DNA of 62,712 bases. Source: Acidimicrobiia bacterium (GTDB taxonomy: Bacteria; Actinomycetota; Acidimicrobiia; IMCC26256; JAENVU01). A program made the translations under genes and the position numbers. The stretch's first letter is position 1, and each line of letters starts with the position of its first letter. The notes under the pieces were generated by a model. That model was given only the letters and a program-made list of their open reading frames with translations. It made no database searches and was not told the origin of the DNA. Of the stretch, positions 1 through 62,712 are shown one piece after another. Where the stretch lies: the NCBI GenBank assembly GCA_031430375.1, contig JANPBJ010000207.1, positions 1-62,712 of the forward strand, given 5' to 3'.

Positions 1-597
1 CGCATCGGCGACCGCAAGGTCGACAGTGCGAAGAAGACGCTCACGATGCTCAACCCCGATGTCAACGTCGTCACCCACGACGTTCGTTTCGCGGCCGACA
101 ACGTGCTCGACATCATCGACGGTTACGACGTCGTGCTCGACGGCACCGACAACTTCCCCACGCGGTATCTCCTCAACGACGCGACGCTCATCAAGCACAT
201 CCCGGTCGTGCACGGATCGATCTTCCGCTTCGAAGGTCAAGTCACCGTGTTCAAGCCCTACGCGGGTCCGTGCTACCGCTGCCTCCTCCCCGAGCCCCCG
301 CCGCCGGAACTCGCGCCGAGCTGCGCTGAAGCCGGCGTCCTCGGTGTGCTTCCCGGCATCATCGGTTCCATCCAGGCGCTCGAAACCATCAAGCTCCTGC
401 TTGATCTCGGCGACCCGCTCATTGGTCGGCTCCTCGCGTACGACGCGCTCGAGCAGTCGTTCCGCACCTTCAAGGTCCGGCGCGATCCCACGTGCCCCGC
501 GTGTGGCGAAGACGCCGGCGAGATCGTGATTGCCGAGTACGACCAACACTGCCTACCGCACGCAGTTTTGGCCGACGGCAGCACGCTCACTCACTAA
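1..597 (+). CDS. ThiF/MoeB-family E1-like adenylyltransferase (C-terminal part; 5' end lies outside the window)
   Basis: Frame 1 is open from nt 1 into the listed 46..597 ORF. Motifs DGTDNFPTRYLLND, GPCYRCL.PE.PP and the terminal CPACG zinc knuckle are typical of MoeB/ThiF. Confidence 0.8.
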   Translation, partial: RIGDRKVDSAKKTLTMLNPDVNVVTHDVRFAADNVLDIIDGYDVVLDGTDNFPTRYLLNDATLIKHIPVVHGSIFRFEGQVTVFKPYAGPCYRCLLPEPPPPELAPSCAEAGVLGVLPGIIGSIQALETIKLLLDLGDPLIGRLLAYDALEQSFRTFKVRRDPTCPACGEDAGEIVIAEYDQHCLPHAVLADGSTLTH

Positions 598-702
598 TTC
601 CCCAAGCAACACCAGGGTTTTCCCGTTTCTCTTCAAGCTCTGGCTCCACGCGGCCGAAGTACCTCCTAGCCGGGGACATCCCGGTTCGGTTGGGAGGCCG
701 CA

Positions 703-1365
703 ATGGACACGTACCTGGATCGTCGGGCGCGACGGGTTGAACGCCGTCGCAGCGTCACCGCCGTCGGCGTGACGTGCGTGTTGGGGATCGCGCTTTCGAT
801 CCTTGCTGCGTCGTGTAGCGCTGCCACCTCGACACGAGGTGCTCAGGAACCGGCCCCGACTCACTCCACACTCACAGCGGTCCCGGCGCGGATGATTCGC
901 GCGGTCGTCGCGCCCACCACCACAACGACGACCCGTCCCGCCGTCAACCCGGAAACCGGTCCACCGCCGGCCAATACCGGACTCGGACGCCGGATCATCT
1001 ACTGCAACTCCTGCCAGACGGTCTGGATCGTGGAGTCCGACGAGTTCGTGACCGCGAAGTACAAGGTCAGCGGCCGTACCGGGATGCCCAAGCCGGGCGA
1101 GTACCACGTGTTCCGCAAACTCGACATGGGCCGCTCGAAGGCACATCCTGAACTCCGGCTGCCATGGTTCGTGGGCTTCACATGGGGCTCGACCACCGAC
1201 ATCGGCTTCCATGGCATCCCACTGCGCCCCGACGGCTCGCAGATACAAGACGACTCGCAGCTCGGCGTCCCGCTGAGCTCCGGTTGTATTCGTGAGAACC
1301 AGGTGATCGCAAAGTTCCTCTACGACTGGGCCCCGATCGACACGCTCGTGGTCGTCACTGCGTAG
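703..1365 (+). CDS. L,D-transpeptidase (YkuD domain), membrane-anchored or secreted
   Basis: N-terminal hydrophobic segment, then a Thr/Pro-rich linker. C-terminal catalytic motif FHGIPL...SSGCIR. GGGAGG Shine-Dalgarno 5 nt upstream of the ATG. Confidence 0.8.
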   Translation: MDTYLDRRARRVERRRSVTAVGVTCVLGIALSILAASCSAATSTRGAQEPAPTHSTLTAVPARMIRAVVAPTTTTTTRPAVNPETGPPPANTGLGRRIIYCNSCQTVWIVESDEFVTAKYKVSGRTGMPKPGEYHVFRKLDMGRSKAHPELRLPWFVGFTWGSTTDIGFHGIPLRPDGSQIQDDSQLGVPLSSGCIRENQVIAKFLYDWAPIDTLVVVTA

Positions 1366-1395
1366 AGGTTCGTCGTGACGCAACCTCAACTATGG

Positions 1396-2937
1396 CTACT
1401 TACTCGCCGGGTTCCCGCGGTTCCGATACATCACCGTGCACCCTCGTCGCGCAACGAGGACGCTGTTCGCCTTGATCACCCTTTGGGTACGAGCCGTGAG
1501 ATCTTTCCGCCCAATCGTGCAAGCGCGGTCGATGAGCAGCGTTGATTCGCACGCCCTGCTCTGCGCCACGATCTCGCGTTGCACCGACGGGTAACTACTC
1601 GCACGAAATACTCCGGGTGCCGCTCCGCTCTGGAGCGCCGCCAGCAGCCCCTCGCCGTACACGTCGAGCAACACTCGATGGCCGCGCACTGCTGACGGCA
1701 CTCGGCTCACGTCGAGCAGCGCCTGAGGTCGTTGCGCCACGAGGCAGCCGGCGGCTGCGATCGCTTGGGCCAGCTCTGGTCCGGTGCGGGCGCTGACCGT
1801 GTCTGCGTCCTCGAACACACTCACCAGCTGAGTCGCGCCGATGAGGATCGCGACCCCCACGACCGCGGTTGGAGCGAACCAATCCTGGCGTTGGCGCAAC
1901 GCAGCAATGGTTGCGACCACGAGCCAGGACACGAGCATCGCTGCGGCCGGGGCTAACAACGATCCGTAATGCCAGAAATACGAGGGCGACACCATGAGTG
2001 CGAGACCCGTCACCAGACCGGTCAATCCCCAGAGACGACCGTGCGCTGATTCTCCGATGAGCGCGGCGATGCACACCGACGCGAACAGCGCCACCGCGAC
2101 CCAAACCGCAGCACCCGCAATGGGGTCCACCGTCCCTGCACGACCATGAAGGATCGGGAGGAGCGAGTTGATGCGCGACAACCCTTCGCCATCCCGAGGA
2201 CGCAGCACTTGGGCCGCCACAATCTGTTCGAACTGCACGCGCCAGCCGACTGAGACTCCAAAGGCAACGATGGTTGCCACGACGGGCGCCGCCGCGAGGG
2301 CGACCAGGCGCGCACGGTCCACGAGCGGGCGCCGGAACAGTCCCACGATCAGAACCGGGATCAGGAACACGCCCGCGACCAACTTGATCGAGATCGCCAC
2401 GCCGAGCAGCAGTCCGACGACGACCGATGGTTGGCGCCGAGAATCCCGATCCTTCGGAATCCACAGTGAGAAAGCGAGGAGTACGGCAAGATTGACAAAC
2501 GGCTCTTGCAATCCCACCGTGTCGGATCCCACTACCGCAGGCAACGTGGCAAAGATCAACGCCGAGGACAATCCGCCGGCCCAACCCATCCACCGAGCAC
2601 CCATCCGCGCGACGAGAAAGGTGTTGCATCCCCCCGCGACTGCCGCCGCGATTCGGAGCCCCGTGAGCGCCAGCGCCGGACCTCCGAACAATCCCGCCAG
2701 AGTTGTGATCGGCCACATCACGATTAAGAATCCGGGTGGGAACACGAAGACGAAGTCTCGATAGGGCAGGTGGCCCTGCCGGAGCAGCCAGCTTGCCCCG
2801 ACGTACACCGCCTCGTCGTAACTCGCGTTGACCTGTGCGTCGAAGCCAGCCTGACGATCCAAGATCAAGATCACCCGCAATGCCGCGGCGAAGACCGCTA
2901 CCACCAGGAACAGCCACGTTGCCCGTCGGCGCGTCAT
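1396..2937 (-). CDS. Polytopic membrane protein, GT-C-fold glycosyltransferase-like (PMT_2/ArnT-like)
   Basis: 513 aa with many hydrophobic helices. The first extracytoplasmic loop carries NASYDEAVY, a DE motif in the position used by GT-C/PMT_2 enzymes. Soluble C-terminal domain. Confidence 0.65.
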   Translation of the reverse strand: MTRRRATWLFLVVAVFAAALRVILILDRQAGFDAQVNASYDEAVYVGASWLLRQGHLPYRDFVFVFPPGFLIVMWPITTLAGLFGGPALALTGLRIAAAVAGGCNTFLVARMGARWMGWAGGLSSALIFATLPAVVGSDTVGLQEPFVNLAVLLAFSLWIPKDRDSRRQPSVVVGLLLGVAISIKLVAGVFLIPVLIVGLFRRPLVDRARLVALAAAPVVATIVAFGVSVGWRVQFEQIVAAQVLRPRDGEGLSRINSLLPILHGRAGTVDPIAGAAVWVAVALFASVCIAALIGESAHGRLWGLTGLVTGLALMVSPSYFWHYGSLLAPAAAMLVSWLVVATIAALRQRQDWFAPTAVVGVAILIGATQLVSVFEDADTVSARTGPELAQAIAAAGCLVAQRPQALLDVSRVPSAVRGHRVLLDVYGEGLLAALQSGAAPGVFRASSYPSVQREIVAQSRACESTLLIDRACTIGRKDLTARTQRVIKANSVLVARRGCTVMYRNRGNPASK

Positions 2938-2995
2938 CGGTCACACATCCGGGGCCCCAAACGGAATGGGTGAGGCGGATCGGCGCAGCTCCGGG

Positions 2996-4492
2996 TCACG
3001 AGCGGCGCGTTTCACTCCCATGGTGGGCGATCAACTCGACCAAGGTTCGCACACCAAAGCCCGACGCGCCGCGCCGCGTGTATCCGTCATCTGAACTGGC
3101 GCGCGCCGGTCCTGCAATGTCGAGATGGGCCCAGGGGACCCCGGCCACGAACTCCTCGAGGAACAGCCCCGCGGTCAACGCTCCGCCGTAGCCGCCCGTT
3201 CCGATGTTCTTCATGTCTGCGATCTCAGAGTCAATGAGTTTGCGGTACTGCTTCGGCAAGGGCAGCGGCCACATCGGCTCCCCCGACCGCGACGCGGCGG
3301 CTTCGACCGACGCACGGACTGCATCGTCGTTCGACATCACGCCCGCGATCTTGTCGCCCAGCGCAACCATGCAGGCGCCCGTGAGCGTCGCAAGATCGAT
3401 GATCATGTCCGGCTTCTTCTCGGCCGCGAGCGCCAACGCATCCGCGAGGATCAGCCGGCCCTCGGCATCGGTGTTCAGCACCTCGGCGGTCTTGCCATTG
3501 CGGAACGTCAGTACGTCACCGGGCCGAATCGCTTCACCACTCGGCATGTTCTCGACCATGGGCGTATAGCCGACGACTTTCGTCGTCAGGCCGAGTGTGG
3601 ACAGCACCGACATCGTCGCGATCACTGCGGCCGCGCCCGCCATATCGGTTTTCATCGTCTCCATCCCCGAACCGGTCTTGAGCGAGAGCCCACCGGAGTC
3701 GAACACGACGCCCTTACCCACCAGCGCGATTGAACCGCTCGCGCCGCGCGGCGAGTAGATCATCTTCACAAACCGCGGCGTTTGCTTCGATCCCTGCCCC
3801 ACGCCGAGCACACCCCCAAGCTTCTCCCGGCGCATCGCTGCGGCATCGAGCACCTCGACCCGTACGTTGCGGCCCGCCAGCAATACCTGAGCCGCCTTGG
3901 CAAACGCAGCCGGCGAAAGCTCCCGCGCTGGGGTGTTGACCATGTCACGCGCCCAACACACCGCTTCGGCGATGGTCACACCACGGTCGAGTGCACGCTT
4001 GATCGCCGCGCCTCCGCCGCCGAGCACGACCACGCTGGCCAGCTGCGACGGCTTCGCCTTCTTTGACTTGTAGGTGAGGTACTCATAACTACCGAGGAGC
4101 ACGCCCTCCGCGATCGCCTGCGCCACGATCGTCCGCCCCGTGCCTTCAGGCGCCGCCTCCGCGAGGGTGGTCACAACCCGCTTCGACCGCTGCGACCGTT
4201 GCGCAACCAACGCCGCGGCCGTGCGCAGATCATCGACCGTCAGATCGGCTCGCGAACCCAGCCCGACCAACATCGCGCTCTTGGTCGCGGCGTCGATCGG
4301 CACGAGGAGCACCTGACCGCGCTTACCCTCGAACCCCGCTGCGGACATGAACGCTCGAAGCGTTCCACCCGTGGCGGCGTCAACCGAATCAGCTCCGGGA
4401 CCGAACTCACCGTCCGCGAATACGGGGACTGCAAGGACGTCGCCCCGAGTTCGGGTAGGTGCAGTGGATGCGACGGCGAACGCTATGGGCAC
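2996..4492 (-). CDS. pepA: Leucyl aminopeptidase, M17 family
   Basis: 498 aa. Motifs VGKGVVFDSGGLSLK, NTDAEGRLILADAL and ATLTGA are M17 signatures. Confidence 0.95.
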   Translation of the reverse strand: MPIAFAVASTAPTRTRGDVLAVPVFADGEFGPGADSVDAATGGTLRAFMSAAGFEGKRGQVLLVPIDAATKSAMLVGLGSRADLTVDDLRTAAALVAQRSQRSKRVVTTLAEAAPEGTGRTIVAQAIAEGVLLGSYEYLTYKSKKAKPSQLASVVVLGGGGAAIKRALDRGVTIAEAVCWARDMVNTPARELSPAAFAKAAQVLLAGRNVRVEVLDAAAMRREKLGGVLGVGQGSKQTPRFVKMIYSPRGASGSIALVGKGVVFDSGGLSLKTGSGMETMKTDMAGAAAVIATMSVLSTLGLTTKVVGYTPMVENMPSGEAIRPGDVLTFRNGKTAEVLNTDAEGRLILADALALAAEKKPDMIIDLATLTGACMVALGDKIAGVMSNDDAVRASVEAAASRSGEPMWPLPLPKQYRKLIDSEIADMKNIGTGGYGGALTAGLFLEEFVAGVPWAHLDIAGPARASSDDGYTRRGASGFGVRTLVELIAHHGSETRRS

Positions 4493-4516
4493 GTTATTCC
4501 TCCGGGTAGTAAATCG

Positions 4517-5083
4517 TCAGCGATCGCCGCGAGCGGCGCGGTACTGGCCTTCTTGCCAACGTCCGAGAGTCCAGCACAAGTCAGCCAACCGATTGAGGTA
4601 TGGGATCACTGAACTCTCGGCATCGAGCCAACCGGCGCGCCGGGCGGCAACACATTCACGCTCCGCGCGTCGAACAGTGGTCCGCGCAAGGTCCAACGCG
4701 GCCGACACCCGGTTCTCGCCTGGGAGCACAAACTCTTTTGGGGCCTCGAACCGGGTGGTGATGTCGTCGATGATCGGCTCGAGCGCTGCAACCATTTCTC
4801 GGGTCGCCGCGGTGGTTCCGGGTGTGAGCTTGTGCCGATTCTCAGGTGCCGTCGCAAGTTCCGCCCCGACCACGAACAGCTCCCGTTGCATACGGATCAG
4901 GAGTTGGCCCAGTTCGGAGCTCGCGTCGGTCTCGGCGCGGGCCAGACCAAGCGCGGACACGACCTCGTCCGTGGTGCCGTATGCGGTCGGACCGACATCG
5001 TCCTTCTCCACCCGGCCGCCGTAGAAGAGGCCCGTCGTTCCGTCGTCACCGGTGCGCGTATAGACCTTCAAGGCGTCAGACAT
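4517..5083 (-). CDS. PduO-type ATP:cob(I)alamin adenosyltransferase
   Basis: The family N-terminus KVYTRTGDDGTTGL follows the internal Met at 5083. The ORF-track start at 5161 adds 26 unrelated residues. Confidence 0.85.
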   Translation of the reverse strand: MSDALKVYTRTGDDGTTGLFYGGRVEKDDVGPTAYGTTDEVVSALGLARAETDASSELGQLLIRMQRELFVVGAELATAPENRHKLTPGTTAATREMVAALEPIIDDITTRFEAPKEFVLPGENRVSAALDLARTTVRRAERECVAARRAGWLDAESSVIPYLNRLADLCWTLGRWQEGQYRAARGDR

Positions 5084-5170
5084 TGCCCCGGAGTCTATGG
5101 ACGTGTCCCCTCCACCTCGTACCTGGGATCGGCCTATCCACCGGTGGCGCATCGACCACAATGGCTGGAT

Positions 5171-7213
5171 ATGCGAGGCCGGGCGTCACGTCACGAACCA
5201 ACGTCACGCGCCACCAATACGCCTGGCGAAGGTACGTCAGGCGAAGGTACGTCTGGCGAAGGTATGTCTGGCGAACGCCGGATTGCCAGACTCCTGATCA
5301 CGTTCACCGTCCTGTTCGCAGTGATCGTGCAGAACTTCTTCTTCGCGTTTTCAACGAACATGACCGGCGACGTGCAATACCACCGCGGCGTCGCACTGAC
5401 GATGACCGCGGGGAACTTTCCGGGGCAGAGCCCGGTTCGCGGCATCGTCTCGTACTTCGGCGGGTTCTATCCGATGGTGTTCGGCTGGGCGAGCCATCTG
5501 GGAGGGTGGTCTTTCGACGGCCTCCTTTCGGTCGTGTCCTGGCTCGCAGTGATCTGCCTTCCACTCGCATTGCTCTACCTCGGCCGATCACTCTGGCCGA
5601 GCCGAGCGCTCGAGCCGGCACTCCTCATGTTCCTCGGGACCATCGGGAGCAGCCTGGGGAGAGATCCGAACGCGGAATGGGTGTTCAGCGCGCTGCCATC
5701 CGGGGCCAACGAGTGGCCGCTCTACCCCCGCGACATCTGCCTCGTTCTCATCGTGGTCGCCCTCGGGATCGTGACCAGAGACTGCTCCGTGAAGCGCTTG
5801 GTCGGCGCCGGCGCCCTCTGCGCGTTGGGCATCGCGACCCAATCCCAGGTCGGTGTCTACGGGATGCTCGCCGTGAGCGCACTGTCCATCTGGCAGGGTC
5901 GCCACACGAGCACGCGTGCAACCCAAATCCGGCGCGCCATGATTCCCCTCGGGGTGGCCATCGCCGGATCCGCATGGTGGTGGCTCCCACGCGTCAGCGC
6001 AGCCATCAAGAGCCGGGGCTTCTTGCTCGCCAGCTACCCAGGGCTCGCACGCCCAAATACGTCGTTGACGGGGATCATCAACGCGCTCGGGATCACGGGC
6101 GCCCTCGCGGCCCTTGGCCTCGCGATCGTGTTACGGCACGGCATCGGCGCCCAACGATTCTTCGGTTGGTGGCTCGCAGTCTTTCTTCCGTTCGGCATCT
6201 TCGGACGGATTCTCGGCGACGTCGGACTTCTGACCGAGCGTCGGGTTTGGTTCTTCGCAGCCATCCCGATCGTTGTCTGCGCCACCAGCGCGGCCGCTTG
6301 GCTCACGCGCATTGTTCCGCACGGACTTGCGCTCGTAGCGGTCGCGGCTCTCGTCATCGTTCCGAGCACCATCGAGTCGATCCACACGCGCGATCTCATC
6401 GACGCCGCATGGCGACCACCAGCAGCCGGAAGCCCATTCGGTAGCCGCGCGTGGAACGGCGCGTTGCACGCGGTTCGCCAGCGGGTCGAGGCCAGCAATG
6501 GGCTCGCAGTCCTCGCCCCCGATGTCGACGCGCTCTTCCTATGGCAGCGCACCGGGGCGCAGCCCTTCAGCCTCTGGCTCACCGGTCCCACCAAGCTCGG
6601 ATTCGATCCAGCGCGCCTCACGCGATGGGGGATGCTCGATCGGCTTCACCTTCAGAACCGAGCGTTCAAGCGAGGACTCGGCGGCCTCTGCGCGCTTGCG
6701 CGCGAGGTTCGGGCAGATGACCTCGTGCTGCGCCACCGGGGACACCTCCTGGGGACCCGTGATCTACGTCCCGCGAGCCGCTATCGAGTCTCACCCCGCG
6801 ACCGGAGCACGGAAACGATTCGCCGCACGGTCAACCGCCATACCGAGTACTTCGATGTGAACTCAACGGAGTTCCTCGCGCTGCACCCAGGGGGCTCCGT
6901 CCCGTTGGGTTGGTCATCGCCGTCCGTGCGCGAGATCGAGGTTGACCTGTTTCTCCCCGTGGATCCTCGCTCTCCGCCGGTGCTGCGGGAACCCGGCGGA
7001 GCCATCGTCGTGCCAATCCTCAACGCGGACGCCACGAGGCTCATCTACCGCACGCCTACGGGTGTGCCATCCGGAACGACCCTCCGTGCGCGCTCAATCG
7101 TGAACGTCGAACGGGTCATCGGCTTCGAGCCCACGGCGTTCCCGCTCCCGAGCGGCGCCGGTGTCGTTGATCTGCCCATCGCGCAGGTGTGTCCAGCGGC
7201 GCCTGCGCTTTAG
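5171..7213 (+). CDS. Large polytopic membrane protein with a C-terminal soluble domain (GT-C-like architecture, function unknown)
   Basis: The real gene is the distal part of the 4832..7213 ORF. Candidate starts are ATG 5171 or ATG 5264. About 12 hydrophobic segments are followed by ~190 aa of non-hydrophobic tail. Upstream of 5171 the frame is antisense to the PduO gene. Confidence 0.6.
   Translation: MRGRASRHEPTSRATNTPGEGTSGEGTSGEGMSGERRIARLLITFTVLFAVIVQNFFFAFSTNMTGDVQYHRGVALTMTAGNFPGQSPVRGIVSYFGGFYPMVFGWASHLGGWSFDGLLSVVSWLAVICLPLALLYLGRSLWPSRALEPALLMFLGTIGSSLGRDPNAEWVFSALPSGANEWPLYPRDICLVLIVVALGIVTRDCSVKRLVGAGALCALGIATQSQVGVYGMLAVSALSIWQGRHTSTRATQIRRAMIPLGVAIAGSAWWWLPRVSAAIKSRGFLLASYPGLARPNTSLTGIINALGITGALAALGLAIVLRHGIGAQRFFGWWLAVFLPFGIFGRILGDVGLLTERRVWFFAAIPIVVCATSAAAWLTRIVPHGLALVAVAALVIVPSTIESIHTRDLIDAAWRPPAAGSPFGSRAWNGALHAVRQRVEASNGLAVLAPDVDALFLWQRTGAQPFSLWLTGPTKLGFDPARLTRWGMLDRLHLQNRAFKRGLGGLCALAREVRADDLVLRHRGHLLGTRDLRPASRYRVSPRDRSTETIRRTVNRHTEYFDVNSTEFLALHPGGSVPLGWSSPSVREIEVDLFLPVDPRSPPVLREPGGAIVVPILNADATRLIYRTPTGVPSGTTLRARSIVNVERVIGFEPTAFPLPSGAGVVDLPIAQVCPAAPAL
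5225..5275 (+). repeat. 15-bp tandem repeat, 3.4 copies (GGCGAAGGTACGTCA / ..TCT / GGCGAAGGTATGTCT / GGCGAA)
   Basis: Read directly from the sequence. It encodes GEGTS-GEGTS-GEGMS-GE if translation starts at 5171. The C->T change in copy 3 creates the alternative ATG at 5264. Confidence 0.95.
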
Positions 7214-9132
7214 CTCGGCACAACCTCATAGAGCAGGAACCCAGGCCCGCGGACGACCAGTTTGAGGTCGCCCCGCAGGGCAAGTGCGCCGAGGTCGGTG
7301 GGGAAATGGGTGCGGGCCCCTAGCGCGTACGGACCACCGGTGGCCACCAACACATGCGTCAGTCCTTGCACCGGCAGATCCTCGATCTGGTACGGCGCCG
7401 GAGTCGAAAAGAACTGGATGCTGCGACGCAACATGGCGTTCACTCGTGCGAGGGTACGACGCTCGGTGTACGGCGCTCGTCCGTCGAGTGCGCCAGGAAC
7501 ATCTAAGAGGTCGGGGACGAATCCCTCGCTGTAGTAGTTCGTGAGCACGAGCGACTTCGGCGGAAGGTCAAGCGCACGCAACGCCCCCAGCGTGTCTGCC
7601 GGGGGAACACTCGACTGGATCTTCGACATCGGCCCCATCGCCGTCACGAACAGCCCAACCGTGATCACCACACCTACCACGAACCCCACGAGGCGACGTC
7701 TGCGCGCCATGGCGGTGATCACGATCGCGATCACAAAGGGGAAGTAGATATAGATCAGCTGTAGCACCCTCGACAAACCGGTGCGACGCGGGACGAACGT
7801 CGAGTACTGCGAGGCCAGCCAGAACGAGAACCCCAAGATCAGCGTCATCGAGACTGCGACGATGATCAGCAGCCGAAGTGCGGCCCGTCGTCGCTCTCCG
7901 CTTTTCGCGGCAGTCCATGCCAGCGCCGCGAGGGCGAGCAGGCCGAGGAACATCCACCGGTTCCACGAGAGCCCGAGCGCGCCTTGACGCAGCGACTGGA
8001 GCAGCATCCGACCGAGCGCCGGAGGGTCGTCGGCCGAGACCCGGCCGACGACCAGGTTCTTGAACTCAAAGGTCGGATCCATGTCACCCGAGAGGCGGGG
8101 AAGACCGTCCAGCTTCGTTGCGCCGGACAGCCCGCCGCCGAGCAGTTGGTTTCCGACGATCCAGGTACCGAGCAGACCAAGCCCGAGAGAGATCGCCAAA
8201 CGCACGGGCACCCGGCGGGGCGTCGCGGTGACGATCGCGGCGACAGCGACTCCACCGACCGATGCCATCGCGAACACCCAGTCGAGCCCGTGGAGTTGGC
8301 TCAACGTCAGCCCCGCGACCGACGCCAACACGAGGCTCGAAATGCGCCTTGATCGGAACCAGTCAATCGCCAATGCCGGGATCAGCAGCATCAACGCATA
8401 GCCCGCCGCTTCAGGACGGAACGAGGAAAGCTTGAACGCAAAGATCGCACCACAGGGTGCCAGGATCGTGGCGACCGCCGCCCCGAATCGATCGGAACCG
8501 AGTTGGCGCGCCAGGATGAAACAGGCGAGCGCGAATGCCACCACGACGACCACGCGCACGAGTTGGGCGGCGACCAGTCGGTCAGGGCTCAGACTCGCAA
8601 CTGCAAGTGCCGCCGACGCCCCGGTAAACCCGGGGTAGTCATCGAGGAACGGCAACCGCGTCGCCCACTCCATCGACGACACCGGCACGCCGCCGGCCGC
8701 GATCGTCTGGCGGGTCAGACTCCAGTAGTACCACGGAGTGGGCCCATTCAACGCGTCTCTCCGACGAACGATCGCCCAAATGATCGCTCCCCCCGCCACA
8801 GCAACGGAGCCGGCCACCGCAGCAGCGCTGGCCAACAGGCCGCGCCGTTCCGCCTGGCTGAACACCGCCGATGGATTCGTTCTCAGCACGACGATCGCCG
8901 CTGCCCCGATAAGGAGTGTCACCAACCAGACGATGCCGGCGTGCAAGCCCCCGGCCCGGACAAGCAGCTCACTGCCGAAAGTCCACACCGAAAGCCCGCC
9001 GGCGGTCGCGAACATCGCAAACCGAAGTCGACTGGGCCGATCGCTGCGCCGCTCGGCAAGAGCCCCGATAGCAAGTCCCGGGAGCACCAGCCACGCCGTG
9101 AGCGCGGCCACGCCGAGGAGATACGCGATCAC
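7210..9132 (-). CDS. Large polytopic membrane protein (GT-C-like architecture), last gene of the sqdB operon
   Basis: 640 aa, many TM helices, ~130-aa C-terminal soluble domain. The GTG start overlaps the stop of the upstream GT2 gene (GTGA at 9129-9132). Confidence 0.65.
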   Translation of the reverse strand: MIAYLLGVAALTAWLVLPGLAIGALAERRSDRPSRLRFAMFATAGGLSVWTFGSELLVRAGGLHAGIVWLVTLLIGAAAIVVLRTNPSAVFSQAERRGLLASAAAVAGSVAVAGGAIIWAIVRRRDALNGPTPWYYWSLTRQTIAAGGVPVSSMEWATRLPFLDDYPGFTGASAALAVASLSPDRLVAAQLVRVVVVVAFALACFILARQLGSDRFGAAVATILAPCGAIFAFKLSSFRPEAAGYALMLLIPALAIDWFRSRRISSLVLASVAGLTLSQLHGLDWVFAMASVGGVAVAAIVTATPRRVPVRLAISLGLGLLGTWIVGNQLLGGGLSGATKLDGLPRLSGDMDPTFEFKNLVVGRVSADDPPALGRMLLQSLRQGALGLSWNRWMFLGLLALAALAWTAAKSGERRRAALRLLIIVAVSMTLILGFSFWLASQYSTFVPRRTGLSRVLQLIYIYFPFVIAIVITAMARRRRLVGFVVGVVITVGLFVTAMGPMSKIQSSVPPADTLGALRALDLPPKSLVLTNYYSEGFVPDLLDVPGALDGRAPYTERRTLARVNAMLRRSIQFFSTPAPYQIEDLPVQGLTHVLVATGGPYALGARTHFPTDLGALALRGDLKLVVRGPGFLLYEVVPS

Positions 9133-9947
9133 GACACGGAAGCTGCTCGTCCTGGCGATGCCTTCGGCGTCACGCGCCGGCTTGTTCGTGCGATGACTCC
9201 GAGGAAGCCCAACGGGTAGCCGAGACGTTTCGGTTTCTTGCTCTCGCCGTGCGAGCGACTGCGTATATGGACCGGGACCTCGGCGATGCGCAAACCGGCA
9301 CGGGATGCCTCGATGATGATTTCCGGGGCCGAGAACCGCGCTTCCGTGAGCTGCATCGTGGCCAGGCTTTTGGCGCGGACGGCACGAAACCCGTTGGTGC
9401 AGTCGGTGATACCAGCGCCACTCACGCGGTTGATGAGCGCGGTGAAACCACGAATGCCCAGATCACGCGCGCCGCCGGCGTCGTCGTACTCGCCGAGGAA
9501 CCGAGATCCCTGCACGTAGTCGGCCTCGTCCCGCACGATCGGCATGACAACGTCGATCATCTGGTCCGGGCGATGCTGTCCGTCGGCGTCCATCGTCATC
9601 ACAATGTCTGCACCAAGGTCGAGCGCGTGCGCGAACCCGGTCCGCAACGCATCGCCCTGGCCGCGATTCACGGAATGCACCAGCGTCGTGTAGCCCGCGG
9701 CACGCGCAACCGTGGCCGTGTCATCGGTGCCGCCGTCGACCACCACAATCGGTGCGACGTTCATTCCCGCGAGTTCCGTCGGCAGCTCATCGAGCACACC
9801 GACGATGCCGTCCGCCTCGTTGAATGCCGGTATCACCACCGCGACCGTGGGCTTGACCACCGGCACGACCGGAGCGGCGCTCGCTCGGGCCAGCGAAACC
9901 ACCAGATCGCCGAACTTCTGATCCAAGGCCCGGAGTTTTCGGTTCAT
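9129..9947 (-). CDS. GT2 glycosyltransferase, DPM1/ArnC/GtrB-like (polyprenyl-phosphate sugar synthase type)
   Basis: Motifs VVIPAFNE, VVVDGGTDDT, NRGQGDAL, TMDADGQH, YVQGSRF and TNGFRA. ATGA overlap with the upstream epimerase. Confidence 0.85.
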   Translation of the reverse strand: MNRKLRALDQKFGDLVVSLARASAAPVVPVVKPTVAVVIPAFNEADGIVGVLDELPTELAGMNVAPIVVVDGGTDDTATVARAAGYTTLVHSVNRGQGDALRTGFAHALDLGADIVMTMDADGQHRPDQMIDVVMPIVRDEADYVQGSRFLGEYDDAGGARDLGIRGFTALINRVSGAGITDCTNGFRAVRAKSLATMQLTEARFSAPEIIIEASRAGLRIAEVPVHIRSRSHGESKKPKRLGYPLGFLGVIARTSRRVTPKASPGRAASVS

Positions 9948-10933
9948 GTCTTGTACTCCTGTCGGAACCAGTCGGCGGTGGCTTCGAGTCCTGCGCGCAA
10001 CGGCGTATCCGGCTCGTACCCAAGATCAGCACGGGCTCGACTGATATCGGAGAACGCCCGCCGAATCTCACCTCGCCGTTCGGGTTCATTGACGACCGTG
10101 ACGTCCGCGTCGGCCATGACCTCTCCGAGCAATGCCATCAACTCGTTCACCGATGTTTCAATTCCGGTGCCCAGCTGATACAGCCCTGCGGTCGGACGAC
10201 GGACGATCGCCGCGATGACCGCGTCACACAGGTCGTCGACAAACAGGAAGTCGCGTGTTTGTGCGCCGTTGCCGTACACAATCAATGCCAGACCATCCAT
10301 GATGCGTTTGAGGCACAGGGCAACCACGCTGCCCTTGTGGTAGCTGTACGGCCCGTACACATTCGTGAACCGCAACGCGGTGGCAGAGATGCCGTACGAG
10401 CCGGAAAATGCCGAACACAGCCCTTCGCCGGCCAGCTTCGACGCGCCGTACGGCGAGAGTGGCTTCGGCGCCAAACCCTCGTGGCCAGGCGGCGGTGCTG
10501 ACCCCAGAGGTGCGCCAGAACTTGCGAATACAAACGCCCCGGCCCCAGCATCGCGCGCCGCGATCAGCCCGTTCAACGTGCCAAAGATGTTGACCTCGGC
10601 ATCGCCACGCGGATCTTCGACGGAATCGACAACGCCGGTCCGCGCCGCGAGATGCACGATCGCGTCCACGCCTCTGGCCGCGGCTGAGAGCGCATCGGCA
10701 TCGCGGACATCGCCTTCGATCAGATCGTGGTAACCGGCGGCCGCAGCGTCGGCGGCGCGACCGGTGACCAAGCTGTCGAATGCAACAATCCGTGCGCCGG
10801 ACGCCAACAGGCGGCGACCAAGGTTGACGCCAATGAATCCGGCACCTCCGGTGACCAGCACCGTCTGGCCGTCGAGCGGGTTGTTCCCCTGAGTTCCACC
10901 GGACACGATCGACCGAGTGTAACGATCGGCCAC
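9944..10933 (-). CDS. NAD-dependent sugar-nucleotide epimerase/dehydratase (SDR family)
   Basis: Rossmann motif VTGGAGFIG and catalytic YGASK. 329 aa, GTG start. Confidence 0.85.
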   Translation of the reverse strand: MADRYTRSIVSGGTQGNNPLDGQTVLVTGGAGFIGVNLGRRLLASGARIVAFDSLVTGRAADAAAAGYHDLIEGDVRDADALSAAARGVDAIVHLAARTGVVDSVEDPRGDAEVNIFGTLNGLIAARDAGAGAFVFASSGAPLGSAPPPGHEGLAPKPLSPYGASKLAGEGLCSAFSGSYGISATALRFTNVYGPYSYHKGSVVALCLKRIMDGLALIVYGNGAQTRDFLFVDDLCDAVIAAIVRRPTAGLYQLGTGIETSVNELMALLGEVMADADVTVVNEPERRGEIRRAFSDISRARADLGYEPDTPLRAGLEATADWFRQEYKT

Positions 10934-11007
10934 CCAAATCTGCGTTCTTCGTGGCCGGTCCAGATCCCAACCAGGTCAGCAACCTGGTCACCCAGCCAGA
11001 TCCCCGA

Positions 11008-12729
11008 TCAACGGCCGTTGAAGAGCGACCATGGGAACGACGACGTCGAAGGTGGAAGCAACACCGCAAGTTTGCCGATTCGTTCGACCTGGCCTTGAAG
11101 TTCAGTAGCGGATCTCGGGGTACTCACGGAGACGAACCACGGAACGATCGAGCCCGGCGTGCTGCGGTCCCCTGCGATGACCTGCAAATCCGGGAGCGAG
11201 TTGAGCGGCCTCGTCCGGAACGCTCGGCCACCCGGGGGCGACCCAGTCACCCAAACCACCTGTCCGTTCGGTACCTCGAAATGCGGGAGCGGCCCACCGG
11301 GAATCATGAAGTGGAGTCTGCGATGTATTCCTTGCCAATCGAGATAGTTCCTCACGGGTGTTCGCCACCGACGATCCACGGGGCCGACGACCACCACATC
11401 GTCGGCCGCAGTCTGTGCGATCACTACGGCCAGCTCGCGGTAATCAGTCTTCTCCGACCGGAAATAGACGCCAAGCGAGATCATCGACAGCACCGAGACC
11501 GTGGCGGCCACGGAGGTCATCACTGTGCCAGGGGCGGGCTTCTTGTTGGACCAGGGAACCCGGAGCCGGTTCGCTATCGCGACCGTTCCCATGGCCGCGA
11601 GCAACAACACGACGGGCAGCAAGAACTCGATTCGGCGCATCGCGAAGTACGTCTTGAGCACCCATGCCAACGGGACCAACGCCACCATGACCAAGACGCC
11701 GTATGCCGCGACTCCCACCGCGACCTTCTGAAGCACACCGCGAAGCAGCACGACCGAAGCCACCGCGAGACCGGTGAGACCCAGCGCGAGCAGTGTCCAA
11801 CGACCACCGTTCCCCAACAGCCAATGCGCGGTTCGCTTGAAGAGATCGAGGTCTAACGCAACATCGTTGACCACCTGTGGATTGAGGTTGTACGACCGCC
11901 CGCGCCAAAGATCTGGCACCCATCGAACGGCGCCCCACAGGAACCAAGGCCCGGCGAGCACCGCGGCCGTCACCAACCCCGCCAGCGCATTGCGTGTGAG
12001 TTCCGCCGATCCGGCCCCAACCGGAACCCGGCGCCCGCGGCGGATCGTCCACCCGATGACCGCGATTTGCATCACCATCACCAATGGGGCGAACGGGTGC
12101 GCCAACACCATGACACCAAGCGCACCGCCCCACCACAAGAACGCTCGACGTTGCCGACTCTGGAGAGCGCGCACCACGAGCCACCACGAGATGAGGTGCA
12201 GTGCGGAGAACGTGGTGTAGTAGCGGTTCTCTTGGGAATACCGGACTGCGAACGGTGCGACCGCCAAGAAGATTCCAGCCAGCAGCGCGACGTCACGACG
12301 ATCGGTCAGCCGACGCGCCACCAACACAATCCCCAAGACCTCGAGCGTCCCGAAGACCACCGCCGGGATCCGAGCTGCTGACTCGAACCCAATGGGAAGC
12401 ATCGTGGCCAGCCACACCGCGATGTAGTGGAGCGGCGGCTCGAACGGGCCGCCGCTCGTACGGAGGTCGCCGAGCATGTGCTCGGACCGAACCAACGAGA
12501 GCACGTTGATCTCGTCGACCCAGAAACTGTTCGCGCCGATTCGGAACAGCCGCAAACCCAGCGCCACGATGAGGATCGCGATGATTGCAAACTTGTAGTG
12601 CCGTGCTGAACGCAGATCACCCTGCGGCGCGCTCAACCGCGTGGGCTCAGCGCCAGCGGGTTGCAGGGTCAATCGCGCGCGGGTTGATCCGATCCTTGAA
12701 CCGCTCAACGGTGTGCAACACGGTTTCAA
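11008..12729 (-). CDS. GT-C glycosyltransferase, PMT_2/ArnT-like (family 39/83 type)
   Basis: The N-terminal TM helix is followed by SFWVDEINV, the W.DE motif of ArnT/PMT_2 enzymes, then ~12 TM segments and a C-terminal soluble domain. Start uncertain. ATG 12729 overlaps sqdB by 83 nt. In-frame TTG 12636 lies 10 nt after the sqdB stop. Confidence 0.75.
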   Translation of the reverse strand: MKPCCTPLSGSRIGSTRARLTLQPAGAEPTRLSAPQGDLRSARHYKFAIIAILIVALGLRLFRIGANSFWVDEINVLSLVRSEHMLGDLRTSGGPFEPPLHYIAVWLATMLPIGFESAARIPAVVFGTLEVLGIVLVARRLTDRRDVALLAGIFLAVAPFAVRYSQENRYYTTFSALHLISWWLVVRALQSRQRRAFLWWGGALGVMVLAHPFAPLVMVMQIAVIGWTIRRGRRVPVGAGSAELTRNALAGLVTAAVLAGPWFLWGAVRWVPDLWRGRSYNLNPQVVNDVALDLDLFKRTAHWLLGNGGRWTLLALGLTGLAVASVVLLRGVLQKVAVGVAAYGVLVMVALVPLAWVLKTYFAMRRIEFLLPVVLLLAAMGTVAIANRLRVPWSNKKPAPGTVMTSVAATVSVLSMISLGVYFRSEKTDYRELAVVIAQTAADDVVVVGPVDRRWRTPVRNYLDWQGIHRRLHFMIPGGPLPHFEVPNGQVVWVTGSPPGGRAFRTRPLNSLPDLQVIAGDRSTPGSIVPWFVSVSTPRSATELQGQVERIGKLAVLLPPSTSSFPWSLFNGR

Positions 12730-13795
12730 TCAGCTCGTCGGACAGCATCCGCGGTTTGAGACCGAGTTCCAGCAGACCCGTGTGCTTCGGGTTGTAGTAG
12801 TGGTCCTCCAACTCAAAGCGTGGGTTGTCCACATGCTCGAGTTGCGCGTTGTACCCGAGATGACGAGCCGCCGTGACCACTTCATCCGCGAGTTGGTTGA
12901 CGGAGAAGAGCTCGGTGAACTGGTTGAACACTCGCATCTCGCCCTGGGCCGCGGGAGTGCGGGTCGCGAGCTCGATGCACTGCACGGTGTCGCGGATGTT
13001 GAGGTATCCACGGGTCTGGTTGCCCTTGCCGTACACAGTGATCGGGTGGCCGATCACGGCCTGTACGCAGAAGCGGTTCAGCGCGGTCCCAAAGATCTCG
13101 TCGTAGTCGAACCGGGTGAGCAGACGATCGTCGATCTCGGTGTCGTCGGTGTGAATGCCATACACGACGCCCTGGTTCAGGTCGGTGGCACGTAGCCCCC
13201 AGACCCGGCAGGCGAAGTGAATGTTGTGAGAATCATGCACCTTGGAGAGGTGATAGAAGCTGCCAGGGAGTTTCGGGAACGGGAGCCGATCGGTCCGACC
13301 ATTGTGCTCGAGTTCGAGGTAGCCCTCCTCGATATCGATGTTCGGCGTGCCGTATTCACCCATGGTGCCGAGCTTCACGAGGTGTGCGTCCGGCACAACT
13401 TCGCGCATCGCCCAGATCACGTTCATGCAGCCCTCAACATTGTTGCGCTGCGTTTCCCACGCGTGGTCGCGGTCGATCATCGAATAGGGCGCGGATGGAA
13501 TTTCTCCGTAGTGCACGATCGTGTCAGGGCGGAAACTCGCGAACACCGCGAGGAGTCCCTTGTAGTCGCAGATGTCAAGGACGTGAGATTCGATTCGCTT
13601 GCCCGAGACCTGCTCCCACGCCGTCACTCGATCCTGCAGCGGTGCGATGGGAGTCAGGCTGTCAGTTCCTCGTTCGAGGTGTCCCCGCCGACGCGTGAAG
13701 TCGTCGACAATCGCTACGTCGTCGCCGAGGCGCGAAAAGTGCATCGCCGTCGGCCAACCGAGATAGCCATCGCCGCCAAGAATCAGGATCCGCAC
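12647..13795 (-). CDS. sqdB: UDP-sulfoquinovose synthase (SQD1/SqdB)
   Basis: Long blocks match plant SQD1 and cyanobacterial SqdB as I recall them: LGGDGY.GW, SAPYSMIDR, KLGTMGEYGTPNIDIEEGY, SFYHLSKVHDSHNI, RATDLNQGVVYG, FGTALNRFCVQA, TVYGKG.QTRGYL.IRDTVQC. Preferred start is GTG 13795 (MRILILGGDGY...), preceded by ACGGAGG at 5-nt spacing. The ORF track starts at TTG 13846. Confidence 0.9.
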   Translation of the reverse strand: MRILILGGDGYLGWPTAMHFSRLGDDVAIVDDFTRRRGHLERGTDSLTPIAPLQDRVTAWEQVSGKRIESHVLDICDYKGLLAVFASFRPDTIVHYGEIPSAPYSMIDRDHAWETQRNNVEGCMNVIWAMREVVPDAHLVKLGTMGEYGTPNIDIEEGYLELEHNGRTDRLPFPKLPGSFYHLSKVHDSHNIHFACRVWGLRATDLNQGVVYGIHTDDTEIDDRLLTRFDYDEIFGTALNRFCVQAVIGHPITVYGKGNQTRGYLNIRDTVQCIELATRTPAAQGEMRVFNQFTELFSVNQLADEVVTAARHLGYNAQLEHVDNPRFELEDHYYNPKHTGLLELGLKPRMLSDELIETVLHTVERFKDRINPRAIDPATRWR

Positions 13796-13891
13796 ACTGA
13801 CCTCCGTTTGTCCACCGTATGTGTGCGACATCGACACGCGCTGCAAGGTTGTTACCGCTGCGCGTTGCCCGCCGCTTGATGCCGTTGGAGG

Positions 13892-15199
13892 CTAATAGTC
13901 GCGTGGCGCGCGATCGGGGACCCGGTCGAAACCTTTTGCCGACTGCAATGGGCCACGGACGAGGAGTCCCATCACCAGCGCGGACGTGGCCGCACCCGCC
14001 AGGAAACCAACTTCGACACGGGTGAGCACATCATCACCCAACACCACACAGAGCGCGAGAACCACCACTCCACTGGCCCACGCATAGCTCACCCGATTCG
14101 GACATTCCAGGGCAACCAGGGCAGATCCGAACGTAACGGCAAGCAAATATAGGCATGACCCCGCCGCGAGGAATGCGAAATCCCGCGCACCCAACGCGAA
14201 GCCGGGGCCCCAACCCAGCTCGACCACCGTGGGACCAAGCGCGGCGGCGCCGAGCGTCGCCACAACCACAAGGACCGCGAGCGCGCGCGCCAATGCTCCG
14301 GTCTCATCGGCGAGCGACACCGCCCGGCCGCCGCCCGCGTGATGCGACAATCTCGGCACCAGCGCTGCCTGCGCGGCCTGGAACAGAAACACCGGCACCC
14401 GGGCCACGAGCAGGCATGCCACGAACGCACTCGTGAGCGCGGCATTGCGCGGAGCGAGCAAGCGCACGAACACGGGCGCGAGATTCACGAGGGCCTGTGC
14501 GAACACCGACGCGGCCAACAACCACCCGAGCGAGCGCGTTAACTCACGCCACGGCGCCGGCGGGCCGGGTGCCGCCAATACCGCTCGATCACCGCGCGAT
14601 AGGCCCACCACGATTCCGACGTACGGAGCGATCGCGAGGACGATTCCATAGGGCCCGGCTTGTTCAACTCCCACGAACGCCAGAACCACGACCGCGATCA
14701 ATCGGCTCGCCGACTCGGCACCGAGGAGTCGACCATAGGCACCGAAGCGTGCTTCTCCGGCGAGCAGGCCTCGAACCAGGAACTCGGCCACGGTGCCGAC
14801 GAAGAGTCCGACGAAGGCGACCAACAGCACCCAGTCATTCCCGAAGAGCCTTCGGGTCAATACTGAGCCAAACGCCAGGATGAGCACCACGATCAGCGCG
14901 GTGAAACCGGCGGAGGCGATCGCGGCGCGGCGAACGACCGGGCCCACCCCGAGCGATTGGGCCCGGCGACTGGCGATGGCGCGTGCCACCTCCTGTTCCA
15001 CCGGAAGTCCTGCCGCATTTCCCAGGAGGAATCCCACCACCCACAGCGTGGACAGGCCCGAAGATTCCTGCGCTCCGAGAGCACGACCCGTGGTGGCGAG
15101 GAAGAGGTAGGTGAGCACACCGCTGACGGCGACCCATGCGCCGACGGTGCCGGTACCTTGGGGGAGCACGCTGGCGGCGCGGCGCGCTCGGCCTGCCAT
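13892..15199 (-). CDS. Polytopic membrane protein, MOP-superfamily (Wzx/MurJ-like) flippase candidate
   Basis: Real start is ATG 15199 (MAGRARRAAS...). The ORF-track extension to 15838 is antisense to metH. About 12 TM segments. It carries an R-V-P-x-F-L-F-Q-A-x-Q-A-x-L-x-P motif resembling the MurJ/Wzx C-terminal half. Paralogous to 28450..29790. Confidence 0.6.
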   Translation of the reverse strand: MAGRARRAASVLPQGTGTVGAWVAVSGVLTYLFLATTGRALGAQESSGLSTLWVVGFLLGNAAGLPVEQEVARAIASRRAQSLGVGPVVRRAAIASAGFTALIVVLILAFGSVLTRRLFGNDWVLLVAFVGLFVGTVAEFLVRGLLAGEARFGAYGRLLGAESASRLIAVVVLAFVGVEQAGPYGIVLAIAPYVGIVVGLSRGDRAVLAAPGPPAPWRELTRSLGWLLAASVFAQALVNLAPVFVRLLAPRNAALTSAFVACLLVARVPVFLFQAAQAALVPRLSHHAGGGRAVSLADETGALARALAVLVVVATLGAAALGPTVVELGWGPGFALGARDFAFLAAGSCLYLLAVTFGSALVALECPNRVSYAWASGVVVLALCVVLGDDVLTRVEVGFLAGAATSALVMGLLVRGPLQSAKGFDRVPDRAPRDY

Positions 15200-15340
15200 T
15201 CCAGGGCTACCCACGACATTCAACCCAGTCGGCGACCGCTCCCCTGGCCAGGTTCGGGTCCATGCATCGACGGTACCCGAGACTTGTCGGCAATTACGCG
15301 AAGGGGCAGAAGAGACCGACCCAGTAGCCTCTTGGGCTTC

Positions 15341-18300
15341 ATGTCGGACTTTCTCACTGCCCTCGACGAACGCGTCCTGATCCTCGACGGGGCTTTTGGC
15401 ACCTGGGTGCAGGGCCAAGACCTCGGTCCCGATGATTTTGGCGGTGACGAGCTCGAAGGTTGCAACGAGCATCTCGTCGTCACGCGACCCGACCTGATCC
15501 GCCAGATGCATTCCGAATACTTCGCGGTCGGGGTCGACGCGGTCGAAACCGCCACGTTTGGTTCGTTCGCGTTGGTGCTGAATGAATACGGCATCGCGGA
15601 GAAGTCCTACGAGATGAACGTGCTCGCGGCGCGCCTCGCCAAGGAAGCGGCCGAGGAGTACAGCACACCGGCGCGACCACGGTGGGTTGTCGGTTCGATG
15701 GGTCCCGGGACGCGGCTCCCTTCCCTCGGAGCGATCACCTTCGACGCGCTGCGTGACGACTACCAAGAGCAAGCGGCCGGGCTCCTGGAGGGTGGCGCGG
15801 ACGTGCTGCTGATCGAGACGGTCTATGACCTGCTCCAAGCCAAGGCCGCGCTGATCGCGTGTCGCCGCGCGATGGCCGACGCGGGCCGTGAACTACCGCT
15901 CATCGTGCAGGTCACGATGGAGACCACCGGCCGCATGCTCGTCGGTTCCGAAATCGGCGCCGCGCTCACCACCCTCGAAGCCATGCGTCCGGATGTCATC
16001 GGGCTCAACTGCGCGACGGGCCCGAACGAGATGACTGAGCACCTGCGCTACCTGGCGCAGCACTCTCGAACGCGGCTGTCGTGCCTGCCGAATGCGGGCC
16101 TCCCCTCAGTCGTGAACGGCCATACGCACTACGACCTCACCCCCGACCTACTCGCCGATGCTCACGAGCGGTTCGTGACCGAGTTCGGCATCAACCTCGT
16201 GGGCGGGTGCTGCGGCACCACGCCAGAGCACCTCGCGGCGGTCGTAGCTCGGCTGGGCCACGACCGCGTTCCCGTGCCACGCTCCCCGGAGTTCGAGCCG
16301 GGCTGCTCCAGCATCTACAGCCATGTTCCGTATTACCAGGAACTCGCGTACCTGGCGGTGGGCGAGCGCACCAACGCGGTCGGATCGAGGAAGTTCCGCG
16401 ACGCGATGCTTGCTGAGGACTGGGACATGTGCGTGCAGATGGCGCGCGAACAAGTAAAGGAAGGCGCGCACGTCCTCGACGTGTGCGTGGACTACGTGGG
16501 CCACGACGGCACCGTCGACATGGAACAAATCGCGAGCCGTTTCGCGACCCAGGCCGCGCTTCCCCTCGTGTTCGACTCCACCGAGCCCCCGGTGATGGAG
16601 ACCGGACTCAAGCACTCCGGGGGGAAATCGATTCTCAACTCGGCCAACCTCGAGGATGGCGAGCACGAGGGATCTCGTCTGGACCGCGTGTTTACCTTGG
16701 CGCGCGAATACGGCTCAGCTGTCATTTGTCTGGCGATCGACGAAGAAGGTCAGGCGCGTGACGCCGATTGGAAGTTGCGCGTCTGCAAGCGCATCTATGA
16801 CCTCGCCACCGAGAAGTACGGCATCGACCCAACCGATCTGATCTTCGACATGCTCACCTTCCCTCTGGGGTCGGGGCAGGACGAACTTCGTCACGATGGC
16901 ATCGAGACCATCGAGGCGATCCGCCGGGTGAAGGCGGAACTTCCCGGGTCATCCACCATCCTCGGACTCTCCAATGTGAGCTTCGGACTCAAGCCCGCGA
17001 TCCGCCATGTACTCAACAGCGTGTTCCTGCACGAGTGTCGTGAGGCTGGTCTCGACGCCGCCATCGCGCATGCGGCGCGCATCATTCCGATGCACAAGAT
17101 CGACGACCGCGCCCGTGAAGTCGCGCTCGACCTGATCTACGACCGCCGGACCGACGACTACGACCCGCTCCACGTACTTCTCGGCCTCTTCGAAGGCGTG
17201 GAGGCTGGCGCCGTCGAGCGCGAAGACCGATCGGGTTGGCCCGTCGAAGAGCGGCTGAAGCACCGGATCATCGATGGCGAACGCGACGGCATCGAAGCCG
17301 AACTCGAAGAAGCCCGCCTCGGTGGCCGCGAACCGTTGTCGATCATCAACGACGTGCTCCTCGAGGGCATGAAGGTGGTCGGCGACCTTTTCGGGCGCGG
17401 CGAGATGCAGTTGCCGTTCGTCCTGCAGAGCGCGGAAACGATGAAGACGGCGGTGGCACACCTCGAGCCGTACCTGGAGAGAAGCGACAGCGGTGGCAAG
17501 GGCGTGGTGGTCATCGGCACCGTCAAAGGTGACGTGCACGACATCGGCAAGAACCTCGTCGACATCATTCTCACCAACAACGGCTACCAAGTGCACAACA
17601 TCGGGATCAAGGCTCCGCTCCAAACCTTCGTCGACAAAGCCAAGGAGGTCGGGGCCGACGCGATCGGGATGAGCGGGCTCCTCGTGAAGTCCACCATCAT
17701 CATGCGCGAAAATCTGCTCGAAATGAACGCACTCGGACTCGCCGAAGTTCCAGTCATGCTCGGCGGCGCCGCGCTCACCCGCAACTACGTCGAGGTCGAT
17801 CTCCGCGAGGTCTACGACGGCAAGCTCTTTTACGGCAAGGATGCGTTCGAGGGTCTGCACACGATGGACACCCTCATGGAATCGAAACGCACCGGTGTGA
17901 TCGATCCCGCGTTCGGTCGTGCGCCCGGCGGTCGCAAGCTCCCACCGCGCAAGTCCCAACAGGTGGTGGAACCCGTCGACGTTCCGGCGCGGTCCGATGT
18001 TGCCGCCGATGTTCCCGTGTTCAAGCCCCCGTTCCTCGGTCCGCGCATCGCGAAAGGCGTATCCCTCGACGAGATCGCCGGGTTCATCAACGAGACCGCG
18101 CTGTTCCGCAACCAGTGGCAGTTCCGCCCCGAAAGCGGAGAGTCCGATGCCGAGTTCAAGACCCGGATTCGGCCGACATTGCGCGCCGAACTCGACAGTG
18201 CAAAATCGGCGGGCTGGCTGGTGCCAGCGGTCGCGTGGGGCTATTTCCCGGTGAATGCCGAGGGCGATGACCTCGTGGTCTGGAACGACGACGATCGGCG

Positions 18301-18802
18301 CACCGAACGGTGCCGCTTCAACTTCCCCCGCCAGCAGAAGGACCGGTTTCTCTGCATCTCCGACTTCTTCCGCGGCGTCGAGTCGGGGGATGCCGATTAC
18401 GCCGCGTTCCATGTCGTCACGGTTGGATCGGCAGCCAGCGAACGCGAGCGTGAACTCTTCGCGGAAAACCGATACCAGGAGTACCTGCTCACCCACGGCC
18501 TTTCCGTGGAGATGACCGAAGCGCTCGCCGAGCTGTGGCATCGCCGCATCCGCGAAGAATGGGGCTACGTCGGGGAAGACGGACCAAACCTCGCGGGCCT
18601 CTTCCGTCAGAAGTATCGCGGGGGACGCTATTCATGGGGCTACCCGGCGTGCCCCGATCTCGACGACCAAGCAAAGCTGGTAGAGATCCTCGAGGTCGAC
18701 AAGATTGGCGTTGTCCTCACCGACGAGTTCCAGCTCGAACCCGAGCAGACCACCAGCGCCATCATCGTCGCGCACCCTGAGGCGAAGTACTTCGTGATCT
18801 AG
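15341..18802 (+). CDS. metH: Cobalamin-dependent methionine synthase
   Basis: 1153 aa from ATG 15341 (MSDFLTALDERVLILDGAFGT). Contains the Hcy-binding, pterin-binding, B12-binding (GDVHDIGKN) and AdoMet activation domains. The upstream ORF extension is antisense to the flippase gene. Confidence 0.97.
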   Translation: MSDFLTALDERVLILDGAFGTWVQGQDLGPDDFGGDELEGCNEHLVVTRPDLIRQMHSEYFAVGVDAVETATFGSFALVLNEYGIAEKSYEMNVLAARLAKEAAEEYSTPARPRWVVGSMGPGTRLPSLGAITFDALRDDYQEQAAGLLEGGADVLLIETVYDLLQAKAALIACRRAMADAGRELPLIVQVTMETTGRMLVGSEIGAALTTLEAMRPDVIGLNCATGPNEMTEHLRYLAQHSRTRLSCLPNAGLPSVVNGHTHYDLTPDLLADAHERFVTEFGINLVGGCCGTTPEHLAAVVARLGHDRVPVPRSPEFEPGCSSIYSHVPYYQELAYLAVGERTNAVGSRKFRDAMLAEDWDMCVQMAREQVKEGAHVLDVCVDYVGHDGTVDMEQIASRFATQAALPLVFDSTEPPVMETGLKHSGGKSILNSANLEDGEHEGSRLDRVFTLAREYGSAVICLAIDEEGQARDADWKLRVCKRIYDLATEKYGIDPTDLIFDMLTFPLGSGQDELRHDGIETIEAIRRVKAELPGSSTILGLSNVSFGLKPAIRHVLNSVFLHECREAGLDAAIAHAARIIPMHKIDDRAREVALDLIYDRRTDDYDPLHVLLGLFEGVEAGAVEREDRSGWPVEERLKHRIIDGERDGIEAELEEARLGGREPLSIINDVLLEGMKVVGDLFGRGEMQLPFVLQSAETMKTAVAHLEPYLERSDSGGKGVVVIGTVKGDVHDIGKNLVDIILTNNGYQVHNIGIKAPLQTFVDKAKEVGADAIGMSGLLVKSTIIMRENLLEMNALGLAEVPVMLGGAALTRNYVEVDLREVYDGKLFYGKDAFEGLHTMDTLMESKRTGVIDPAFGRAPGGRKLPPRKSQQVVEPVDVPARSDVAADVPVFKPPFLGPRIAKGVSLDEIAGFINETALFRNQWQFRPESGESDAEFKTRIRPTLRAELDSAKSAGWLVPAVAWGYFPVNAEGDDLVVWNDDDRRTERCRFNFPRQQKDRFLCISDFFRGVESGDADYAAFHVVTVGSAASERERELFAENRYQEYLLTHGLSVEMTEALAELWHRRIREEWGYVGEDGPNLAGLFRQKYRGGRYSWGYPACPDLDDQAKLVEILEVDKIGVVLTDEFQLEPEQTTSAIIVAHPEAKYFVI

Positions 18803-18839
18803 TGGCCGCTCGAGCAGCCGGGCGTCGTCTCGCCGATCG

Positions 18840-20288
18840 TCACGTCGGCGCGGTTGCGATGAGCAGCACCGACTGTCCGACCGAAACGGTTCTCCCGGTC
18901 TCGAACTTGCGCAACCCCGGGACCGCGAGGCGGTCATAGAGCTTCACCGGGATCTCCGACGTGGGGATCTGGCGGAGACGGCGGGCGAAGACCCACCAGA
19001 CGAACGCACCGAGGCTGTTCACATACCGGGCGTCGACAAGGTCAAATCCCGCCCGATCCACCAGCGTGACCAGATGCGAACGTCGGTAGCGGCGACGGTG
19101 GCCGACCAAACGGTCGAAGTCGCTGTACAGGCCATCGAACGCCGGGACGAACAAGATCACGCGACCGCCCGGCTTCAGGCGACGTCTGATCTCGACGAGC
19201 GCTCCGAGGTCATCGTCGATGTGTTCCAGCACGTTGACGAGAAGCACCGAATCGAAGCGGGCTTCCTCCGGCAGGCCTTCGAGATCTGAATGCAGTACCT
19301 CAACCCCTGGTACCGATCCATACTCTTCTTCCAGCCGCTCAACACACCGCTTCGACAGGTCGATGGCAAGTACCTTGCGGCCCGACTTCGCCAATCGTCC
19401 GGTGAAATCACCGTGCCCGGCGCCGACCTCGAGGACCTGATCGCCGAAGTGTGGCGCACACAGGTCAAAGATCCAGTCTTGGTAGTTCTGCGCGGACCGC
19501 AACGAGTCCAACGTGGTCGCGAGTTCGTTGTCCGACTCTTCAAAGTCCACCGGAAGTTCATCGCGGACAACCTGATGACCGTTGGCGCGCTCCAGCAGCG
19601 GCGAGTAGCGAACGATCGAGTAGATCGCACGCATCCCGTCTTTCCAGCCGATCTTCTTGCCTTCGGCATAGGTGCGACCCGCGTACGAGATACCAGTCTC
19701 GTAGACCTTCCATCCGGCACGCGCGACCTTCGCAGTGATCTCCGGTTCGATTCCAAAACGGTCTTCCTGGAGATCCAAACTCTGAACGAGCTCCCGGCGG
19801 AATGCCTTGTAACACGTCTCCATATCCGTGAGATTCAGACCCGAGAGCATGTTGGACGCGGTCGTGAGAAAGCGATTGCCGACCGAGTGCCAGTAATAGA
19901 GGACTCGGTGTGGACCCGAACTGAGGAATCTGGATCCGTAGACCACATCTGCGGAGCCATCAAGGAGCGGCTTGAGCATGATCGCGTACTCCGCCGGGTC
20001 GTACTCGAGATCCGCGTCCTGCACGATCACGAACTCGGCCGTGGCCTCCGCGAACCCGCGTCGCAATGCCGCGCCCTTGCCCATGTTCTCAGGCTGGCGG
20101 ATAAGCCGGATCCGGCGGTCGGTCAGCGCCTCCACCAGTTCCGGCGTGCCGTCGGTACTTCCGTCGTCGACGACGACCAGCTCCGCCACGTACGGAGAAG
20201 CGAGTACCCGCTCGATAATGGTCTGAACCGTCGCCATTTCGTTGAAGCACGGCATGACCACACTCAGGCACCGAGTTGGCGATTCCAC
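18840..20288 (-). CDS. Bifunctional GT2 glycosyltransferase / class I SAM-dependent methyltransferase fusion
   Basis: The N-terminal half has [18 protein letters not shown] and QDADLEYDP. The C-terminal half has [12 protein letters not shown]...VLAIDLS and [12 protein letters not shown]. Confidence 0.85.
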
Positions 20289-20377
20289 CCAACAACCCCC
20301 ATCGAAGAAAACGAACGCAAGTGTAGGGCGCGCCCCTCCAGGACCGTCGACGGTACCCGGACCTCTCCGCTCCGGTC

Positions 20378-21829
20378 CTAGGAACAGTCCGGGATCAGCG
20401 CTTCGATCGCGGCGCTGAGACTCGTGACTTCCGCCTCCGTTGGTTCCCGCTGTTCATCGAAGCCCGCGACCGCGGCGCCAAACTCCGGACCGTCGACGAT
20501 CCGATCCCCGATGCATGTCGCGATCCCGCTCGGAGCACCGCTGCGCACCAAGTCGCTCACAAAGCTGTTGCGGAGGGCCACAAAGCCCAAGGCAGCGTCT
20601 GCCGAGTTGGGCGGTCCGACGGCCGCGCGCCCGGGGTCACACCCACGGATCGAAAGCCCATCGTCCGACAGCGTGATCGCTCCGGCCGGCATGGCCGCCG
20701 CCCACAAGCGCAACGCGCCGCTGATCCGTGAGGCACCGGCTCGATCCCGAGCGACCAACTTCACATCGACACAGGTCTTCGTCTTCGTTCGCGAGATCAG
20801 TTCCTTGCCGTTCCCCCACGCATCCGCAGCCTGAAGCGACACCGCCGCGGGGAGACGGCTGGACAAGAGGAAATAGAGATCGACCGCACCGAAATCGTCG
20901 GGCTGATCGCCGCCAAGGCGCCGGGCGCCGGCGCGCAGCTTCGGACGACGGAGCGGGGGAAGGACGGCGGACCTGATCGATCGCGTGGGCATCAGCAGCT
21001 GAAGCTGGGTGGTGGGCGGGTCGTGAAATGCCGCGGCGAGACCACGCCGATGCTTGACCGCAAGAATCACATCGACCATCGGCGGACCAAACGCGTAGGG
21101 CGACGCGAAAGAAGCGGCCACTACCCCGTTGGCCGCTTCTTCGGCCAGGGTCGGCGCGTCCGGGCGATTGGGGCCGGTGCCCTCGCCACTGGCTGCTTCG
21201 GCCTTGTCCACGACCCGTTGGTCTCGCGGGCTGAGCGCGAAGTAATACTTCGCTTCGATACGCGCGGCATCCCCCTCCACTAACGCCACGATCGCGTCCT
21301 CGGCACCAGGGGTCTTCGCCCGATCACGGAGTCGATTTATCTTGTAGTGCTGATCTTGGAGCGCGTGGGTCAGTTCGTGCGCCAAGATCACTTTGGTCTC
21401 AGCATCAATTTTCTTCCCGCGCACGACGATGCCTTTGCGCTCGTTGTCGTAGTACGCCAGCACACTCGACCCGACCACCGCGTCCATCGTCTTCAGCAGG
21501 TCGAACGAGCCGTCCACCAGCCCGAGCGTGCGCAACGCGGCTTCACCGGCTCGGAGATCGCGGCGATCCTTCCGGGAGACCTTGGCTTCGTCAGACGTGA
21601 CGCGCTTGGCGAATTTCGCCGCCGAAAGAAACGTGGCCGGGACAGAGTGCTTGAACCGAAGGTGACGGAATTTCTCGACCTGCTTCGCAATCGGCAACAG
21701 CCGCGGGTCCCACCCCTTCTCACGCGCCGATGCCGGGGAAGCTGCAAACGAAGAACTCCCCAGCCCGATGGTGACCACGGCCATCGCAACAATCGCAGCA
21801 ACGGGTCGATAGCACGGAGGACGGGACAT
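20378..21829 (-). CDS. Secreted protein with an HExxH zinc-metallopeptidase motif
   Basis: Signal-like N-terminus ([24 protein letters not shown]) and [14 protein letters not shown]. The rest is unrecognised. Confidence 0.6.
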
Positions 21830-21846
21830 CGATCCAGGGTACGGCC

Positions 21847-22734
21847 TCAGGGCGCGAGGACCGCGCGTGCCACAAGATCAGTACCCGCGGCGGTCAGGAT
21901 TGCCAGGTAGAGCAGACCAGTCGCGGCCATAACCGCCGAGTAGAACCGCTCGCGCAACGCGAACCAGGTCACCGCCAACAGCAAGACCGTGGTGATGGCG
22001 GAGACCACCCACATCCATCCGAGCAGACCTCCGTACCCATCGCCCTGCGCGCCGCGCAACACGCTGACCATTCCCGGCGGAAGCAGCATGACCAACACCT
22101 CCGCGGGCCAAATGTACGCGGACCAACGCACGAGTTCCTTGATCGGTTCGCGCGGAAGACCGGGCTGGGTGAGATACCAATGTCCGAGCAACATCGCATC
22201 GGTCACCACCCCCAAGAACGCTGCGCCAACGAGGAGCCGCGCGACTGCGATTCCCATCGGGCCACCGGAAATCAACGCCGCGCCAACCAGCCCGACCGCT
22301 CCGAAGGTTGGAGCCGCGATATCAAGCAAGGGAGGAAACTCCGGACCCGGCGGCGCGGTGGGTTCCGACCGCTCCACTCCATCCGGAGCGGCGCTCCCAG
22401 CCACACCAGCCATGGCCGCGACGCGCTCAGTGGCGCGCGTCTGCGCGGCCCGAGCCGCGCTCACGCCCGCACCGCGCCTGGTCACGCTGACCACCAGTGC
22501 GACCGTCGCGCTCACCACGACCCCAGCCGAGCCGATGAGCAGCAGGACGTGACCGGATCCGTCGTGACCCGCCCGCAGTTCAGCCGCGAATGCGCCAGCC
22601 GCGAGAACGCCGAAGACGCCGCGCAACAACCAGCCGTAGCCGAGGCTCACCAGGCGGCCGCGGGTCGTGACCCAAAGAAAGAGCAATCCGCCGGTGGCCC
22701 ACTGAAGCAGGATCGTCGGGAGGTCGAGGCGCAC
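21847..22734 (-). CDS. Integral membrane protein, function unknown
   Basis: About 8 hydrophobic helices. GTG 22734 lies 1 nt after the upstream peptidase stop. The ORF-track ATG 22788 would overlap that gene by 53 nt. Confidence 0.55.
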   Translation of the reverse strand: MRLDLPTILLQWATGGLLFLWVTTRGRLVSLGYGWLLRGVFGVLAAGAFAAELRAGHDGSGHVLLLIGSAGVVVSATVALVVSVTRRGAGVSAARAAQTRATERVAAMAGVAGSAAPDGVERSEPTAPPGPEFPPLLDIAAPTFGAVGLVGAALISGGPMGIAVARLLVGAAFLGVVTDAMLLGHWYLTQPGLPREPIKELVRWSAYIWPAEVLVMLLPPGMVSVLRGAQGDGYGGLLGWMWVVSAITTVLLLAVTWFALRERFYSAVMAATGLLYLAILTAAGTDLVARAVLAP

Positions 22735-22735
22735 C

Positions 22736-23839
22736 TCAGCCCACCACGCTGAGTTCGCGACCGGCGAGGTTGAGGCGATCCGGTCCACCGTCGGTTGCCA
22801 CCACGATGTCTTCGAGCCGCATCCCGAACCGACCGGGAAAGTAGAGGCCGGGCTCGATGCTGAACGCGTTGCCGGCGGCCAATGGCATCGCGTTTCCGGC
22901 TACGAGATACGGGTCCTCATGCGCTTCGAGTCCAATCCCGTGACCGATGCGATGGATAAAGGCATCGGCGAGGCCGTGCTCAGCAAGTGATCGCCGTGCC
23001 ACCGCGTCGACCGCCTCGCACGGGGTGCCGACCGTTGCGGCCTGCACCGCGAGTTCCTGGGCCACGGCCAGCGCCGCATAGGTATCCGCCACCTCACTGG
23101 TGGGCTCACCCACCACAAACATGCGCGTGATATCCGAGCAGTAGCCCTGCATCGTCCCGCCGAAATCGCACACCACCACATCGCCGTCACTGATCACCCG
23201 CTGACCCGCGTCGTGATGCGGCGAAGCGCCATTGGAACCACTGCCGACGATCGCGAAGTTGGCGCGCTGGTGCCCTCGCGCCATGATCCGTTCGACAAGT
23301 TCCCGACTGACGTCGATCTCCGTACGACCGGCGAACGGCCGGGTTCGCATCTCCACCGCGATCGCGTCGACGCCGTGGGATGCGCAGCGCAGCGCCTCGA
23401 TCTCGGAGGCGTCCTTCACCACCCGCAGCGGGCTCGTGATCGCATTCGCGGGCGAGAACCGTGCGGGGGCCAATGCCGTTTGCAACGCGAGGGTGAAGCG
23501 CGTCCACGTGAGGTCACCGATTGCAACGTGACGCGCGCTGCCCACGAGCTCGGCCACAATCGCGATCGGATCCTCGGTCTCCGACCAGGGCCGCACCGCG
23601 CACGATCCGTTGTTGGGAACTCGCGGTGCTTCGAGTGCGGGAACCACCAATGCCGCCTCACCGTCGCGCGGGACGACCAGCATGGTGAGGCGTTCGAGCG
23701 GCATGGCTTCGTAGCCGGTGAAGTATGGGAGGTCAGCACCGACCGACAGCAGGAGCACATCGACCCCCGCGACGGCGAGCGCCGCCCGAACCCTCGCTTG
23801 GCGCGCGAAAAATTCACCGCCAAGTGGCACATCGCTCAC
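22736..23839 (-). CDS. M24-family Xaa-Pro peptidase/aminopeptidase P-like
   Basis: Metal-ligand motifs DFGG...YCSDITR, HRIGHGIGLEAHE, SIEPG and RLEDIV. GTGA overlap with the lipB/lipA stop. Confidence 0.85.
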   Translation of the reverse strand: MSDVPLGGEFFARQARVRAALAVAGVDVLLLSVGADLPYFTGYEAMPLERLTMLVVPRDGEAALVVPALEAPRVPNNGSCAVRPWSETEDPIAIVAELVGSARHVAIGDLTWTRFTLALQTALAPARFSPANAITSPLRVVKDASEIEALRCASHGVDAIAVEMRTRPFAGRTEIDVSRELVERIMARGHQRANFAIVGSGSNGASPHHDAGQRVISDGDVVVCDFGGTMQGYCSDITRMFVVGEPTSEVADTYAALAVAQELAVQAATVGTPCEAVDAVARRSLAEHGLADAFIHRIGHGIGLEAHEDPYLVAGNAMPLAAGNAFSIEPGLYFPGRFGMRLEDIVVATDGGPDRLNLAGRELSVVG

Positions 23840-25389
23840 GCGAGCACCGACACGGTGGCGTCGGCGGCGTCGCGCGCGTGATAACTGGAACGCACGAGAG
23901 GGCCGGACTCCACGTGCGAGAACCCAAGGCTGCGCGCATACTCACCGAGTTCGTCGAACTCCTCGGGGGTGACCCAGCGGGCCACCGGCAGGTGATGCGC
24001 CGACGGCTGGAGGTATTGACCAAGCGTCAGGATGTCAACCCCCACCGCCCGCAGGTCTGCGATCGCGGCTCGTACCTCAGCGGTCGTCTCACCCATCCCG
24101 AGGATCACGCCGGATTTTGTGACCAGCCCCGCATCCTTGGCTCGGGCCAGAACGCCGAGCGATCGTGCGTAACCCGCCGACGGTCTCGCGAGTCGTTGGA
24201 GGCGCGCCACGGTCTCCAGATTGTGGTTCAAGATGTCGGGTCGGGCATCGAAAATCACCCCAAGGGCAACGGCGACGCCCTTGCAATCGGGAATCAACAC
24301 TTCGATGGTGGTACTGGGATTGCGATCACGCACGGCCCGGATGGTGGCGGCAAACCCCGCCGCGCCGCCGTCGGATACATCGTCTCGCGCCACGCTGGTA
24401 ATGACGGCGTGCACCAGCCCGAGGGTGGCGACGGCACTGGCAACGCGCCCCGGCTCCTCGACATCGATGGGAAACGGCTTGCGTGTATCTACCAGGCAGA
24501 ACCCGCACGCACGTGTGCAACGGTCACCCAAGATCATGAAGGTCGCGGTGCGCTGCGCCCAACACTCGAAGATGTTGGGACAGCCCGCTTCCTCACAGAC
24601 CGTGTGCAACTCCTGCTCGTGAACGAGCGTCTTGAGCTTGCGATATTCCGGGCCAAGGTCCGCCTTGACCTTCATCCACGCGGGACGCCTCCCCGGGCCG
24701 ACACCGTCGGGAACGGCCACCCGCTCCTGGGAAACCGCGGCGTGCTCAACGGTCAATATGCGGCCCACACCGGCCCACGCGCGCGTCACCGCATCGACCA
24801 CCTCCGCCATCTCTGGCGCGCTTCCGAGACACTTCGCCATCGAGGTCACGCCGGCGTCGGCGATCCCGCACGGAATGATGTGGCCGAACATCGCGAGATC
24901 ACAATCGACGTTGAGTGCGAAACCATGCATGGTGCGGCCACGAGCGACCCGCACCCCGATGGCCGCGATCTTCTCGTTCCCAATCCATACGCCGCTGCGG
25001 CCTTCGACGCGCGTGCCCGTGATGTCGAACTCGGCCAACGCGACCATCAACGCCGCTTCGATACGACGAACGTGGGCCACCACATCGCGCATCCCCGCGG
25101 GCGACACCGCGAGGTCGCCGATCGGGTACCCCACGAGCTGACCGGGACCGTGATAGGTGACGTCACCACCGCGGTCAGTCACTACCAACTCCGCCCCCAC
25201 CGATCCCGCCGACACGAGCACGTGCGCGGGGTCCGCGCGCTTGCCGAGGGTGTAGGTATGCGGGTGCTCCAACAGCAGCAGGTAGTCGTCCTCGCTGCTG
25301 CCGTGAATCGCGCGCTGCACGGCGAGTGCCTCCTCGTATGAGACCCTCCCAAGCCAACGCGCGCGCAGCGGCTTCATCGACCCGCTCAC
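23836..25389 (-). CDS. lipB/lipA: Fused octanoyltransferase (LipB) - lipoyl synthase (LipA), single 517-aa ORF
   Basis: Residues ~1-215 are LipB: LLLLEHPHTYTLGKR, DRGGDVTYHGPGQLVGYP, KIAAIGV, IPCGI. Residues ~230-517 are LipA: CEEAGCPNIFEC, CTRACGFC, LNHNLETV. There is no stop or frame change between the two parts. Confidence 0.9.
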   Translation of the reverse strand: MSGSMKPLRARWLGRVSYEEALAVQRAIHGSSEDDYLLLLEHPHTYTLGKRADPAHVLVSAGSVGAELVVTDRGGDVTYHGPGQLVGYPIGDLAVSPAGMRDVVAHVRRIEAALMVALAEFDITGTRVEGRSGVWIGNEKIAAIGVRVARGRTMHGFALNVDCDLAMFGHIIPCGIADAGVTSMAKCLGSAPEMAEVVDAVTRAWAGVGRILTVEHAAVSQERVAVPDGVGPGRRPAWMKVKADLGPEYRKLKTLVHEQELHTVCEEAGCPNIFECWAQRTATFMILGDRCTRACGFCLVDTRKPFPIDVEEPGRVASAVATLGLVHAVITSVARDDVSDGGAAGFAATIRAVRDRNPSTTIEVLIPDCKGVAVALGVIFDARPDILNHNLETVARLQRLARPSAGYARSLGVLARAKDAGLVTKSGVILGMGETTAEVRAAIADLRAVGVDILTLGQYLQPSAHHLPVARWVTPEEFDELGEYARSLGFSHVESGPLVRSSYHARDAADATVSVLA

Positions 25390-26723
25390 GCCAACTCGGC
25401 TTCCCAGTCCCTCGTTTCGATGATCTGGGCAATCGAGTGGAGGAATGAAGCGGCGTAGGCGCCGTCAAACGCTCGGTGATCCCAAGTGAGGGTGAGAACG
25501 CCAACCGCATGGATCGCGATCGCGTCTTCGCCGTCGAGTCCTTCCACGACCACCGGGCGTTTGCGGACGGCGTCAGTGGCGAGGATGCCCACTTGCGGTT
25601 GGTTGATGATCGGAATGGTCATCAACGTCCCGAATGGGCCCATATTCGTGATCGTAAACGTTCCACCCATGATCTCGTCGGGACCCAGCTGCTTCGAGCG
25701 CGCCCGGGATGCGAGGTCGTGGATCTCACGGGCCACAGTCCGAAGGCGTTTGGTGTCAGCGGCGCGAATCACCGGCGCGATGAGGCCCGAGAACTCGAGA
25801 TCAACCGCGATACCGAGGTGCACATCGTGATGAATAACGAGCGCATCGCCATCGACACTTGCATTGACTGCAGGGTAGGTATGCACAGCATCCGAGAACG
25901 CTCGGACAATGAACGGCAAATAGGTGAGGGCAAAGCCCTCCTCGGCGCGGAACCGCGCGCCGTGGGCCCGCCGCAATCGCTCAACGCCTTCGAAGTCCAC
26001 CTCCACCGCGGTGGCGACGTGCGCGCTCGTAGACTTCGAACGCACCATGTGCTCGGCGGTACGGCGTCGAATGTTGTCGAACGGAATCCGTTCGTCGCCG
26101 CTGACCGGTCGCGATACCGCAACGACCGGTGGGGCGGCCTGGGGCGCAGGACCGGCCGGAACCACCAGTCGGGGTGAACCGGCGCCGGCCGACTCAACGT
26201 CCCGACGGGTAATCCGCCCGCCCTCGCCGCTGCCGGCGATCGCGGCGGCATCCAGTCCGCGCTCGGCAATCATCTTGCGGACAAGCGGCGACGTGACGAT
26301 CCCCGCCGCGCCGGCGAGCGGAGCCGCAGTTGGCGCTGCCGGCTGAACCGATGCAGGCGCTGGACTGGCGACGTGCGGAGCCGCAGGTGGCGCTGCCGGT
26401 GGCGGCACCACGGTCGGCGGCGGAGCGGGCGGGGAAACGGCGGCGACCGGTGGTGGCGTCACCGCGGCGTCACCGATCACCGCGAGGCGAACACCTACCG
26501 CGACCGTGTCTCCTTCGGGCACCACAATCTCGGTGACGACACCCGCAACGGGTGACGGCACCTCAGAGTCGACCTTGTCGGTCGAGACTTCGAACAACGG
26601 CTCGTCGACCGCAACGGTCTCGCCTACGGCCTTCAGCCACTTGGTAATCGTGCCCTCAGTGACCGTCTCGCCCAGCTGGGGCATCGTCACATCCACGCGG
26701 TTCCCTTCAAGTTGTCGCACCAT
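25386..26723 (-). CDS. sucB: Dihydrolipoamide acyltransferase E2 (2-oxoacid dehydrogenase complex)
   Basis: One lipoyl domain (EVSTDKVDSEV), Ala/Pro linkers, an E3-binding domain, and a catalytic domain with DHRAFDG. Confidence 0.9.
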   Translation of the reverse strand: MVRQLEGNRVDVTMPQLGETVTEGTITKWLKAVGETVAVDEPLFEVSTDKVDSEVPSPVAGVVTEIVVPEGDTVAVGVRLAVIGDAAVTPPPVAAVSPPAPPPTVVPPPAAPPAAPHVASPAPASVQPAAPTAAPLAGAAGIVTSPLVRKMIAERGLDAAAIAGSGEGGRITRRDVESAGAGSPRLVVPAGPAPQAAPPVVAVSRPVSGDERIPFDNIRRRTAEHMVRSKSTSAHVATAVEVDFEGVERLRRAHGARFRAEEGFALTYLPFIVRAFSDAVHTYPAVNASVDGDALVIHHDVHLGIAVDLEFSGLIAPVIRAADTKRLRTVAREIHDLASRARSKQLGPDEIMGGTFTITNMGPFGTLMTIPIINQPQVGILATDAVRKRPVVVEGLDGEDAIAIHAVGVLTLTWDHRAFDGAYAASFLHSIAQIIETRDWEAELA

Positions 26724-26761
26724 CGACCGCGCTCATACTCGCACTCCGCCTGCGTCGGCGC

Positions 26762-28147
26762 CTACCCGTGAAGTGAGCGGCCAGTGAGCGCCATCGCCGA
26801 CTCGCCGAAGAGTTCGCCCAACGTGGGGTGTGCATGTATCAGCAAGCCGATATCGGCCGCGGTTGCCTCCCAGTTCACTGCGAGGTAGCCCTCACCGATC
26901 AGTTCCGTGGCCCACGGACCGGCAATGTGCACACCCAGGATCGGGCCGTCCCGCTCGGACACGATCTTCACCATGCCGTCGGTTTCGCCCATGATGATCG
27001 CCCGGCTGTTCCCCATGAACCGATGCACCGACGTCACGACGTCGTAGCCGCGGTCGATTGCGGCCGATTCGGTGAGCCCCGTAAATGCCACCTCGGGATG
27101 GCAGTAAATGCCCCACGGCACGCGGTCGTAGTCGATCGCAGGAACGGATTCGCCGAGGATCGTCCGGATGGCCAGGATCGCTTCCGCGAACCCCACATGA
27201 GCGAGCGCGGGTGTGGCCACAAGATCGCCAACCGCATAGACACCAGGGACCGCGGTGCGCATGTGGTCATCCACCACTACATGGCCACGATCACTCACAA
27301 TCACCCCAGAGCCTTCAAGCCCAATGTTCTCCGAGCGCGGACGCCGGCCAACGCTCACCACGATCGCGTCGACCTCCAGATCGCCGTTCTCGCCGTCGCG
27401 CGATGCGTGCAGCGTCAACGAATCACCGCGGTCCACACCGGTGACACTGATGCCGGTCTCGACGGTGATCTGACGCTTTTTAAAAGAGCGCGCGACCACT
27501 TTGGCCACCTCGGGATCCACGCCCGGAAGAATCCCGGGTAACGCTTCGAGCACGGTCACGGCGCTGCCCACATCTGCGAGGTAGGACGCGAACTCGCAAC
27601 CGATGGCGCCACCGCCAATGATCGCGGTGCGTGCGGGGACGTGATCGAGGTCGAGGACGTGGTCAGAGGAGAGGATTCGCTCGCCATCGAAGTCGAGACC
27701 CGGCAGCGCGCGCGGCGCGGAACCAGTTGCAAGGATCAGCGCGTCGCCAGTGAGCTCGGTACCGTCCGCCACCCGGACCCGGCGAGCCGCCGCGTCCATC
27801 ACCGTGCCGGTACCCGGGACCACGGTGACCTTGCGTCCCTTCAGCAACGACTCGAGACCCTTGGTCAAACGGTCGACCACCTGCTGCTTGCGGGCAAGCG
27901 TGGCCGCAAGATCCACGGTGGGCTCTCCCGTGTTGACGCCGAACTCCGCCGCGGTGCGCACAGTACGCAGGACCTCGGCGGTTTGCAGCAGCTCCTTGGC
28001 GGGCACGCAACCGCGATGCAGGCACGTCCCTCCTACCCGGAACTCCTCCACCAATGCCACGTTCAGGCCCGCTGCGGCGCCGTACAGGGCAGCCGCGTAT
28101 CCGCCCGGACCGCCACCGAGAATCACAACGTCGAAATGATCAGACAC
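26762..28147 (-). CDS. lpd: Dihydrolipoyl dehydrogenase (E3)
   Basis: GGGPGGY FAD motif, redox-active GGTCLHRGCVPAK, C-terminal HAHPTLGE. Confidence 0.95.
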   Translation of the reverse strand: MSDHFDVVILGGGPGGYAAALYGAAAGLNVALVEEFRVGGTCLHRGCVPAKELLQTAEVLRTVRTAAEFGVNTGEPTVDLAATLARKQQVVDRLTKGLESLLKGRKVTVVPGTGTVMDAAARRVRVADGTELTGDALILATGSAPRALPGLDFDGERILSSDHVLDLDHVPARTAIIGGGAIGCEFASYLADVGSAVTVLEALPGILPGVDPEVAKVVARSFKKRQITVETGISVTGVDRGDSLTLHASRDGENGDLEVDAIVVSVGRRPRSENIGLEGSGVIVSDRGHVVVDDHMRTAVPGVYAVGDLVATPALAHVGFAEAILAIRTILGESVPAIDYDRVPWGIYCHPEVAFTGLTESAAIDRGYDVVTSVHRFMGNSRAIIMGETDGMVKIVSERDGPILGVHIAGPWATELIGEGYLAVNWEATAADIGLLIHAHPTLGELFGESAMALTGRSLHG

Positions 28148-28198
28148 CGTCCACCTCCGAGCTCGGGAATCGAGCCGAACCCTCAGTCTTGCCGATGC

Positions 28199-28288
28199 TC
28201 ACCGGGCGAGGAAGATCTGGGCCACACCAGCGCCGACAATCAGCAGTCCGGTCACCAACGCCAAGATCAAGAGTGTGCGCGTCTTCAC
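28199..28288 (-). CDS. Candidate 29-aa single-TM small protein (MKTRTLLILALVTGLLIVGAGVAQIFLAR), not in the ORF track
   Basis: GTG start, TGA stop, 51 nt upstream of lpd and co-oriented with it. Third-position G+C is 24 of 29 codons, which looks coding. The RBS is weak (AGG 4 nt upstream). Confidence 0.25.
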   Translation of the reverse strand: MKTRTLLILALVTGLLIVGAGVAQIFLAR

Positions 28289-28449
28289 CGACCTATCTTC
28301 GCGGGTTGGGTTGGCCGGATCTCAAGCAGGGCAGTCCAGGGGCCGGATTTGCACTCAGCACCGATCCCGATGAGCCCACAGGTACACTCACAACTCTTTC
28401 AGATCGAACGTCGCACACCTTCCCCAGCATCCAAGGTCGGTCGCCACGC

Positions 28450-29790
28450 GTGAAAGATCGCGCTGAACAACTCATCGGGAAGGCCCGCGAAGCGGTGCCG
28501 GAGGGAACGTTCGCGGTCGGTGGCGGGCTGATGATCACCGCGATCACCACCTACATCTTCCTCATCGTGGTGCGGGCGGCACTTCCCGACCCTCGGTACA
28601 CCGCGGAGTATGCGGCATTCAACGCGTTCTGGGGGTTCATGTTTGTCGCCGGTCCTGGCCTCTTTCTCCCGTTGGAACAAGAGGTCGGTCGCGCATTGGC
28701 ACAACGCCGCGCGCAGGGTCTTGGTGGCGGCCCGCTCGTGGCGCGCGCGGCCCGGCTCGGCGCGCTTCTGACCGCCGTCATGGTCGTCGTTGCAATCGCG
28801 ACGTCGCCCGTGTACGTCGACGGGATGTTCCACGGAGACTGGTGGCTCGTCGCGAGCTTGCCCGTGGGACTGGTGGGCTTTGCTCTCATGCTGCTGACGC
28901 GGGGCACACTCTCGGGGAACGGTCGATTCCGGCCCTACGGCATGATCCTGGCGATCGACGGCGCGGCGAAACTCATCGCGGCTTTCGCGCTCTACGAAGC
29001 AGGCGTGCGGACGCCGGGCGCGTACGGGATGTGCATAGCCCTCTCGCCATTCATCGCAACCGCGATCGCGCTCCGAGGCCAGCGGGGTCTGCTCCAGCCC
29101 GGACCACCGGCTCCGTATTCGGAGCTCTCGAACTCGCTCGGCTGGCTCTTGGCCGGCTCGCTTCTCATGCAAGCCCTCGGATACTCAGTGCTGCTCGGTG
29201 TCGCAGTACTCAAGAGCCCCGGTGAAGCAGCGCTGGCCAGCGCGCTCGGCAGCGCTTTCTTTGTGGGTCGAGTGCCACCGTTGCTGTTCCAGGCCGTACA
29301 GGGCACCCTCCTTCCGAAGCTGGCGGGCCTCGCCGGTGCGGGACGCCACGATGATTTTCGGACGGGGTTCCGCCAACTCATGGTCATCGTGTGTGGCATC
29401 GCCGCGTTCGGCACAGGGGCGGCGTTCGTCGTCGGCGTACCACTCGGGAAAGTGTTGTTCCCACCGTTCGAGATCAGCGCCGTCAATCTCACGTTGCTCG
29501 TGGCCGGGAATGGCCTGTTCATCATCGCCCTCACGATCGCGCAGGCGTTGATCGCCTTGCATGGGCACCGCGCCGCGGCGGTTGCATGGGGCGCAGGATT
29601 CGTCACATTCGCGATCGTTGCCGGTGCTATTCAGGACCTCGCGCTCCGAGTGGAGCTCGGGTTTCTCGCCGGCACCGCAGTCACCACCGTCGTCATGGCG
29701 CTGGCACTTCGGACTCGGATGCGGGCCGGATTCACAGAAGGCATCGACGCGCTGATCGAACAGATCGGGCACGAGCCGCTCGACCTGTAA
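28450..29790 (+). CDS. Polytopic membrane protein, MOP-superfamily flippase candidate (paralog of 13892..15199)
   Basis: In-frame GTG 28450 (VKDRAEQLIGK...). Upstream of it the ORF is antisense to lpd. It shares LPLEQEVGRALAQRRAQGLGGGPLV and GRVPPLLFQAVQGTLLPKL with the paralog. Confidence 0.6.
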   Translation: MKDRAEQLIGKAREAVPEGTFAVGGGLMITAITTYIFLIVVRAALPDPRYTAEYAAFNAFWGFMFVAGPGLFLPLEQEVGRALAQRRAQGLGGGPLVARAARLGALLTAVMVVVAIATSPVYVDGMFHGDWWLVASLPVGLVGFALMLLTRGTLSGNGRFRPYGMILAIDGAAKLIAAFALYEAGVRTPGAYGMCIALSPFIATAIALRGQRGLLQPGPPAPYSELSNSLGWLLAGSLLMQALGYSVLLGVAVLKSPGEAALASALGSAFFVGRVPPLLFQAVQGTLLPKLAGLAGAGRHDDFRTGFRQLMVIVCGIAAFGTGAAFVVGVPLGKVLFPPFEISAVNLTLLVAGNGLFIIALTIAQALIALHGHRAAAVAWGAGFVTFAIVAGAIQDLALRVELGFLAGTAVTTVVMALALRTRMRAGFTEGIDALIEQIGHEPLDL

Positions 29791-29796
29791 ATGTCG

Positions 29797-31734
29797 TCAC
29801 GTCCCGGCGGCGACGCCGCTGATCACCCAGGGTGAGGTGATCGGCGCCGAACGCTTCCAAGTGTTCCGGCCTTGGGACAATCCCGGTGCGCCACCGAACC
29901 GAACAAGATAGCCATCCTCTCGAACGGTGTAGCCCGCCCCACCCGAGAGCACCACCAAGCCGCGCGCCGCATCACGTCCGAAGTACCGCGTGCCGCTGAG
30001 TCGCGGCGCGCCGCCCACGGGCCAGACCCCGCCGAAGCCATCGAGGACATAGCCCCCCGAGCCACCTGGGTTGGCGCGAACATCACGCGCGATTGCCCAT
30101 CCCGGCCAGTAGGGGCCAGTGATAGCCCGCGCCCCAGCTACCGGGTGCAAACCGCCGAACACGTCCATGACGTACCAACCACCGGTGAAATGCACGAGCT
30201 TCCGCGCCACATCGGCGCCCCGAAAGTACGGTCCGTTTCTCAATGCTGGCGCGCCGCCGAAGGGATGGATCCCGCCCCAGCCGTCGAGCACCCACCCGCC
30301 GCCCTGAGGCCGAAGTACGAGATCGCGCGCGATATCGAACCCCGGCCAGTACGGGCCGCCAGTGGCGCGTGGCGAGTAGCCGACGGGATGCAGCCCACCG
30401 AAACCATCGAGGGTGTAGCCCCCGACCCCGTTCAGGAAGAGCTCCAGATCGCGCGCGATCGACCACCCGGGCCACACAGCGGTTGCGCGCAACTCAGGCG
30501 CGCCACCGGCGGGGTACACCACGCCGAAACTGCTCATGACCGCGACCTTGGGGCTCGAACTCACGACCGCGTGCGGCGCCACAACGTCGGCACCGCCCCC
30601 CAGGATTCGCAACGCAACGTTGCCCCGTATTGCTGGCAACAAGGAGTAGAGATAGTTGCCAGGGCAGTCGGTCTGACCGGGGTCTCGATGCCCGACGATA
30701 AACGGCAGCGTTTGGGTCGAGCCCGCCGGCCAGCGATCAGTCCCGCTCACCGTGGTGTACGGCACCGGCCGGGTGGGATCCACACCGTGCCAATTCAACT
30801 TCCAGGCCAGCAACGATTCGAGCGCCTGAACCGCGACAGCAGGCACCCCAGAACTTTGGAAGTTGCCAATAAGAGCCACTCCCACCGACCCGGAGTTGAA
30901 ACCGGTGGTGTGCGCGGCACGCACTGGATCCCAGACGCTGCCGAACCGGCCCTCGAAAATCTGGCCATAGCGGTCGATGAAGAAGTTGTAGTGCGTGTCG
31001 CAGTAGCGCAGCGTCTGAGTCGCGTAGGCGTAGAGGCCTCGCACGATCGACGGTGTATCGCCGGGTCCATAACTATTGCTCCCACCCGTGTGATGTACCG
31101 CGGCGATCCTGACGTTTGTCGACGTGTCGGGCGCTTCCGGGCAGTTACTCAAGCGCAAGTTCTCATCCGCACCCCACTCGGGCCTCGAGATGATCCCCGG
31201 CATTGCCACGGCCGCGGCGCCCGCGGCGTTGGCGACGACGGGTGCGCGCGGACTCACGACACGCTCGACCCTGACACCACTCGCCGTCCCGCGCACGAGC
31301 CGCACGCGCACTGCGCGCGCGTCGCCCACCCAGACCGGCGCTGAGGCAGGGTCCGCCATCGCTCGGCTCGCCTCGACGGTGCCGGGATCGGGTCCATGGT
31401 CCGGCTCGTATCCCACGTCCGAAATCGCGTGCCATCGTCCGCGGGCATCTCGGGACTCGATCGAGAATCTCGCCGACGGGTCACCCTGCCAGCGCACACC
31501 GACCAAGTTGGCGCGCTCGGCGACGACGGAGCTCCAACCCACTGAGACGGGTCCCGCTCCGCTGACCTGTGTCGCATGCACTTCGGCGCGAGGCACGGGA
31601 ATCGACTCGTCCGGGCCGATCACGGGCACCACCACGAGACCGAAGCCGAACACCGTGCCCGTGAAGCCCGCGATCAGACTCATCTTCCAAGGCTGGATCC
31701 GCAAGCGCTTTCTCATGTCCACCTCCGAGAGCAT
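29797..31734 (-). CDS. N-acetylmuramoyl-L-alanine amidase (PGRP/Amidase_2 type) with a C-terminal ~40-aa tandem-repeat domain
   Basis: TM/signal segment. Amidase core: RPEWGAD, AVHHTGG, HYNFFIDRYGQIFEGR, VGHRD...TDCPG. Six repeats of Y.LDGFGG.HP.GGAP...GPYWPG.DIARD. The start could also be Met7 at 31716. Confidence 0.85.
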   Translation of the reverse strand: MLSEVDMRKRLRIQPWKMSLIAGFTGTVFGFGLVVVPVIGPDESIPVPRAEVHATQVSGAGPVSVGWSSVVAERANLVGVRWQGDPSARFSIESRDARGRWHAISDVGYEPDHGPDPGTVEASRAMADPASAPVWVGDARAVRVRLVRGTASGVRVERVVSPRAPVVANAAGAAAVAMPGIISRPEWGADENLRLSNCPEAPDTSTNVRIAAVHHTGGSNSYGPGDTPSIVRGLYAYATQTLRYCDTHYNFFIDRYGQIFEGRFGSVWDPVRAAHTTGFNSGSVGVALIGNFQSSGVPAVAVQALESLLAWKLNWHGVDPTRPVPYTTVSGTDRWPAGSTQTLPFIVGHRDPGQTDCPGNYLYSLLPAIRGNVALRILGGGADVVAPHAVVSSSPKVAVMSSFGVVYPAGGAPELRATAVWPGWSIARDLELFLNGVGGYTLDGFGGLHPVGYSPRATGGPYWPGFDIARDLVLRPQGGGWVLDGWGGIHPFGGAPALRNGPYFRGADVARKLVHFTGGWYVMDVFGGLHPVAGARAITGPYWPGWAIARDVRANPGGSGGYVLDGFGGVWPVGGAPRLSGTRYFGRDAARGLVVLSGGAGYTVREDGYLVRFGGAPGLSQGRNTWKRSAPITSPWVISGVAAGT

Positions 31735-31795
31735 CGACCATTGCGGCCGTCAATCTGGAATCAGGTCTTCGATTCGGGCGTCACCGACCACAGAG

Positions 31796-32956
31796 GTGGG
31801 TCGAGTCACCGAGAGGTCGACCGGTAGGATCTCCGAAATCGGCGCCCTTCGAATTGCGATCGACGGCACTGCGCTGCTTGGCCAGCGTACCGGCGTCGGC
31901 GAAGTCACCGCGGGCCTGCTCGAAGCCTTGGCCCAGCGATCAGACGTGTCCGTCACTGCGTACGCGCTCACATGGCGCGGTCGCAGCGCGCTTGCCGATG
32001 CGGTCCCAGCCCAGGTGGCTGCAGCCACGCGCCCCATCCCCGCGTCGGTGGTACGCAAGTTCTGGGATCGCGGCGCATCGCGGCCACGCGCCGAAGATTG
32101 GACAGGGCGAGTCGATGTGGTGCACGCCACCAACTTCGTTGCTCCGCCCGCCAAAGCGCCGGTCGTGGTCACTGTCCACGACCTCACGTTCATCCGATTC
32201 CCGGAACTGTGCACCCCCGACACAATGCGCTACCCCGGATTGCTGCGACGGGCAATCGCGCGCGGCGCCACGATCCACACGCCGAGCATGTTCGTTGCCG
32301 CGGAGGTTTGCGAGCATCTCGGCACGCCCGCGGATCGGGTAGTCGCCATCCATTCTGGGATCCCGAGCGTGGCCAACGGCGATCCGGCGGCCGGGGCTCG
32401 GCTCGCCGGGCACGCGCGGTACGTGCTCGCGCTCGGCACCATTGAGCCGCGCAAGAATCTCACAACCCTCGTGACCGCGTTCACCGAATCGGCGCGTCTC
32501 GATCCGTTGCTCCGGCTGGTTCTCGCCGGGCCCCCCGGCTGGGACTCGGCGAGCGTGCAGGCCAGGATCGATAGCAGCACGGCCCGCGACCGCATCATCA
32601 CACTCGGCTATGTCGGCGAGCGCGATCGCGCGGATCTCCTCGCGGGCGCGGTGGCATTCGCTTACCCGTCGATCTACGAGGGCTTCGGGTTTCCTCCCCT
32701 CGAAGCGATGCAATCGGGCGTCCCCGTGGTCGCGGGCAATGCCGGCGCGCTCCCCGAGGTACTGGGCGACGCCGCACTCCTCGTCGAACCAATGAACGTC
32801 GACGCGCTCACCTCCGCGATCACTCTCCTGTCCGACCCCGATCCGGACAACGACGCCCGCAACCGTTTGATCCAGCGCGGCCGCGAACGCGTCGGACGCT
32901 ACGACTGGGCTGCTACCGCGGAGCGCATGGTGGAGTTGTATCGGCGGGTCCAATGA
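31796..32956 (+). CDS. GT4 glycosyltransferase
   Basis: C-terminal EGFGFPPLEAMQSGVPVV motif (the E-x7-E region of GT4). In-frame GTG 31796 is chosen because earlier starts would overlap the divergent amidase gene. Start uncertain. Confidence 0.75.
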   Translation: MGRVTERSTGRISEIGALRIAIDGTALLGQRTGVGEVTAGLLEALAQRSDVSVTAYALTWRGRSALADAVPAQVAAATRPIPASVVRKFWDRGASRPRAEDWTGRVDVVHATNFVAPPAKAPVVVTVHDLTFIRFPELCTPDTMRYPGLLRRAIARGATIHTPSMFVAAEVCEHLGTPADRVVAIHSGIPSVANGDPAAGARLAGHARYVLALGTIEPRKNLTTLVTAFTESARLDPLLRLVLAGPPGWDSASVQARIDSSTARDRIITLGYVGERDRADLLAGAVAFAYPSIYEGFGFPPLEAMQSGVPVVAGNAGALPEVLGDAALLVEPMNVDALTSAITLLSDPDPDNDARNRLIQRGRERVGRYDWAATAERMVELYRRVQ

Positions 32957-34035
32957 AGGTCGGGCTCCATGTCGGGCAGCTACTCCAACCGGTGCCGGGC
33001 GGGATCGGGCGCTACGTCGTGCACGTGGCCCAGAATCTCCCGGACGCGGGCGTCGACGTGCTCGGCTTCGGCGCGGGCATGCCCAGCGCCCGCGTGCAAT
33101 CGCTCATCGGACCCTGCGTGAACCTGGGCTGGCCACGGGGTCCGCTGCGCTACGAGATGTGGCATCGATTCGAACGGCCGAAGCTCACTCTCCCAGTTGA
33201 TGTCATCCACGCGCCGAGCCTCGCGATTCCACCAACCGGTCCCATTCCGTTGGTCGTCACCGTCCACGACATCGCATTTCTCCGAGATCCCGAGTCCTTT
33301 ACAACACGCGGGTTGCGATTCCATCGACGCGGACTCACCCTCGCGCACCGCCACGCCCGCGCGATCATCACCGCGTCGCGCTCCGCGCGTGATGAGCTCG
33401 TGAGCGTTGGCTTTGACCGGGACCGAATCTTCTTGGCACCGCATGGTGTCGAGGTTCGCGAGCCGGAGTCCGACGAACAGATCGACCTCCGGGTGCAGCG
33501 AATCGGCCTGAAGCGTCCGTTTGTGCTGGCGGTCGGGACCATCGAACCGCGCAAAGGACTCGACACGCTCGCCGCGGCCGTCACGCAGGCACGACGACGA
33601 ATCCCCAGCCTTTCCCTCGCTATCGTCGGCCCCAGTGGATGGCTCGAGGTCACCGGCCTTGACGCGCCGGGCGTGCGCCGCCTCGGTACCGTCGACGAAC
33701 CGACCCTCGATGCCCTCTATCGCCGAGCAGTTCTCTGCGCGGTCCCGTCACGCTACGAAGGGTTCGGACTTCCCGCGCTCGAGGCCATGGCTCGCGGATG
33801 CCCAGTCATCGCCAGTAACGCGACGAGCCTGCCCGAGGTGGTCGGCACCGCCGGGATTCTCGCTCCAGTTGGCAATGTGGAGGCATGGACCGAAGCCCTG
33901 ATCTCGCTCGCCACCGACCCAGATCGGCGCGCCGAGCTCGGTGCACGAGGCCGGGTACGAGCAGAGGGCTTCACCTGGTTGGGATCGGCCCACGCGCACG
34001 CCGCGGCCTACTCCGCCGCACTTCACGGCCCATAA
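32953..34035 (+). CDS. GT4 glycosyltransferase
   Basis: YEGFGLPALEAMARGCPVIASN motif. ATGA overlap with the preceding GT4 gene. Confidence 0.8.
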   Translation: MKVGLHVGQLLQPVPGGIGRYVVHVAQNLPDAGVDVLGFGAGMPSARVQSLIGPCVNLGWPRGPLRYEMWHRFERPKLTLPVDVIHAPSLAIPPTGPIPLVVTVHDIAFLRDPESFTTRGLRFHRRGLTLAHRHARAIITASRSARDELVSVGFDRDRIFLAPHGVEVREPESDEQIDLRVQRIGLKRPFVLAVGTIEPRKGLDTLAAAVTQARRRIPSLSLAIVGPSGWLEVTGLDAPGVRRLGTVDEPTLDALYRRAVLCAVPSRYEGFGLPALEAMARGCPVIASNATSLPEVVGTAGILAPVGNVEAWTEALISLATDPDRRAELGARGRVRAEGFTWLGSAHAHAAAYSAALHGP

Positions 34036-34112
34036 TCGCGGCCGGAGCGCTGAGAGGGCGGGCGGATCGGCAACACGCGGCCGTCGAGTTCGGAGACGCC
34101 CGACCCGCCCTT

Positions 34113-34118
34113 TACAAT
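34113..34118 (+). promoter_or_regulatory. Candidate -10 hexamer TACAAT, 7 nt upstream of the GTG at 34126 (leaderless-type promoter)
   Basis: Matches the actinobacterial TANNNT -10 consensus. The 7-nt spacing places the predicted transcription start on the start codon, and there is no Shine-Dalgarno in between. Confidence 0.35.
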
Positions 34119-34125
34119 CCCGACC

Positions 34126-35256
34126 GTGCGGCTCCTGCTTGATGTCTCGGCCGTGCCCGCGCGACCGGTGGGGGCCGGCGTGTACACCCTCGAGATTGCC
34201 CGCGAGCTATCGCGGCGAGACGCCGTGGAGTTACATCTGTTGTCCCGCCGCGAGGACAGCGTTCGTTGGTCCACCCTCGCGCCCGATGCGATCGTGCACG
34301 CCGAGGTACCCGCGCCTCGGCCCGCCCGTTTGCTCTGGGAACAGACCGGTGCGCCGAAACTCACTCGTTCCATCGGTGCCGACCTTTGGCACGGGCCGCA
34401 CTACACCTTGCCGCTGCGCCTTCAGATTCCCAGCGTGGTCACGATCCATGACCTCACATTCTTTGAACACCCGGAATGGCATGAGCGCAGCAAGGTGACG
34501 TTCTTTCGTCGGATGATGAAGGTCAGCACCCATCGCGCCGCGGCAATCGTCGCGGTGAGTCATCACACTGCCGACCGATTGCGAGCGGTCCTTGCCCCGC
34601 ACTCTCCGGTTTTCACCGCTCCCCATGGGGTCGACCACGAACGCTTCGTCCCCACGGACGCACAGCACGCGATGCCCGACCGAGCGAAGCTCGCGGCCAT
34701 CGGTATCCGCCCGCCATACCTCGCGTTTGCCGGAACGATCGAGCCGCGCAAGGACGTGCCTACGCTCATCGACGCGTTCGCACGAATGGCCGCGACTCGC
34801 CCTGAACTCAAGCTCGTCGTCGCGGGCCGTGACGGTTGGGGCGCCGCCCAAGCCCGCGACGCCGCGGCGCGAAGCGGCGTCACGACGCGCATCATGCGCG
34901 TCGGCTGGATGGACGACTCCGTCCTTCCGGCGTTCTTCCGCCAGGCCGAGGCGGTCGCATACCCGTCGCTGGAAGAAGGATTCGGACTTCCGGCGCTCGA
35001 GGCGCTGGCCTGCGGTGCCGCGCTCGTGACTACCACCGGCTCCGCGATGGAGGAAGTCGTCGGTGATGCCGCAGTGCTGGTCCCGCCCCGGAATCCGGAC
35101 GCGCTCGCAGCGGCACTCGCGCGCCTGTGTGACGACTCGGTCGAGAACCAGCGGCTCCGGTTCGCAGGACCCGAGCGCGCCCGAACCTTCACCTGGGCAG
35201 CCTCGGTCGATCACCACCTTGCGGCCTACGCTTCAGCGCTGGGGGGTCAACCATGA
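34126..35256 (+). CDS. GT4 glycosyltransferase
   Basis: LEEGFGLPALEALACGAALVTT motif. 376 aa, GTG start. Confidence 0.8.
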   Translation: MRLLLDVSAVPARPVGAGVYTLEIARELSRRDAVELHLLSRREDSVRWSTLAPDAIVHAEVPAPRPARLLWEQTGAPKLTRSIGADLWHGPHYTLPLRLQIPSVVTIHDLTFFEHPEWHERSKVTFFRRMMKVSTHRAAAIVAVSHHTADRLRAVLAPHSPVFTAPHGVDHERFVPTDAQHAMPDRAKLAAIGIRPPYLAFAGTIEPRKDVPTLIDAFARMAATRPELKLVVAGRDGWGAAQARDAAARSGVTTRIMRVGWMDDSVLPAFFRQAEAVAYPSLEEGFGLPALEALACGAALVTTTGSAMEEVVGDAAVLVPPRNPDALAAALARLCDDSVENQRLRFAGPERARTFTWAASVDHHLAAYASALGGQP

Positions 35257-36164
35257 GAGCAACTGTCACCGGCGCCGGCGGATTCGTTGGACCACACCTC
35301 GTCGCCCATCTCCGAGCCTGCGGCGACGACGTCACCGAGATGGACCTGCTGGGTCCGGTCGAGGTCGATGTCACCGATGCCGACTCCGTCCTCGCGCGGA
35401 TCGACGAAGCCGCGGCTGACGTGGTGTACCACCTCGCCGCGCTGAGTCACGTGGGTCAGAGCTGGTCGAGCCCGGGCCGATCGTTTCGCGTGAATGCCGA
35501 AGGCACCCTTCACGTTCTCCGGGCGTGTGTTGCTCGCAAGGTCAGCCGAGTGGTTGTCATCCTCAGTTCAGAGGAGTACGGCAACGCCGCACCCGAACAC
35601 CTCCCACTCAACGAAGATGCACCTCTCCGGCCAGTCACCCCGTACGGCGCGAGCAAAGTCGCGGCCGATTTCCTGGCGCTGCAAGCCCACCTCGCCGACG
35701 GACTCGACGTCGTGCGCGTCCGACCCTTCGGGCATACCGGGCCCGGACAGATCGACCAGTTCGTGGTCCCCGCGCTCGCCGCGCGAATCGCACGCGCGGA
35801 GCGCGACGAAGCCGACGAGATTGCCGTCGGCTCACTCACCGCGGTGAGGGATCTCTCCGACGTACGGGACGTGGTGCGTGCGTACCGGCTCCTGGCCGAG
35901 CAGGGCGCGGGCGGCGAGGTCTACAACGTCTGTTCCGGACGCGGCGTGAGCATCCAAGAGATCGCCGATCTGTTGCTCACGCATTCGACCCGGTCGATCA
36001 AACTCGTGACTGATCCCACGCTCATGCGCACCGTGGATGCTCCGCGAATGATCGGCGACAACACTCGCCTCCGAGCGACGACCGGCTGGTCACCAGAGTT
36101 CACCCTCGAACAGACGCTGGCCGACGTTCTCGCGGCGGCGCGCGCCACCGTCGCTGCGGAGTAA
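35253..36164 (+). CDS. SDR sugar-nucleotide reductase, Rmd-like (GDP-4-dehydro-6-deoxy-D-mannose reductase family)
   Basis: VTGAGGFVG, YGASK, RPFGHTGPGQ, VRDLSDVRDV, YNVCSG and TTGW are collinear with P. aeruginosa Rmd as I recall it. ATGA overlap with the preceding GT4. Confidence 0.6.
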   Translation: MRATVTGAGGFVGPHLVAHLRACGDDVTEMDLLGPVEVDVTDADSVLARIDEAAADVVYHLAALSHVGQSWSSPGRSFRVNAEGTLHVLRACVARKVSRVVVILSSEEYGNAAPEHLPLNEDAPLRPVTPYGASKVAADFLALQAHLADGLDVVRVRPFGHTGPGQIDQFVVPALAARIARAERDEADEIAVGSLTAVRDLSDVRDVVRAYRLLAEQGAGGEVYNVCSGRGVSIQEIADLLLTHSTRSIKLVTDPTLMRTVDAPRMIGDNTRLRATTGWSPEFTLEQTLADVLAAARATVAAE

Positions 36165-36173
36165 CGCGACCGG

Positions 36174-36920
36174 TCAGATGATCTGACGATCGAGCCAGCC
36201 GAGCACTGACGCAACTGCTCGCGGATCGTGGCGCAACCGCCGGCCGGCATTGCCGATGATGCGGAGTTCAGCGGTCCCGTGCGCCTCCGCGAGGAGCCGC
36301 GCGTCCGACACGGACACCACGTCGTCGTCGGTTCCATGCAGCAAGAGCAGCGGGCGCGGCGCGAAGTCTCGTGCGCTCGCCACCGAGTCAACCGTCGAAA
36401 TCTCACGCGCAAATGCGTTGAGATCGCCCGGCGCGGCCTCAGAACGAAAGACGCCCATGCGTCGACAATGTCGAGCGAACCGACCGGTGTCCCGAGACCA
36501 ATCCGCAAGATTCGCAGGCGCGCCCAGCGCCGCGACTCCGCGCACCCGCGGATCAGTCGCACCCACTCCGAGCGCCAGCGCACCGCCCACCCCCGCGCCG
36601 AGGATCCAGACACCTCGGGTCTCAGCGACGTTCAATACCTCCTCCACCGCGAGGCGCACGTCAGCGTTCCAACCGCCGATGGAGAAATCACCCGTTGATC
36701 CACCGGTGCCGCGGAAATTGAACGCCAGGACCCGCCAGCCGGCTTGCGCCGCAATGCGATCCGCGAACTCAGGAAAGGTCAACCCCGAGGCGAGTGACCC
36801 CCGGGGTGGGGTGGGAAAATCGTGGCACAGCACGAGTGCTGGCACGGACCCGGTTGACGTTGGATGCGCCCAATGCGCGGCCAGCCTGGTTCCGTCCGCG
36901 TGTTCAATGTGTTGGTCCAC
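36174..36920 (-). CDS. Alpha/beta-hydrolase-fold protein (nucleophile elbow reads G-A-G-V-G)
   Basis: 248 aa. FNFRGTGGSTGDF plus the elbow ILGAGVGGALAL, then a later HGTDDDVV and a His near the C-terminus. Confidence 0.7.
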   Translation of the reverse strand: MDQHIEHADGTRLAAHWAHPTSTGSVPALVLCHDFPTPPRGSLASGLTFPEFADRIAAQAGWRVLAFNFRGTGGSTGDFSIGGWNADVRLAVEEVLNVAETRGVWILGAGVGGALALGVGATDPRVRGVAALGAPANLADWSRDTGRFARHCRRMGVFRSEAAPGDLNAFAREISTVDSVASARDFAPRPLLLLHGTDDDVVSVSDARLLAEAHGTAELRIIGNAGRRLRHDPRAVASVLGWLDRQII

Positions 36921-36959
36921 CCGTCGCTCCTCGGTCGGCTCCCATTATCCTGGGTCGCC

Positions 36960-37559
36960 GTGACTCCACCGGTGACCAATGCCCCTGCACTCAAAGAATG
37001 GGCTGCCGTTGTCCAGGCGCTCCTCATCGGCGAACAGGTCATCGATATCCGCAAGGGCGGGATCCGCGAGGATGGTCGTCACTTCTCGGTTCATTCGTCG
37101 CGAGTCTGGCTCTACCCCACCGTCGAGCATCAAAAGCCCGAGCTGCTCAAGCCTGCATATCAGCGCTGGGTGTCCAGCACCGCGGCGGCGGCGCCGGTCG
37201 ACCGGGCGATTCGAGTGGAGGGCTGGGCCGACATTGTGGGCGTGGCAACAGTGACCGAGTCCGAAGTCCTCGACGCGCTCGATGGCAAGGTCATCTGGTC
37301 CCGCGAATACGTGGAATCGCGGTTTCGTTGGAAAGCCCGAGATCCGCTGTTGGTTCTCGCGCTGCGGGTGCACCGACTCACCGAGCCCATCACCGTCGCG
37401 TTTCGAGACGAGTACGGCGGGTGCACATCGTGGGTGGACCTCGATGGCCTCCCGGATCCAGCTGCCGTTGCCAGTACGCCCGCGCTGTCCGACGCCGCGT
37501 TCGACGCGCGGCTCAAGGCCGCGGCGACTGTTGTGACTGGCGGTTTCGCACTGCCCTGA
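36960..37559 (+). CDS. Conserved hypothetical protein (DUF1802-like by recollection)
   Basis: In-frame GTG 36960 is preferred because the ORF-track start 36864 overlaps the divergent hydrolase. TATCCT lies 8 nt upstream. Sequence: ALKEWAAVVQALL.GEQ....KGGI.E...F. Confidence 0.5.
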   Translation: MTPPVTNAPALKEWAAVVQALLIGEQVIDIRKGGIREDGRHFSVHSSRVWLYPTVEHQKPELLKPAYQRWVSSTAAAAPVDRAIRVEGWADIVGVATVTESEVLDALDGKVIWSREYVESRFRWKARDPLLVLALRVHRLTEPITVAFRDEYGGCTSWVDLDGLPDPAAVASTPALSDAAFDARLKAAATVVTGGFALP

Positions 37560-38172
37560 GGTCGGCGGCGAGATGCTCAAGTCGATACTCCTGGGACCGA
37601 CCTGGATAGTGGTTTATTTTCGGATGCGGAGCACGATCGATCGCGATGCTGTTCCAGGATCGGTCGACGTACCGCGTTCGAGCCCGCATCCGGGTCCGGC
37701 GTACGAGCTCGACCGTGGGCTCCACGCGATAGCCCAACTCGTCGATCACGGCCGCGTTCTCCCACCACTCATGATCCAAGTATTCGACGCGATTCCAGAT
37801 TGCGTCGAGCCACCGCCGGACCAGCCGATGACGGCGCAGTACCCAGACTCCACAGTTGGGCACGACCTGACCGTCGTATTCATGGGCGACCATGCCCATG
37901 AGGTCGCGCCGCTTGAGTGCTTCGGCAATATCGAGCGCCGGGTCCACAATCGCCGCGTCGGCGTCGATCCACAACACAAGGTCGTAGTGCTCGAGCAATT
38001 CCCGCAGCAGACGGATCTTGCTCCACGCCGGGGGGCGCTCAGGAGCAAGGGTCTCGGTCCGGAGATCAAGGTCGTAGCCATGACGTTCGGCGTAGCCCGC
38101 GAAGGTGGCGCCGGAAATATCGAGGAGCGCGGCGTGGGGTCCCGCGCCGATCGAACAGAGAACCTTGCGCAC
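37513..38172 (-). CDS. Nucleotide-diphospho-sugar transferase, GT34 (GMA12/MNN10/XXT)-like
   Basis: PAWSKIRLLRELL...LVLWIDADAAIVD and NCGVWVLRRHRLVRRWLDAIW resemble the GT34 DxD region. The GTG start lies 2 nt after the upstream small-gene stop. Confidence 0.5.
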   Translation of the reverse strand: MRKVLCSIGAGPHAALLDISGATFAGYAERHGYDLDLRTETLAPERPPAWSKIRLLRELLEHYDLVLWIDADAAIVDPALDIAEALKRRDLMGMVAHEYDGQVVPNCGVWVLRRHRLVRRWLDAIWNRVEYLDHEWWENAAVIDELGYRVEPTVELVRRTRMRARTRYVDRSWNSIAIDRAPHPKINHYPGRSQEYRLEHLAADLRAVRNRQSQQSPRP

Positions 38173-38174
38173 GC

Positions 38175-38363
38175 TCAGGCGGATCGGTAGCCGCGGTTAC
38201 GGGCCTCGGCCGGCGTATCGGGTGCAAAGCTTGTGAACTGTTCCGACACCATCAGCTCCTCGATCGTCTCCGCGTCGGTCTCGGCATCATCAAGGTCGTA
38301 GTAACGCTGGTCCCGCTTGTCGCCGACGTAACGGAACTCCTCGAACTTCGTTGGTCGACTCAT
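38175..38363 (-). CDS. Small acidic hypothetical protein (62 aa)
   Basis: ATG start, immediately upstream of the GT34-like gene with a 2-nt gap. No recognisable domain. Confidence 0.5.
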   Translation of the reverse strand: MSRPTKFEEFRYVGDKRDQRYYDLDDAETDAETIEELMVSEQFTSFAPDTPAEARNRGYRSA

Positions 38364-38383
38364 CCCGCCGAGGTTACGGGACG

Positions 38384-38421
38384 CGATGGAGGGAGGACCC
38401 GGTTCGGCCCTCCCTCCATCG
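38384..38421 (-). other. Perfect 13-bp GC-rich hairpin (CGATGGAGGGAGG / CCTCCCTCCATCG), 20 nt upstream of the 38363 start codon
   Basis: Read directly. The arms are an SD-like GGAGGGAGG and an anti-SD-like CCTCCCTCC, with a 12-nt loop. It sits in a 278-nt non-coding gap. Confidence 0.7.
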
Positions 38422-38641
38422 GTTCATGCTCGGATCGCGTCCGGGATTGCCCGGGGGGGACCAACTCCCGACCCAGAAACGCGATGGTGCGACGGGTTGG
38501 ATTCCGCCAAAGTCCGAAGTGGACGGCTAGCGGCCGCGCACCTCCAGGGTCCCATGTTGATCATGCATCTATGGACCACCCCCTTTCTCTGGTACGTGAT
38601 TCGTACCACGCGGAGGGCCTGCACGACCAGGGTTTCATGAC

Positions 38642-39103
38642 TCAGTCGCGGAATTTCGGCGGGTCAGGCTCCACCGGCCGCCCGATGGCGCCGATGAAGT
38701 TGAGGTAGTCGAGCTGGCACGTCATGACGGCGTGGACCTGTTCCGGCAAGTAGGCCTCACCGGTTTCCGCGCACCGATCCACGATGTACGCGACGGTCTC
38801 CTCCGGCGTGAAGACGAGCGGGACACCACCGGTCGCCTCGGCCTTCGCACGGCTGCCGTTCTGGGCGACTCCACGTTGACGGAAGAACTCCACCTGGAAC
38901 CCGAGGATCCGCTTGACGTCGGCCTCATTCAGCGTCGCGGCGGCAAGGTCATCGAGGTGCGCTATCACCCATGCCTGCGCGTCGTCGGGGTCGAACACCG
39001 CGGGAGGGGGGTCGTCACTGAGACGTGCTGCTTCGCGGAACACAAGCCCTGCGGCGATGGCCAACACCACGCCAACCACGACGAACCCAACCACCCACGT
39101 CAT
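38642..39103 (-). CDS. Membrane-anchored hypothetical protein (153 aa)
   Basis: The N-terminal TM helix (WVVGFVVVGVVLAIAAGLVF) is followed by a soluble domain. No motif recognised. Confidence 0.55.
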   Translation of the reverse strand: MTWVVGFVVVGVVLAIAAGLVFREAARLSDDPPPAVFDPDDAQAWVIAHLDDLAAATLNEADVKRILGFQVEFFRQRGVAQNGSRAKAEATGGVPLVFTPEETVAYIVDRCAETGEAYLPEQVHAVMTCQLDYLNFIGAIGRPVEPDPPKFRD

Positions 39104-39177
39104 GCAGTCAGTCCGGTCTCACGCGCGGCGTGGCCACCCCATTGCGCGATACCGAATCTCGCATGGGAAGCGGGGAT

Positions 39178-40308
39178 CTAGATCCCGATGCGTTGCGCGA
39201 GCAACTCGCGGTGGTACGTGGCGTCACCGAAGAGGATCTCCGAAGACTTTGCGCGTTTGAAGTACAGATGCGCGTCGTGCTCCCATGTAAATCCGATACC
39301 ACCGTGGATCTGAATGTTCTCCGCAGTCGCGTGGAAATACGCGTCGGAGCAGTACGCCTTGGCAAGCGAGGCAACGACTGGCAGTTCATCGTTGTCCTCG
39401 GCTGCCGCCCACGATGCGTAATAGGCGGCCGACTTCGCGGACTCGATCTCGAGCAGCATGTCGGCGCATTTGTGCTTGATCGCCTGGAACGATCCGATCG
39501 GGCGGCCGAACTGCACGCGGTCCTTCGCGTACTGCACCGACTCGTCGAGCACGTACTGGCCACCACCGACCATCTCATTGCACAGGCCGACGGCCGCTTG
39601 GTCGAGTGTCTTGGACAAGGCGGCCCAACCGGCACCCGCGGTGCCGAGCAGCGTGGCTTGCACGCCATTGAACTCGAGCTTGGCTTGCTTCCGCGTCTGA
39701 TCCATCGTGGCCAGGGCGGTGCGGATCAGCCCTGCGGCGTCACCGTCGACGGTGTAGAACGAAATACCGTCCTCACCAGTGGTCCCGGCCGCCCGCGCCG
39801 CCACCACGATCAGGTTCGCGATATGCCCGTCGAGCACGAACATCTTCGTGCCGGTGAGCGTTGCGCCGTCGCCCGAGGGCGTTGCCTCGAGCGTGATTCC
39901 GGCCGCATCCCATTTCCCATTCGGCTCGGTGAACGCCAACGTGGCGATGGTCTCGCCGCTCGCGATCCCCGGGAGCAGCGCCGCCTTCTGGTCCTCGGTT
40001 CCGGCGTTGAGAATCGCGTTGGCCGCGAGCACCACCGTGGAAAAGTACGGCGCGCACAGCAGCGCCCGGCCCTGCTCCTCGAGCACGATGCCGAGCTCGA
40101 CCCAGCTGAAGCCCTGGCCGCCGTACGCCTCGGGAATGTGCAGACTCTGCAGCCCCAGCTCGTTCGCCATCTGGGACCAGACTGCGGGGTCGTAGCCCTC
40201 AGTGGTCTCCATGAGGCGCCGCACCTCGGTCTCGGGGCTCTTGGCCTCCAAGAACTTCCGGACGGCATCGCGCAGCTGGTCCTGCTCCTCGGAAAAAGCA
40301 AAGTTCAC
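39178..40308 (-). CDS. Acyl-CoA dehydrogenase
   Basis: 376 aa, starts MNFAFSEEQ..LRD. C-terminal YCSDAYFHATAENIQIHGGIGFTWEHDAHLYFKRA is typical of the ACAD fold. Confidence 0.9.
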   Translation of the reverse strand: MNFAFSEEQDQLRDAVRKFLEAKSPETEVRRLMETTEGYDPAVWSQMANELGLQSLHIPEAYGGQGFSWVELGIVLEEQGRALLCAPYFSTVVLAANAILNAGTEDQKAALLPGIASGETIATLAFTEPNGKWDAAGITLEATPSGDGATLTGTKMFVLDGHIANLIVVAARAAGTTGEDGISFYTVDGDAAGLIRTALATMDQTRKQAKLEFNGVQATLLGTAGAGWAALSKTLDQAAVGLCNEMVGGGQYVLDESVQYAKDRVQFGRPIGSFQAIKHKCADMLLEIESAKSAAYYASWAAAEDNDELPVVASLAKAYCSDAYFHATAENIQIHGGIGFTWEHDAHLYFKRAKSSEILFGDATYHRELLAQRIGI

Positions 40309-40500
40309 GGGGGTTCCCTTCCCTCAGCGGGGCTCACGCGGGGCCCAGGCGCCCGCACACCAATGGTGGCGTTGGATTCACGCAACCACGAGTCCTGGAC
40401 CGTACTTGACCGCTCAGTCAGGTCGCCAACGGCCCGTCGCAATCGGTCGCTGGTCACACGCCTGCAAAAGGGCGCTACGGCTCAGGTAGCGTTTCGGCCA

Positions 40501-41109
40501 ATGCAGCCTGCCCACTACGAAACCGTCGACGTCCGCGTCGACAAGTACGTGGTCGGCCCCTTCGAAAACAACGTTTTCGTCATCCGCGACAAGGGGTCCG
40601 GTGAGGCGCTGCTGATCGACGCGGCCAACGAGCACGACCTGCTCCTCGAAGTGTGTCGAGCGACCGGGGTCCGACGCGTCCTCACCACTCATGGCCACTG
40701 GGACCACATTCAGGCCGTGGTTGCCGTGCGGAATGCCGGCATCGAGGTAGGGATCGCGGAGGCAGACGCGGCGATGCTCCCGAGTTACGACTTCACGATC
40801 CCCGACGACGACGTCCTCACGGTGGGTGATCTGCGCTTCCGATCGATCCACACCCCCGGCCATACGGCGGGATCAACCTGCTTCGCGTTGGAACGTCACC
40901 CGATCGTGTTCAGCGGCGACACCTTGTTTCCCGGTGGCGCGGGAAACACCGCGACCGAGGGTGCGAGCTTCGATGAGATCATCGGCTCGATCGATCGTCG
41001 ACTCTTCACCCTCCCCGCCCACACGTTGGTGTTCCCAGGACACGGCTTGGACACCACGATCGGAACGGAGCGTCCGAACCTGGACGCGTGGATCGAACGA
41101 GGTTGGTGA
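40501..41109 (+). CDS. MBL-fold metallo-hydrolase (glyoxalase II-like)
   Basis: ATG 40501. THGHWDH metal motif, HTPGHTAGS, and FPGG...G. The upstream 1.4 kb of the listed 39025..41109 ORF is antisense to the ACAD gene. Confidence 0.85.
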   Translation: MQPAHYETVDVRVDKYVVGPFENNVFVIRDKGSGEALLIDAANEHDLLLEVCRATGVRRVLTTHGHWDHIQAVVAVRNAGIEVGIAEADAAMLPSYDFTIPDDDVLTVGDLRFRSIHTPGHTAGSTCFALERHPIVFSGDTLFPGGAGNTATEGASFDEIIGSIDRRLFTLPAHTLVFPGHGLDTTIGTERPNLDAWIERGW

Positions 41110-41245
41110 GGTGATCCCAGCCACCAGGTGTAACGAATCAGCGGAGTGGCGAACGAAGAACGTGATGTTCTCCACGGTCTGGAATGCGCCGGTGCGAAAT
41201 TTGGCTTGGGTCGCGGCCCGCTGCGGATACCGGTAAGACACGCCC

Positions 41246-42481
41246 ATGGCCACTCGTCGACCCACGCTGACTATTGCCGACGCATGCGCCGTCATTGGTG
41301 AGGCCGGCCACGGGCCACGACCGTACGGAGTGGGACTCGAACTCGAGTGGTTTGTGACCAGAGCCGGCCAGCCGGTGGCTGATATCTCCGTGATCCGATC
41401 GGCGATCGAGTGCCACGGACCTCTCCCTCACGCCAGCCGCATCACCTTCGAGCCCGGCGGGCAGCTCGAGATCAGCGCTCCGCCGTCTACGAACGGACCC
41501 GACGCCGTGCGCGGCGCGGAGATGGACGCGGCCGCAGTCATGACCCGACTCGCCGAAGCGGGGATGCGCTGTGTTGCGGTCGGCCTCGACGCGAGCGGAA
41601 GCCGCGACCGTGTTCTCGACGAGCCGCGCTACCGAGCCATGGCCGAATACTTCGCAGCTCAGGGATCCGCCGGCGCGGTGATGATGTGCAACACCGCGTC
41701 GCTGCAAATCAACGTCGGGTTCCAAGACGACCCTCGGCCGCAATGGGAACTCGCCCACGATCTTGCGCCCGTGCTCGGCGCGATGTTCGCTCACTCACCG
41801 CTGGTCGCCGGACGCCCGAGTGGTTGGCAATCGAGTCGACTGGCGGTGTGGTCCGCGCTCGACCCACCACGGACGTCGCCCGTGGCATCCAGGACCGACG
41901 CCCGCAATGCGTGGACCCGTTATGCGCTCGACGCACCGGTCATGCTCATTCACACCGGTGACACCTGCGTCGTCCCAGAGGGCAGCCTCACGTTGCGATC
42001 ATGGGTCGAAGGCGGGCACCCACTCGGACATCCCGACGCCGAGGATGTGGCGTACCACCTGACCACGCTGTTCCCCCCGATTCGTCCCCGAGGCTGGCTC
42101 GAGCTCCGAATCATCGACGCCCTTCCGCACCCGTGGTACCAAGTAGCAGCAGCGATCGGTATCACCACGCTCTCGGATCCCGAGCTGGGCGCGACACTGA
42201 CACCGATCGTGAGCGGCTGTCGTGACCTCGCGCTCACCGCTGCGTGGCATGGCGTGCACGACCCCACCATGGGGGCCACGGCGTGCGCGGTCTTGGACGC
42301 AACCCTGCCGATCCTGGAACAAGCCGGATACGACGACCCGGTCATCGCAGCGGCGCACGAGTTCGCGAACCGTTACACGCGGCGAAGCCGCAGCCTGGCC
42401 GACGACCGGCTCGACGCGTGGGCCCTCACCGCAGCGCTCGCGCCCGACGGTGAGCCTGTTCCCGCATCTTCGGGCCGGTGA
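41246..42481 (+). CDS. egtA: Glutamate-cysteine ligase, ergothioneine pathway (EgtA, GCS2 family)
   Basis: GCS2-type sequence. It heads an egtA-B-C-D gene order, with a GTGA overlap into egtB. Confidence 0.8.
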   Translation: MATRRPTLTIADACAVIGEAGHGPRPYGVGLELEWFVTRAGQPVADISVIRSAIECHGPLPHASRITFEPGGQLEISAPPSTNGPDAVRGAEMDAAAVMTRLAEAGMRCVAVGLDASGSRDRVLDEPRYRAMAEYFAAQGSAGAVMMCNTASLQINVGFQDDPRPQWELAHDLAPVLGAMFAHSPLVAGRPSGWQSSRLAVWSALDPPRTSPVASRTDARNAWTRYALDAPVMLIHTGDTCVVPEGSLTLRSWVEGGHPLGHPDAEDVAYHLTTLFPPIRPRGWLELRIIDALPHPWYQVAAAIGITTLSDPELGATLTPIVSGCRDLALTAAWHGVHDPTMGATACAVLDATLPILEQAGYDDPVIAAAHEFANRYTRRSRSLADDRLDAWALTAALAPDGEPVPASSGR

Positions 42482-43758
42482 GACCCCGGTCCGCGTCGGC
42501 CCTCACCGACGCGCGCGCTCGCACGCTGATGGTGCTGGAGGATCTCACTGACCGCGAACTCATCGACCAACATTCCGCACTCATGTCGCCGTTGGTGTGG
42601 GACCTCGCGCACATCGCGCACTTCGAGGAGCTCTGGCTGATCCGCGAACTTGGAATTGGCGAACCCACCAACCTTCGCTTCGATGACATCTACGACGCGT
42701 TCGCACACCAGCGCTCTGAGCGGCCCACGCTCGACATCCTCGATCCCGAGGCCGCCCGGGCATTCGGTGCCGCGGTACGCGAGCGTGTGTGGTGGTCCGA
42801 GGTCCCTCCCAATGCCAGCGATCGTGTGGGCATGCTGGTCCGTGACGACTTCGTATACGGCATGGTGATCCGCCACGAACATCAGCACGTCGAGACGATG
42901 CTCGCCACCATGCAACTCATGACCAATGGGGCGCCAGCGGCCGCCGGCGCCGGCCCCGGTCGTGAGGGCCAGCCTGATCTGGTCGGTCGCGAAGTGCTCA
43001 TCCCGGCGGGTCCGTTCGTGATGGGCACCGACACCGATCAGTGGGCCTACGACAACGAGCGCCCCGCGCACGCCGTGGATCTCCCCGCGTTCTTCATCGA
43101 CGTCACCCCGGCCACGAACGCCGAGTACATGCGCTTCGTGGATGCCGGCGGTTACGACGAACCTCGTTGGTGGCGCGACGAGGGTTGGAAGTGGCGCCAA
43201 ACCGCCGGGCTCACCAGCCCGGCGTTCTGGGCCCATCGCCAGGACGGTTGGACTCGGCAACGATTCGGACGCACGGAACCGCTCCCGGAATACGAGCCGG
43301 TGCAGCACATCGGGTGGTACGAGGCCGACGCCTACGCGCGATGGGCCGGGAAACGCCTCCCCACGGAAGCCGAATGGGAGAAGGCCGCGAGTTGGGATCC
43401 CACAACGGGCGACGCGACCAGGCATTCCACGGTGGAAGACGCCGCGCTCTGGGGCGCGACCCAGCGGTGGGCGCCCGACGATGTGGGAGCCCACCCGTCC
43501 GGCGCGTCGCCCTGGGGAGTACTCGACATGTTGGGCGGGGTATGGGAATGGACCGCCACCGATTTCGCGGGATACCCGGGGTTCGAAAGTTTCCCGTACG
43601 CCGAATATTCCGAAGTCTTCTTCGGGCCCGATTTCAAAGTCTTGCGCGGCGGCTCGTGGGCCACCCATCCGGTCACCGTGAGCACGACCTTCCGCAACTG
43701 GGATTACCCGATCCGGCGCCAGATCTTCAGCGGCGTGCGCTGCGCCCGGGACGCCTGA
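42478..43758 (+). CDS. egtB: Hercynine oxygenase / sulfoxide synthase EgtB
   Basis: DinB-like N-terminal domain (LVWDLAHIAHFEELW, HEHQHVETM) plus an FGE-sulfatase domain (GNVWEWT-like GGVWEWT, RGGSWAT). Confidence 0.9.
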   Translation: MRPRSASALTDARARTLMVLEDLTDRELIDQHSALMSPLVWDLAHIAHFEELWLIRELGIGEPTNLRFDDIYDAFAHQRSERPTLDILDPEAARAFGAAVRERVWWSEVPPNASDRVGMLVRDDFVYGMVIRHEHQHVETMLATMQLMTNGAPAAAGAGPGREGQPDLVGREVLIPAGPFVMGTDTDQWAYDNERPAHAVDLPAFFIDVTPATNAEYMRFVDAGGYDEPRWWRDEGWKWRQTAGLTSPAFWAHRQDGWTRQRFGRTEPLPEYEPVQHIGWYEADAYARWAGKRLPTEAEWEKAASWDPTTGDATRHSTVEDAALWGATQRWAPDDVGAHPSGASPWGVLDMLGGVWEWTATDFAGYPGFESFPYAEYSEVFFGPDFKVLRGGSWATHPVTVSTTFRNWDYPIRRQIFSGVRCARDA

Positions 43759-43765
43759 TCCGCTG

Positions 43766-44509
43766 ATGTGTCGCCACCTCGCGTACGTCGGGCCGCCGCT
43801 GGCCATCGGCGAGCTGCTGTTCGACGCACCGCACGCGCTGTGCAATCAAGGGTGTGCGCCACGCGAGATGGTGGTGGCCAAGGACAACCCAAACGGATGG
43901 GGAGTGGCGTGGTGGGATCCCGGCGCCGCGGAACCCCACCATTACCGCACCACCGCGCGCATGTGGGAAGACGACGGTTTTCGCAGCGGCGAGCAGCCCG
44001 CAACCACGATCTTGGGTGCGGTGCGCAAGGCGTCGCCGAACACCACGCTGGAGTCCGTGAACAACGCCCCGTTCGTGGCGGCATCGCGGCTCGGCGCGCT
44101 GGCGTTTTCACTCAACGGCCATGTGTTCCATGCCTCGTGTGCGGCGCGGGTCCGGGCCGCGATACCGCCCGAAGTCTCAATCGTTGGCAACACCGATTCG
44201 GAGGCGGTGTTCGCCATCATCCGAGCCGCCATTGCGTCCGGGTCGAACGCCGCCGCGGCCGTCGCCGCCGCCCATCACGTGATCGCGCCGAATCACGAGG
44301 TCTACGTGAACCTGCTGCTCGCTACCCGCGATGAGATCGTAGCGACCGCCTGGCAGCACACGCTGTACGTCCGGCACCTCGATGACGCCACCACGGTCTC
44401 ATCCGAGGCGCTCGACTCTTCGCCCGGTTGGGTGCGCGTTCCGGACGCGAGTCTTCTCGTCGCAAACCGCGACCGCGTCACGACGACCCCACTGCAAGGA
44501 TTGCAATGA
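43766..44509 (+). CDS. egtC: Class II glutamine amidotransferase-type amidohydrolase EgtC
   Basis: Begins MCRHLAY, giving an N-terminal nucleophile Cys after Met removal. Also NTDSE. Lies between egtB and egtD. Confidence 0.85.
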   Translation: MCRHLAYVGPPLAIGELLFDAPHALCNQGCAPREMVVAKDNPNGWGVAWWDPGAAEPHHYRTTARMWEDDGFRSGEQPATTILGAVRKASPNTTLESVNNAPFVAASRLGALAFSLNGHVFHASCAARVRAAIPPEVSIVGNTDSEAVFAIIRAAIASGSNAAAAVAAAHHVIAPNHEVYVNLLLATRDEIVATAWQHTLYVRHLDDATTVSSEALDSSPGWVRVPDASLLVANRDRVTTTPLQGLQ

Positions 44510-45483
44510 CCACCAATGCTCTGCGCGTCGATACCTACCTCACGCCCGAGGATCTCGGCGCCGCGCTGCGCACCGATGCGCGTCGCGGGCTGACCTCGAC
44601 GCCCAAAGATCTTCCTCCGAAGTATTTCTACGACGACGCCGGATCTGATCTCTTCGATCAGATCACGCGGCTACCCGAGTACTACCCGACCCGCACCGAG
44701 CGTTCAATCCTCGTTGAGCACGCAGCCGGGATCGTGACGTCGAGCGGCGCTAACACGCTGGTGGAACTCGGAGCAGGCACCTCGGAGAAGACCCGGATCT
44801 TGCTCAACGCGTTCCACCGCGCGAACTCGCTCCGAACCTTCGTCCCGCTCGACGTGTCGGAGGCGACCCTGCGGGACGCGGCGAGCGCGGTGGCCGCGGA
44901 GTATCCGGGGGTGGCCGTGCATGCCGTCGTGGGTGATTTCGAGCGCCACCTACCGAAGATCCCGGCCGATGGCCATCGGATGGTCGCATTTCTCGGCGGG
45001 ACGATCGGCAACTTTGCGCCGGCCGCGCGGGCAACCTTTCTCGGCGCGCTGGCTGCCACATTGCGGAGGGGCGAGACCCTCCTCCTTGGTACGGACCTCG
45101 TGAAGGATCCGGATCGATTGGTGCGAGCGTATGACGATGCGGCAGGTGTCACGGCGGCATTCAACAAGAACGTGCTGCGCGTCTTGAACCGAGAGCTGGG
45201 GGCCACCTTCGACCCCGACGACTTCGACCACGTCGCGGTATGGAATGCTGCCGACGAATGGATCGAGATGCGGTTGCGAGCGTGCCGAGCCCTCTCGGTA
45301 CCCGTTCCCGAGCTGGATCTGGATGTGGGGTTCGCGACCGGTGAGGAGATGCGCACCGAGATCAGCTCGAAGTTTCGACGGGACCGGGTGGAGAACGAAC
45401 TCAGCACTGCCGGCTTCGAACTCGTCGAATGGTGGACCGATCCGGCCGGCGATTTCGCCCTCTCCCTCGCCCGCCGCGTCTGA
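44506..45483 (+). CDS. egtD: L-histidine N-alpha-methyltransferase EgtD
   Basis: ATG 44506 overlaps the egtC stop (ATGA). Motifs: YFYDDAGSDLFDQITRLPEYYPTRTE, LVELGAGTSEKT, FLGGTIGNF. Confidence 0.9.
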   Translation: MTTNALRVDTYLTPEDLGAALRTDARRGLTSTPKDLPPKYFYDDAGSDLFDQITRLPEYYPTRTERSILVEHAAGIVTSSGANTLVELGAGTSEKTRILLNAFHRANSLRTFVPLDVSEATLRDAASAVAAEYPGVAVHAVVGDFERHLPKIPADGHRMVAFLGGTIGNFAPAARATFLGALAATLRRGETLLLGTDLVKDPDRLVRAYDDAAGVTAAFNKNVLRVLNRELGATFDPDDFDHVAVWNAADEWIEMRLRACRALSVPVPELDLDVGFATGEEMRTEISSKFRRDRVENELSTAGFELVEWWTDPAGDFALSLARRV

Positions 45484-45508
45484 TCCCACCGACTTTGGCG
45501 CAGAACCA

Positions 45509-46609
45509 ATGCCTCTACGCATGCAAAGTGCGCCACAGTCTGCGGTGTGCCTCGAACCGAGCGTCGCGGCTCCCACCCGTATCCCCAGCCGCGGCTACGT
45601 TCGCGCCGTGCCCCGGCCTCCGACTTCAGCCTTGGTGCGCGCGACCGGTCTGGCCCTCATAGTGTTCCTCGGGGTCGCGTGCGGAACTGACCGTGTCGCG
45701 CCCGAGGCCGGATCGACTAAACCCACGAGCGACCTCGCGGCCAACGGCGCGGCGAACGCGAACCGCACCGAGGTTGCCGGCGAACGCCTCGCTCGGACCG
45801 ACACGATCGCGGTCACACCACTCGAACGTCGGGCCTTTCTGGAGATCACACTCCGTTCTGCCGGCTCGGAACCGGACCGAAATCCGGTGCTCGCACGGTG
45901 GAACCGCGACCCTCGGCTCGGAGTCACGGGCAACCCGACCCCCCAAGACCTTCGCCGCATCGCGGAGGCGGCCCAGCAGTGGAGCCTGATGACGGGGCTG
46001 ACGATCACGGTCGGCACCGAATCGGCCGACGTCCAACTCCACTTCGTGCACCGCGCGGAGTTCGCGACCGTCCTCCAGACCGAACAGCTCGACCCGCCCG
46101 CCGTGGGCCTCACCCGCGTCACCTTCGCACCCAACCACCGCGGCATCATCGACGGTGCGATCATTGTCATCGCGGATGACGATGTTCAGGTTGGACGCAA
46201 CCGCACGATCACGCACGAGATCGGCCATGCGCTCGGGCTCCAGCACTCCTCGTGCGGATCAAGCGTGATGGATGGCTCCTCGGATGGCGACCGATCGGTG
46301 CGCTGGTCGCCCAGCCCACTCGACGCTCGGATGGCTTCGCTGCTGTACGACCCTCGTCTGGTACCCGGTTCCAGCCCCGCCACGGTGCGCCAAGCCGTGC
46401 TGGCGACCGCGACCGAGGGCGTCACCTGCGCGTCCGTCGACCTGGAACTCATCAAGGCCGCCGGTAGCGGTCGGCACTACCTCTGTGCCCGTGGCCCCGA
46501 GGCCCTGCGCCCGTGTACCGCCAACCTCGATCGGGAGCCGAAGCTGCCGATCGTGAACCCCGACGTTTGGACCGATGGCGCCTCGCTGACCAGGCACCTA
46601 CCCCGTTAA
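45509..46609 (+). CDS. Secreted or lipid-anchored zinc metalloprotease (matrixin/M10-like HExxHxxGxxH)
   Basis: HEIGHALGLQHSS motif. Signal peptide ending LIVFLGVAC, a possible lipobox. The start is uncertain: ATG 45509 or in-frame GTG 45608. Confidence 0.7.
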   Translation: MPLRMQSAPQSAVCLEPSVAAPTRIPSRGYVRAVPRPPTSALVRATGLALIVFLGVACGTDRVAPEAGSTKPTSDLAANGAANANRTEVAGERLARTDTIAVTPLERRAFLEITLRSAGSEPDRNPVLARWNRDPRLGVTGNPTPQDLRRIAEAAQQWSLMTGLTITVGTESADVQLHFVHRAEFATVLQTEQLDPPAVGLTRVTFAPNHRGIIDGAIIVIADDDVQVGRNRTITHEIGHALGLQHSSCGSSVMDGSSDGDRSVRWSPSPLDARMASLLYDPRLVPGSSPATVRQAVLATATEGVTCASVDLELIKAAGSGRHYLCARGPEALRPCTANLDREPKLPIVNPDVWTDGASLTRHLPR

Positions 46610-46635
46610 ATCCCTCAGATTCCGGACCCCCCGAG

Positions 46636-46665
46636 TTTCCACTACGGACGTAGTGGTATTACACT
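46636..46665 (+). promoter_or_regulatory. Candidate operator/promoter of sufC-sufS-sufU: palindrome CCACTAC-GGAC-GTAGTGG plus TACACT -10, 7 nt before GTG 46673
   Basis: Read directly. The 15-mer ACGTAGTGGTATTAC recurs upstream of sufB at 13 of 15 positions, in sense orientation (see 55866..55880). Confidence 0.4.
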
Positions 46666-46672
46666 CAGCGGC

Positions 46673-47437
46673 GTGACGACGAGTACCGAGCCTGCCCTCG
46701 AGATCGAGGATCTCCACGTGGAGGCCGACGGCCATCCGATTCTACGGGGCCTGACGCTGAGCGTTGATCCTGGCCAAATCCACGCGCTGATGGGCCCGAA
46801 CGGGTCCGGAAAATCAACCCTGGCCAATACCCTGCTCGCGAACCCGGCCTACACAGTCACCCACGGGAGCATCCGCTTCCTCGGCGAGGACATCACGGAC
46901 CTCCCCACCGACGCACGCGCGGCCCGCGGCCTCTTCCTCGGTTTCCAACACCCGGAGACGGTATCGGGCGTCAGCGTGCTCAACTTCTTGCGCCAAGCAC
47001 TCGCAGTGCGCAAGGGGATCTCCGATCTGTCGATCCTCGAAGTCCGCATGTCGATGATGGACTGGACCAAGCGCCTTGGCATGGACGACCGTTTCACCCA
47101 GCGCTACCTGAACGAAGGCTTCTCCGGTGGCGAGCGCAAACGCAACGGGATCCTCCAGATGGCACTCATGGAGCCTGAGTTCGCGGTGCTCGATGAGACC
47201 GACTCCGGTCTCGATATCGATGCGCTCAAGGCGGTGGCCGACGGTGTGAATATCGTCCGGGAGGCTCGCCCTGAGATGGGCATCCTGCTCATCACTCACT
47301 ACCGGCGAATCCTCGATCATCTCACCCCAGATGTCGTACACATCCTGCTCGACGGTCGCATCGTTTCCTCTGGTGACCTCGAGCTCGCGGGCCAGCTCGA
47401 GGCCGAGGGGTTCGATAGCTTCCGAGACGCGGCCTAG
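46673..47437 (+). CDS. sufC: Fe-S cluster assembly ATPase SufC (canonical copy)
   Basis: GPNGSGKSTL, FLGFQHP, NEGFSGGERKRN, LDETDSGLDIDAL, ITHY. Confidence 0.9.
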   Translation: MTTSTEPALEIEDLHVEADGHPILRGLTLSVDPGQIHALMGPNGSGKSTLANTLLANPAYTVTHGSIRFLGEDITDLPTDARAARGLFLGFQHPETVSGVSVLNFLRQALAVRKGISDLSILEVRMSMMDWTKRLGMDDRFTQRYLNEGFSGGERKRNGILQMALMEPEFAVLDETDSGLDIDALKAVADGVNIVREARPEMGILLITHYRRILDHLTPDVVHILLDGRIVSSGDLELAGQLEAEGFDSFRDAA

Positions 47438-47446
47438 GAAGCGCTG

Positions 47447-48694
47447 ATGACCCTCGAACGCACCGCGCTCGACGTGGCGCGCATCCGCGAGGATTTCCCG
47501 CTCCTCGACCAAACACGCAACGGCCACCGCCTCGTCTATCTCGACAGCGCGTCCAGCGCTCAGAAGCCTCGCTCCGTCATGCAGGCGATGGACAATCTGA
47601 TGGAACGCACCTACGCAAACGTCCATCGCGGCGTGTACGACATTGCCGAGCGGACCACAGCGAGCTTCGAAGCCGCTCGCTCGAAGGTCGCAGGGTTCAT
47701 CGGCGCCCGGGAAGCCGCAGAGCTGGTCTTTACCCGCAACGTCACCGAGGCCATCAACCTCGTGGCCTACTCGTGGGGTCGCGCCAACCTGAACGCTGGC
47801 GATGTGATCGTGCTCACCGAGATGGAACACCACGCCAACATCGTTCCGTGGCAGATGCTCGCCGCCGAGCGGGGCATCGAACTCCGTTGGATCCCTCTCA
47901 CGCTCGACTATCGGCTCGACCTCACCAAACTCGACGAGTTGCTGCGCGGCGCCAAGCTGCTCGCGGTGACGGCCATGTCGAACGTGCTCGGCACCGTCAA
48001 CGACATCCCCCGGTTGGTGGCCGCTGCGCGCGCCGCGGGCGCGCGCAGCCTCGTCGACGCCGCGCAGGCTGCGCCCCATCTCCCTATCGACGTCCAGGCC
48101 TGGGACGCCGACTTTGTGGGTATCACGGCCCACAAGATGCTCGGACCGTCTGGCATCGGCGCGCTCTGGGCCCGCCGAGAGATCCTCGAAGCGATGCCTC
48201 CCTTTCTCGGCGGCGGCGAGATGATCCGCGACGTCCGCAAGGACGGGTTCACCACCAACGAACTGCCGTGGAAGTTTGAGGCCGGGACCCCTGCGATCAC
48301 CGAAGCCATCGGTTGGGGCGCCGCGATCGACTACCTCGAAACTCTTGGCATGGAAGCAATCCACCGCCACGAGGTCGAAATAACGCGGTACGCGCTCCAC
48401 GCGCTCGAGCAACGTTTCGGGGATCGCATCACGATCTACGGACCCACTGATACTGAGCACCGCGGCGGGGTGATCTCATTCCTCTTCCCCGAAATCCATG
48501 CCCACGACGTGTCCCAGGTCCTCGACGAAGATGCCATCTGCGTCCGAGCTGGGCACCATTGCGCCAAACCACTCATGCGGGTACTCGGCATTCCGGCCAC
48601 GAGCCGGGCGTCGTTCTACCTGTACAACGACACCGATGATGTCGACGCACTCGTCGACGGTTTGGTAAAAGCCGAGAAGTTCTTCAGTCTCTGA
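47447..48694 (+). CDS. sufS: Cysteine desulfurase SufS (group II)
   Basis: HHANIVPWQ, PLP lysine in TAHKMLGPSGIG, catalytic Cys in RAGHHCAKP. Confidence 0.9.
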   Translation: MTLERTALDVARIREDFPLLDQTRNGHRLVYLDSASSAQKPRSVMQAMDNLMERTYANVHRGVYDIAERTTASFEAARSKVAGFIGAREAAELVFTRNVTEAINLVAYSWGRANLNAGDVIVLTEMEHHANIVPWQMLAAERGIELRWIPLTLDYRLDLTKLDELLRGAKLLAVTAMSNVLGTVNDIPRLVAAARAAGARSLVDAAQAAPHLPIDVQAWDADFVGITAHKMLGPSGIGALWARREILEAMPPFLGGGEMIRDVRKDGFTTNELPWKFEAGTPAITEAIGWGAAIDYLETLGMEAIHRHEVEITRYALHALEQRFGDRITIYGPTDTEHRGGVISFLFPEIHAHDVSQVLDEDAICVRAGHHCAKPLMRVLGIPATSRASFYLYNDTDDVDALVDGLVKAEKFFSL

Positions 48695-48719
48695 TGGACC
48701 CAACCTAGGATCGACAGCA

Positions 48720-49202
48720 ATGGCCGGACTCGAAGACCTCTACCGCGAGATCATCCTCGACCACTACCGCGCGCCGCGTAACCGTGGGGAACTCCCCGTT
48801 CCTCCCGCGCATCGCGTGGAAGGGTTCAACCCTCTCTGCGGTGACGAGGTTGTGCTGTTCCTCGAGGTTACTGATGGAATCGTGGCCGACGTGAAGATCG
48901 CCGGCCAAGGCTGCTCCATCAGCCAGGCCTCGACCTCCATGATGAGCGCGGCGGTGAAGGGCAAGCCGGTTGCCGAAGCTCGCACGATCATCCGTGCATT
49001 CAAAGCGTTGATGAGCATCCACGAGTCAAAGCTCGGCGGCGACGCAGACGACATCGATGCTGCGGCCGATGAACTCGCCGGCGTGCGCCTCGGCGACCTC
49101 GAAGCGCTGCAGGGCGTGGTGAAGTTCCCGGTCCGCATCAAATGCGCCACGCTGTCGTGGAACACCCTCACTCAAGGACTGGACGAGATCGCCGATCACT
49201 GA
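48720..49202 (+). CDS. sufU: SUF sulfur-transfer/scaffold protein SufU (IscU-like)
   Basis: Three conserved Cys contexts: NPLCGD, GQGCSIS, IKCATLSW. Confidence 0.85.
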   Translation: MAGLEDLYREIILDHYRAPRNRGELPVPPAHRVEGFNPLCGDEVVLFLEVTDGIVADVKIAGQGCSISQASTSMMSAAVKGKPVAEARTIIRAFKALMSIHESKLGGDADDIDAAADELAGVRLGDLEALQGVVKFPVRIKCATLSWNTLTQGLDEIADH

Positions 49203-49304
49203 GTCGTACGAGTCATCCGCACGAAATCTCACCGAGAATGAACAACCTGGCCATATTGGGGAGTGTCCGCCGAGTACGATTGGACCTCCAACGAAGGGAG
49301 CGGC

Positions 49305-49499
49305 ATGACTGAGCAGACGATGGTGACGCCCGACCTGGTGATGACGATCGACCAAGCGCTCGAGCGCTTCGGCCACCGTGATCTCGTCTCCGGTTCTGAG
49401 GTCGTCGACTTCTTGCTCGACCTGCGGCTCGCCGTAGTGAACAGCTCCGACCGGGCCATCGCCCAACTTCTCGACGAAGAGCGCCAGCCCACGGCATAG
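49305..49499 (+). CDS. Small hypothetical protein (64 aa) downstream of sufU
   Basis: ATG 49305 is preceded by GAAGGGAG at 4-nt spacing. The ORF-track start is 49263. No recognisable domain, and it is not DUF59/SufT-like by eye. Confidence 0.4.
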   Translation: MTEQTMVTPDLVMTIDQALERFGHRDLVSGSEVVDFLLDLRLAVVNSSDRAIAQLLDEERQPTA

Positions 49500-49500
49500 A

Positions 49501-49545
49501 GGGCGAGCGGATAGGCAACTCCCGCCAAACGGAATCCGCTCGCCC
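49501..49545 (+). terminator. Hairpin with an 11-bp perfect stem (GGGCGAGCGGA / TCCGCTCGCCC), directly after the 49499 stop
   Basis: Read directly. It has a 23-nt loop and no U-tract, as is common for high-GC actinobacterial terminators. Confidence 0.45.
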
Positions 49546-49808
49546 GTGGCCCGAGCGGCCCGTGAACGAAGTGAGCAAGAGCGGGAATCAGTTCGGGAGA
49601 TCGACGACGCTTGGGCCTATTCGCGCGGGTCCTGAGTTCCGGCGGAGCGATCATTCGCTTCACTGGGTCAGCACCACCGCGTTGTGAGTGATTGCGAGTG
49701 GCGCGCTTGGCCCCCCGACAGTGCTCGAGGTGCCGAACGGCATGCGCCGAATCGAGGGACGTGGCAGGTACGCTCGCTACCTCCCGAGGAAGATCGATCG
49801 GCACCATC

Positions 49809-50858
49809 ATGGCTGACGCAACTCGTCAAGAACGTCGCGCCGAGTCCCGCCGGACCAAGCGCTCGCGCCACAGGTGGCTCGCGGTCGCGCTCGCAGGTGT
49901 CGTCGCAGCCGGTGCCGCAGTTGGAGTCGGCGTCGCCATTACCAACTCGGACCGCTCGGAGGCCAGTGCTGCGCCCACTCATCGGAGCACCACCAGCTCG
50001 TCATCGTCGTCCACCTCCACCCAACCAACGACGACAACCACCACGCTGCCGCCGTTGCTCCAACCCGCCGCCGCGCTGACCCTGCCACCAATCGGCCGAT
50101 CGCTCGGGTCCGGCTCGAACCCGGACATCGTCCGCCCGTACCAACAGCGCCTCGCCGAACTACATTTTGATCCAGGCGCCGTCGACGGCAACTATGGCCA
50201 GGCCACCACCTACGCCGTCGAAGCCCTCCAGAAGATTGCGGGCATCGAACGCACCGGGCGCATCGGGCCCGCGGAGGCGATGACGCTCGCCGCGTATCAA
50301 CACCCGCCACCGCTTCAACCCACCGGTGAGCCCAATCGCACCGAGGTCGACGTTACGAAGCAGGTCATCACGCTGTACGAGAACTACCAAGTTCGACTCA
50401 TCACCACGACGTCAACGGGTTCCGGCGAGAGCTACTGCTTTAACTCGCCCCGCGACAATCCCACACAGCGCATTTGTGAGGTGGCGACCACGCCATCCGG
50501 CCGGTTCACCTACACGCGGTTCGTTTCCGGTTGGGATAGGTCGCCGCTCGGCCAGCTCTACCAGCCGTTCTACTTCAACGGTGGGATCGCAGTACACGGC
50601 TATTCGAGCGTCCCCACTACTCCAGCCTCGCACGGGTGTACTCGGGTTCCCATGCACATCGCCGAGTACTTCCACACGTTGGTCAAGGTGAACGACCCGG
50701 TGTACGTCTTCGGAGGGACTCCCGCCCAAATCCTTTCGAGCACGCCGCTCACCTCTGCGCGGCCCGCGCGGCCGGCTCCGACGGTACCGCCCGTCACGGC
50801 ACCGCCCGCAACGACGCCGCCGCCGACCGCGGCACCGGTCACGCCACCTGCGAGTTAG
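49809..50858 (+). CDS. L,D-transpeptidase with a PG-binding domain and a Pro-rich C-terminal tail
   Basis: ATG 49809 (MADATRQERRAESRR), then a TM helix and a Ser/Thr linker. PG_binding_1-like LHFDPGAVDGNYGQATTYAVEALQK, and a YkuD core with HGY...SHGCTRVP. Confidence 0.8.
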   Translation: MADATRQERRAESRRTKRSRHRWLAVALAGVVAAGAAVGVGVAITNSDRSEASAAPTHRSTTSSSSSSTSTQPTTTTTTLPPLLQPAAALTLPPIGRSLGSGSNPDIVRPYQQRLAELHFDPGAVDGNYGQATTYAVEALQKIAGIERTGRIGPAEAMTLAAYQHPPPLQPTGEPNRTEVDVTKQVITLYENYQVRLITTTSTGSGESYCFNSPRDNPTQRICEVATTPSGRFTYTRFVSGWDRSPLGQLYQPFYFNGGIAVHGYSSVPTTPASHGCTRVPMHIAEYFHTLVKVNDPVYVFGGTPAQILSSTPLTSARPARPAPTVPPVTAPPATTPPPTAAPVTPPAS

Positions 50859-50861
50859 TCC

Positions 50862-51917
50862 ATGAGTGAACTGATGCGCGCCTGGCAGCTCCGCGAGTAC
50901 GGACGCCCCCGCGAGGTCCTCCAGCTCGACACCGTGGAAGTCCCCACGCCCGGTGCGGGGGAGGTGCTCGTGAAGGTCCAGGCGATCCCGTTCAACCTCA
51001 ATGATCTCGAGCGCATCACCGGTGGCAACATGATGGTCCGTCCCGAGTTCCCGTACAGCCCCGGGATGGAAGTGATGGGAGTTGTCGTCGGGTGCGGCGA
51101 CGGTACGGAAGCCTGGTCGGGTCGTCGGGTCGTGGCGATGCCCGGCGGAGCACATGGCGGATTCGCCGAATACGCCGTGTGCGCGGTGGCCTCGACATTC
51201 GAGATGCCGGAATCGGTCCCGCTTCCGGGCGCCGCCGCGCTGTACTTCCCCTTTCACCTCGCATGGCTCGGGCTCTTCGATCGAGCCGAGCTGCAAGCAG
51301 GTGAAACGGTGCTCATCCATGCTGCAGCCGGTGGATCAGGATCGGCGGCGATTCAACTCGCCAAGCGCGTCGGAGCTCGAGTCATCGCGACTGCGGGCAC
51401 CGACGCCAAGGTGGCACTGTGTCGGGATCTCGGAGCGGACGTTGCCATCAACTACACGACTGCCGACTTTGCCGCCGCGGTCCTTGCCGATACCGCCAAC
51501 CGCGGCGTGGACGTGGTGTTCGACAACGTGGGCGAAGCAGTCATGGACGCGTCAATGAACTGCACCGCGTACAACGGCCGCTACCTGATGATGGGCTTCG
51601 CCTCCAACAAGCTGGTGGCCGACGAGCCGTTCATCGTGCCGCGCCGAGTGGCCCTCGGGAACTTCAAGCTCTGCGGCGTTCTCCTCGCGTATCAGCCGCC
51701 CGAAGTCGCGGAGATGGTGAAGACCGCGATGGGTTGGAACTTCGCGTCGAACGAGCTCGGAGCAACGATCATGCGCGAGATCGTCGAGCTGGTAGTGGCC
51801 GGAACCGTGAAGCCGGTGGTCGGACGCACGATCAGGTTCGAAGAAATTCCGGATGCGATCGAAGCGATGGAGCACCGCGAGACCGTGGGCCGGACGATTG
51901 CCCTGCTCGACGCCTGA
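50862..51917 (+). CDS. NADPH:quinone oxidoreductase / zinc-type medium-chain dehydrogenase family
   Basis: MDR fold with the AAGGSGSAAIQLAK nucleotide-binding motif. 351 aa. Confidence 0.85.
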   Translation: MSELMRAWQLREYGRPREVLQLDTVEVPTPGAGEVLVKVQAIPFNLNDLERITGGNMMVRPEFPYSPGMEVMGVVVGCGDGTEAWSGRRVVAMPGGAHGGFAEYAVCAVASTFEMPESVPLPGAAALYFPFHLAWLGLFDRAELQAGETVLIHAAAGGSGSAAIQLAKRVGARVIATAGTDAKVALCRDLGADVAINYTTADFAAAVLADTANRGVDVVFDNVGEAVMDASMNCTAYNGRYLMMGFASNKLVADEPFIVPRRVALGNFKLCGVLLAYQPPEVAEMVKTAMGWNFASNELGATIMREIVELVVAGTVKPVVGRTIRFEEIPDAIEAMEHRETVGRTIALLDA

Positions 51918-51935
51918 GAACGCGCGCCCTGCCGT

Positions 51936-52706
51936 TCAGAATCGGGCGGGAGCAGGTACCGCGATCGGGCCGGGGATCTCAATACCGAGGCGTTGCGCCA
52001 GGCCTTCGTAGCCGGATATCTCGAGTTCCTCAGCGAGCTCCGGGCCTCCCGAGGTCACGACGCGACCGCCCATGAAGACGTGCACGCGGTCGGGTCGTAG
52101 TTCCGTGAGCAGACGGGCGTAGTGCGTAATCGCGAGGACTCCGACACCAACATCGTTGGTCAATGCTTCGATGCGACGAGCGACATCGCGCAGTGCATCC
52201 ACATCCAGACCGGAGTCGATCTCGTCGAGAACCGCGAAGCGGGGTTGGAGCACCGCCAGCTGCAGTGTCTCGGTGCGCTTCTGCTCTCCGCCGGAGAACT
52301 CGACGTTCACTCCACGAGCCAAAAACTCTTCGCGCACACCCAGCCGCTCTGCTTCCGGCACGATCCGGGACAGTGCATTGGCATCACCGTCAGTCGCCGC
52401 AGCGACAAGTTCCAAGACACGAACGCCGGCCACCTCGACCGGGTACTGATGGGTCAAGAACAGACCCATCCGCGCCCGTTCCCACGTGGGGAGTTCCAAC
52501 AGTTCTTGGCCGTCGATTGTGACCGAACCGCGTGTGACCGTGTAGTCGGACCGGCCCATGAGCACATGAGACAGCGTGCTCTTCCCCGACCCGTTCGGCC
52601 CCATGAGTGCATGCACTTCGCCGGAGTTCACCTCGAGATCAACGCCCCGTAGGATCTCGATGTCACCGACCGACGCGTGCAGGTCTTGAATCTTCAACCG
52701 GCTCAC
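51936..52706 (-). CDS. sufC: SufC-like ABC ATPase (divergent second copy, in the sufB-sufD-Rieske operon)
   Basis: GPNGSGKSTL, FLTHQYP, FSGGEQKRTETLQ, LDEIDSGLDVDAL, ITHY. It is clearly more divergent from the canonical SufC motifs than 46673..47437. Confidence 0.8.
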   Translation of the reverse strand: MSRLKIQDLHASVGDIEILRGVDLEVNSGEVHALMGPNGSGKSTLSHVLMGRSDYTVTRGSVTIDGQELLELPTWERARMGLFLTHQYPVEVAGVRVLELVAAATDGDANALSRIVPEAERLGVREEFLARGVNVEFSGGEQKRTETLQLAVLQPRFAVLDEIDSGLDVDALRDVARRIEALTNDVGVGVLAITHYARLLTELRPDRVHVFMGGRVVTSGGPELAEELEISGYEGLAQRLGIEIPGPIAVPAPARF

Positions 52707-53035
52707 TTCACCACCACCATGACGTCGTCGTCCTGCACTTCAAGCGCGTAGACCGCAACCGGTTGGGTAGCCGGGAGCGTCTGGGGATCGCCCGTGGTGA
52801 GCGAAAATGTCGACCCATGTTTCGGGCATTCAATTTCGCACTCATCCGCCCAGACATCGCCTTCGGCCAACGAAAAATCCGCGTGTGAGCATTCATCGGC
52901 GATCGCGTACCAACCGCCGTGGCCGTCATCGACGTCGGGAAGATGGACCACGCAGAGGCGGGCACCCTCCACATCGAAACGGTGCGCGGTACCCACTGCG
53001 ACATCGGCGGTGGAACACACCCGCACGCCACTCAT
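52703..53035 (-). CDS. Rieske [2Fe-2S] ferredoxin-like protein
   Basis: CSH...(17)...CPKHGS ligand pattern. 110 aa, with 4-nt overlaps to both neighbours. Confidence 0.85.
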   Translation of the reverse strand: MSGVRVCSTADVAVGTAHRFDVEGARLCVVHLPDVDDGHGGWYAIADECSHADFSLAEGDVWADECEIECPKHGSTFSLTTGDPQTLPATQPVAVYALEVQDDDVMVVVK

Positions 53036-54336
53036 GCCCCGCGCCCGTGGAGGTGGCCGACCTTCTCATGTACCGCACGCCGTAGGGGCTCGGCCAGCGC
53101 TGGTACCGGGAGGCGAGAGAAGACGTCTTCGAAAAAGCCGAGCACGATCAAACGCTCCGCGTCGTCGGGCCGAACGCCACGGGTCTCGAGGTAATAGAGC
53201 TGATCGTCGTCGATTGGACCAACCGTGGAGGCGTGCGAACACCGAACGTCGTCGGCTTCGATCTCGAGGTTCGGGATCGATTCCGCGCCCGCGCCCTCAG
53301 TGAGCACCAAATTGCGGTTCGACTGCGTCGCTTCGACCTTCTGTGCGTCAGGCCGGATGCGGATAAGTCCCGAGTACACCGACCGAGCGGTGTCTTCGAC
53401 CGCGCCTTTGAAGAGCAGGTCGCTGCGGGTGCGCGGCGCAACGTGATCCTGAAACGTCCGGAAGTCATGCATCTGGTTGCCATCGCCGAAATAGACCGCG
53501 AGCAGATCGCTCTGGGCGCCCTGACCGTCGAGGCGCGCCTCGGTGCGCAGGCGCGCGTAGTCGCCACCCAGCGCCACCGCGGAAGACGAGAGCCGCGCAT
53601 CCCGACCCAAGTGCGCGCGTTGGAATCCAATCGACCAGGTTTTGTCCCCGTACTCCTGAACACTCACATGGCGAACGTGGGCGCCGTCACCAATCGCGAT
53701 CTCCACGACCCCGTTCACAAGATGGGCGACACCGGGGGCTGACGCGTGCCGTTCGAGCACCGTCACCTCACTGCCCGCATCCGCCACCACGAGCGTGTGC
53801 GGGAACGACGCCAGGCCGTCGCCCTCGGCCCAGTGCAGCACCACGATCGGCTGCTGCACCACCACTCCGCGGGGCACCTTTACGAAGGCGCCACCGGCCA
53901 GAAAAGCATCGTGCAGCAGGCTGAAGGCGTCTGGTGAAGCATCCGCCACCTGGCCTAACCACGGTTCTACGGCCGGCGCTTCACAGGTGGCGAGTCCACA
54001 GACGGTGACCCCTTGTGCGACAAGCTCGGGACTCAGTTCATGATGAACGACGCGCCCGTCACGCACCACCACCAGCGCGGCCCGTTCGCCGAGTTCGGAC
54101 GCGAGCGGACCACCACCCGGCGCGTTCTCTACCCCGGGCTCACCAAGCTCCGCCGCGGTAAGCGGACGGAATCGCTCGAGATCGAGTTGGTTGATGCGCG
54201 AGTATCGCCAGATCTCTTCGGCGTCGGTAGGCCACGTGATGTTCGCGAGCTGCTCGGCCGCTCGCTGGCGACGCGCGACAAGCCAGGCCGGGCCGCCGAG
54301 TGCGCCCGCGGCATCAGGAGTGAATCCGTGGGTCAT
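53032..54336 (-). CDS. sufD: Fe-S cluster assembly protein SufD
   Basis: 434 aa in the position after sufB. The C-terminal beta-helix region carries ...LEIEADDVRCSHASTVG....LYYL..RG. Confidence 0.85.
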   Translation of the reverse strand: MTHGFTPDAAGALGGPAWLVARRQRAAEQLANITWPTDAEEIWRYSRINQLDLERFRPLTAAELGEPGVENAPGGGPLASELGERAALVVVRDGRVVHHELSPELVAQGVTVCGLATCEAPAVEPWLGQVADASPDAFSLLHDAFLAGGAFVKVPRGVVVQQPIVVLHWAEGDGLASFPHTLVVADAGSEVTVLERHASAPGVAHLVNGVVEIAIGDGAHVRHVSVQEYGDKTWSIGFQRAHLGRDARLSSSAVALGGDYARLRTEARLDGQGAQSDLLAVYFGDGNQMHDFRTFQDHVAPRTRSDLLFKGAVEDTARSVYSGLIRIRPDAQKVEATQSNRNLVLTEGAGAESIPNLEIEADDVRCSHASTVGPIDDDQLYYLETRGVRPDDAERLIVLGFFEDVFSRLPVPALAEPLRRAVHEKVGHLHGRGA

Positions 54337-54420
54337 CGAATGAGTGCTGCGGTCAGCCGACCGAGCCCTCCATCAATCTGGTCAGCTGCGGTCGGAGTAC
54401 CGGCCCGGGCGCGTTGCGCG

Positions 54421-55824
54421 TCATCCGACCGAGCCCTCCATATTCATCTCGATCAGCCGGGACAGCTCTACGGCGTACTCCATTGGCAGCGTCTTGACGA
54501 TCGGCTCGATGAAACCGTTCACGATCATCGCCGTGGCTTGTTGCTCGGTGAGGCCCCGACTCATGAGGTAGAAGAGCTGGTCGTCGCCGACCTTCGAAAC
54601 GGTTGCCTCGTGGCCGATACGTGCGTCCTGCGCGTCGATCTCCATATAGGGGTAGGTGTCCGATCGGGACTCCTCGTCCAGGATCAACGCATCGCAACGC
54701 ACGTGGCTCTTCACCGAGTGCGCGCCCTCTTCCACCTTGACCAGACCGCGGTAGGTGGTACGCCCGCCGTCCTTCGAGATCGACTTGCTGTCGATGATCG
54801 ACGTGGTCTCCGGCGCGACGTGGGTCATCTTCGCCCCCGCGTCCTGGTGCTGGCCGGCGCCTGCGTAGGCGACCGACAGCACTTCGCCGTGAGCCTTCGG
54901 ACCAGTCATCACCACGGCCGGGTACTTCATCGTGAGCTTGGAACCAAGGTTGCCGTCGATCCATTCGACCGTGGCTTCGGTCTCGGCAACCGCCCGCTTG
55001 GTGACGAGGTTGTACACGTTCGGCGACCAGTTCTGAATCGTGGTGTAGCGAATACGCGCACCCGGCTTGGCGATGAGCTCAACCACCGCGGAGTGCAACG
55101 AGTCGGTGGAATACACGGGCGCGGAGCAACCCTCCACGTAGTGCACCGATGAACCTTCGTCCGCGATGATCAACGTCCGTTCGAACTGGCCCGCGTTCTC
55201 CGCGTTGATGCGGAAGTACGCCTGCAACGGCATGTCGACGTGCACGCCCGGAGGCACATAAATAAACGACCCTCCAGACCACACCGCCGAGTTGAGTGCA
55301 GCAAACTTGTTGTCACCCGGCGGGATGACGGTGCCGAAGTACTTCTGCACAATCTCGGGATAGTCCTTGAGCGCTTGGTCCATGCTGGTGAACAGCACAC
55401 CGAGCTCCTCAAGATCCTCGCGGTTCTTGTGGTAAACGACTTCGCTTTCGAATTGTGCGGTGACGCCGGCAAGGAACTTGCGCTCGGCTTCGGGGATGCC
55501 GAGTTTCTCGTAGGTGTTCTTCATGCTCTCGGGGAGCATGTCCCAGTCGTTGACCGGACCGTCGGTGGGCTTCAAGTAGTAGTAGATGTCGTCGAAGTCG
55601 ATGTCGGGCATGTTCTTCGCGAACCAGTCGAGCATCGGTTTGCGCTCGAATCGTTTCAGCGCGTTGAGCCGGAACTTGGTCATCCAATCCGGCTCGGACT
55701 TGCGATCAGAGATCTCGAGGACAGTCTTCTCGTTCAGGCCCTTGTGGGGCGTGTAGACGTAATCGTCGGTCGAGTCGTGCCATCCAAGCTCGTAATTCCC
55801 GAGGTCAATACCCTTGACGGCCAT
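54421..55824 (-). CDS. sufB: Fe-S cluster assembly scaffold SufB
   Basis: ATG 55824 (MAVKGIDLGNYELGWHD) is preceded by GGAG. Highly conserved SufB blocks follow: IYVPPGVHVDMPLQAYFRIN and EATVSKVGDDQLFYLMSRGL. No intein. Confidence 0.95.
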   Translation of the reverse strand: MAVKGIDLGNYELGWHDSTDDYVYTPHKGLNEKTVLEISDRKSEPDWMTKFRLNALKRFERKPMLDWFAKNMPDIDFDDIYYYLKPTDGPVNDWDMLPESMKNTYEKLGIPEAERKFLAGVTAQFESEVVYHKNREDLEELGVLFTSMDQALKDYPEIVQKYFGTVIPPGDNKFAALNSAVWSGGSFIYVPPGVHVDMPLQAYFRINAENAGQFERTLIIADEGSSVHYVEGCSAPVYSTDSLHSAVVELIAKPGARIRYTTIQNWSPNVYNLVTKRAVAETEATVEWIDGNLGSKLTMKYPAVVMTGPKAHGEVLSVAYAGAGQHQDAGAKMTHVAPETTSIIDSKSISKDGGRTTYRGLVKVEEGAHSVKSHVRCDALILDEESRSDTYPYMEIDAQDARIGHEATVSKVGDDQLFYLMSRGLTEQQATAMIVNGFIEPIVKTLPMEYAVELSRLIEMNMEGSVG

Positions 55825-55865
55825 GTGTCGCTCCGTAGTTCGAGGCCCGGCCGGGGGGCGGCCGG

Positions 55866-55882
55866 GTATTTCCACTACGTAG
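55866..55882 (-). promoter_or_regulatory. Candidate operator/promoter element upstream of sufB (ACGTAGTGGAAATAC in sense orientation)
   Basis: 13 of 15 identical to the element upstream of sufC-sufS-sufU. It ends 41 nt before the sufB ATG. On the plus strand the shared 11-mer is TTTCCACTACG. Confidence 0.4.
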
Positions 55883-55942
55883 ATAGTAACAATCCCTCGG
55901 GCCCGCCGTCGATGCGTCCTGGGTCACCCAGGCGAGGCCGAA

Positions 55943-58900
55943 TCAGCGAATTGCGCCCACAGCTTGGGTGCCGGAACCGGCCTTCGGCTTTGTAGTCGAC
56001 GTCGGGCTGGTGGTTGACGTCGTGGAACTCGAACCACTCGAGGATCCTGGGGCGCCCGACCCCTTTTCGTCGCTCCGAGCGTTCGCCAACTGGTCGAGGA
56101 GGCGGCCGAGTTCCGCGACCTTGTCTTGGTAGGTCCCGAGGTCCTTCTCGCCGAGGGCCTTCTGCGACGCGTTGAACGCGTCGCTCGCCTGGCGGAGCAG
56201 ATCATCGACGGAGGTCCCACCCGATGCAGGAGGCTCCTCGGTCGTTGGACCCGCGGTCGGTGCAAGACCACCGAACTGGCCAAATTGGACCAGTGCGTCC
56301 TTGACGGTTTTCGCGAATTTTGCCTCGCCGGCGTAGTAGACGATCACGAATCGGAACGCCGGTTGGTCGCCGTTCTCCGATAACACATAGATCGGTTGGA
56401 CATAGAGCAGCGAGTCCTTCACCGGGATGATCTGGATGCTGCCCTGACGAACCCTTGACCCTTGCTGGTTCAAGAACGTGAACTCTTTGCTGATCACGTC
56501 GGTGTTGTTGATCGTGCGGTCCACCTGCACCGGGCCGGCCACATTGAGGCCGCTCGGCATCTCGAAGCTCGCGAGCCGCTGCTTCGCACCCGGATCCGAG
56601 CGGGCAACCATGAAGGCCGAGAGTCGGTTTTGGCTGTTGCCCTTCGACACCGGGACGAACGGTCTGATGATCAGAAATTCTTCGTCCGTTTTCCCGGGCA
56701 ACCGGCTCAACACGTAGAGCGGGTCGATTCGTTTCCCGCTCGAACTCGCACTCTGGGGCACGCCGGTCGTCAACGGCGTGGCGTCCAATGTGCTTCCCGT
56801 GGTTGCCGGGTCGGCCGAAACCTCCCAGAACCCGGTACCGGAGAAGAAGGTGGTGGGATTCGTGGTGTGGTACTTCCGGTACACATCGGTTTGATACCGG
56901 AAGAGGTCCTGCGGATAGCGGAGATGGTCGCGAACTTCCTTCGGCATCTTCCCGAAATCTGTGAACAATTCCGGGAAGGCCGACTCGTACGCACGGATCA
57001 CCGGGTCTTTTGTGTCAACCACGTAGTAGGTGACCGTGCCGTCGTACGCGTCGACCGTGGCCTTAACCGAGTTCCGGATGTAGTTGAACTTGGTCCCGGC
57101 CAGAATCCCTTCCGACGGAGTGGTGCTTTGCGAATACGGGTAGCGGTCGCTCGTGGTGTATCCGTCGAGGACCCAGACCAACCGGCCATTGGCCACCACC
57201 GGGTACGGGTCTTCATCGAACTTCAGGAACGGCGCCGATGTCTCGACGAGCTCGCGGATATCGCGCCGGAAAATGATGCGACTGCTGTCCTGGATCTGGC
57301 TGGAGATCAGCAAGTTCTGATCACCGAACCGCAAGGAAAACGCGGCTCGACGAAGCCACGACGACAGTCCCACGCCGGCCGCACCTTTGTAGCGATTGGT
57401 GGCGTTGGAGTTCTTCCGGGCGTAGTTGAACTCCGGTTGCTTGGCGCCGACGAGGGAGTACCCAGACAGGCCCTCACCGAAATACAGCTCGGGCCGATCA
57501 AGCGCAATGCTCCCCGAGCCTGGGATGTCCTTCAACTCGTAGCGGGGCTGACCGGTCTTCACGTCCGCCTCGTTCGCGGGCGAGACCACTGCTCCGTAGC
57601 CGTGGGTGTACACCACGTGCTGGTTCACCCAACTCTGCGACGGAAGGTCGGCCGTGTTCAGCTCGCGGGCCGAGATCAGGACCTGGCGCAACTCGTTGCC
57701 GATCACATAGCGGTCGGTGTCCGCGTCCAAGAATTGGTAGTAGGTCTGGAAACTCTGGAACTGCTGGTAGTTCGCCGAGATCACGCTGGGCTCCCACAGC
57801 CGCGCGTTTGAAATGGTCTGGCTGTTGTCCTCCAGGTCCTGGGTAGTGAGGTTGTCCTTATAGGTGTACTGCTCAGCCTTCACATCGCTCAGCCCGAAGG
57901 CGGCCCGGGTCGCCTTGATGTTGCGCGCGATGTACTGCTTCTCCTTCGCCTGCTCGTTGGGCTTCACGAAGGTCTCTTGGTAGATCGCCGGGACGATCGT
58001 GCCCACCACGAGTGCGACAAAACCCCAGAGGCCCACCGCGATCACGGGCAGCACCCAACCACGACGGAAGATGTTCCACACGAACAGGCCGGCGGCCACC
58101 ACCGAGATCACGATCAACAGGTTGAACGCGGGCAGCTGTGCCGCCACATCGGTCTTCGTGGCGCCTTCCACAAACCCGCGGGTCGAGAAGTCGAGCTCAT
58201 AACGGCCCAGGTAGTACTGGGCCGTCTTCACCAACGCCATCAGCGCCAGGATCACCGAGAGGTGAGCCTTCACCTGCGGCGTCACGCGTTGGAACGGGGC
58301 CTGGAGCCGGATTCCGCCGTTGAGATAGTGGGCGATCGCGCTGACGATGAAAATGATGATCAGACCCGCGAACAACCAGTCGAACACGAACGTGAGGAAC
58401 GGCAGGCGAAAGACGAAAAAGCCCACATCGAGGTGGAACTGCGCGTCCTTCACGCCGAAGTCCTGAGCGTTCGTAAACAAGATCCAGCGTTGCCATTCAC
58501 CGGCCACGCTGCCGCCGGCCAGAATGGCAAAGATCAACGAGACCAAGATCCGGAGTCGGCCCGAGTACGGCCCCACCGTTTGGGAATACCGGGCAAGCAT
58601 CTCGTCTTCGGGACCAAGCACCCTCGTGTGAGGGGCCAGACGATCCGCAATCGTGAGGCTCACGAGCATCAACACGAAGAACACGGTGGTGAACACCGCA
58701 GCCGGAGCGAATCGCGCCCACAACAGACCACGCCAGGTTGTGCCGAAACCGATGGAATCAAACCAGAGGTAGTCGGTGTAGAAGCTGGCAAGGCCTCGTG
58801 CCGAAAGGAAGAGGCCAACAAGGACCGCGACCAGGATCACCATCCACGCGCGAACGCGGAATCGGCTCTCTCGGGTGCGGCGGACAGGGGGGACGCGCAT
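55943..58900 (-). CDS. UPF0182-family large membrane protein
   Basis: 985 aa. The N-terminal FYTDYLWFDS signature and 7 TM helices are followed by a large extracytoplasmic domain and a Ser/Thr/Gly-rich tail. Confidence 0.85.
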   Translation of the reverse strand: MRVPPVRRTRESRFRVRAWMVILVAVLVGLFLSARGLASFYTDYLWFDSIGFGTTWRGLLWARFAPAAVFTTVFFVLMLVSLTIADRLAPHTRVLGPEDEMLARYSQTVGPYSGRLRILVSLIFAILAGGSVAGEWQRWILFTNAQDFGVKDAQFHLDVGFFVFRLPFLTFVFDWLFAGLIIIFIVSAIAHYLNGGIRLQAPFQRVTPQVKAHLSVILALMALVKTAQYYLGRYELDFSTRGFVEGATKTDVAAQLPAFNLLIVISVVAAGLFVWNIFRRGWVLPVIAVGLWGFVALVVGTIVPAIYQETFVKPNEQAKEKQYIARNIKATRAAFGLSDVKAEQYTYKDNLTTQDLEDNSQTISNARLWEPSVISANYQQFQSFQTYYQFLDADTDRYVIGNELRQVLISARELNTADLPSQSWVNQHVVYTHGYGAVVSPANEADVKTGQPRYELKDIPGSGSIALDRPELYFGEGLSGYSLVGAKQPEFNYARKNSNATNRYKGAAGVGLSSWLRRAAFSLRFGDQNLLISSQIQDSSRIIFRRDIRELVETSAPFLKFDEDPYPVVANGRLVWVLDGYTTSDRYPYSQSTTPSEGILAGTKFNYIRNSVKATVDAYDGTVTYYVVDTKDPVIRAYESAFPELFTDFGKMPKEVRDHLRYPQDLFRYQTDVYRKYHTTNPTTFFSGTGFWEVSADPATTGSTLDATPLTTGVPQSASSSGKRIDPLYVLSRLPGKTDEEFLIIRPFVPVSKGNSQNRLSAFMVARSDPGAKQRLASFEMPSGLNVAGPVQVDRTINNTDVISKEFTFLNQQGSRVRQGSIQIIPVKDSLLYVQPIYVLSENGDQPAFRFVIVYYAGEAKFAKTVKDALVQFGQFGGLAPTAGPTTEEPPASGGTSVDDLLRQASDAFNASQKALGEKDLGTYQDKVAELGRLLDQLANARSDEKGSGAPGSSSGSSSTTSTTSPTSTTKPKAGSGTQAVGAIR

Positions 58901-58927
58901 CTGGCCGAGCCTAGGAGAGCGCGGGGG

Positions 58928-60739
58928 TCATATGGGGAGCGGGACCACCAGGCACCGACAGCCCGGGTGGGCCGGCGGATAGGGCTGGCCCGTGGGGAAC
59001 TGCTTGCCGCGCGTCGTCGGTTCCAGCGCGTTGTCGTCACAATCCGGACAGTTGCCCTCCACGCTTGGTATCCAACGGAGTGTTCTTCCTGCCGGAGTGG
59101 CGTCGTAGACGCCGAGCGCCCACGCGGCCGCGAGCGCGTCGCAAACCACTGCGTCGAGATCCTGGCCCTTGAACTCGCGGTAGCGCGCACCCAGCCGCTG
59201 TGTCACCGCGACTTCGTCATCACCGGCGTCGTCGATCGCCTCGACCAACCGGGCGTGCAACCGCTCGACCATCGTGGCCGCGAGCCCATCGACCATGGCC
59301 ACGGGAGCACCAGTGCTCCCACCCGTGGCTCCGGCCACACGGCGACCGCCTGCATACGCGGCGTCGACCGGTCCTCGCAGCGTGGCCGCGAGCTGAACAA
59401 TCTGGCTCCCCGCGCTCGGCAACACTTCCAATGCCTCAGGGCGACCTTTGACGGTACGAATCCGATCAAGAACATCGTTCTGATCGTCTTGGAGAGCCCG
59501 CTTCACCTTGCGACCCAGTTCTCGTTGCAGCGGGTCGAGGACCGAGGCACGGGCTTCAAGATGCCTCGCCCCTTCATCCTGACTGCTCGTCCGCTCGGAA
59601 TCCTCGACCACGGTGTCGGTCGGGACGCTCCCTCCATCATGGGCCTCGCTTGCTGGACTGTTGGCCGCAGGCCGCTTCTCCGCTCCCGGTCGCTCGACGT
59701 GCTGCTCACCTCCACTTCGTTCCGGTTCGAGGGTGTCTAGCTCGGGATCAGGATCGGGCAGGTTGGCGGCCGCCGGCTTGGGTTCGGGGATCGGCGCGAC
59801 GGTCAGGTTCTGTCCGCGCAGGCGGGCGAAGAGCGCCTCGACCTCCACTGAGGGTGCGCCCGCTTCTCCGGTGAGTTCGCCCGCCAAGGCGGCGAGTTCG
59901 CCGTCGACGGGTGGGACCTCGAGCGATGCCGGCGGACCGGAGAGTTCGCCAGCGGCGCGCGACTCCACTTGCACGAGCGCTTCGGTGGCGTCGCCGAGGG
60001 TCCGCTTGACCACGCGGTAGGCATCGAGCAGGCGATCACGACCGGCCCGGAGTTCGTCGATCTGAGATTGCAGCAGCAATCGGCGCCGACCGAGGTCGGC
60101 CAGGATTCGCTCGCGCACCGAGCGCGCCTCGTTGACCAGATCGCGGCCAGCCTCCTTGGCCGCGTCGATCTCTGACGCCGACGCTTCGATCGACACCTCA
60201 CGCGCCACCGCGAGTTCGGCGTCGGTCGTGGACCGCAGCTCGGCTACCTCGGCTTCGACTTCGGTGCGGAGCTCGGCCGCAAAGGTGGTGGACTCCGTCT
60301 CGCGCGCTGCAGCCGCGGTCTGCGCGGTATCACGCATCGCGCGCGCGTCGCTGTCGGCTTCTTCGCGCGCGGCGGTGGCCATCTGCTCGGCATCGGCGAT
60401 CACGGTCGCTGCATTGGCTTCCGCGCTGCGACGGATTTCCGCCGCGGCCTCCTGCGCGGAGCGCAACACCCGAGCAGTTTCCTCGCCGAGGGCATCGAGG
60501 AGCCGATCTTCGGTGACGATCGGGGGATTCTTCACCTGCTCCTGGAGCTCATTGATCTTTTCGTTGAGGTCGTCCTCGTGGTCACGCGCCGCGGCGGTCT
60601 CGTCAGCAACCCGGCGTAGAAAAGTACGGACCTCCGGCTCGGAGATTCCCCGAAACGACGCTTGGAATCCGCGGGACGCGATCTCCTCAGCAGTCAGACG
60701 CGGCCCGTTCTTGGCCGCCCGACGGTTGACCTCAGCCAC
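58928..60739 (-). CDS. DivIVA-domain protein with a long coiled coil and a Cys-rich Mu-F/SPP1-gp7-like C-terminal domain
   Basis: N-terminus LTAEEIASRGFQASFRGISEPEVRTFLRRV is DivIVA-type. The Ala/Glu/Arg-rich middle region looks coiled-coil. The C-terminus reads W....CPDCDDN....(21)....PPAHPGCRC. Confidence 0.75.
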   Translation of the reverse strand: MAEVNRRAAKNGPRLTAEEIASRGFQASFRGISEPEVRTFLRRVADETAAARDHEDDLNEKINELQEQVKNPPIVTEDRLLDALGEETARVLRSAQEAAAEIRRSAEANAATVIADAEQMATAAREEADSDARAMRDTAQTAAAARETESTTFAAELRTEVEAEVAELRSTTDAELAVAREVSIEASASEIDAAKEAGRDLVNEARSVRERILADLGRRRLLLQSQIDELRAGRDRLLDAYRVVKRTLGDATEALVQVESRAAGELSGPPASLEVPPVDGELAALAGELTGEAGAPSVEVEALFARLRGQNLTVAPIPEPKPAAANLPDPDPELDTLEPERSGGEQHVERPGAEKRPAANSPASEAHDGGSVPTDTVVEDSERTSSQDEGARHLEARASVLDPLQRELGRKVKRALQDDQNDVLDRIRTVKGRPEALEVLPSAGSQIVQLAATLRGPVDAAYAGGRRVAGATGGSTGAPVAMVDGLAATMVERLHARLVEAIDDAGDDEVAVTQRLGARYREFKGQDLDAVVCDALAAAWALGVYDATPAGRTLRWIPSVEGNCPDCDDNALEPTTRGKQFPTGQPYPPAHPGCRCLVVPLPI

Positions 60740-60822
60740 GGTGCATGCTCCGTTTTGTCACGGCCCCATGGTATTGGCGAATCCGCCCACGGCCGAGGAC
60801 CGGCTCACGCGACCTACTCAGT

Positions 60823-61968
60823 TCAGCGACCCGCGGAAGGGATCGACGCTGATTTCGTGAGCGTGGCGCCACCATGCCGACGGAGCGCCTTCAGTGCTTC
60901 GTCGAGGGTCTTCACTCCCACAACCGTCATGGCGCCGGCCTTGGCCCGGGCCTCGCGGACCTCGGCCTGGGGAACAATCATCAGCGTGGCTCCCGCCTCG
61001 CGCGCGGCCACTGCCTTTTGCGGAACGCCGCCCACCTCGCCCACATTGCCGGCGCCGTCGATTTCACCGGTGACGGCCACCTTGGCACCGCCCGTGAGAT
61101 CGCCGGGCGTGAGGTCGTCGATGATGGTGAGCGTGAAGGCGAGTCCACCCGAAGGTCCGCTGACATCCCCCGCGTCGATCGTGATATCCACTGGGAACTT
61201 CACGCGCAGCTGATCAGTCCTCGCGCCAATACCAAAGTACGACCGACCCTCCAAGGGACCGCTCGGTGCCGCGACACTCGTGACTTCAACCGTTTGCGGT
61301 TTGCCGTCGCGTCGAACTGCGACCGCGAACGCAGTCCCCGCTGGCTTCGCCTGCACGATCTGGCCCACCTGATCGCGGAGCTCCACCGGGGCGCCGTCGA
61401 TCGCGACGATGACGTCGTTGGTCCGGAGCCCGCCCCGCGCCGCCGGTGATCCCTTCACGACTTCGAGAACGCGCGCGCCTTTGCCCGATACCGCGATTCG
61501 GTAACCAAGCCGGTTGAGCGCGGCCTGTTTCGCCGCGAGTTGCGACTCGTCCATCATCTGCACGCTCGCCCGCTCGACCCTGCCGCGCGGCGCATCGCCG
61601 AGATATTCCTTCTCGCCGATCACCTTGCTGTCGTCGTCGAAGCTGGCTTCCACGTACCGCCACAGGTTCGGTTGGCCACTGCTGACGCGGACCGTGAGCA
61701 GGAGCAGGTCCCCCTTGTGGTGGTACGACCGCGTCCCGCGGATACGCAAGTATTTGTCCACCGAGGTCGCGTCGCCCGGCGAGAAGATCACGTACGGCAA
61801 CTTCACGTACATACCAGCGATGGCAACGATGCCGACGACGGCCGCGCCGATGATCACAGCTTTGGCCATCCACGACATACCGGGCCGCGGCGCCGAAGGA
61901 GGCGGGCTCGCTGCGGTGGCGGAAGGCTCGGACTCGGAAACGTCCGGCTGGAGAGGCGGCGGGCTCAT
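60823..61968 (-). CDS. PDZ-domain / Lon-like (S16) serine protease, membrane anchored
   Basis: TM helix, PDZ region (VLEVVKGSPAARGGLRTNDVIVAIDG), and a Lon_C-like DVSGPSGGLAFTL...VAVTGEIDGAGNVGEVGGV.QK. Confidence 0.8.
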   Translation of the reverse strand: MSPPPLQPDVSESEPSATAASPPPSAPRPGMSWMAKAVIIGAAVVGIVAIAGMYVKLPYVIFSPGDATSVDKYLRIRGTRSYHHKGDLLLLTVRVSSGQPNLWRYVEASFDDDSKVIGEKEYLGDAPRGRVERASVQMMDESQLAAKQAALNRLGYRIAVSGKGARVLEVVKGSPAARGGLRTNDVIVAIDGAPVELRDQVGQIVQAKPAGTAFAVAVRRDGKPQTVEVTSVAAPSGPLEGRSYFGIGARTDQLRVKFPVDITIDAGDVSGPSGGLAFTLTIIDDLTPGDLTGGAKVAVTGEIDGAGNVGEVGGVPQKAVAAREAGATLMIVPQAEVREARAKAGAMTVVGVKTLDEALKALRRHGGATLTKSASIPSAGR

Positions 61969-62061
61969 GGGCGGGCGTCAGCCTGCCACGTCGCCACCAA
62001 TGAATCTCGGCACTGAACACGAGCCTTGCGGTGCACGAGAAGAACCGATCAGCTCGGCGTC

Positions 62062-62712
62062 TCAGAAATTGCGAGCTCGGGTCGTCAACTCGGCGCGAAC
62101 CACGAGCCGCTCCGCCGCGCTCCCAATAGGGTGACACGTAAAGATGGTGAGGCTGCGCCCCTCGTGTTGGTCGACAATCCACAGTGCGGTGTTCGGCAAT
62201 ACCTCGACGCTCGTGACGGCGTAGTGATACGTGCCGGTGGAGTCCGACAGCAGAATCTCGTCGCCCGCGGCGAGTTCGGCGTTGCGGAGGAACGGTTCCG
62301 AGTAGGTGGAGCGGTGACCGGCGAGCACCACATTCCCCCAGCCGCCGAACTCGGCCGTCCCGGGCCAATGCGCCGGGCCGGCATCGATGACCACCTGTTC
62401 AACGCCTTCACGAACCGCTTGATCGACACCCGTCTTCGGGATCTGGATGCGTCCGATCTCCACCAACGCGCGCGGCGCGGACGGGTCAGGAAGTTCCGCG
62501 GGAATCGGCAAGGGTGGCGGTGGGGGTGGGTGCGCCACGCTCCACGCCGCCGCAGCAACGGCGGCGTCGGTGCCCGGGAGTGCGGCCTGCGGGAGGGGTG
62601 CGCGCAATTTCGACGCGGAACGAACCAACCGGGTGGGTGAAGCCGAAGTTGAATCCGCACTGGCGGCCGCGATCCCGACCGCACGGATCTTCCGACGCGT
62701 GCGCGCGCGCTG
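62062..62712 (-). CDS. Sortase (class E-like); N-terminus probably beyond the window edge
   Basis: Sortase core: IPKTGVD, VVLAGHRS, LTIFTCHP. The reading frame stays open upstream of the listed TTG 62628 all the way to nt 62712 (..RRKIRAVGIAAASADSTSASPTR-LVRS..). Confidence 0.75.
   Translation of the reverse strand, partial: QRARTRRKIRAVGIAAASADSTSASPTRLVRSASKLRAPLPQAALPGTDAAVAAAAWSVAHPPPPPPLPIPAELPDPSAPRALVEIGRIQIPKTGVDQAVREGVEQVVIDAGPAHWPGTAEFGGWGNVVLAGHRSTYSEPFLRNAELAAGDEILLSDSTGTYHYAVTSVEVLPNTALWIVDQHEGRSLTIFTCHPIGSAAERLVVRAELTTRARNF

Follow-up and report, generated by a model that had tools for sequence, protein, structure and literature searches.

A conserved acidimicrobial gene cluster predicted to transfer sulfoquinovose from a polyprenyl-phosphate donor

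In a window of 62,712 nt (the whole stretch of DNA analyzed; contig JANPBJ010000207.1, GCA_031430375.1) from an uncultured Acidimicrobiia bacterium, we found a conserved gene cluster that on balance probably encodes a three-component (Gtr/Arn/CsbB-YfhO-type) extracytoplasmic sulfoquinovosylation system, whose donor would be polyprenyl-phosphate-sulfoquinovose (Table 1). We found no description of a polyprenyl-phosphate-sulfoquinovose route in the literature, and, if true, the reading would extend the use of sulfoquinovose in bacteria beyond those described so far. The route appears widespread and would therefore be of real interest for sulfoquinovose biology.

Table 1. Features of the cluster and its surroundings in the window.
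Feature	Position	Strand	Description
GT87-like gene	1396-2937		further GT-C in the window
G7	5264..7213	+	polytopic membrane protein of 649 aa whose C-terminal domain is large; convergent with G6
G6	7210..9132	-	640-aa GT-C-fold glycosyltransferase with C-terminal extracytoplasmic domain, by structure model
G5	9129..9947	-	272-aa GT2, polyprenyl-phosphate glycosyltransferase (DPM1/GtrB/ArnC/PpgS-like), by sequence matches
G4	9944..10933	-	329-aa extended SDR, GalE-like nucleotide-sugar 4-epimerase candidate
7-bp hairpin in the 74-nt G3-G4 gap	10970..10988	-	direct sequence reading
G3	11008..12636	-	542-aa GT-C glycosyltransferase, PMT_2 type, TTG start
G2 (sqdB)	12647..13795	-	382-aa SqdB/SQD1-type UDP-sulfoquinovose (UDP-SQ) synthase
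G1	13892..15199	-	435-aa polytopic membrane protein, MOP-superfamily (Wzx/MurJ/MATE fold) flippase candidate; cluster gene no. 1
G1-metH divergent intergenic region	15200..15340	n/a	presumed cluster promoter region, inference only
metH	from ~15341	+	Pfam S-methyl_trans/Pterin_bind/B12-binding/Met_synt_B12

The six co-directional genes described in a sequence-only reading of this DNA are all present as minus-strand ORFs with coding-type GC3 (0.71-0.78), and its label of an actinobacterium is correct, since the best named matches are Acidimicrobiia MAGs. Its G1 start is right against the longer automatic ORF call (13892-15838), because metH runs divergently from G1; the orthologues of G1 are 434-447 aa long. 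Of the two starts it had offered for G3, 12729 was rejected and the TTG at 12636 stands, as homologue alignments begin there and the gene call of a public collection for the same contig (542 aa) agrees. The stop of sqdB lies 10 nt from the G3 start, and the 96-nt and 74-nt intergenic gaps match the earlier description, as do the 4-nt ATGA and GTGA overlaps of G4/G5 (9947-9944) and G5/G6 (9132-9129) and the hairpin of the G3-G4 gap (ACCAGGT-TGCTG-ACCTGGT, 10988-10970), which has no T-run on its 3' side and was not called terminator-like. Promoter-like (0 matches, 1.3 expected) and terminator-like (8 matches, 6.6 expected) patterns in 4400-15500 were at chance level, and 15200-15340 had neither a sigma-70 consensus match nor an Rfam family. 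To the six genes we add a seventh conserved one, G7, whose stop codon overlaps that of G6 by 4 nt.

The earlier assignments of SqdB, G4 and G5 were borne out by database matches. SqdB aligns over its full length with Arabidopsis SQD1 (1qrr, 1i24; 536 bits) and keeps the Thr/Tyr-His/Lys catalytic motifs intact ('GTMGEYG', 'SFYHLSK'; T145, Y182, H183 and K186 of SQD1); the NCBIfam equivalog model NF041015 also matches over the full length, with 477 bits under a cut-off of 575. G4, taken earlier for an SDR epimerase, matches Pfam Epimerase (2.4e-53), is closest in the PDB to the UDP-glucose 4-epimerases 4zrm and 7ys8 and also to WbpP, and has GxxGxxG and S...YxxxK, while the TDE dehydratase motif is absent from its sequence. 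With this SDR lying between sqdB and the GT2 gene in this lineage, the transferred sugar could differ from sulfoquinovose, or the GT2 donor could be an ordinary UDP-hexose. G5, read earlier as a DPM1/ArnC/GtrB-like GT2, matches Pfam Glycos_transf_2 (4.8e-20), with PpgS (8e-28), AglJ, Dol-P-hexose transferase and ArnC as top NCBIfam models and P. furiosus DPMS (5mlz) and ArnC as closest PDB entries, and its 'DADGQHRP' aligns with 'DADLQHPP' (common motif DADxQH). It lacks a TM segment, and no membrane partner is obvious; the GT2 of most lineages bears an N-terminal 3-TM domain. As a PpgS orthologue G5 was rejected, because it scores 97 bits, far under the cut-off of 370. UDP-SQ is its predicted donor, a prediction from gene context; donor specificity is not readable from a GT2 sequence.

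The neighbourhood, whose loss in relatives had been named beforehand as a refutation, is conserved: about 24 of 27 species-level Acidimicrobiia/Actinomycetota MAGs carry G1-SqdB-G3-SDR-GT2-G6(-G7) together, and the genes stay linked where their order is shuffled (L007/L008, L013, L022/L024, L038). In L009 a different DPM1-like GT2 and a G6-family GT-C are swapped in and the logic is kept. A metagenome scan with the G5 GT2 family gave 80 loci (38-61% identity, GC 0.33-0.73), among which sqdB occurs in 44, and in 24 of the 27 independent loci whose upstream flank is 5 kb or longer, so that the sqdB-GT2 link, which had rested on clustering only, is much strengthened. The linkage thus appears tight and taxonomically broad, and the system widespread.

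These counts bear on a first alternative, namely that SqdB feeds ordinary SQDG synthesis together with an SqdX/SQD2-type enzyme whose gene lies elsewhere, that the SDR, GT2 and GT-C form an unrelated Gtr/Ppm-like system for a common hexose or hexosamine (UDP-Gal, UDP-Glc, UDP-GalNAc), and that their co-location is historical. G4 is indeed nearest to UDP-glucose/UDP-GlcNAc 4-epimerases and overlaps G5, an arrangement that resembles the mycobacterial epimerase and PpgS logic (with PpgS the top NCBIfam match of G5), and sqdX could lie outside the 62-kb window. However, the partner that recurs beside this GT2 type is sqdB, whereas the SDR is found in only 7 of the 80 metagenome loci and is missing from most of those that bear sqdB; in many lineages without it, sqdB and the GT2 gene are adjacent or overlapping (e.g. 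L003). The linkage also outlasts several rearrangements, and no GT4/GT8 SQDG synthase is found in the cluster or beside sqdB in the annotated loci L001, L002 and L038. We therefore regard this alternative as unlikely.

On the acceptor side, the PMT_2/ArnT-like GT-C with a W.DE motif proposed for G3 is confirmed by Pfam PMT_2 (1.1e-11, 45.6 bits, cut-off 26.1) and by W39, D41 and E42 ('SFW[IV]DEI'), which directly follow TM1 and are invariant in 18 family members; the family comprises ~95 clusters, nearly all from Acidimicrobiia. G6 itself had no match in a Pfam search, but among 68 members of its family 15 match PMT_2 and 10 match DUF6541. Its AF2 model (pLDDT 94, pTM 0.94) has STT3/AglB/PglB, AftA, ArnT and ALG12/9 as top Foldseek matches, and hhalign indicates homology to the G3 family (96.8% probability); the model thus gives G6 a GT-C fold, in keeping with the GT-C-like membrane protein read earlier. 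G7 follows G6 directly in at least 13 related loci (33-56% identity) and its 'GDxxYHRGV' motif, which comes immediately behind TM1, is conserved; Pfam, PDB and hhalign searches gave no match, and this conserved cluster member is only possibly a further GT-C. Between the window and L004 the identities are 47% for G6 and 42% for G7, as against 78-98% for the flanking genes.

The acceptor might be protein, G3 (annotated GT39-like) O-sulfoquinovosylating secreted or membrane proteins much like actinobacterial Pmt, which uses polyprenyl-P-mannose to O-mannosylate proteins. G3 is of PMT_2 type and has the DE motif, its homologues include some that also match PF02366 PMT and that NCBI names GT39, and a secreted surface protein resembling the Hvo_1808 family is a conserved neighbour of the cluster. 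PMT_2, however, also takes in ArnT-like lipid and glycan transferases, and three GT-C-type proteins suit the building or decoration of a glycan better, which makes a protein-only form of the proposed pathway improbable. Still less probable is that G5 is a new inverting sulfoquinovosyltransferase with a beta-sulfoquinovosyl membrane lipid (diacylglycerol or other) as end product, the GT-C acting on something else. Some GT2 enzymes do glycosylate diacylglycerol (cyanobacterial MgdA is an example), the 3-TM domain borne by most GT2 relatives would fit, and sqdB-GT2 pairs without a GT-C within reach occur (L003, L087, L090, L095, L111). Against this, the best family and structure matches of G5, with the DADxQH motif, are all polyprenyl/dolichyl-phosphate enzymes, and the pair repeatedly has GT-C neighbours, drawn from three or more unrelated subfamilies; non-orthologous examples from other lineages are two PMT_2 genes in the L085-type arrangement, a PMT_2 gene in L054, L055, L067, L078 and L100, and a YfhO-family gene adjoining the pair in L097.

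The MOP-type flippase candidate of the earlier reading is G1, and its model supports this assignment: a Pfam search of the window protein gave no match, and among 15 orthologues MurJ was weakly matched in 6 (best 1e-4) and Polysacc_synt in 1, but the AF2 model (21 sequences, pLDDT 76) shows a MOP fold, with MATE, WzxE and MurJ at TM 0.64-0.73 by Foldseek. Bacterial MOP-type flippases normally move Und-PP-oligosaccharides and not polyprenyl-P-monosaccharides. In Haloferax AglD/AglR/AglS, Dol-P-Man is made, flipped by a MOP-like protein and used by a GT-C, so AglR is a precedent for a MOP-type protein acting on a lipid-phosphate monosaccharide, as proposed for G1; AglJ and Agl23 models are also among the NCBIfam matches. 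That G1 is a classical Wzx for a cytoplasm-assembled Und-PP-oligosaccharide with sulfoquinovose, the polytopic proteins being polymerase- or ligase-like, agrees with its fold, with the JGI name of its orthologues ('O-antigen/teichoic acid export membrane protein') and with sqdB in Wzy- or Bac_transf-type polysaccharide clusters (L037; L112, where the sqdB-GT2 pair lies in an O-antigen-like cluster with Wzy_C), but is very unlikely, as the Acidimicrobiia cluster lacks an initiating phosphoglycosyltransferase and cytoplasmic GT-A/GT-B glycan-building enzymes, G3 and G6 are GT-C and not Wzy or O-antigen ligases, and G5 belongs to the monosaccharide-P-polyprenol synthase family.

We therefore prefer the three-component reading, which goes beyond what is shown here (the genes, their families and folds, and their conserved linkage) and in which donor, lipid carrier, flipping, acceptor and linkage would be as follows. 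In the cytoplasm, SqdB would convert UDP-glucose and sulfite to UDP-alpha-D-sulfoquinovose, a step suggested by its 65%-level similarity to SQD1 and intact active site. The inverting DPM1-like G5 would then move the sulfo-sugar onto polyprenyl phosphate to give polyprenyl-P-beta-sulfoquinovose, as its GT2 family and the tight, broad linkage to sqdB suggest; in this lineage the GalE-like G4 may modify the sugar first, e.g. by 4-epimerisation. By analogy with Haloferax AglR, the MOP-fold G1 would bring the sugar on its lipid carrier to the outer leaflet, where G3 and G6, and perhaps G7, would pass it to at least one envelope acceptor (wall glycan, lipoglycan or secreted protein).

Compared with the GtrA-GtrB-Gtr* systems for three-component periplasmic glycosylation in Shigella/Salmonella (the general scheme of Mann & Whitfield 2016, cited in PMC11127046) and with pentofuranose three-component systems (Kelly et al. 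2024, PMC11127046), the cluster likewise groups genes for a GT2 that makes a polyprenyl-P-sugar with those for a flippase and GT-C, and its acceptor-side GT-C are variable. Unlike Gtr systems, it contains a UDP-SQ synthase, which predicts a sulfonated 6-deoxyhexose as the sugar, its flippase candidate is MOP-type and not GtrA, it has two or three GT-C genes instead of one, and G5 is without the C-terminal TM hairpin of GtrB. CsbB/GtcA/YfhO, which glycosylates teichoic acids in Firmicutes (PMC5836110, PMC8035078), shares the logic, and a YfhO-family protein occurs in one sqdB-GT2 locus, but flippase type and sugar differ, and no teichoic acid genes are seen here. As in ArnC-ArnE/F-ArnT, genes for a dedicated nucleotide-sugar enzyme, an ArnC-like GT2 and an ArnT-like GT-C lie together, and ArnC and ArnT are among the matches; in contrast to aminoarabinose addition to lipid A, the modification would bring an anionic sulfonate instead of a cationic amine, no ArnE/F-type SMR flippase is present, and the host, an actinobacterium of Gram-positive type, lacks lipid A. 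The earlier "Arn/Gtr-like" label thus stands for pathway logic and not for orthology, because the flippase is MOP-type and no small GtrA-type or ArnE/F-type gene was identified. Mycobacterial PpgS (Rv3631)/Rv3779, which puts galactosamine on arabinogalactan, and the polyprenyl-P-mannose systems Ppm1/Pmt/PimE are also actinobacterial, and they share with the cluster a TM-free polyprenyl-P GT2, an epimerase adjoining the synthase and GT-C enzymes as consumers of the donor, among which the GT87-like gene at 1396-2937 would count here; the predicted donor here is UDP-SQ and not UDP-GalNAc or GDP-Man. In the archaeal N-glycosylation of Sulfolobus, whose UDP-SQ synthase is Agl3, sulfoquinovose probably joins the Dol-PP-glycan before flipping. 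Sulfolobus offers the only known sulfoquinovose in a non-lipid glycoconjugate, with an agl3 gene that is not clustered with genes of this kind (PMC8993221); the host here is a bacterium. The SQDG pathway (SqdB/SQD1 and SqdX/SQD2/SqdD) starts with the same enzyme and nucleotide sugar as the cluster, whereas the partner here, a GT2, is inverting, belongs to the polyprenyl-phosphate class and is not a GT4/GT8 SQDG synthase.

The six co-directional minus-strand genes that the sequence-only reading had placed at 7210-15199 were all recovered as open reading frames with coding-type codon composition (GC3 0.71-0.78), together with the ATGA and GTGA overlaps, the gaps of 96 nt and 74 nt and the 7-bp hairpin described between them, the last without a T-tail. 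The mechanical ORF of G1 reaches 15838; because the divergent metH (S-methyl_trans, Pterin_bind, B12-binding and Met_synt_B12 domains) begins close by and G1 orthologues are 434-447 aa long, the start first assigned, 15199, was kept. Two starts, 12729 and 12636, had been offered for G3, and the TTG at 12636 was retained on the homologue alignment and on the 542-aa gene call on record for the contig, while 12729 was dropped. Across the region, promoter-like and terminator-like consensus sequences were no more frequent than shuffling predicts (chance level), and the whole window contained no Rfam family and no tRNA. One gene had been overlooked, namely G7, a polytopic membrane protein of 649 aa that converges on G6 and holds its position after G6 in at least 13 related loci. 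At metH itself, the plus-strand ORF of 1281 codons includes about 128 spurious codons upstream of the gene, and two minus-strand ORFs (530 aa and 172 aa) were rejected as non-coding shadows within metH, typical of high-GC DNA.

Positions of the cluster genes, neighbouring features and related loci (L numbers are our handles for related loci in other genomes or metagenome contigs)
Feature	Position	Strand	Description
G1	13892-15199	-	MOP-type flippase candidate
G2	12647-13795	-	SqdB, predicted UDP-sulfoquinovose (UDP-SQ) synthase
G3	11008-12636	-	PMT_2-type GT-C
Hairpin	10970-10988		7 bp
G4	9944-10933	-	GalE-like SDR
G5	9129-9947	-	GT2
G6	7210-9132	-	GT-C membrane protein
G7	5264-7213	+	Polytopic membrane protein
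Further GT-C	1396-2937	-	Two genes downstream of cluster; homologues near cluster in L015, L027
Hypervariable segment	5264-9132 (window); 13474-17325 (L004)		Acceptor side
metH	Begins near 15341	+	Methionine synthase gene
ORF including metH	14957-18802	+	Extended upstream
Rejected ORFs	16949-18541; 16148-16666	-	Shadows of metH
GT2-methyltransferase fusion	18840-20288	-	Beyond metH; conserved there in L004 (97% identity), L006, L009, L027
Secreted/anchored protein	20378-21829	-	Conserved by cluster in L002, L004, L006, L012, L014, L020
LipB-LipA fusion	23836-25389	-	517 aa
EgtB-like protein	42478-43758	+	DinB_2 + FGE-sulfatase
L003	10001-12210		Actinomycetota MAG GCA_026003015.1
L009	11617-18978		Acidimicrobiia MAG
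L085 type	3637-8675 (L085)		High-GC metagenome contigs; similar in L054, L067, L069, L075, L076, L078, L100, L104
L097	2708-14697		sqdB-GT2 with three polytopic proteins
L112	1917-12969		GC 0.33; O-antigen/capsule-like cluster

The assignment of G2 to the SQD1/SqdB UDP-SQ synthases was confirmed by comparison with Arabidopsis SQD1 (1qrr), to which residues 2-382 align with residues 3-383 over the full length at 536 bits, with identical active-site motifs klgTmgeyg and sfYHlsK (Thr, Tyr-His and Lys); these we take to correspond to the catalytic Thr145, Tyr182 and Lys186 of SQD1 and to its SQD1-specific His183. Against NCBIfam NF041015, G2 scored 477.2 bits, under the equivalog cut-off of 575, with model positions 2-384 of 384 covered, and the name UDP-SQ synthase therefore rests on the SQD1 comparison. 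JGI gives the same name to hundreds of close homologues; searching for an identical copy of this SqdB sequence returned no match. On its sequence, G2 is predicted to form UDP-SQ from UDP-Glc and sulfite. G4, first read as an SDR epimerase, is an extended SDR nearest to the UDP-glucose/UDP-GlcNAc 4-epimerases, with S...YxxxK present and the dehydratase TDE motif absent.

G5 proved to be a DPM1/ArnC/GtrB-like GT2 (PF00535), as first read. Its top NCBIfam matches are PpgS, AglJ, Dol-P-hexose transferase and ArnC, all polyprenyl- or dolichyl-phosphate glycosyltransferases, and since all of them fall below the equivalog cut-offs, the assignment is made at family level only. The nearest solved relatives are P. 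furiosus DPMS (5mlz) and ArnC, which have the DADxQH(R/P)P motif in common with G5. No TM segment was found in G5; the G5-type GT2 of most other lineages carries an N-terminal 3-TM domain.

The proposal that G1 is a MOP-type flippase candidate was upheld by fold: Foldseek placed the model with MATE, WzxE (9g9m/9g9n) and MurJ at TM 0.64-0.73, and confidence in the MOP fold is moderate because the model pLDDT is 76. At gathering scores the window protein matched none of the Pfam families MurJ, Polysacc_synt and Polysacc_synt_C; six of 15 orthologues gave a weak MurJ match (best 1e-4) and one a Polysacc_synt match at 0.0036. NCBIfam gave no match to the G1 family, G1 and G6 joined into one query recovered nothing beyond the window's own G6 from a word-indexed protein search, and JGI names the G1 orthologues O-antigen/teichoic acid exporters. 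Among the annotated genes there is no small flippase of GtrA/GtcA or ArnE/F type, and G1 is the only transporter-like gene; it could flip another substrate.

Both GT-C assignments made earlier, that of G3 with its W.DE motif and that of G6, were substantiated. G3 matches PF13231 PMT_2 at 45.6 bits (cut-off 26.1), and W39-D41-E42, lying right after TM1 in the first extracytoplasmic loop, is invariant across the family. The window protein matches PF13231 only and not PF02366 PMT, which is found in a minority of homologues; from these matches G3 is classed as a PMT_2-type GT-C and not as GT39. The window's own G6 (640 aa) has no Pfam match, and its AlphaFold2 model (pLDDT 94, pTM 0.94) matched STT3, AglB, PglB, AftA, ArnT and ALG12/9 in Foldseek. 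A full HMMER scan with G6 gave about 200 representative relatives, and of 68 aligned members 15 carry PMT_2 and 10 carry DUF6541. The profile of this 68-sequence alignment is homologous to that of G3 (hhalign 96.8%); the larger alignment was needed, as a smaller one gave a non-significant 16% against the G3 family. The likeness of G7 to GT-C proteins is limited to its topology and to a conserved acidic motif that follows TM1, and none of its comparisons with the G3 or G6 profiles was significant (0.9%, 6.7% and 16%). PDB-sequence profile searches with the G1, G3, G6 and G7 families returned nothing meaningful. We also observed a further GT-C membrane protein downstream of the cluster (GT87 at 1e-5, PMT_2 at 2.4e-5).

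The G3 family profile, scanned against one genome per prokaryotic species, gave 27 orthologous loci, all in uncultured Acidimicrobiia/Actinomycetota MAGs, and the window proteins were compared with these by tblastn. The conservation of the neighbourhood, raised as a check in the sequence-only reading, was evident, since G1-SqdB-G3-SDR-GT2-G6, usually followed by G7, is present in about 24 of the 27. Where the order is altered, the genes are kept together: G3 is relocated across metH in L007 and L008, the layout is inverted in L013, the order is G1-G3-SqdB-SDR-GT2 in L022 and L024, and G6 and G7 are relocated upstream in L038. In L009, the SDR-GT2-G6-G7 block is swapped for genes encoding an 11-TM protein of 606 aa, an oxidoreductase-like product, a DPM1-like GT2 other than G5 and a GT-C of the G6 family with 810 aa, a replacement that keeps the logic of the pathway. 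The flanking and cytoplasmic genes of the window share 78-98% identity with those of L004, its closest relative, and G6 and G7 share only 47% and 42%, a pattern expected of acceptor-side, surface-facing enzymes. This acceptor-side segment is locally hypervariable and possibly exchanged. A haloarchaeal source, hinted at by NCBIfam matches to AglJ, Agl23 and an Hvo_1808-family protein and by a GC near 65%, was rejected, since a bacterial-type MetH adjoins the cluster and all close homologues come from Acidimicrobiia MAGs.

The link between sqdB and the GT2 had earlier rested on clustering in this contig, and it has now been tested independently by using aligned G5 orthologues as the query in a scan of metagenome contigs. 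All 80 loci returned contain a G5-type GT2 (38-61% identity), and their GC of 0.33-0.73 indicates that they are taxonomically broad. sqdB was present in 44 of the 80, and in 24 of the 27 with at least 5 kb upstream. An SDR lies beside the sqdB-GT2 pair in only seven of the 80, so that the gene constantly associated with this GT2 clade is sqdB rather than the SDR. The pair repeatedly adjoins GT-C genes non-orthologous to G3 and G6, which were detected by a TM-count screen with Pfam on a sample, our own G3 and G6 family HMMs being too narrow for distant loci. In the commonest arrangement (16 loci, L085 type), sqdB and the genes for two PMT_2 proteins are transcribed divergently, and a GT2 with an N-terminal 3-TM domain comes after the latter. 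Pfam confirmed PMT_2 proteins in L054, L055, L067, L078 and L100. The pair in L097 has large polytopic proteins as its neighbours, three in number (668, 724 and 848 aa); one is of the YfhO family, and the other two have no Pfam match and show, following an early TM, a W/Y-rich motif similar to TPWYYW of G6. In L112 the pair lies among genes for MBOAT, an FGE-sulfatase-domain protein, Polysacc_synt_2, a 4,6-dehydratase, GT2, SDR, GT4 and Wzy_C, and on an Anaerolinea contig sqdB adjoins a GT2 of another kind together with an initiating enzyme (Bac_transf). In L003 sqdB overlaps a G5-type GT2 (43% identity, N-terminal extension of 2-3 TM) with no SDR or GT-C within 10 kb, and this locus therefore represents a minimal two-gene version. 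For those sqdB-GT2 pairs that lack a neighbouring GT-C, the end product might be the lipid-linked sugar itself or some other lipid.

Just beyond metH lies a 482-aa protein that joins a second DPM1/AglJ-like GT2 to a SAM-dependent methyltransferase domain; it may supply the same envelope pathway with a further lipid-linked sugar, possibly a methylated one. The secreted or anchored protein of 483 aa matches the NCBIfam Hvo_1808-family surface protein at 2.5e-30 (below cut-off) and DUF6782 (putative metallopeptidase); it could belong to the envelope and be a candidate target for glycosylation. Elsewhere in the window, the fusion of a lipoyl(octanoyl) transferase domain (LplA-B_cat) with lipoyl synthase (LIAS_N and Radical_SAM) adjoins 2-oxoacid dehydrogenase E2 and E3 genes, and the architecture of the EgtB-like protein is that of ergothioneine biosynthesis.

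Building on these family and fold assignments and on the gene linkage, we propose a mechanism in four steps, which in its entirety we consider slightly better than an even bet. SqdB would convert UDP-Glc and sulfite to UDP-alpha-SQ; G5 would transfer the sugar with inversion to polyprenyl phosphate, giving polyprenyl-P-beta-SQ, and the GalE-like SDR may act beforehand in this lineage; the MOP-fold protein G1 would translocate the lipid-linked sugar; and G3 and G6, possibly with G7, would pass the sugar, with inversion, to one or more acceptors in the envelope. The stereochemistry given here follows from the GT2 and GT-C mechanisms, both of which are inverting. Donor, carrier, flipping and acceptor are predicted from what is established for the DPM1/GtrB/ArnC, MOP and GT-C families, and the extracytoplasmic-glycosylation reading as such is supported by independent comparative evidence. 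An SQDG (sulfolipid) operon would be an alternative; neither the cluster genes nor the annotated genes of L001, L002 and L038 include a GT4 (SqdX/SQD2) or GT8 (SqdD) domain, and because sqdB stands without either transferase in the cluster and in these annotated loci, we do not regard the cluster as such an operon. A canonical SQDG synthase may nevertheless be encoded elsewhere in the genome.

To our knowledge, bacterial sulfoquinovose is known essentially as the SQDG head group, and its non-lipid occurrence is confined to N-glycans of a few archaea. If the four-step mechanism is correct, a strongly anionic, phosphorus-free sugar joins the repertoire of bacterial envelope glycans, donor specificity, otherwise very hard to predict, is defined for a recognisable GT2 clade, and the sulfoquinovose consumed by the widespread bacterial degradation pathways gains a new biological origin. 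The carriers found among Acidimicrobiia are all MAGs of uncultured organisms; since sqdB-GT2 pairs occur at GC 0.33-0.73 and next to GT-C genes of several kinds, heterologous expression is nevertheless a way to approach the idea. A broader view, which we hold to be rather unlikely, is that polyprenyl-P-SQ is a general unrecognised lipid-linked sugar donor of bacteria, made by a dedicated DPM1-like GT2 clade travelling with sqdB through many phyla, and that the two or three GT-C proteins of these Acidimicrobiia use it in building or decorating an anionic wall polymer or glycoprotein coat, sulfonated and free of phosphate. Such a coat would take the functional place of teichoic acids, much as SQDG replaces phospholipids, and soil and aquatic bacteria would contain a large amount of sulfoquinovose, so far unaccounted for, that feeds the sulfoglycolysis part of the sulfur cycle. 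The clustered SDR might also 4-epimerise the sulfo-sugar, yielding an undescribed one.

Full-text literature searches gave no report tying sulfoquinovose to polyprenyl or undecaprenyl carriers, GT-C, teichoic acids or Acidimicrobiia, and sulfo-sugars go unmentioned in a 2024 survey of three-component systems. The known periplasmic systems of this type, composed of a polyprenyl-P GT2, a flippase and a GT-C, comprise Gtr, Arn, CsbB/GtcA/YfhO, mycobacterial PpgS/Rv3779, Ppm1/Pmt and Haloferax AglD/AglR/AglS (PMC11127046, PMC5836110, PMC8035078). The cluster is predicted to work like all of these and differs from them in its predicted sugar; it is not orthologous to any of them, because all equivalog cut-offs were missed by wide margins. 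It also differs in its flippase candidate, which is of MOP type rather than GtrA or ArnE/F type, in having two or three GT-C genes and in its TM-less GT2. The novelty apparently lies in the predicted sugar and the mix of components, within the known three-component scheme and with an apparently wide distribution.
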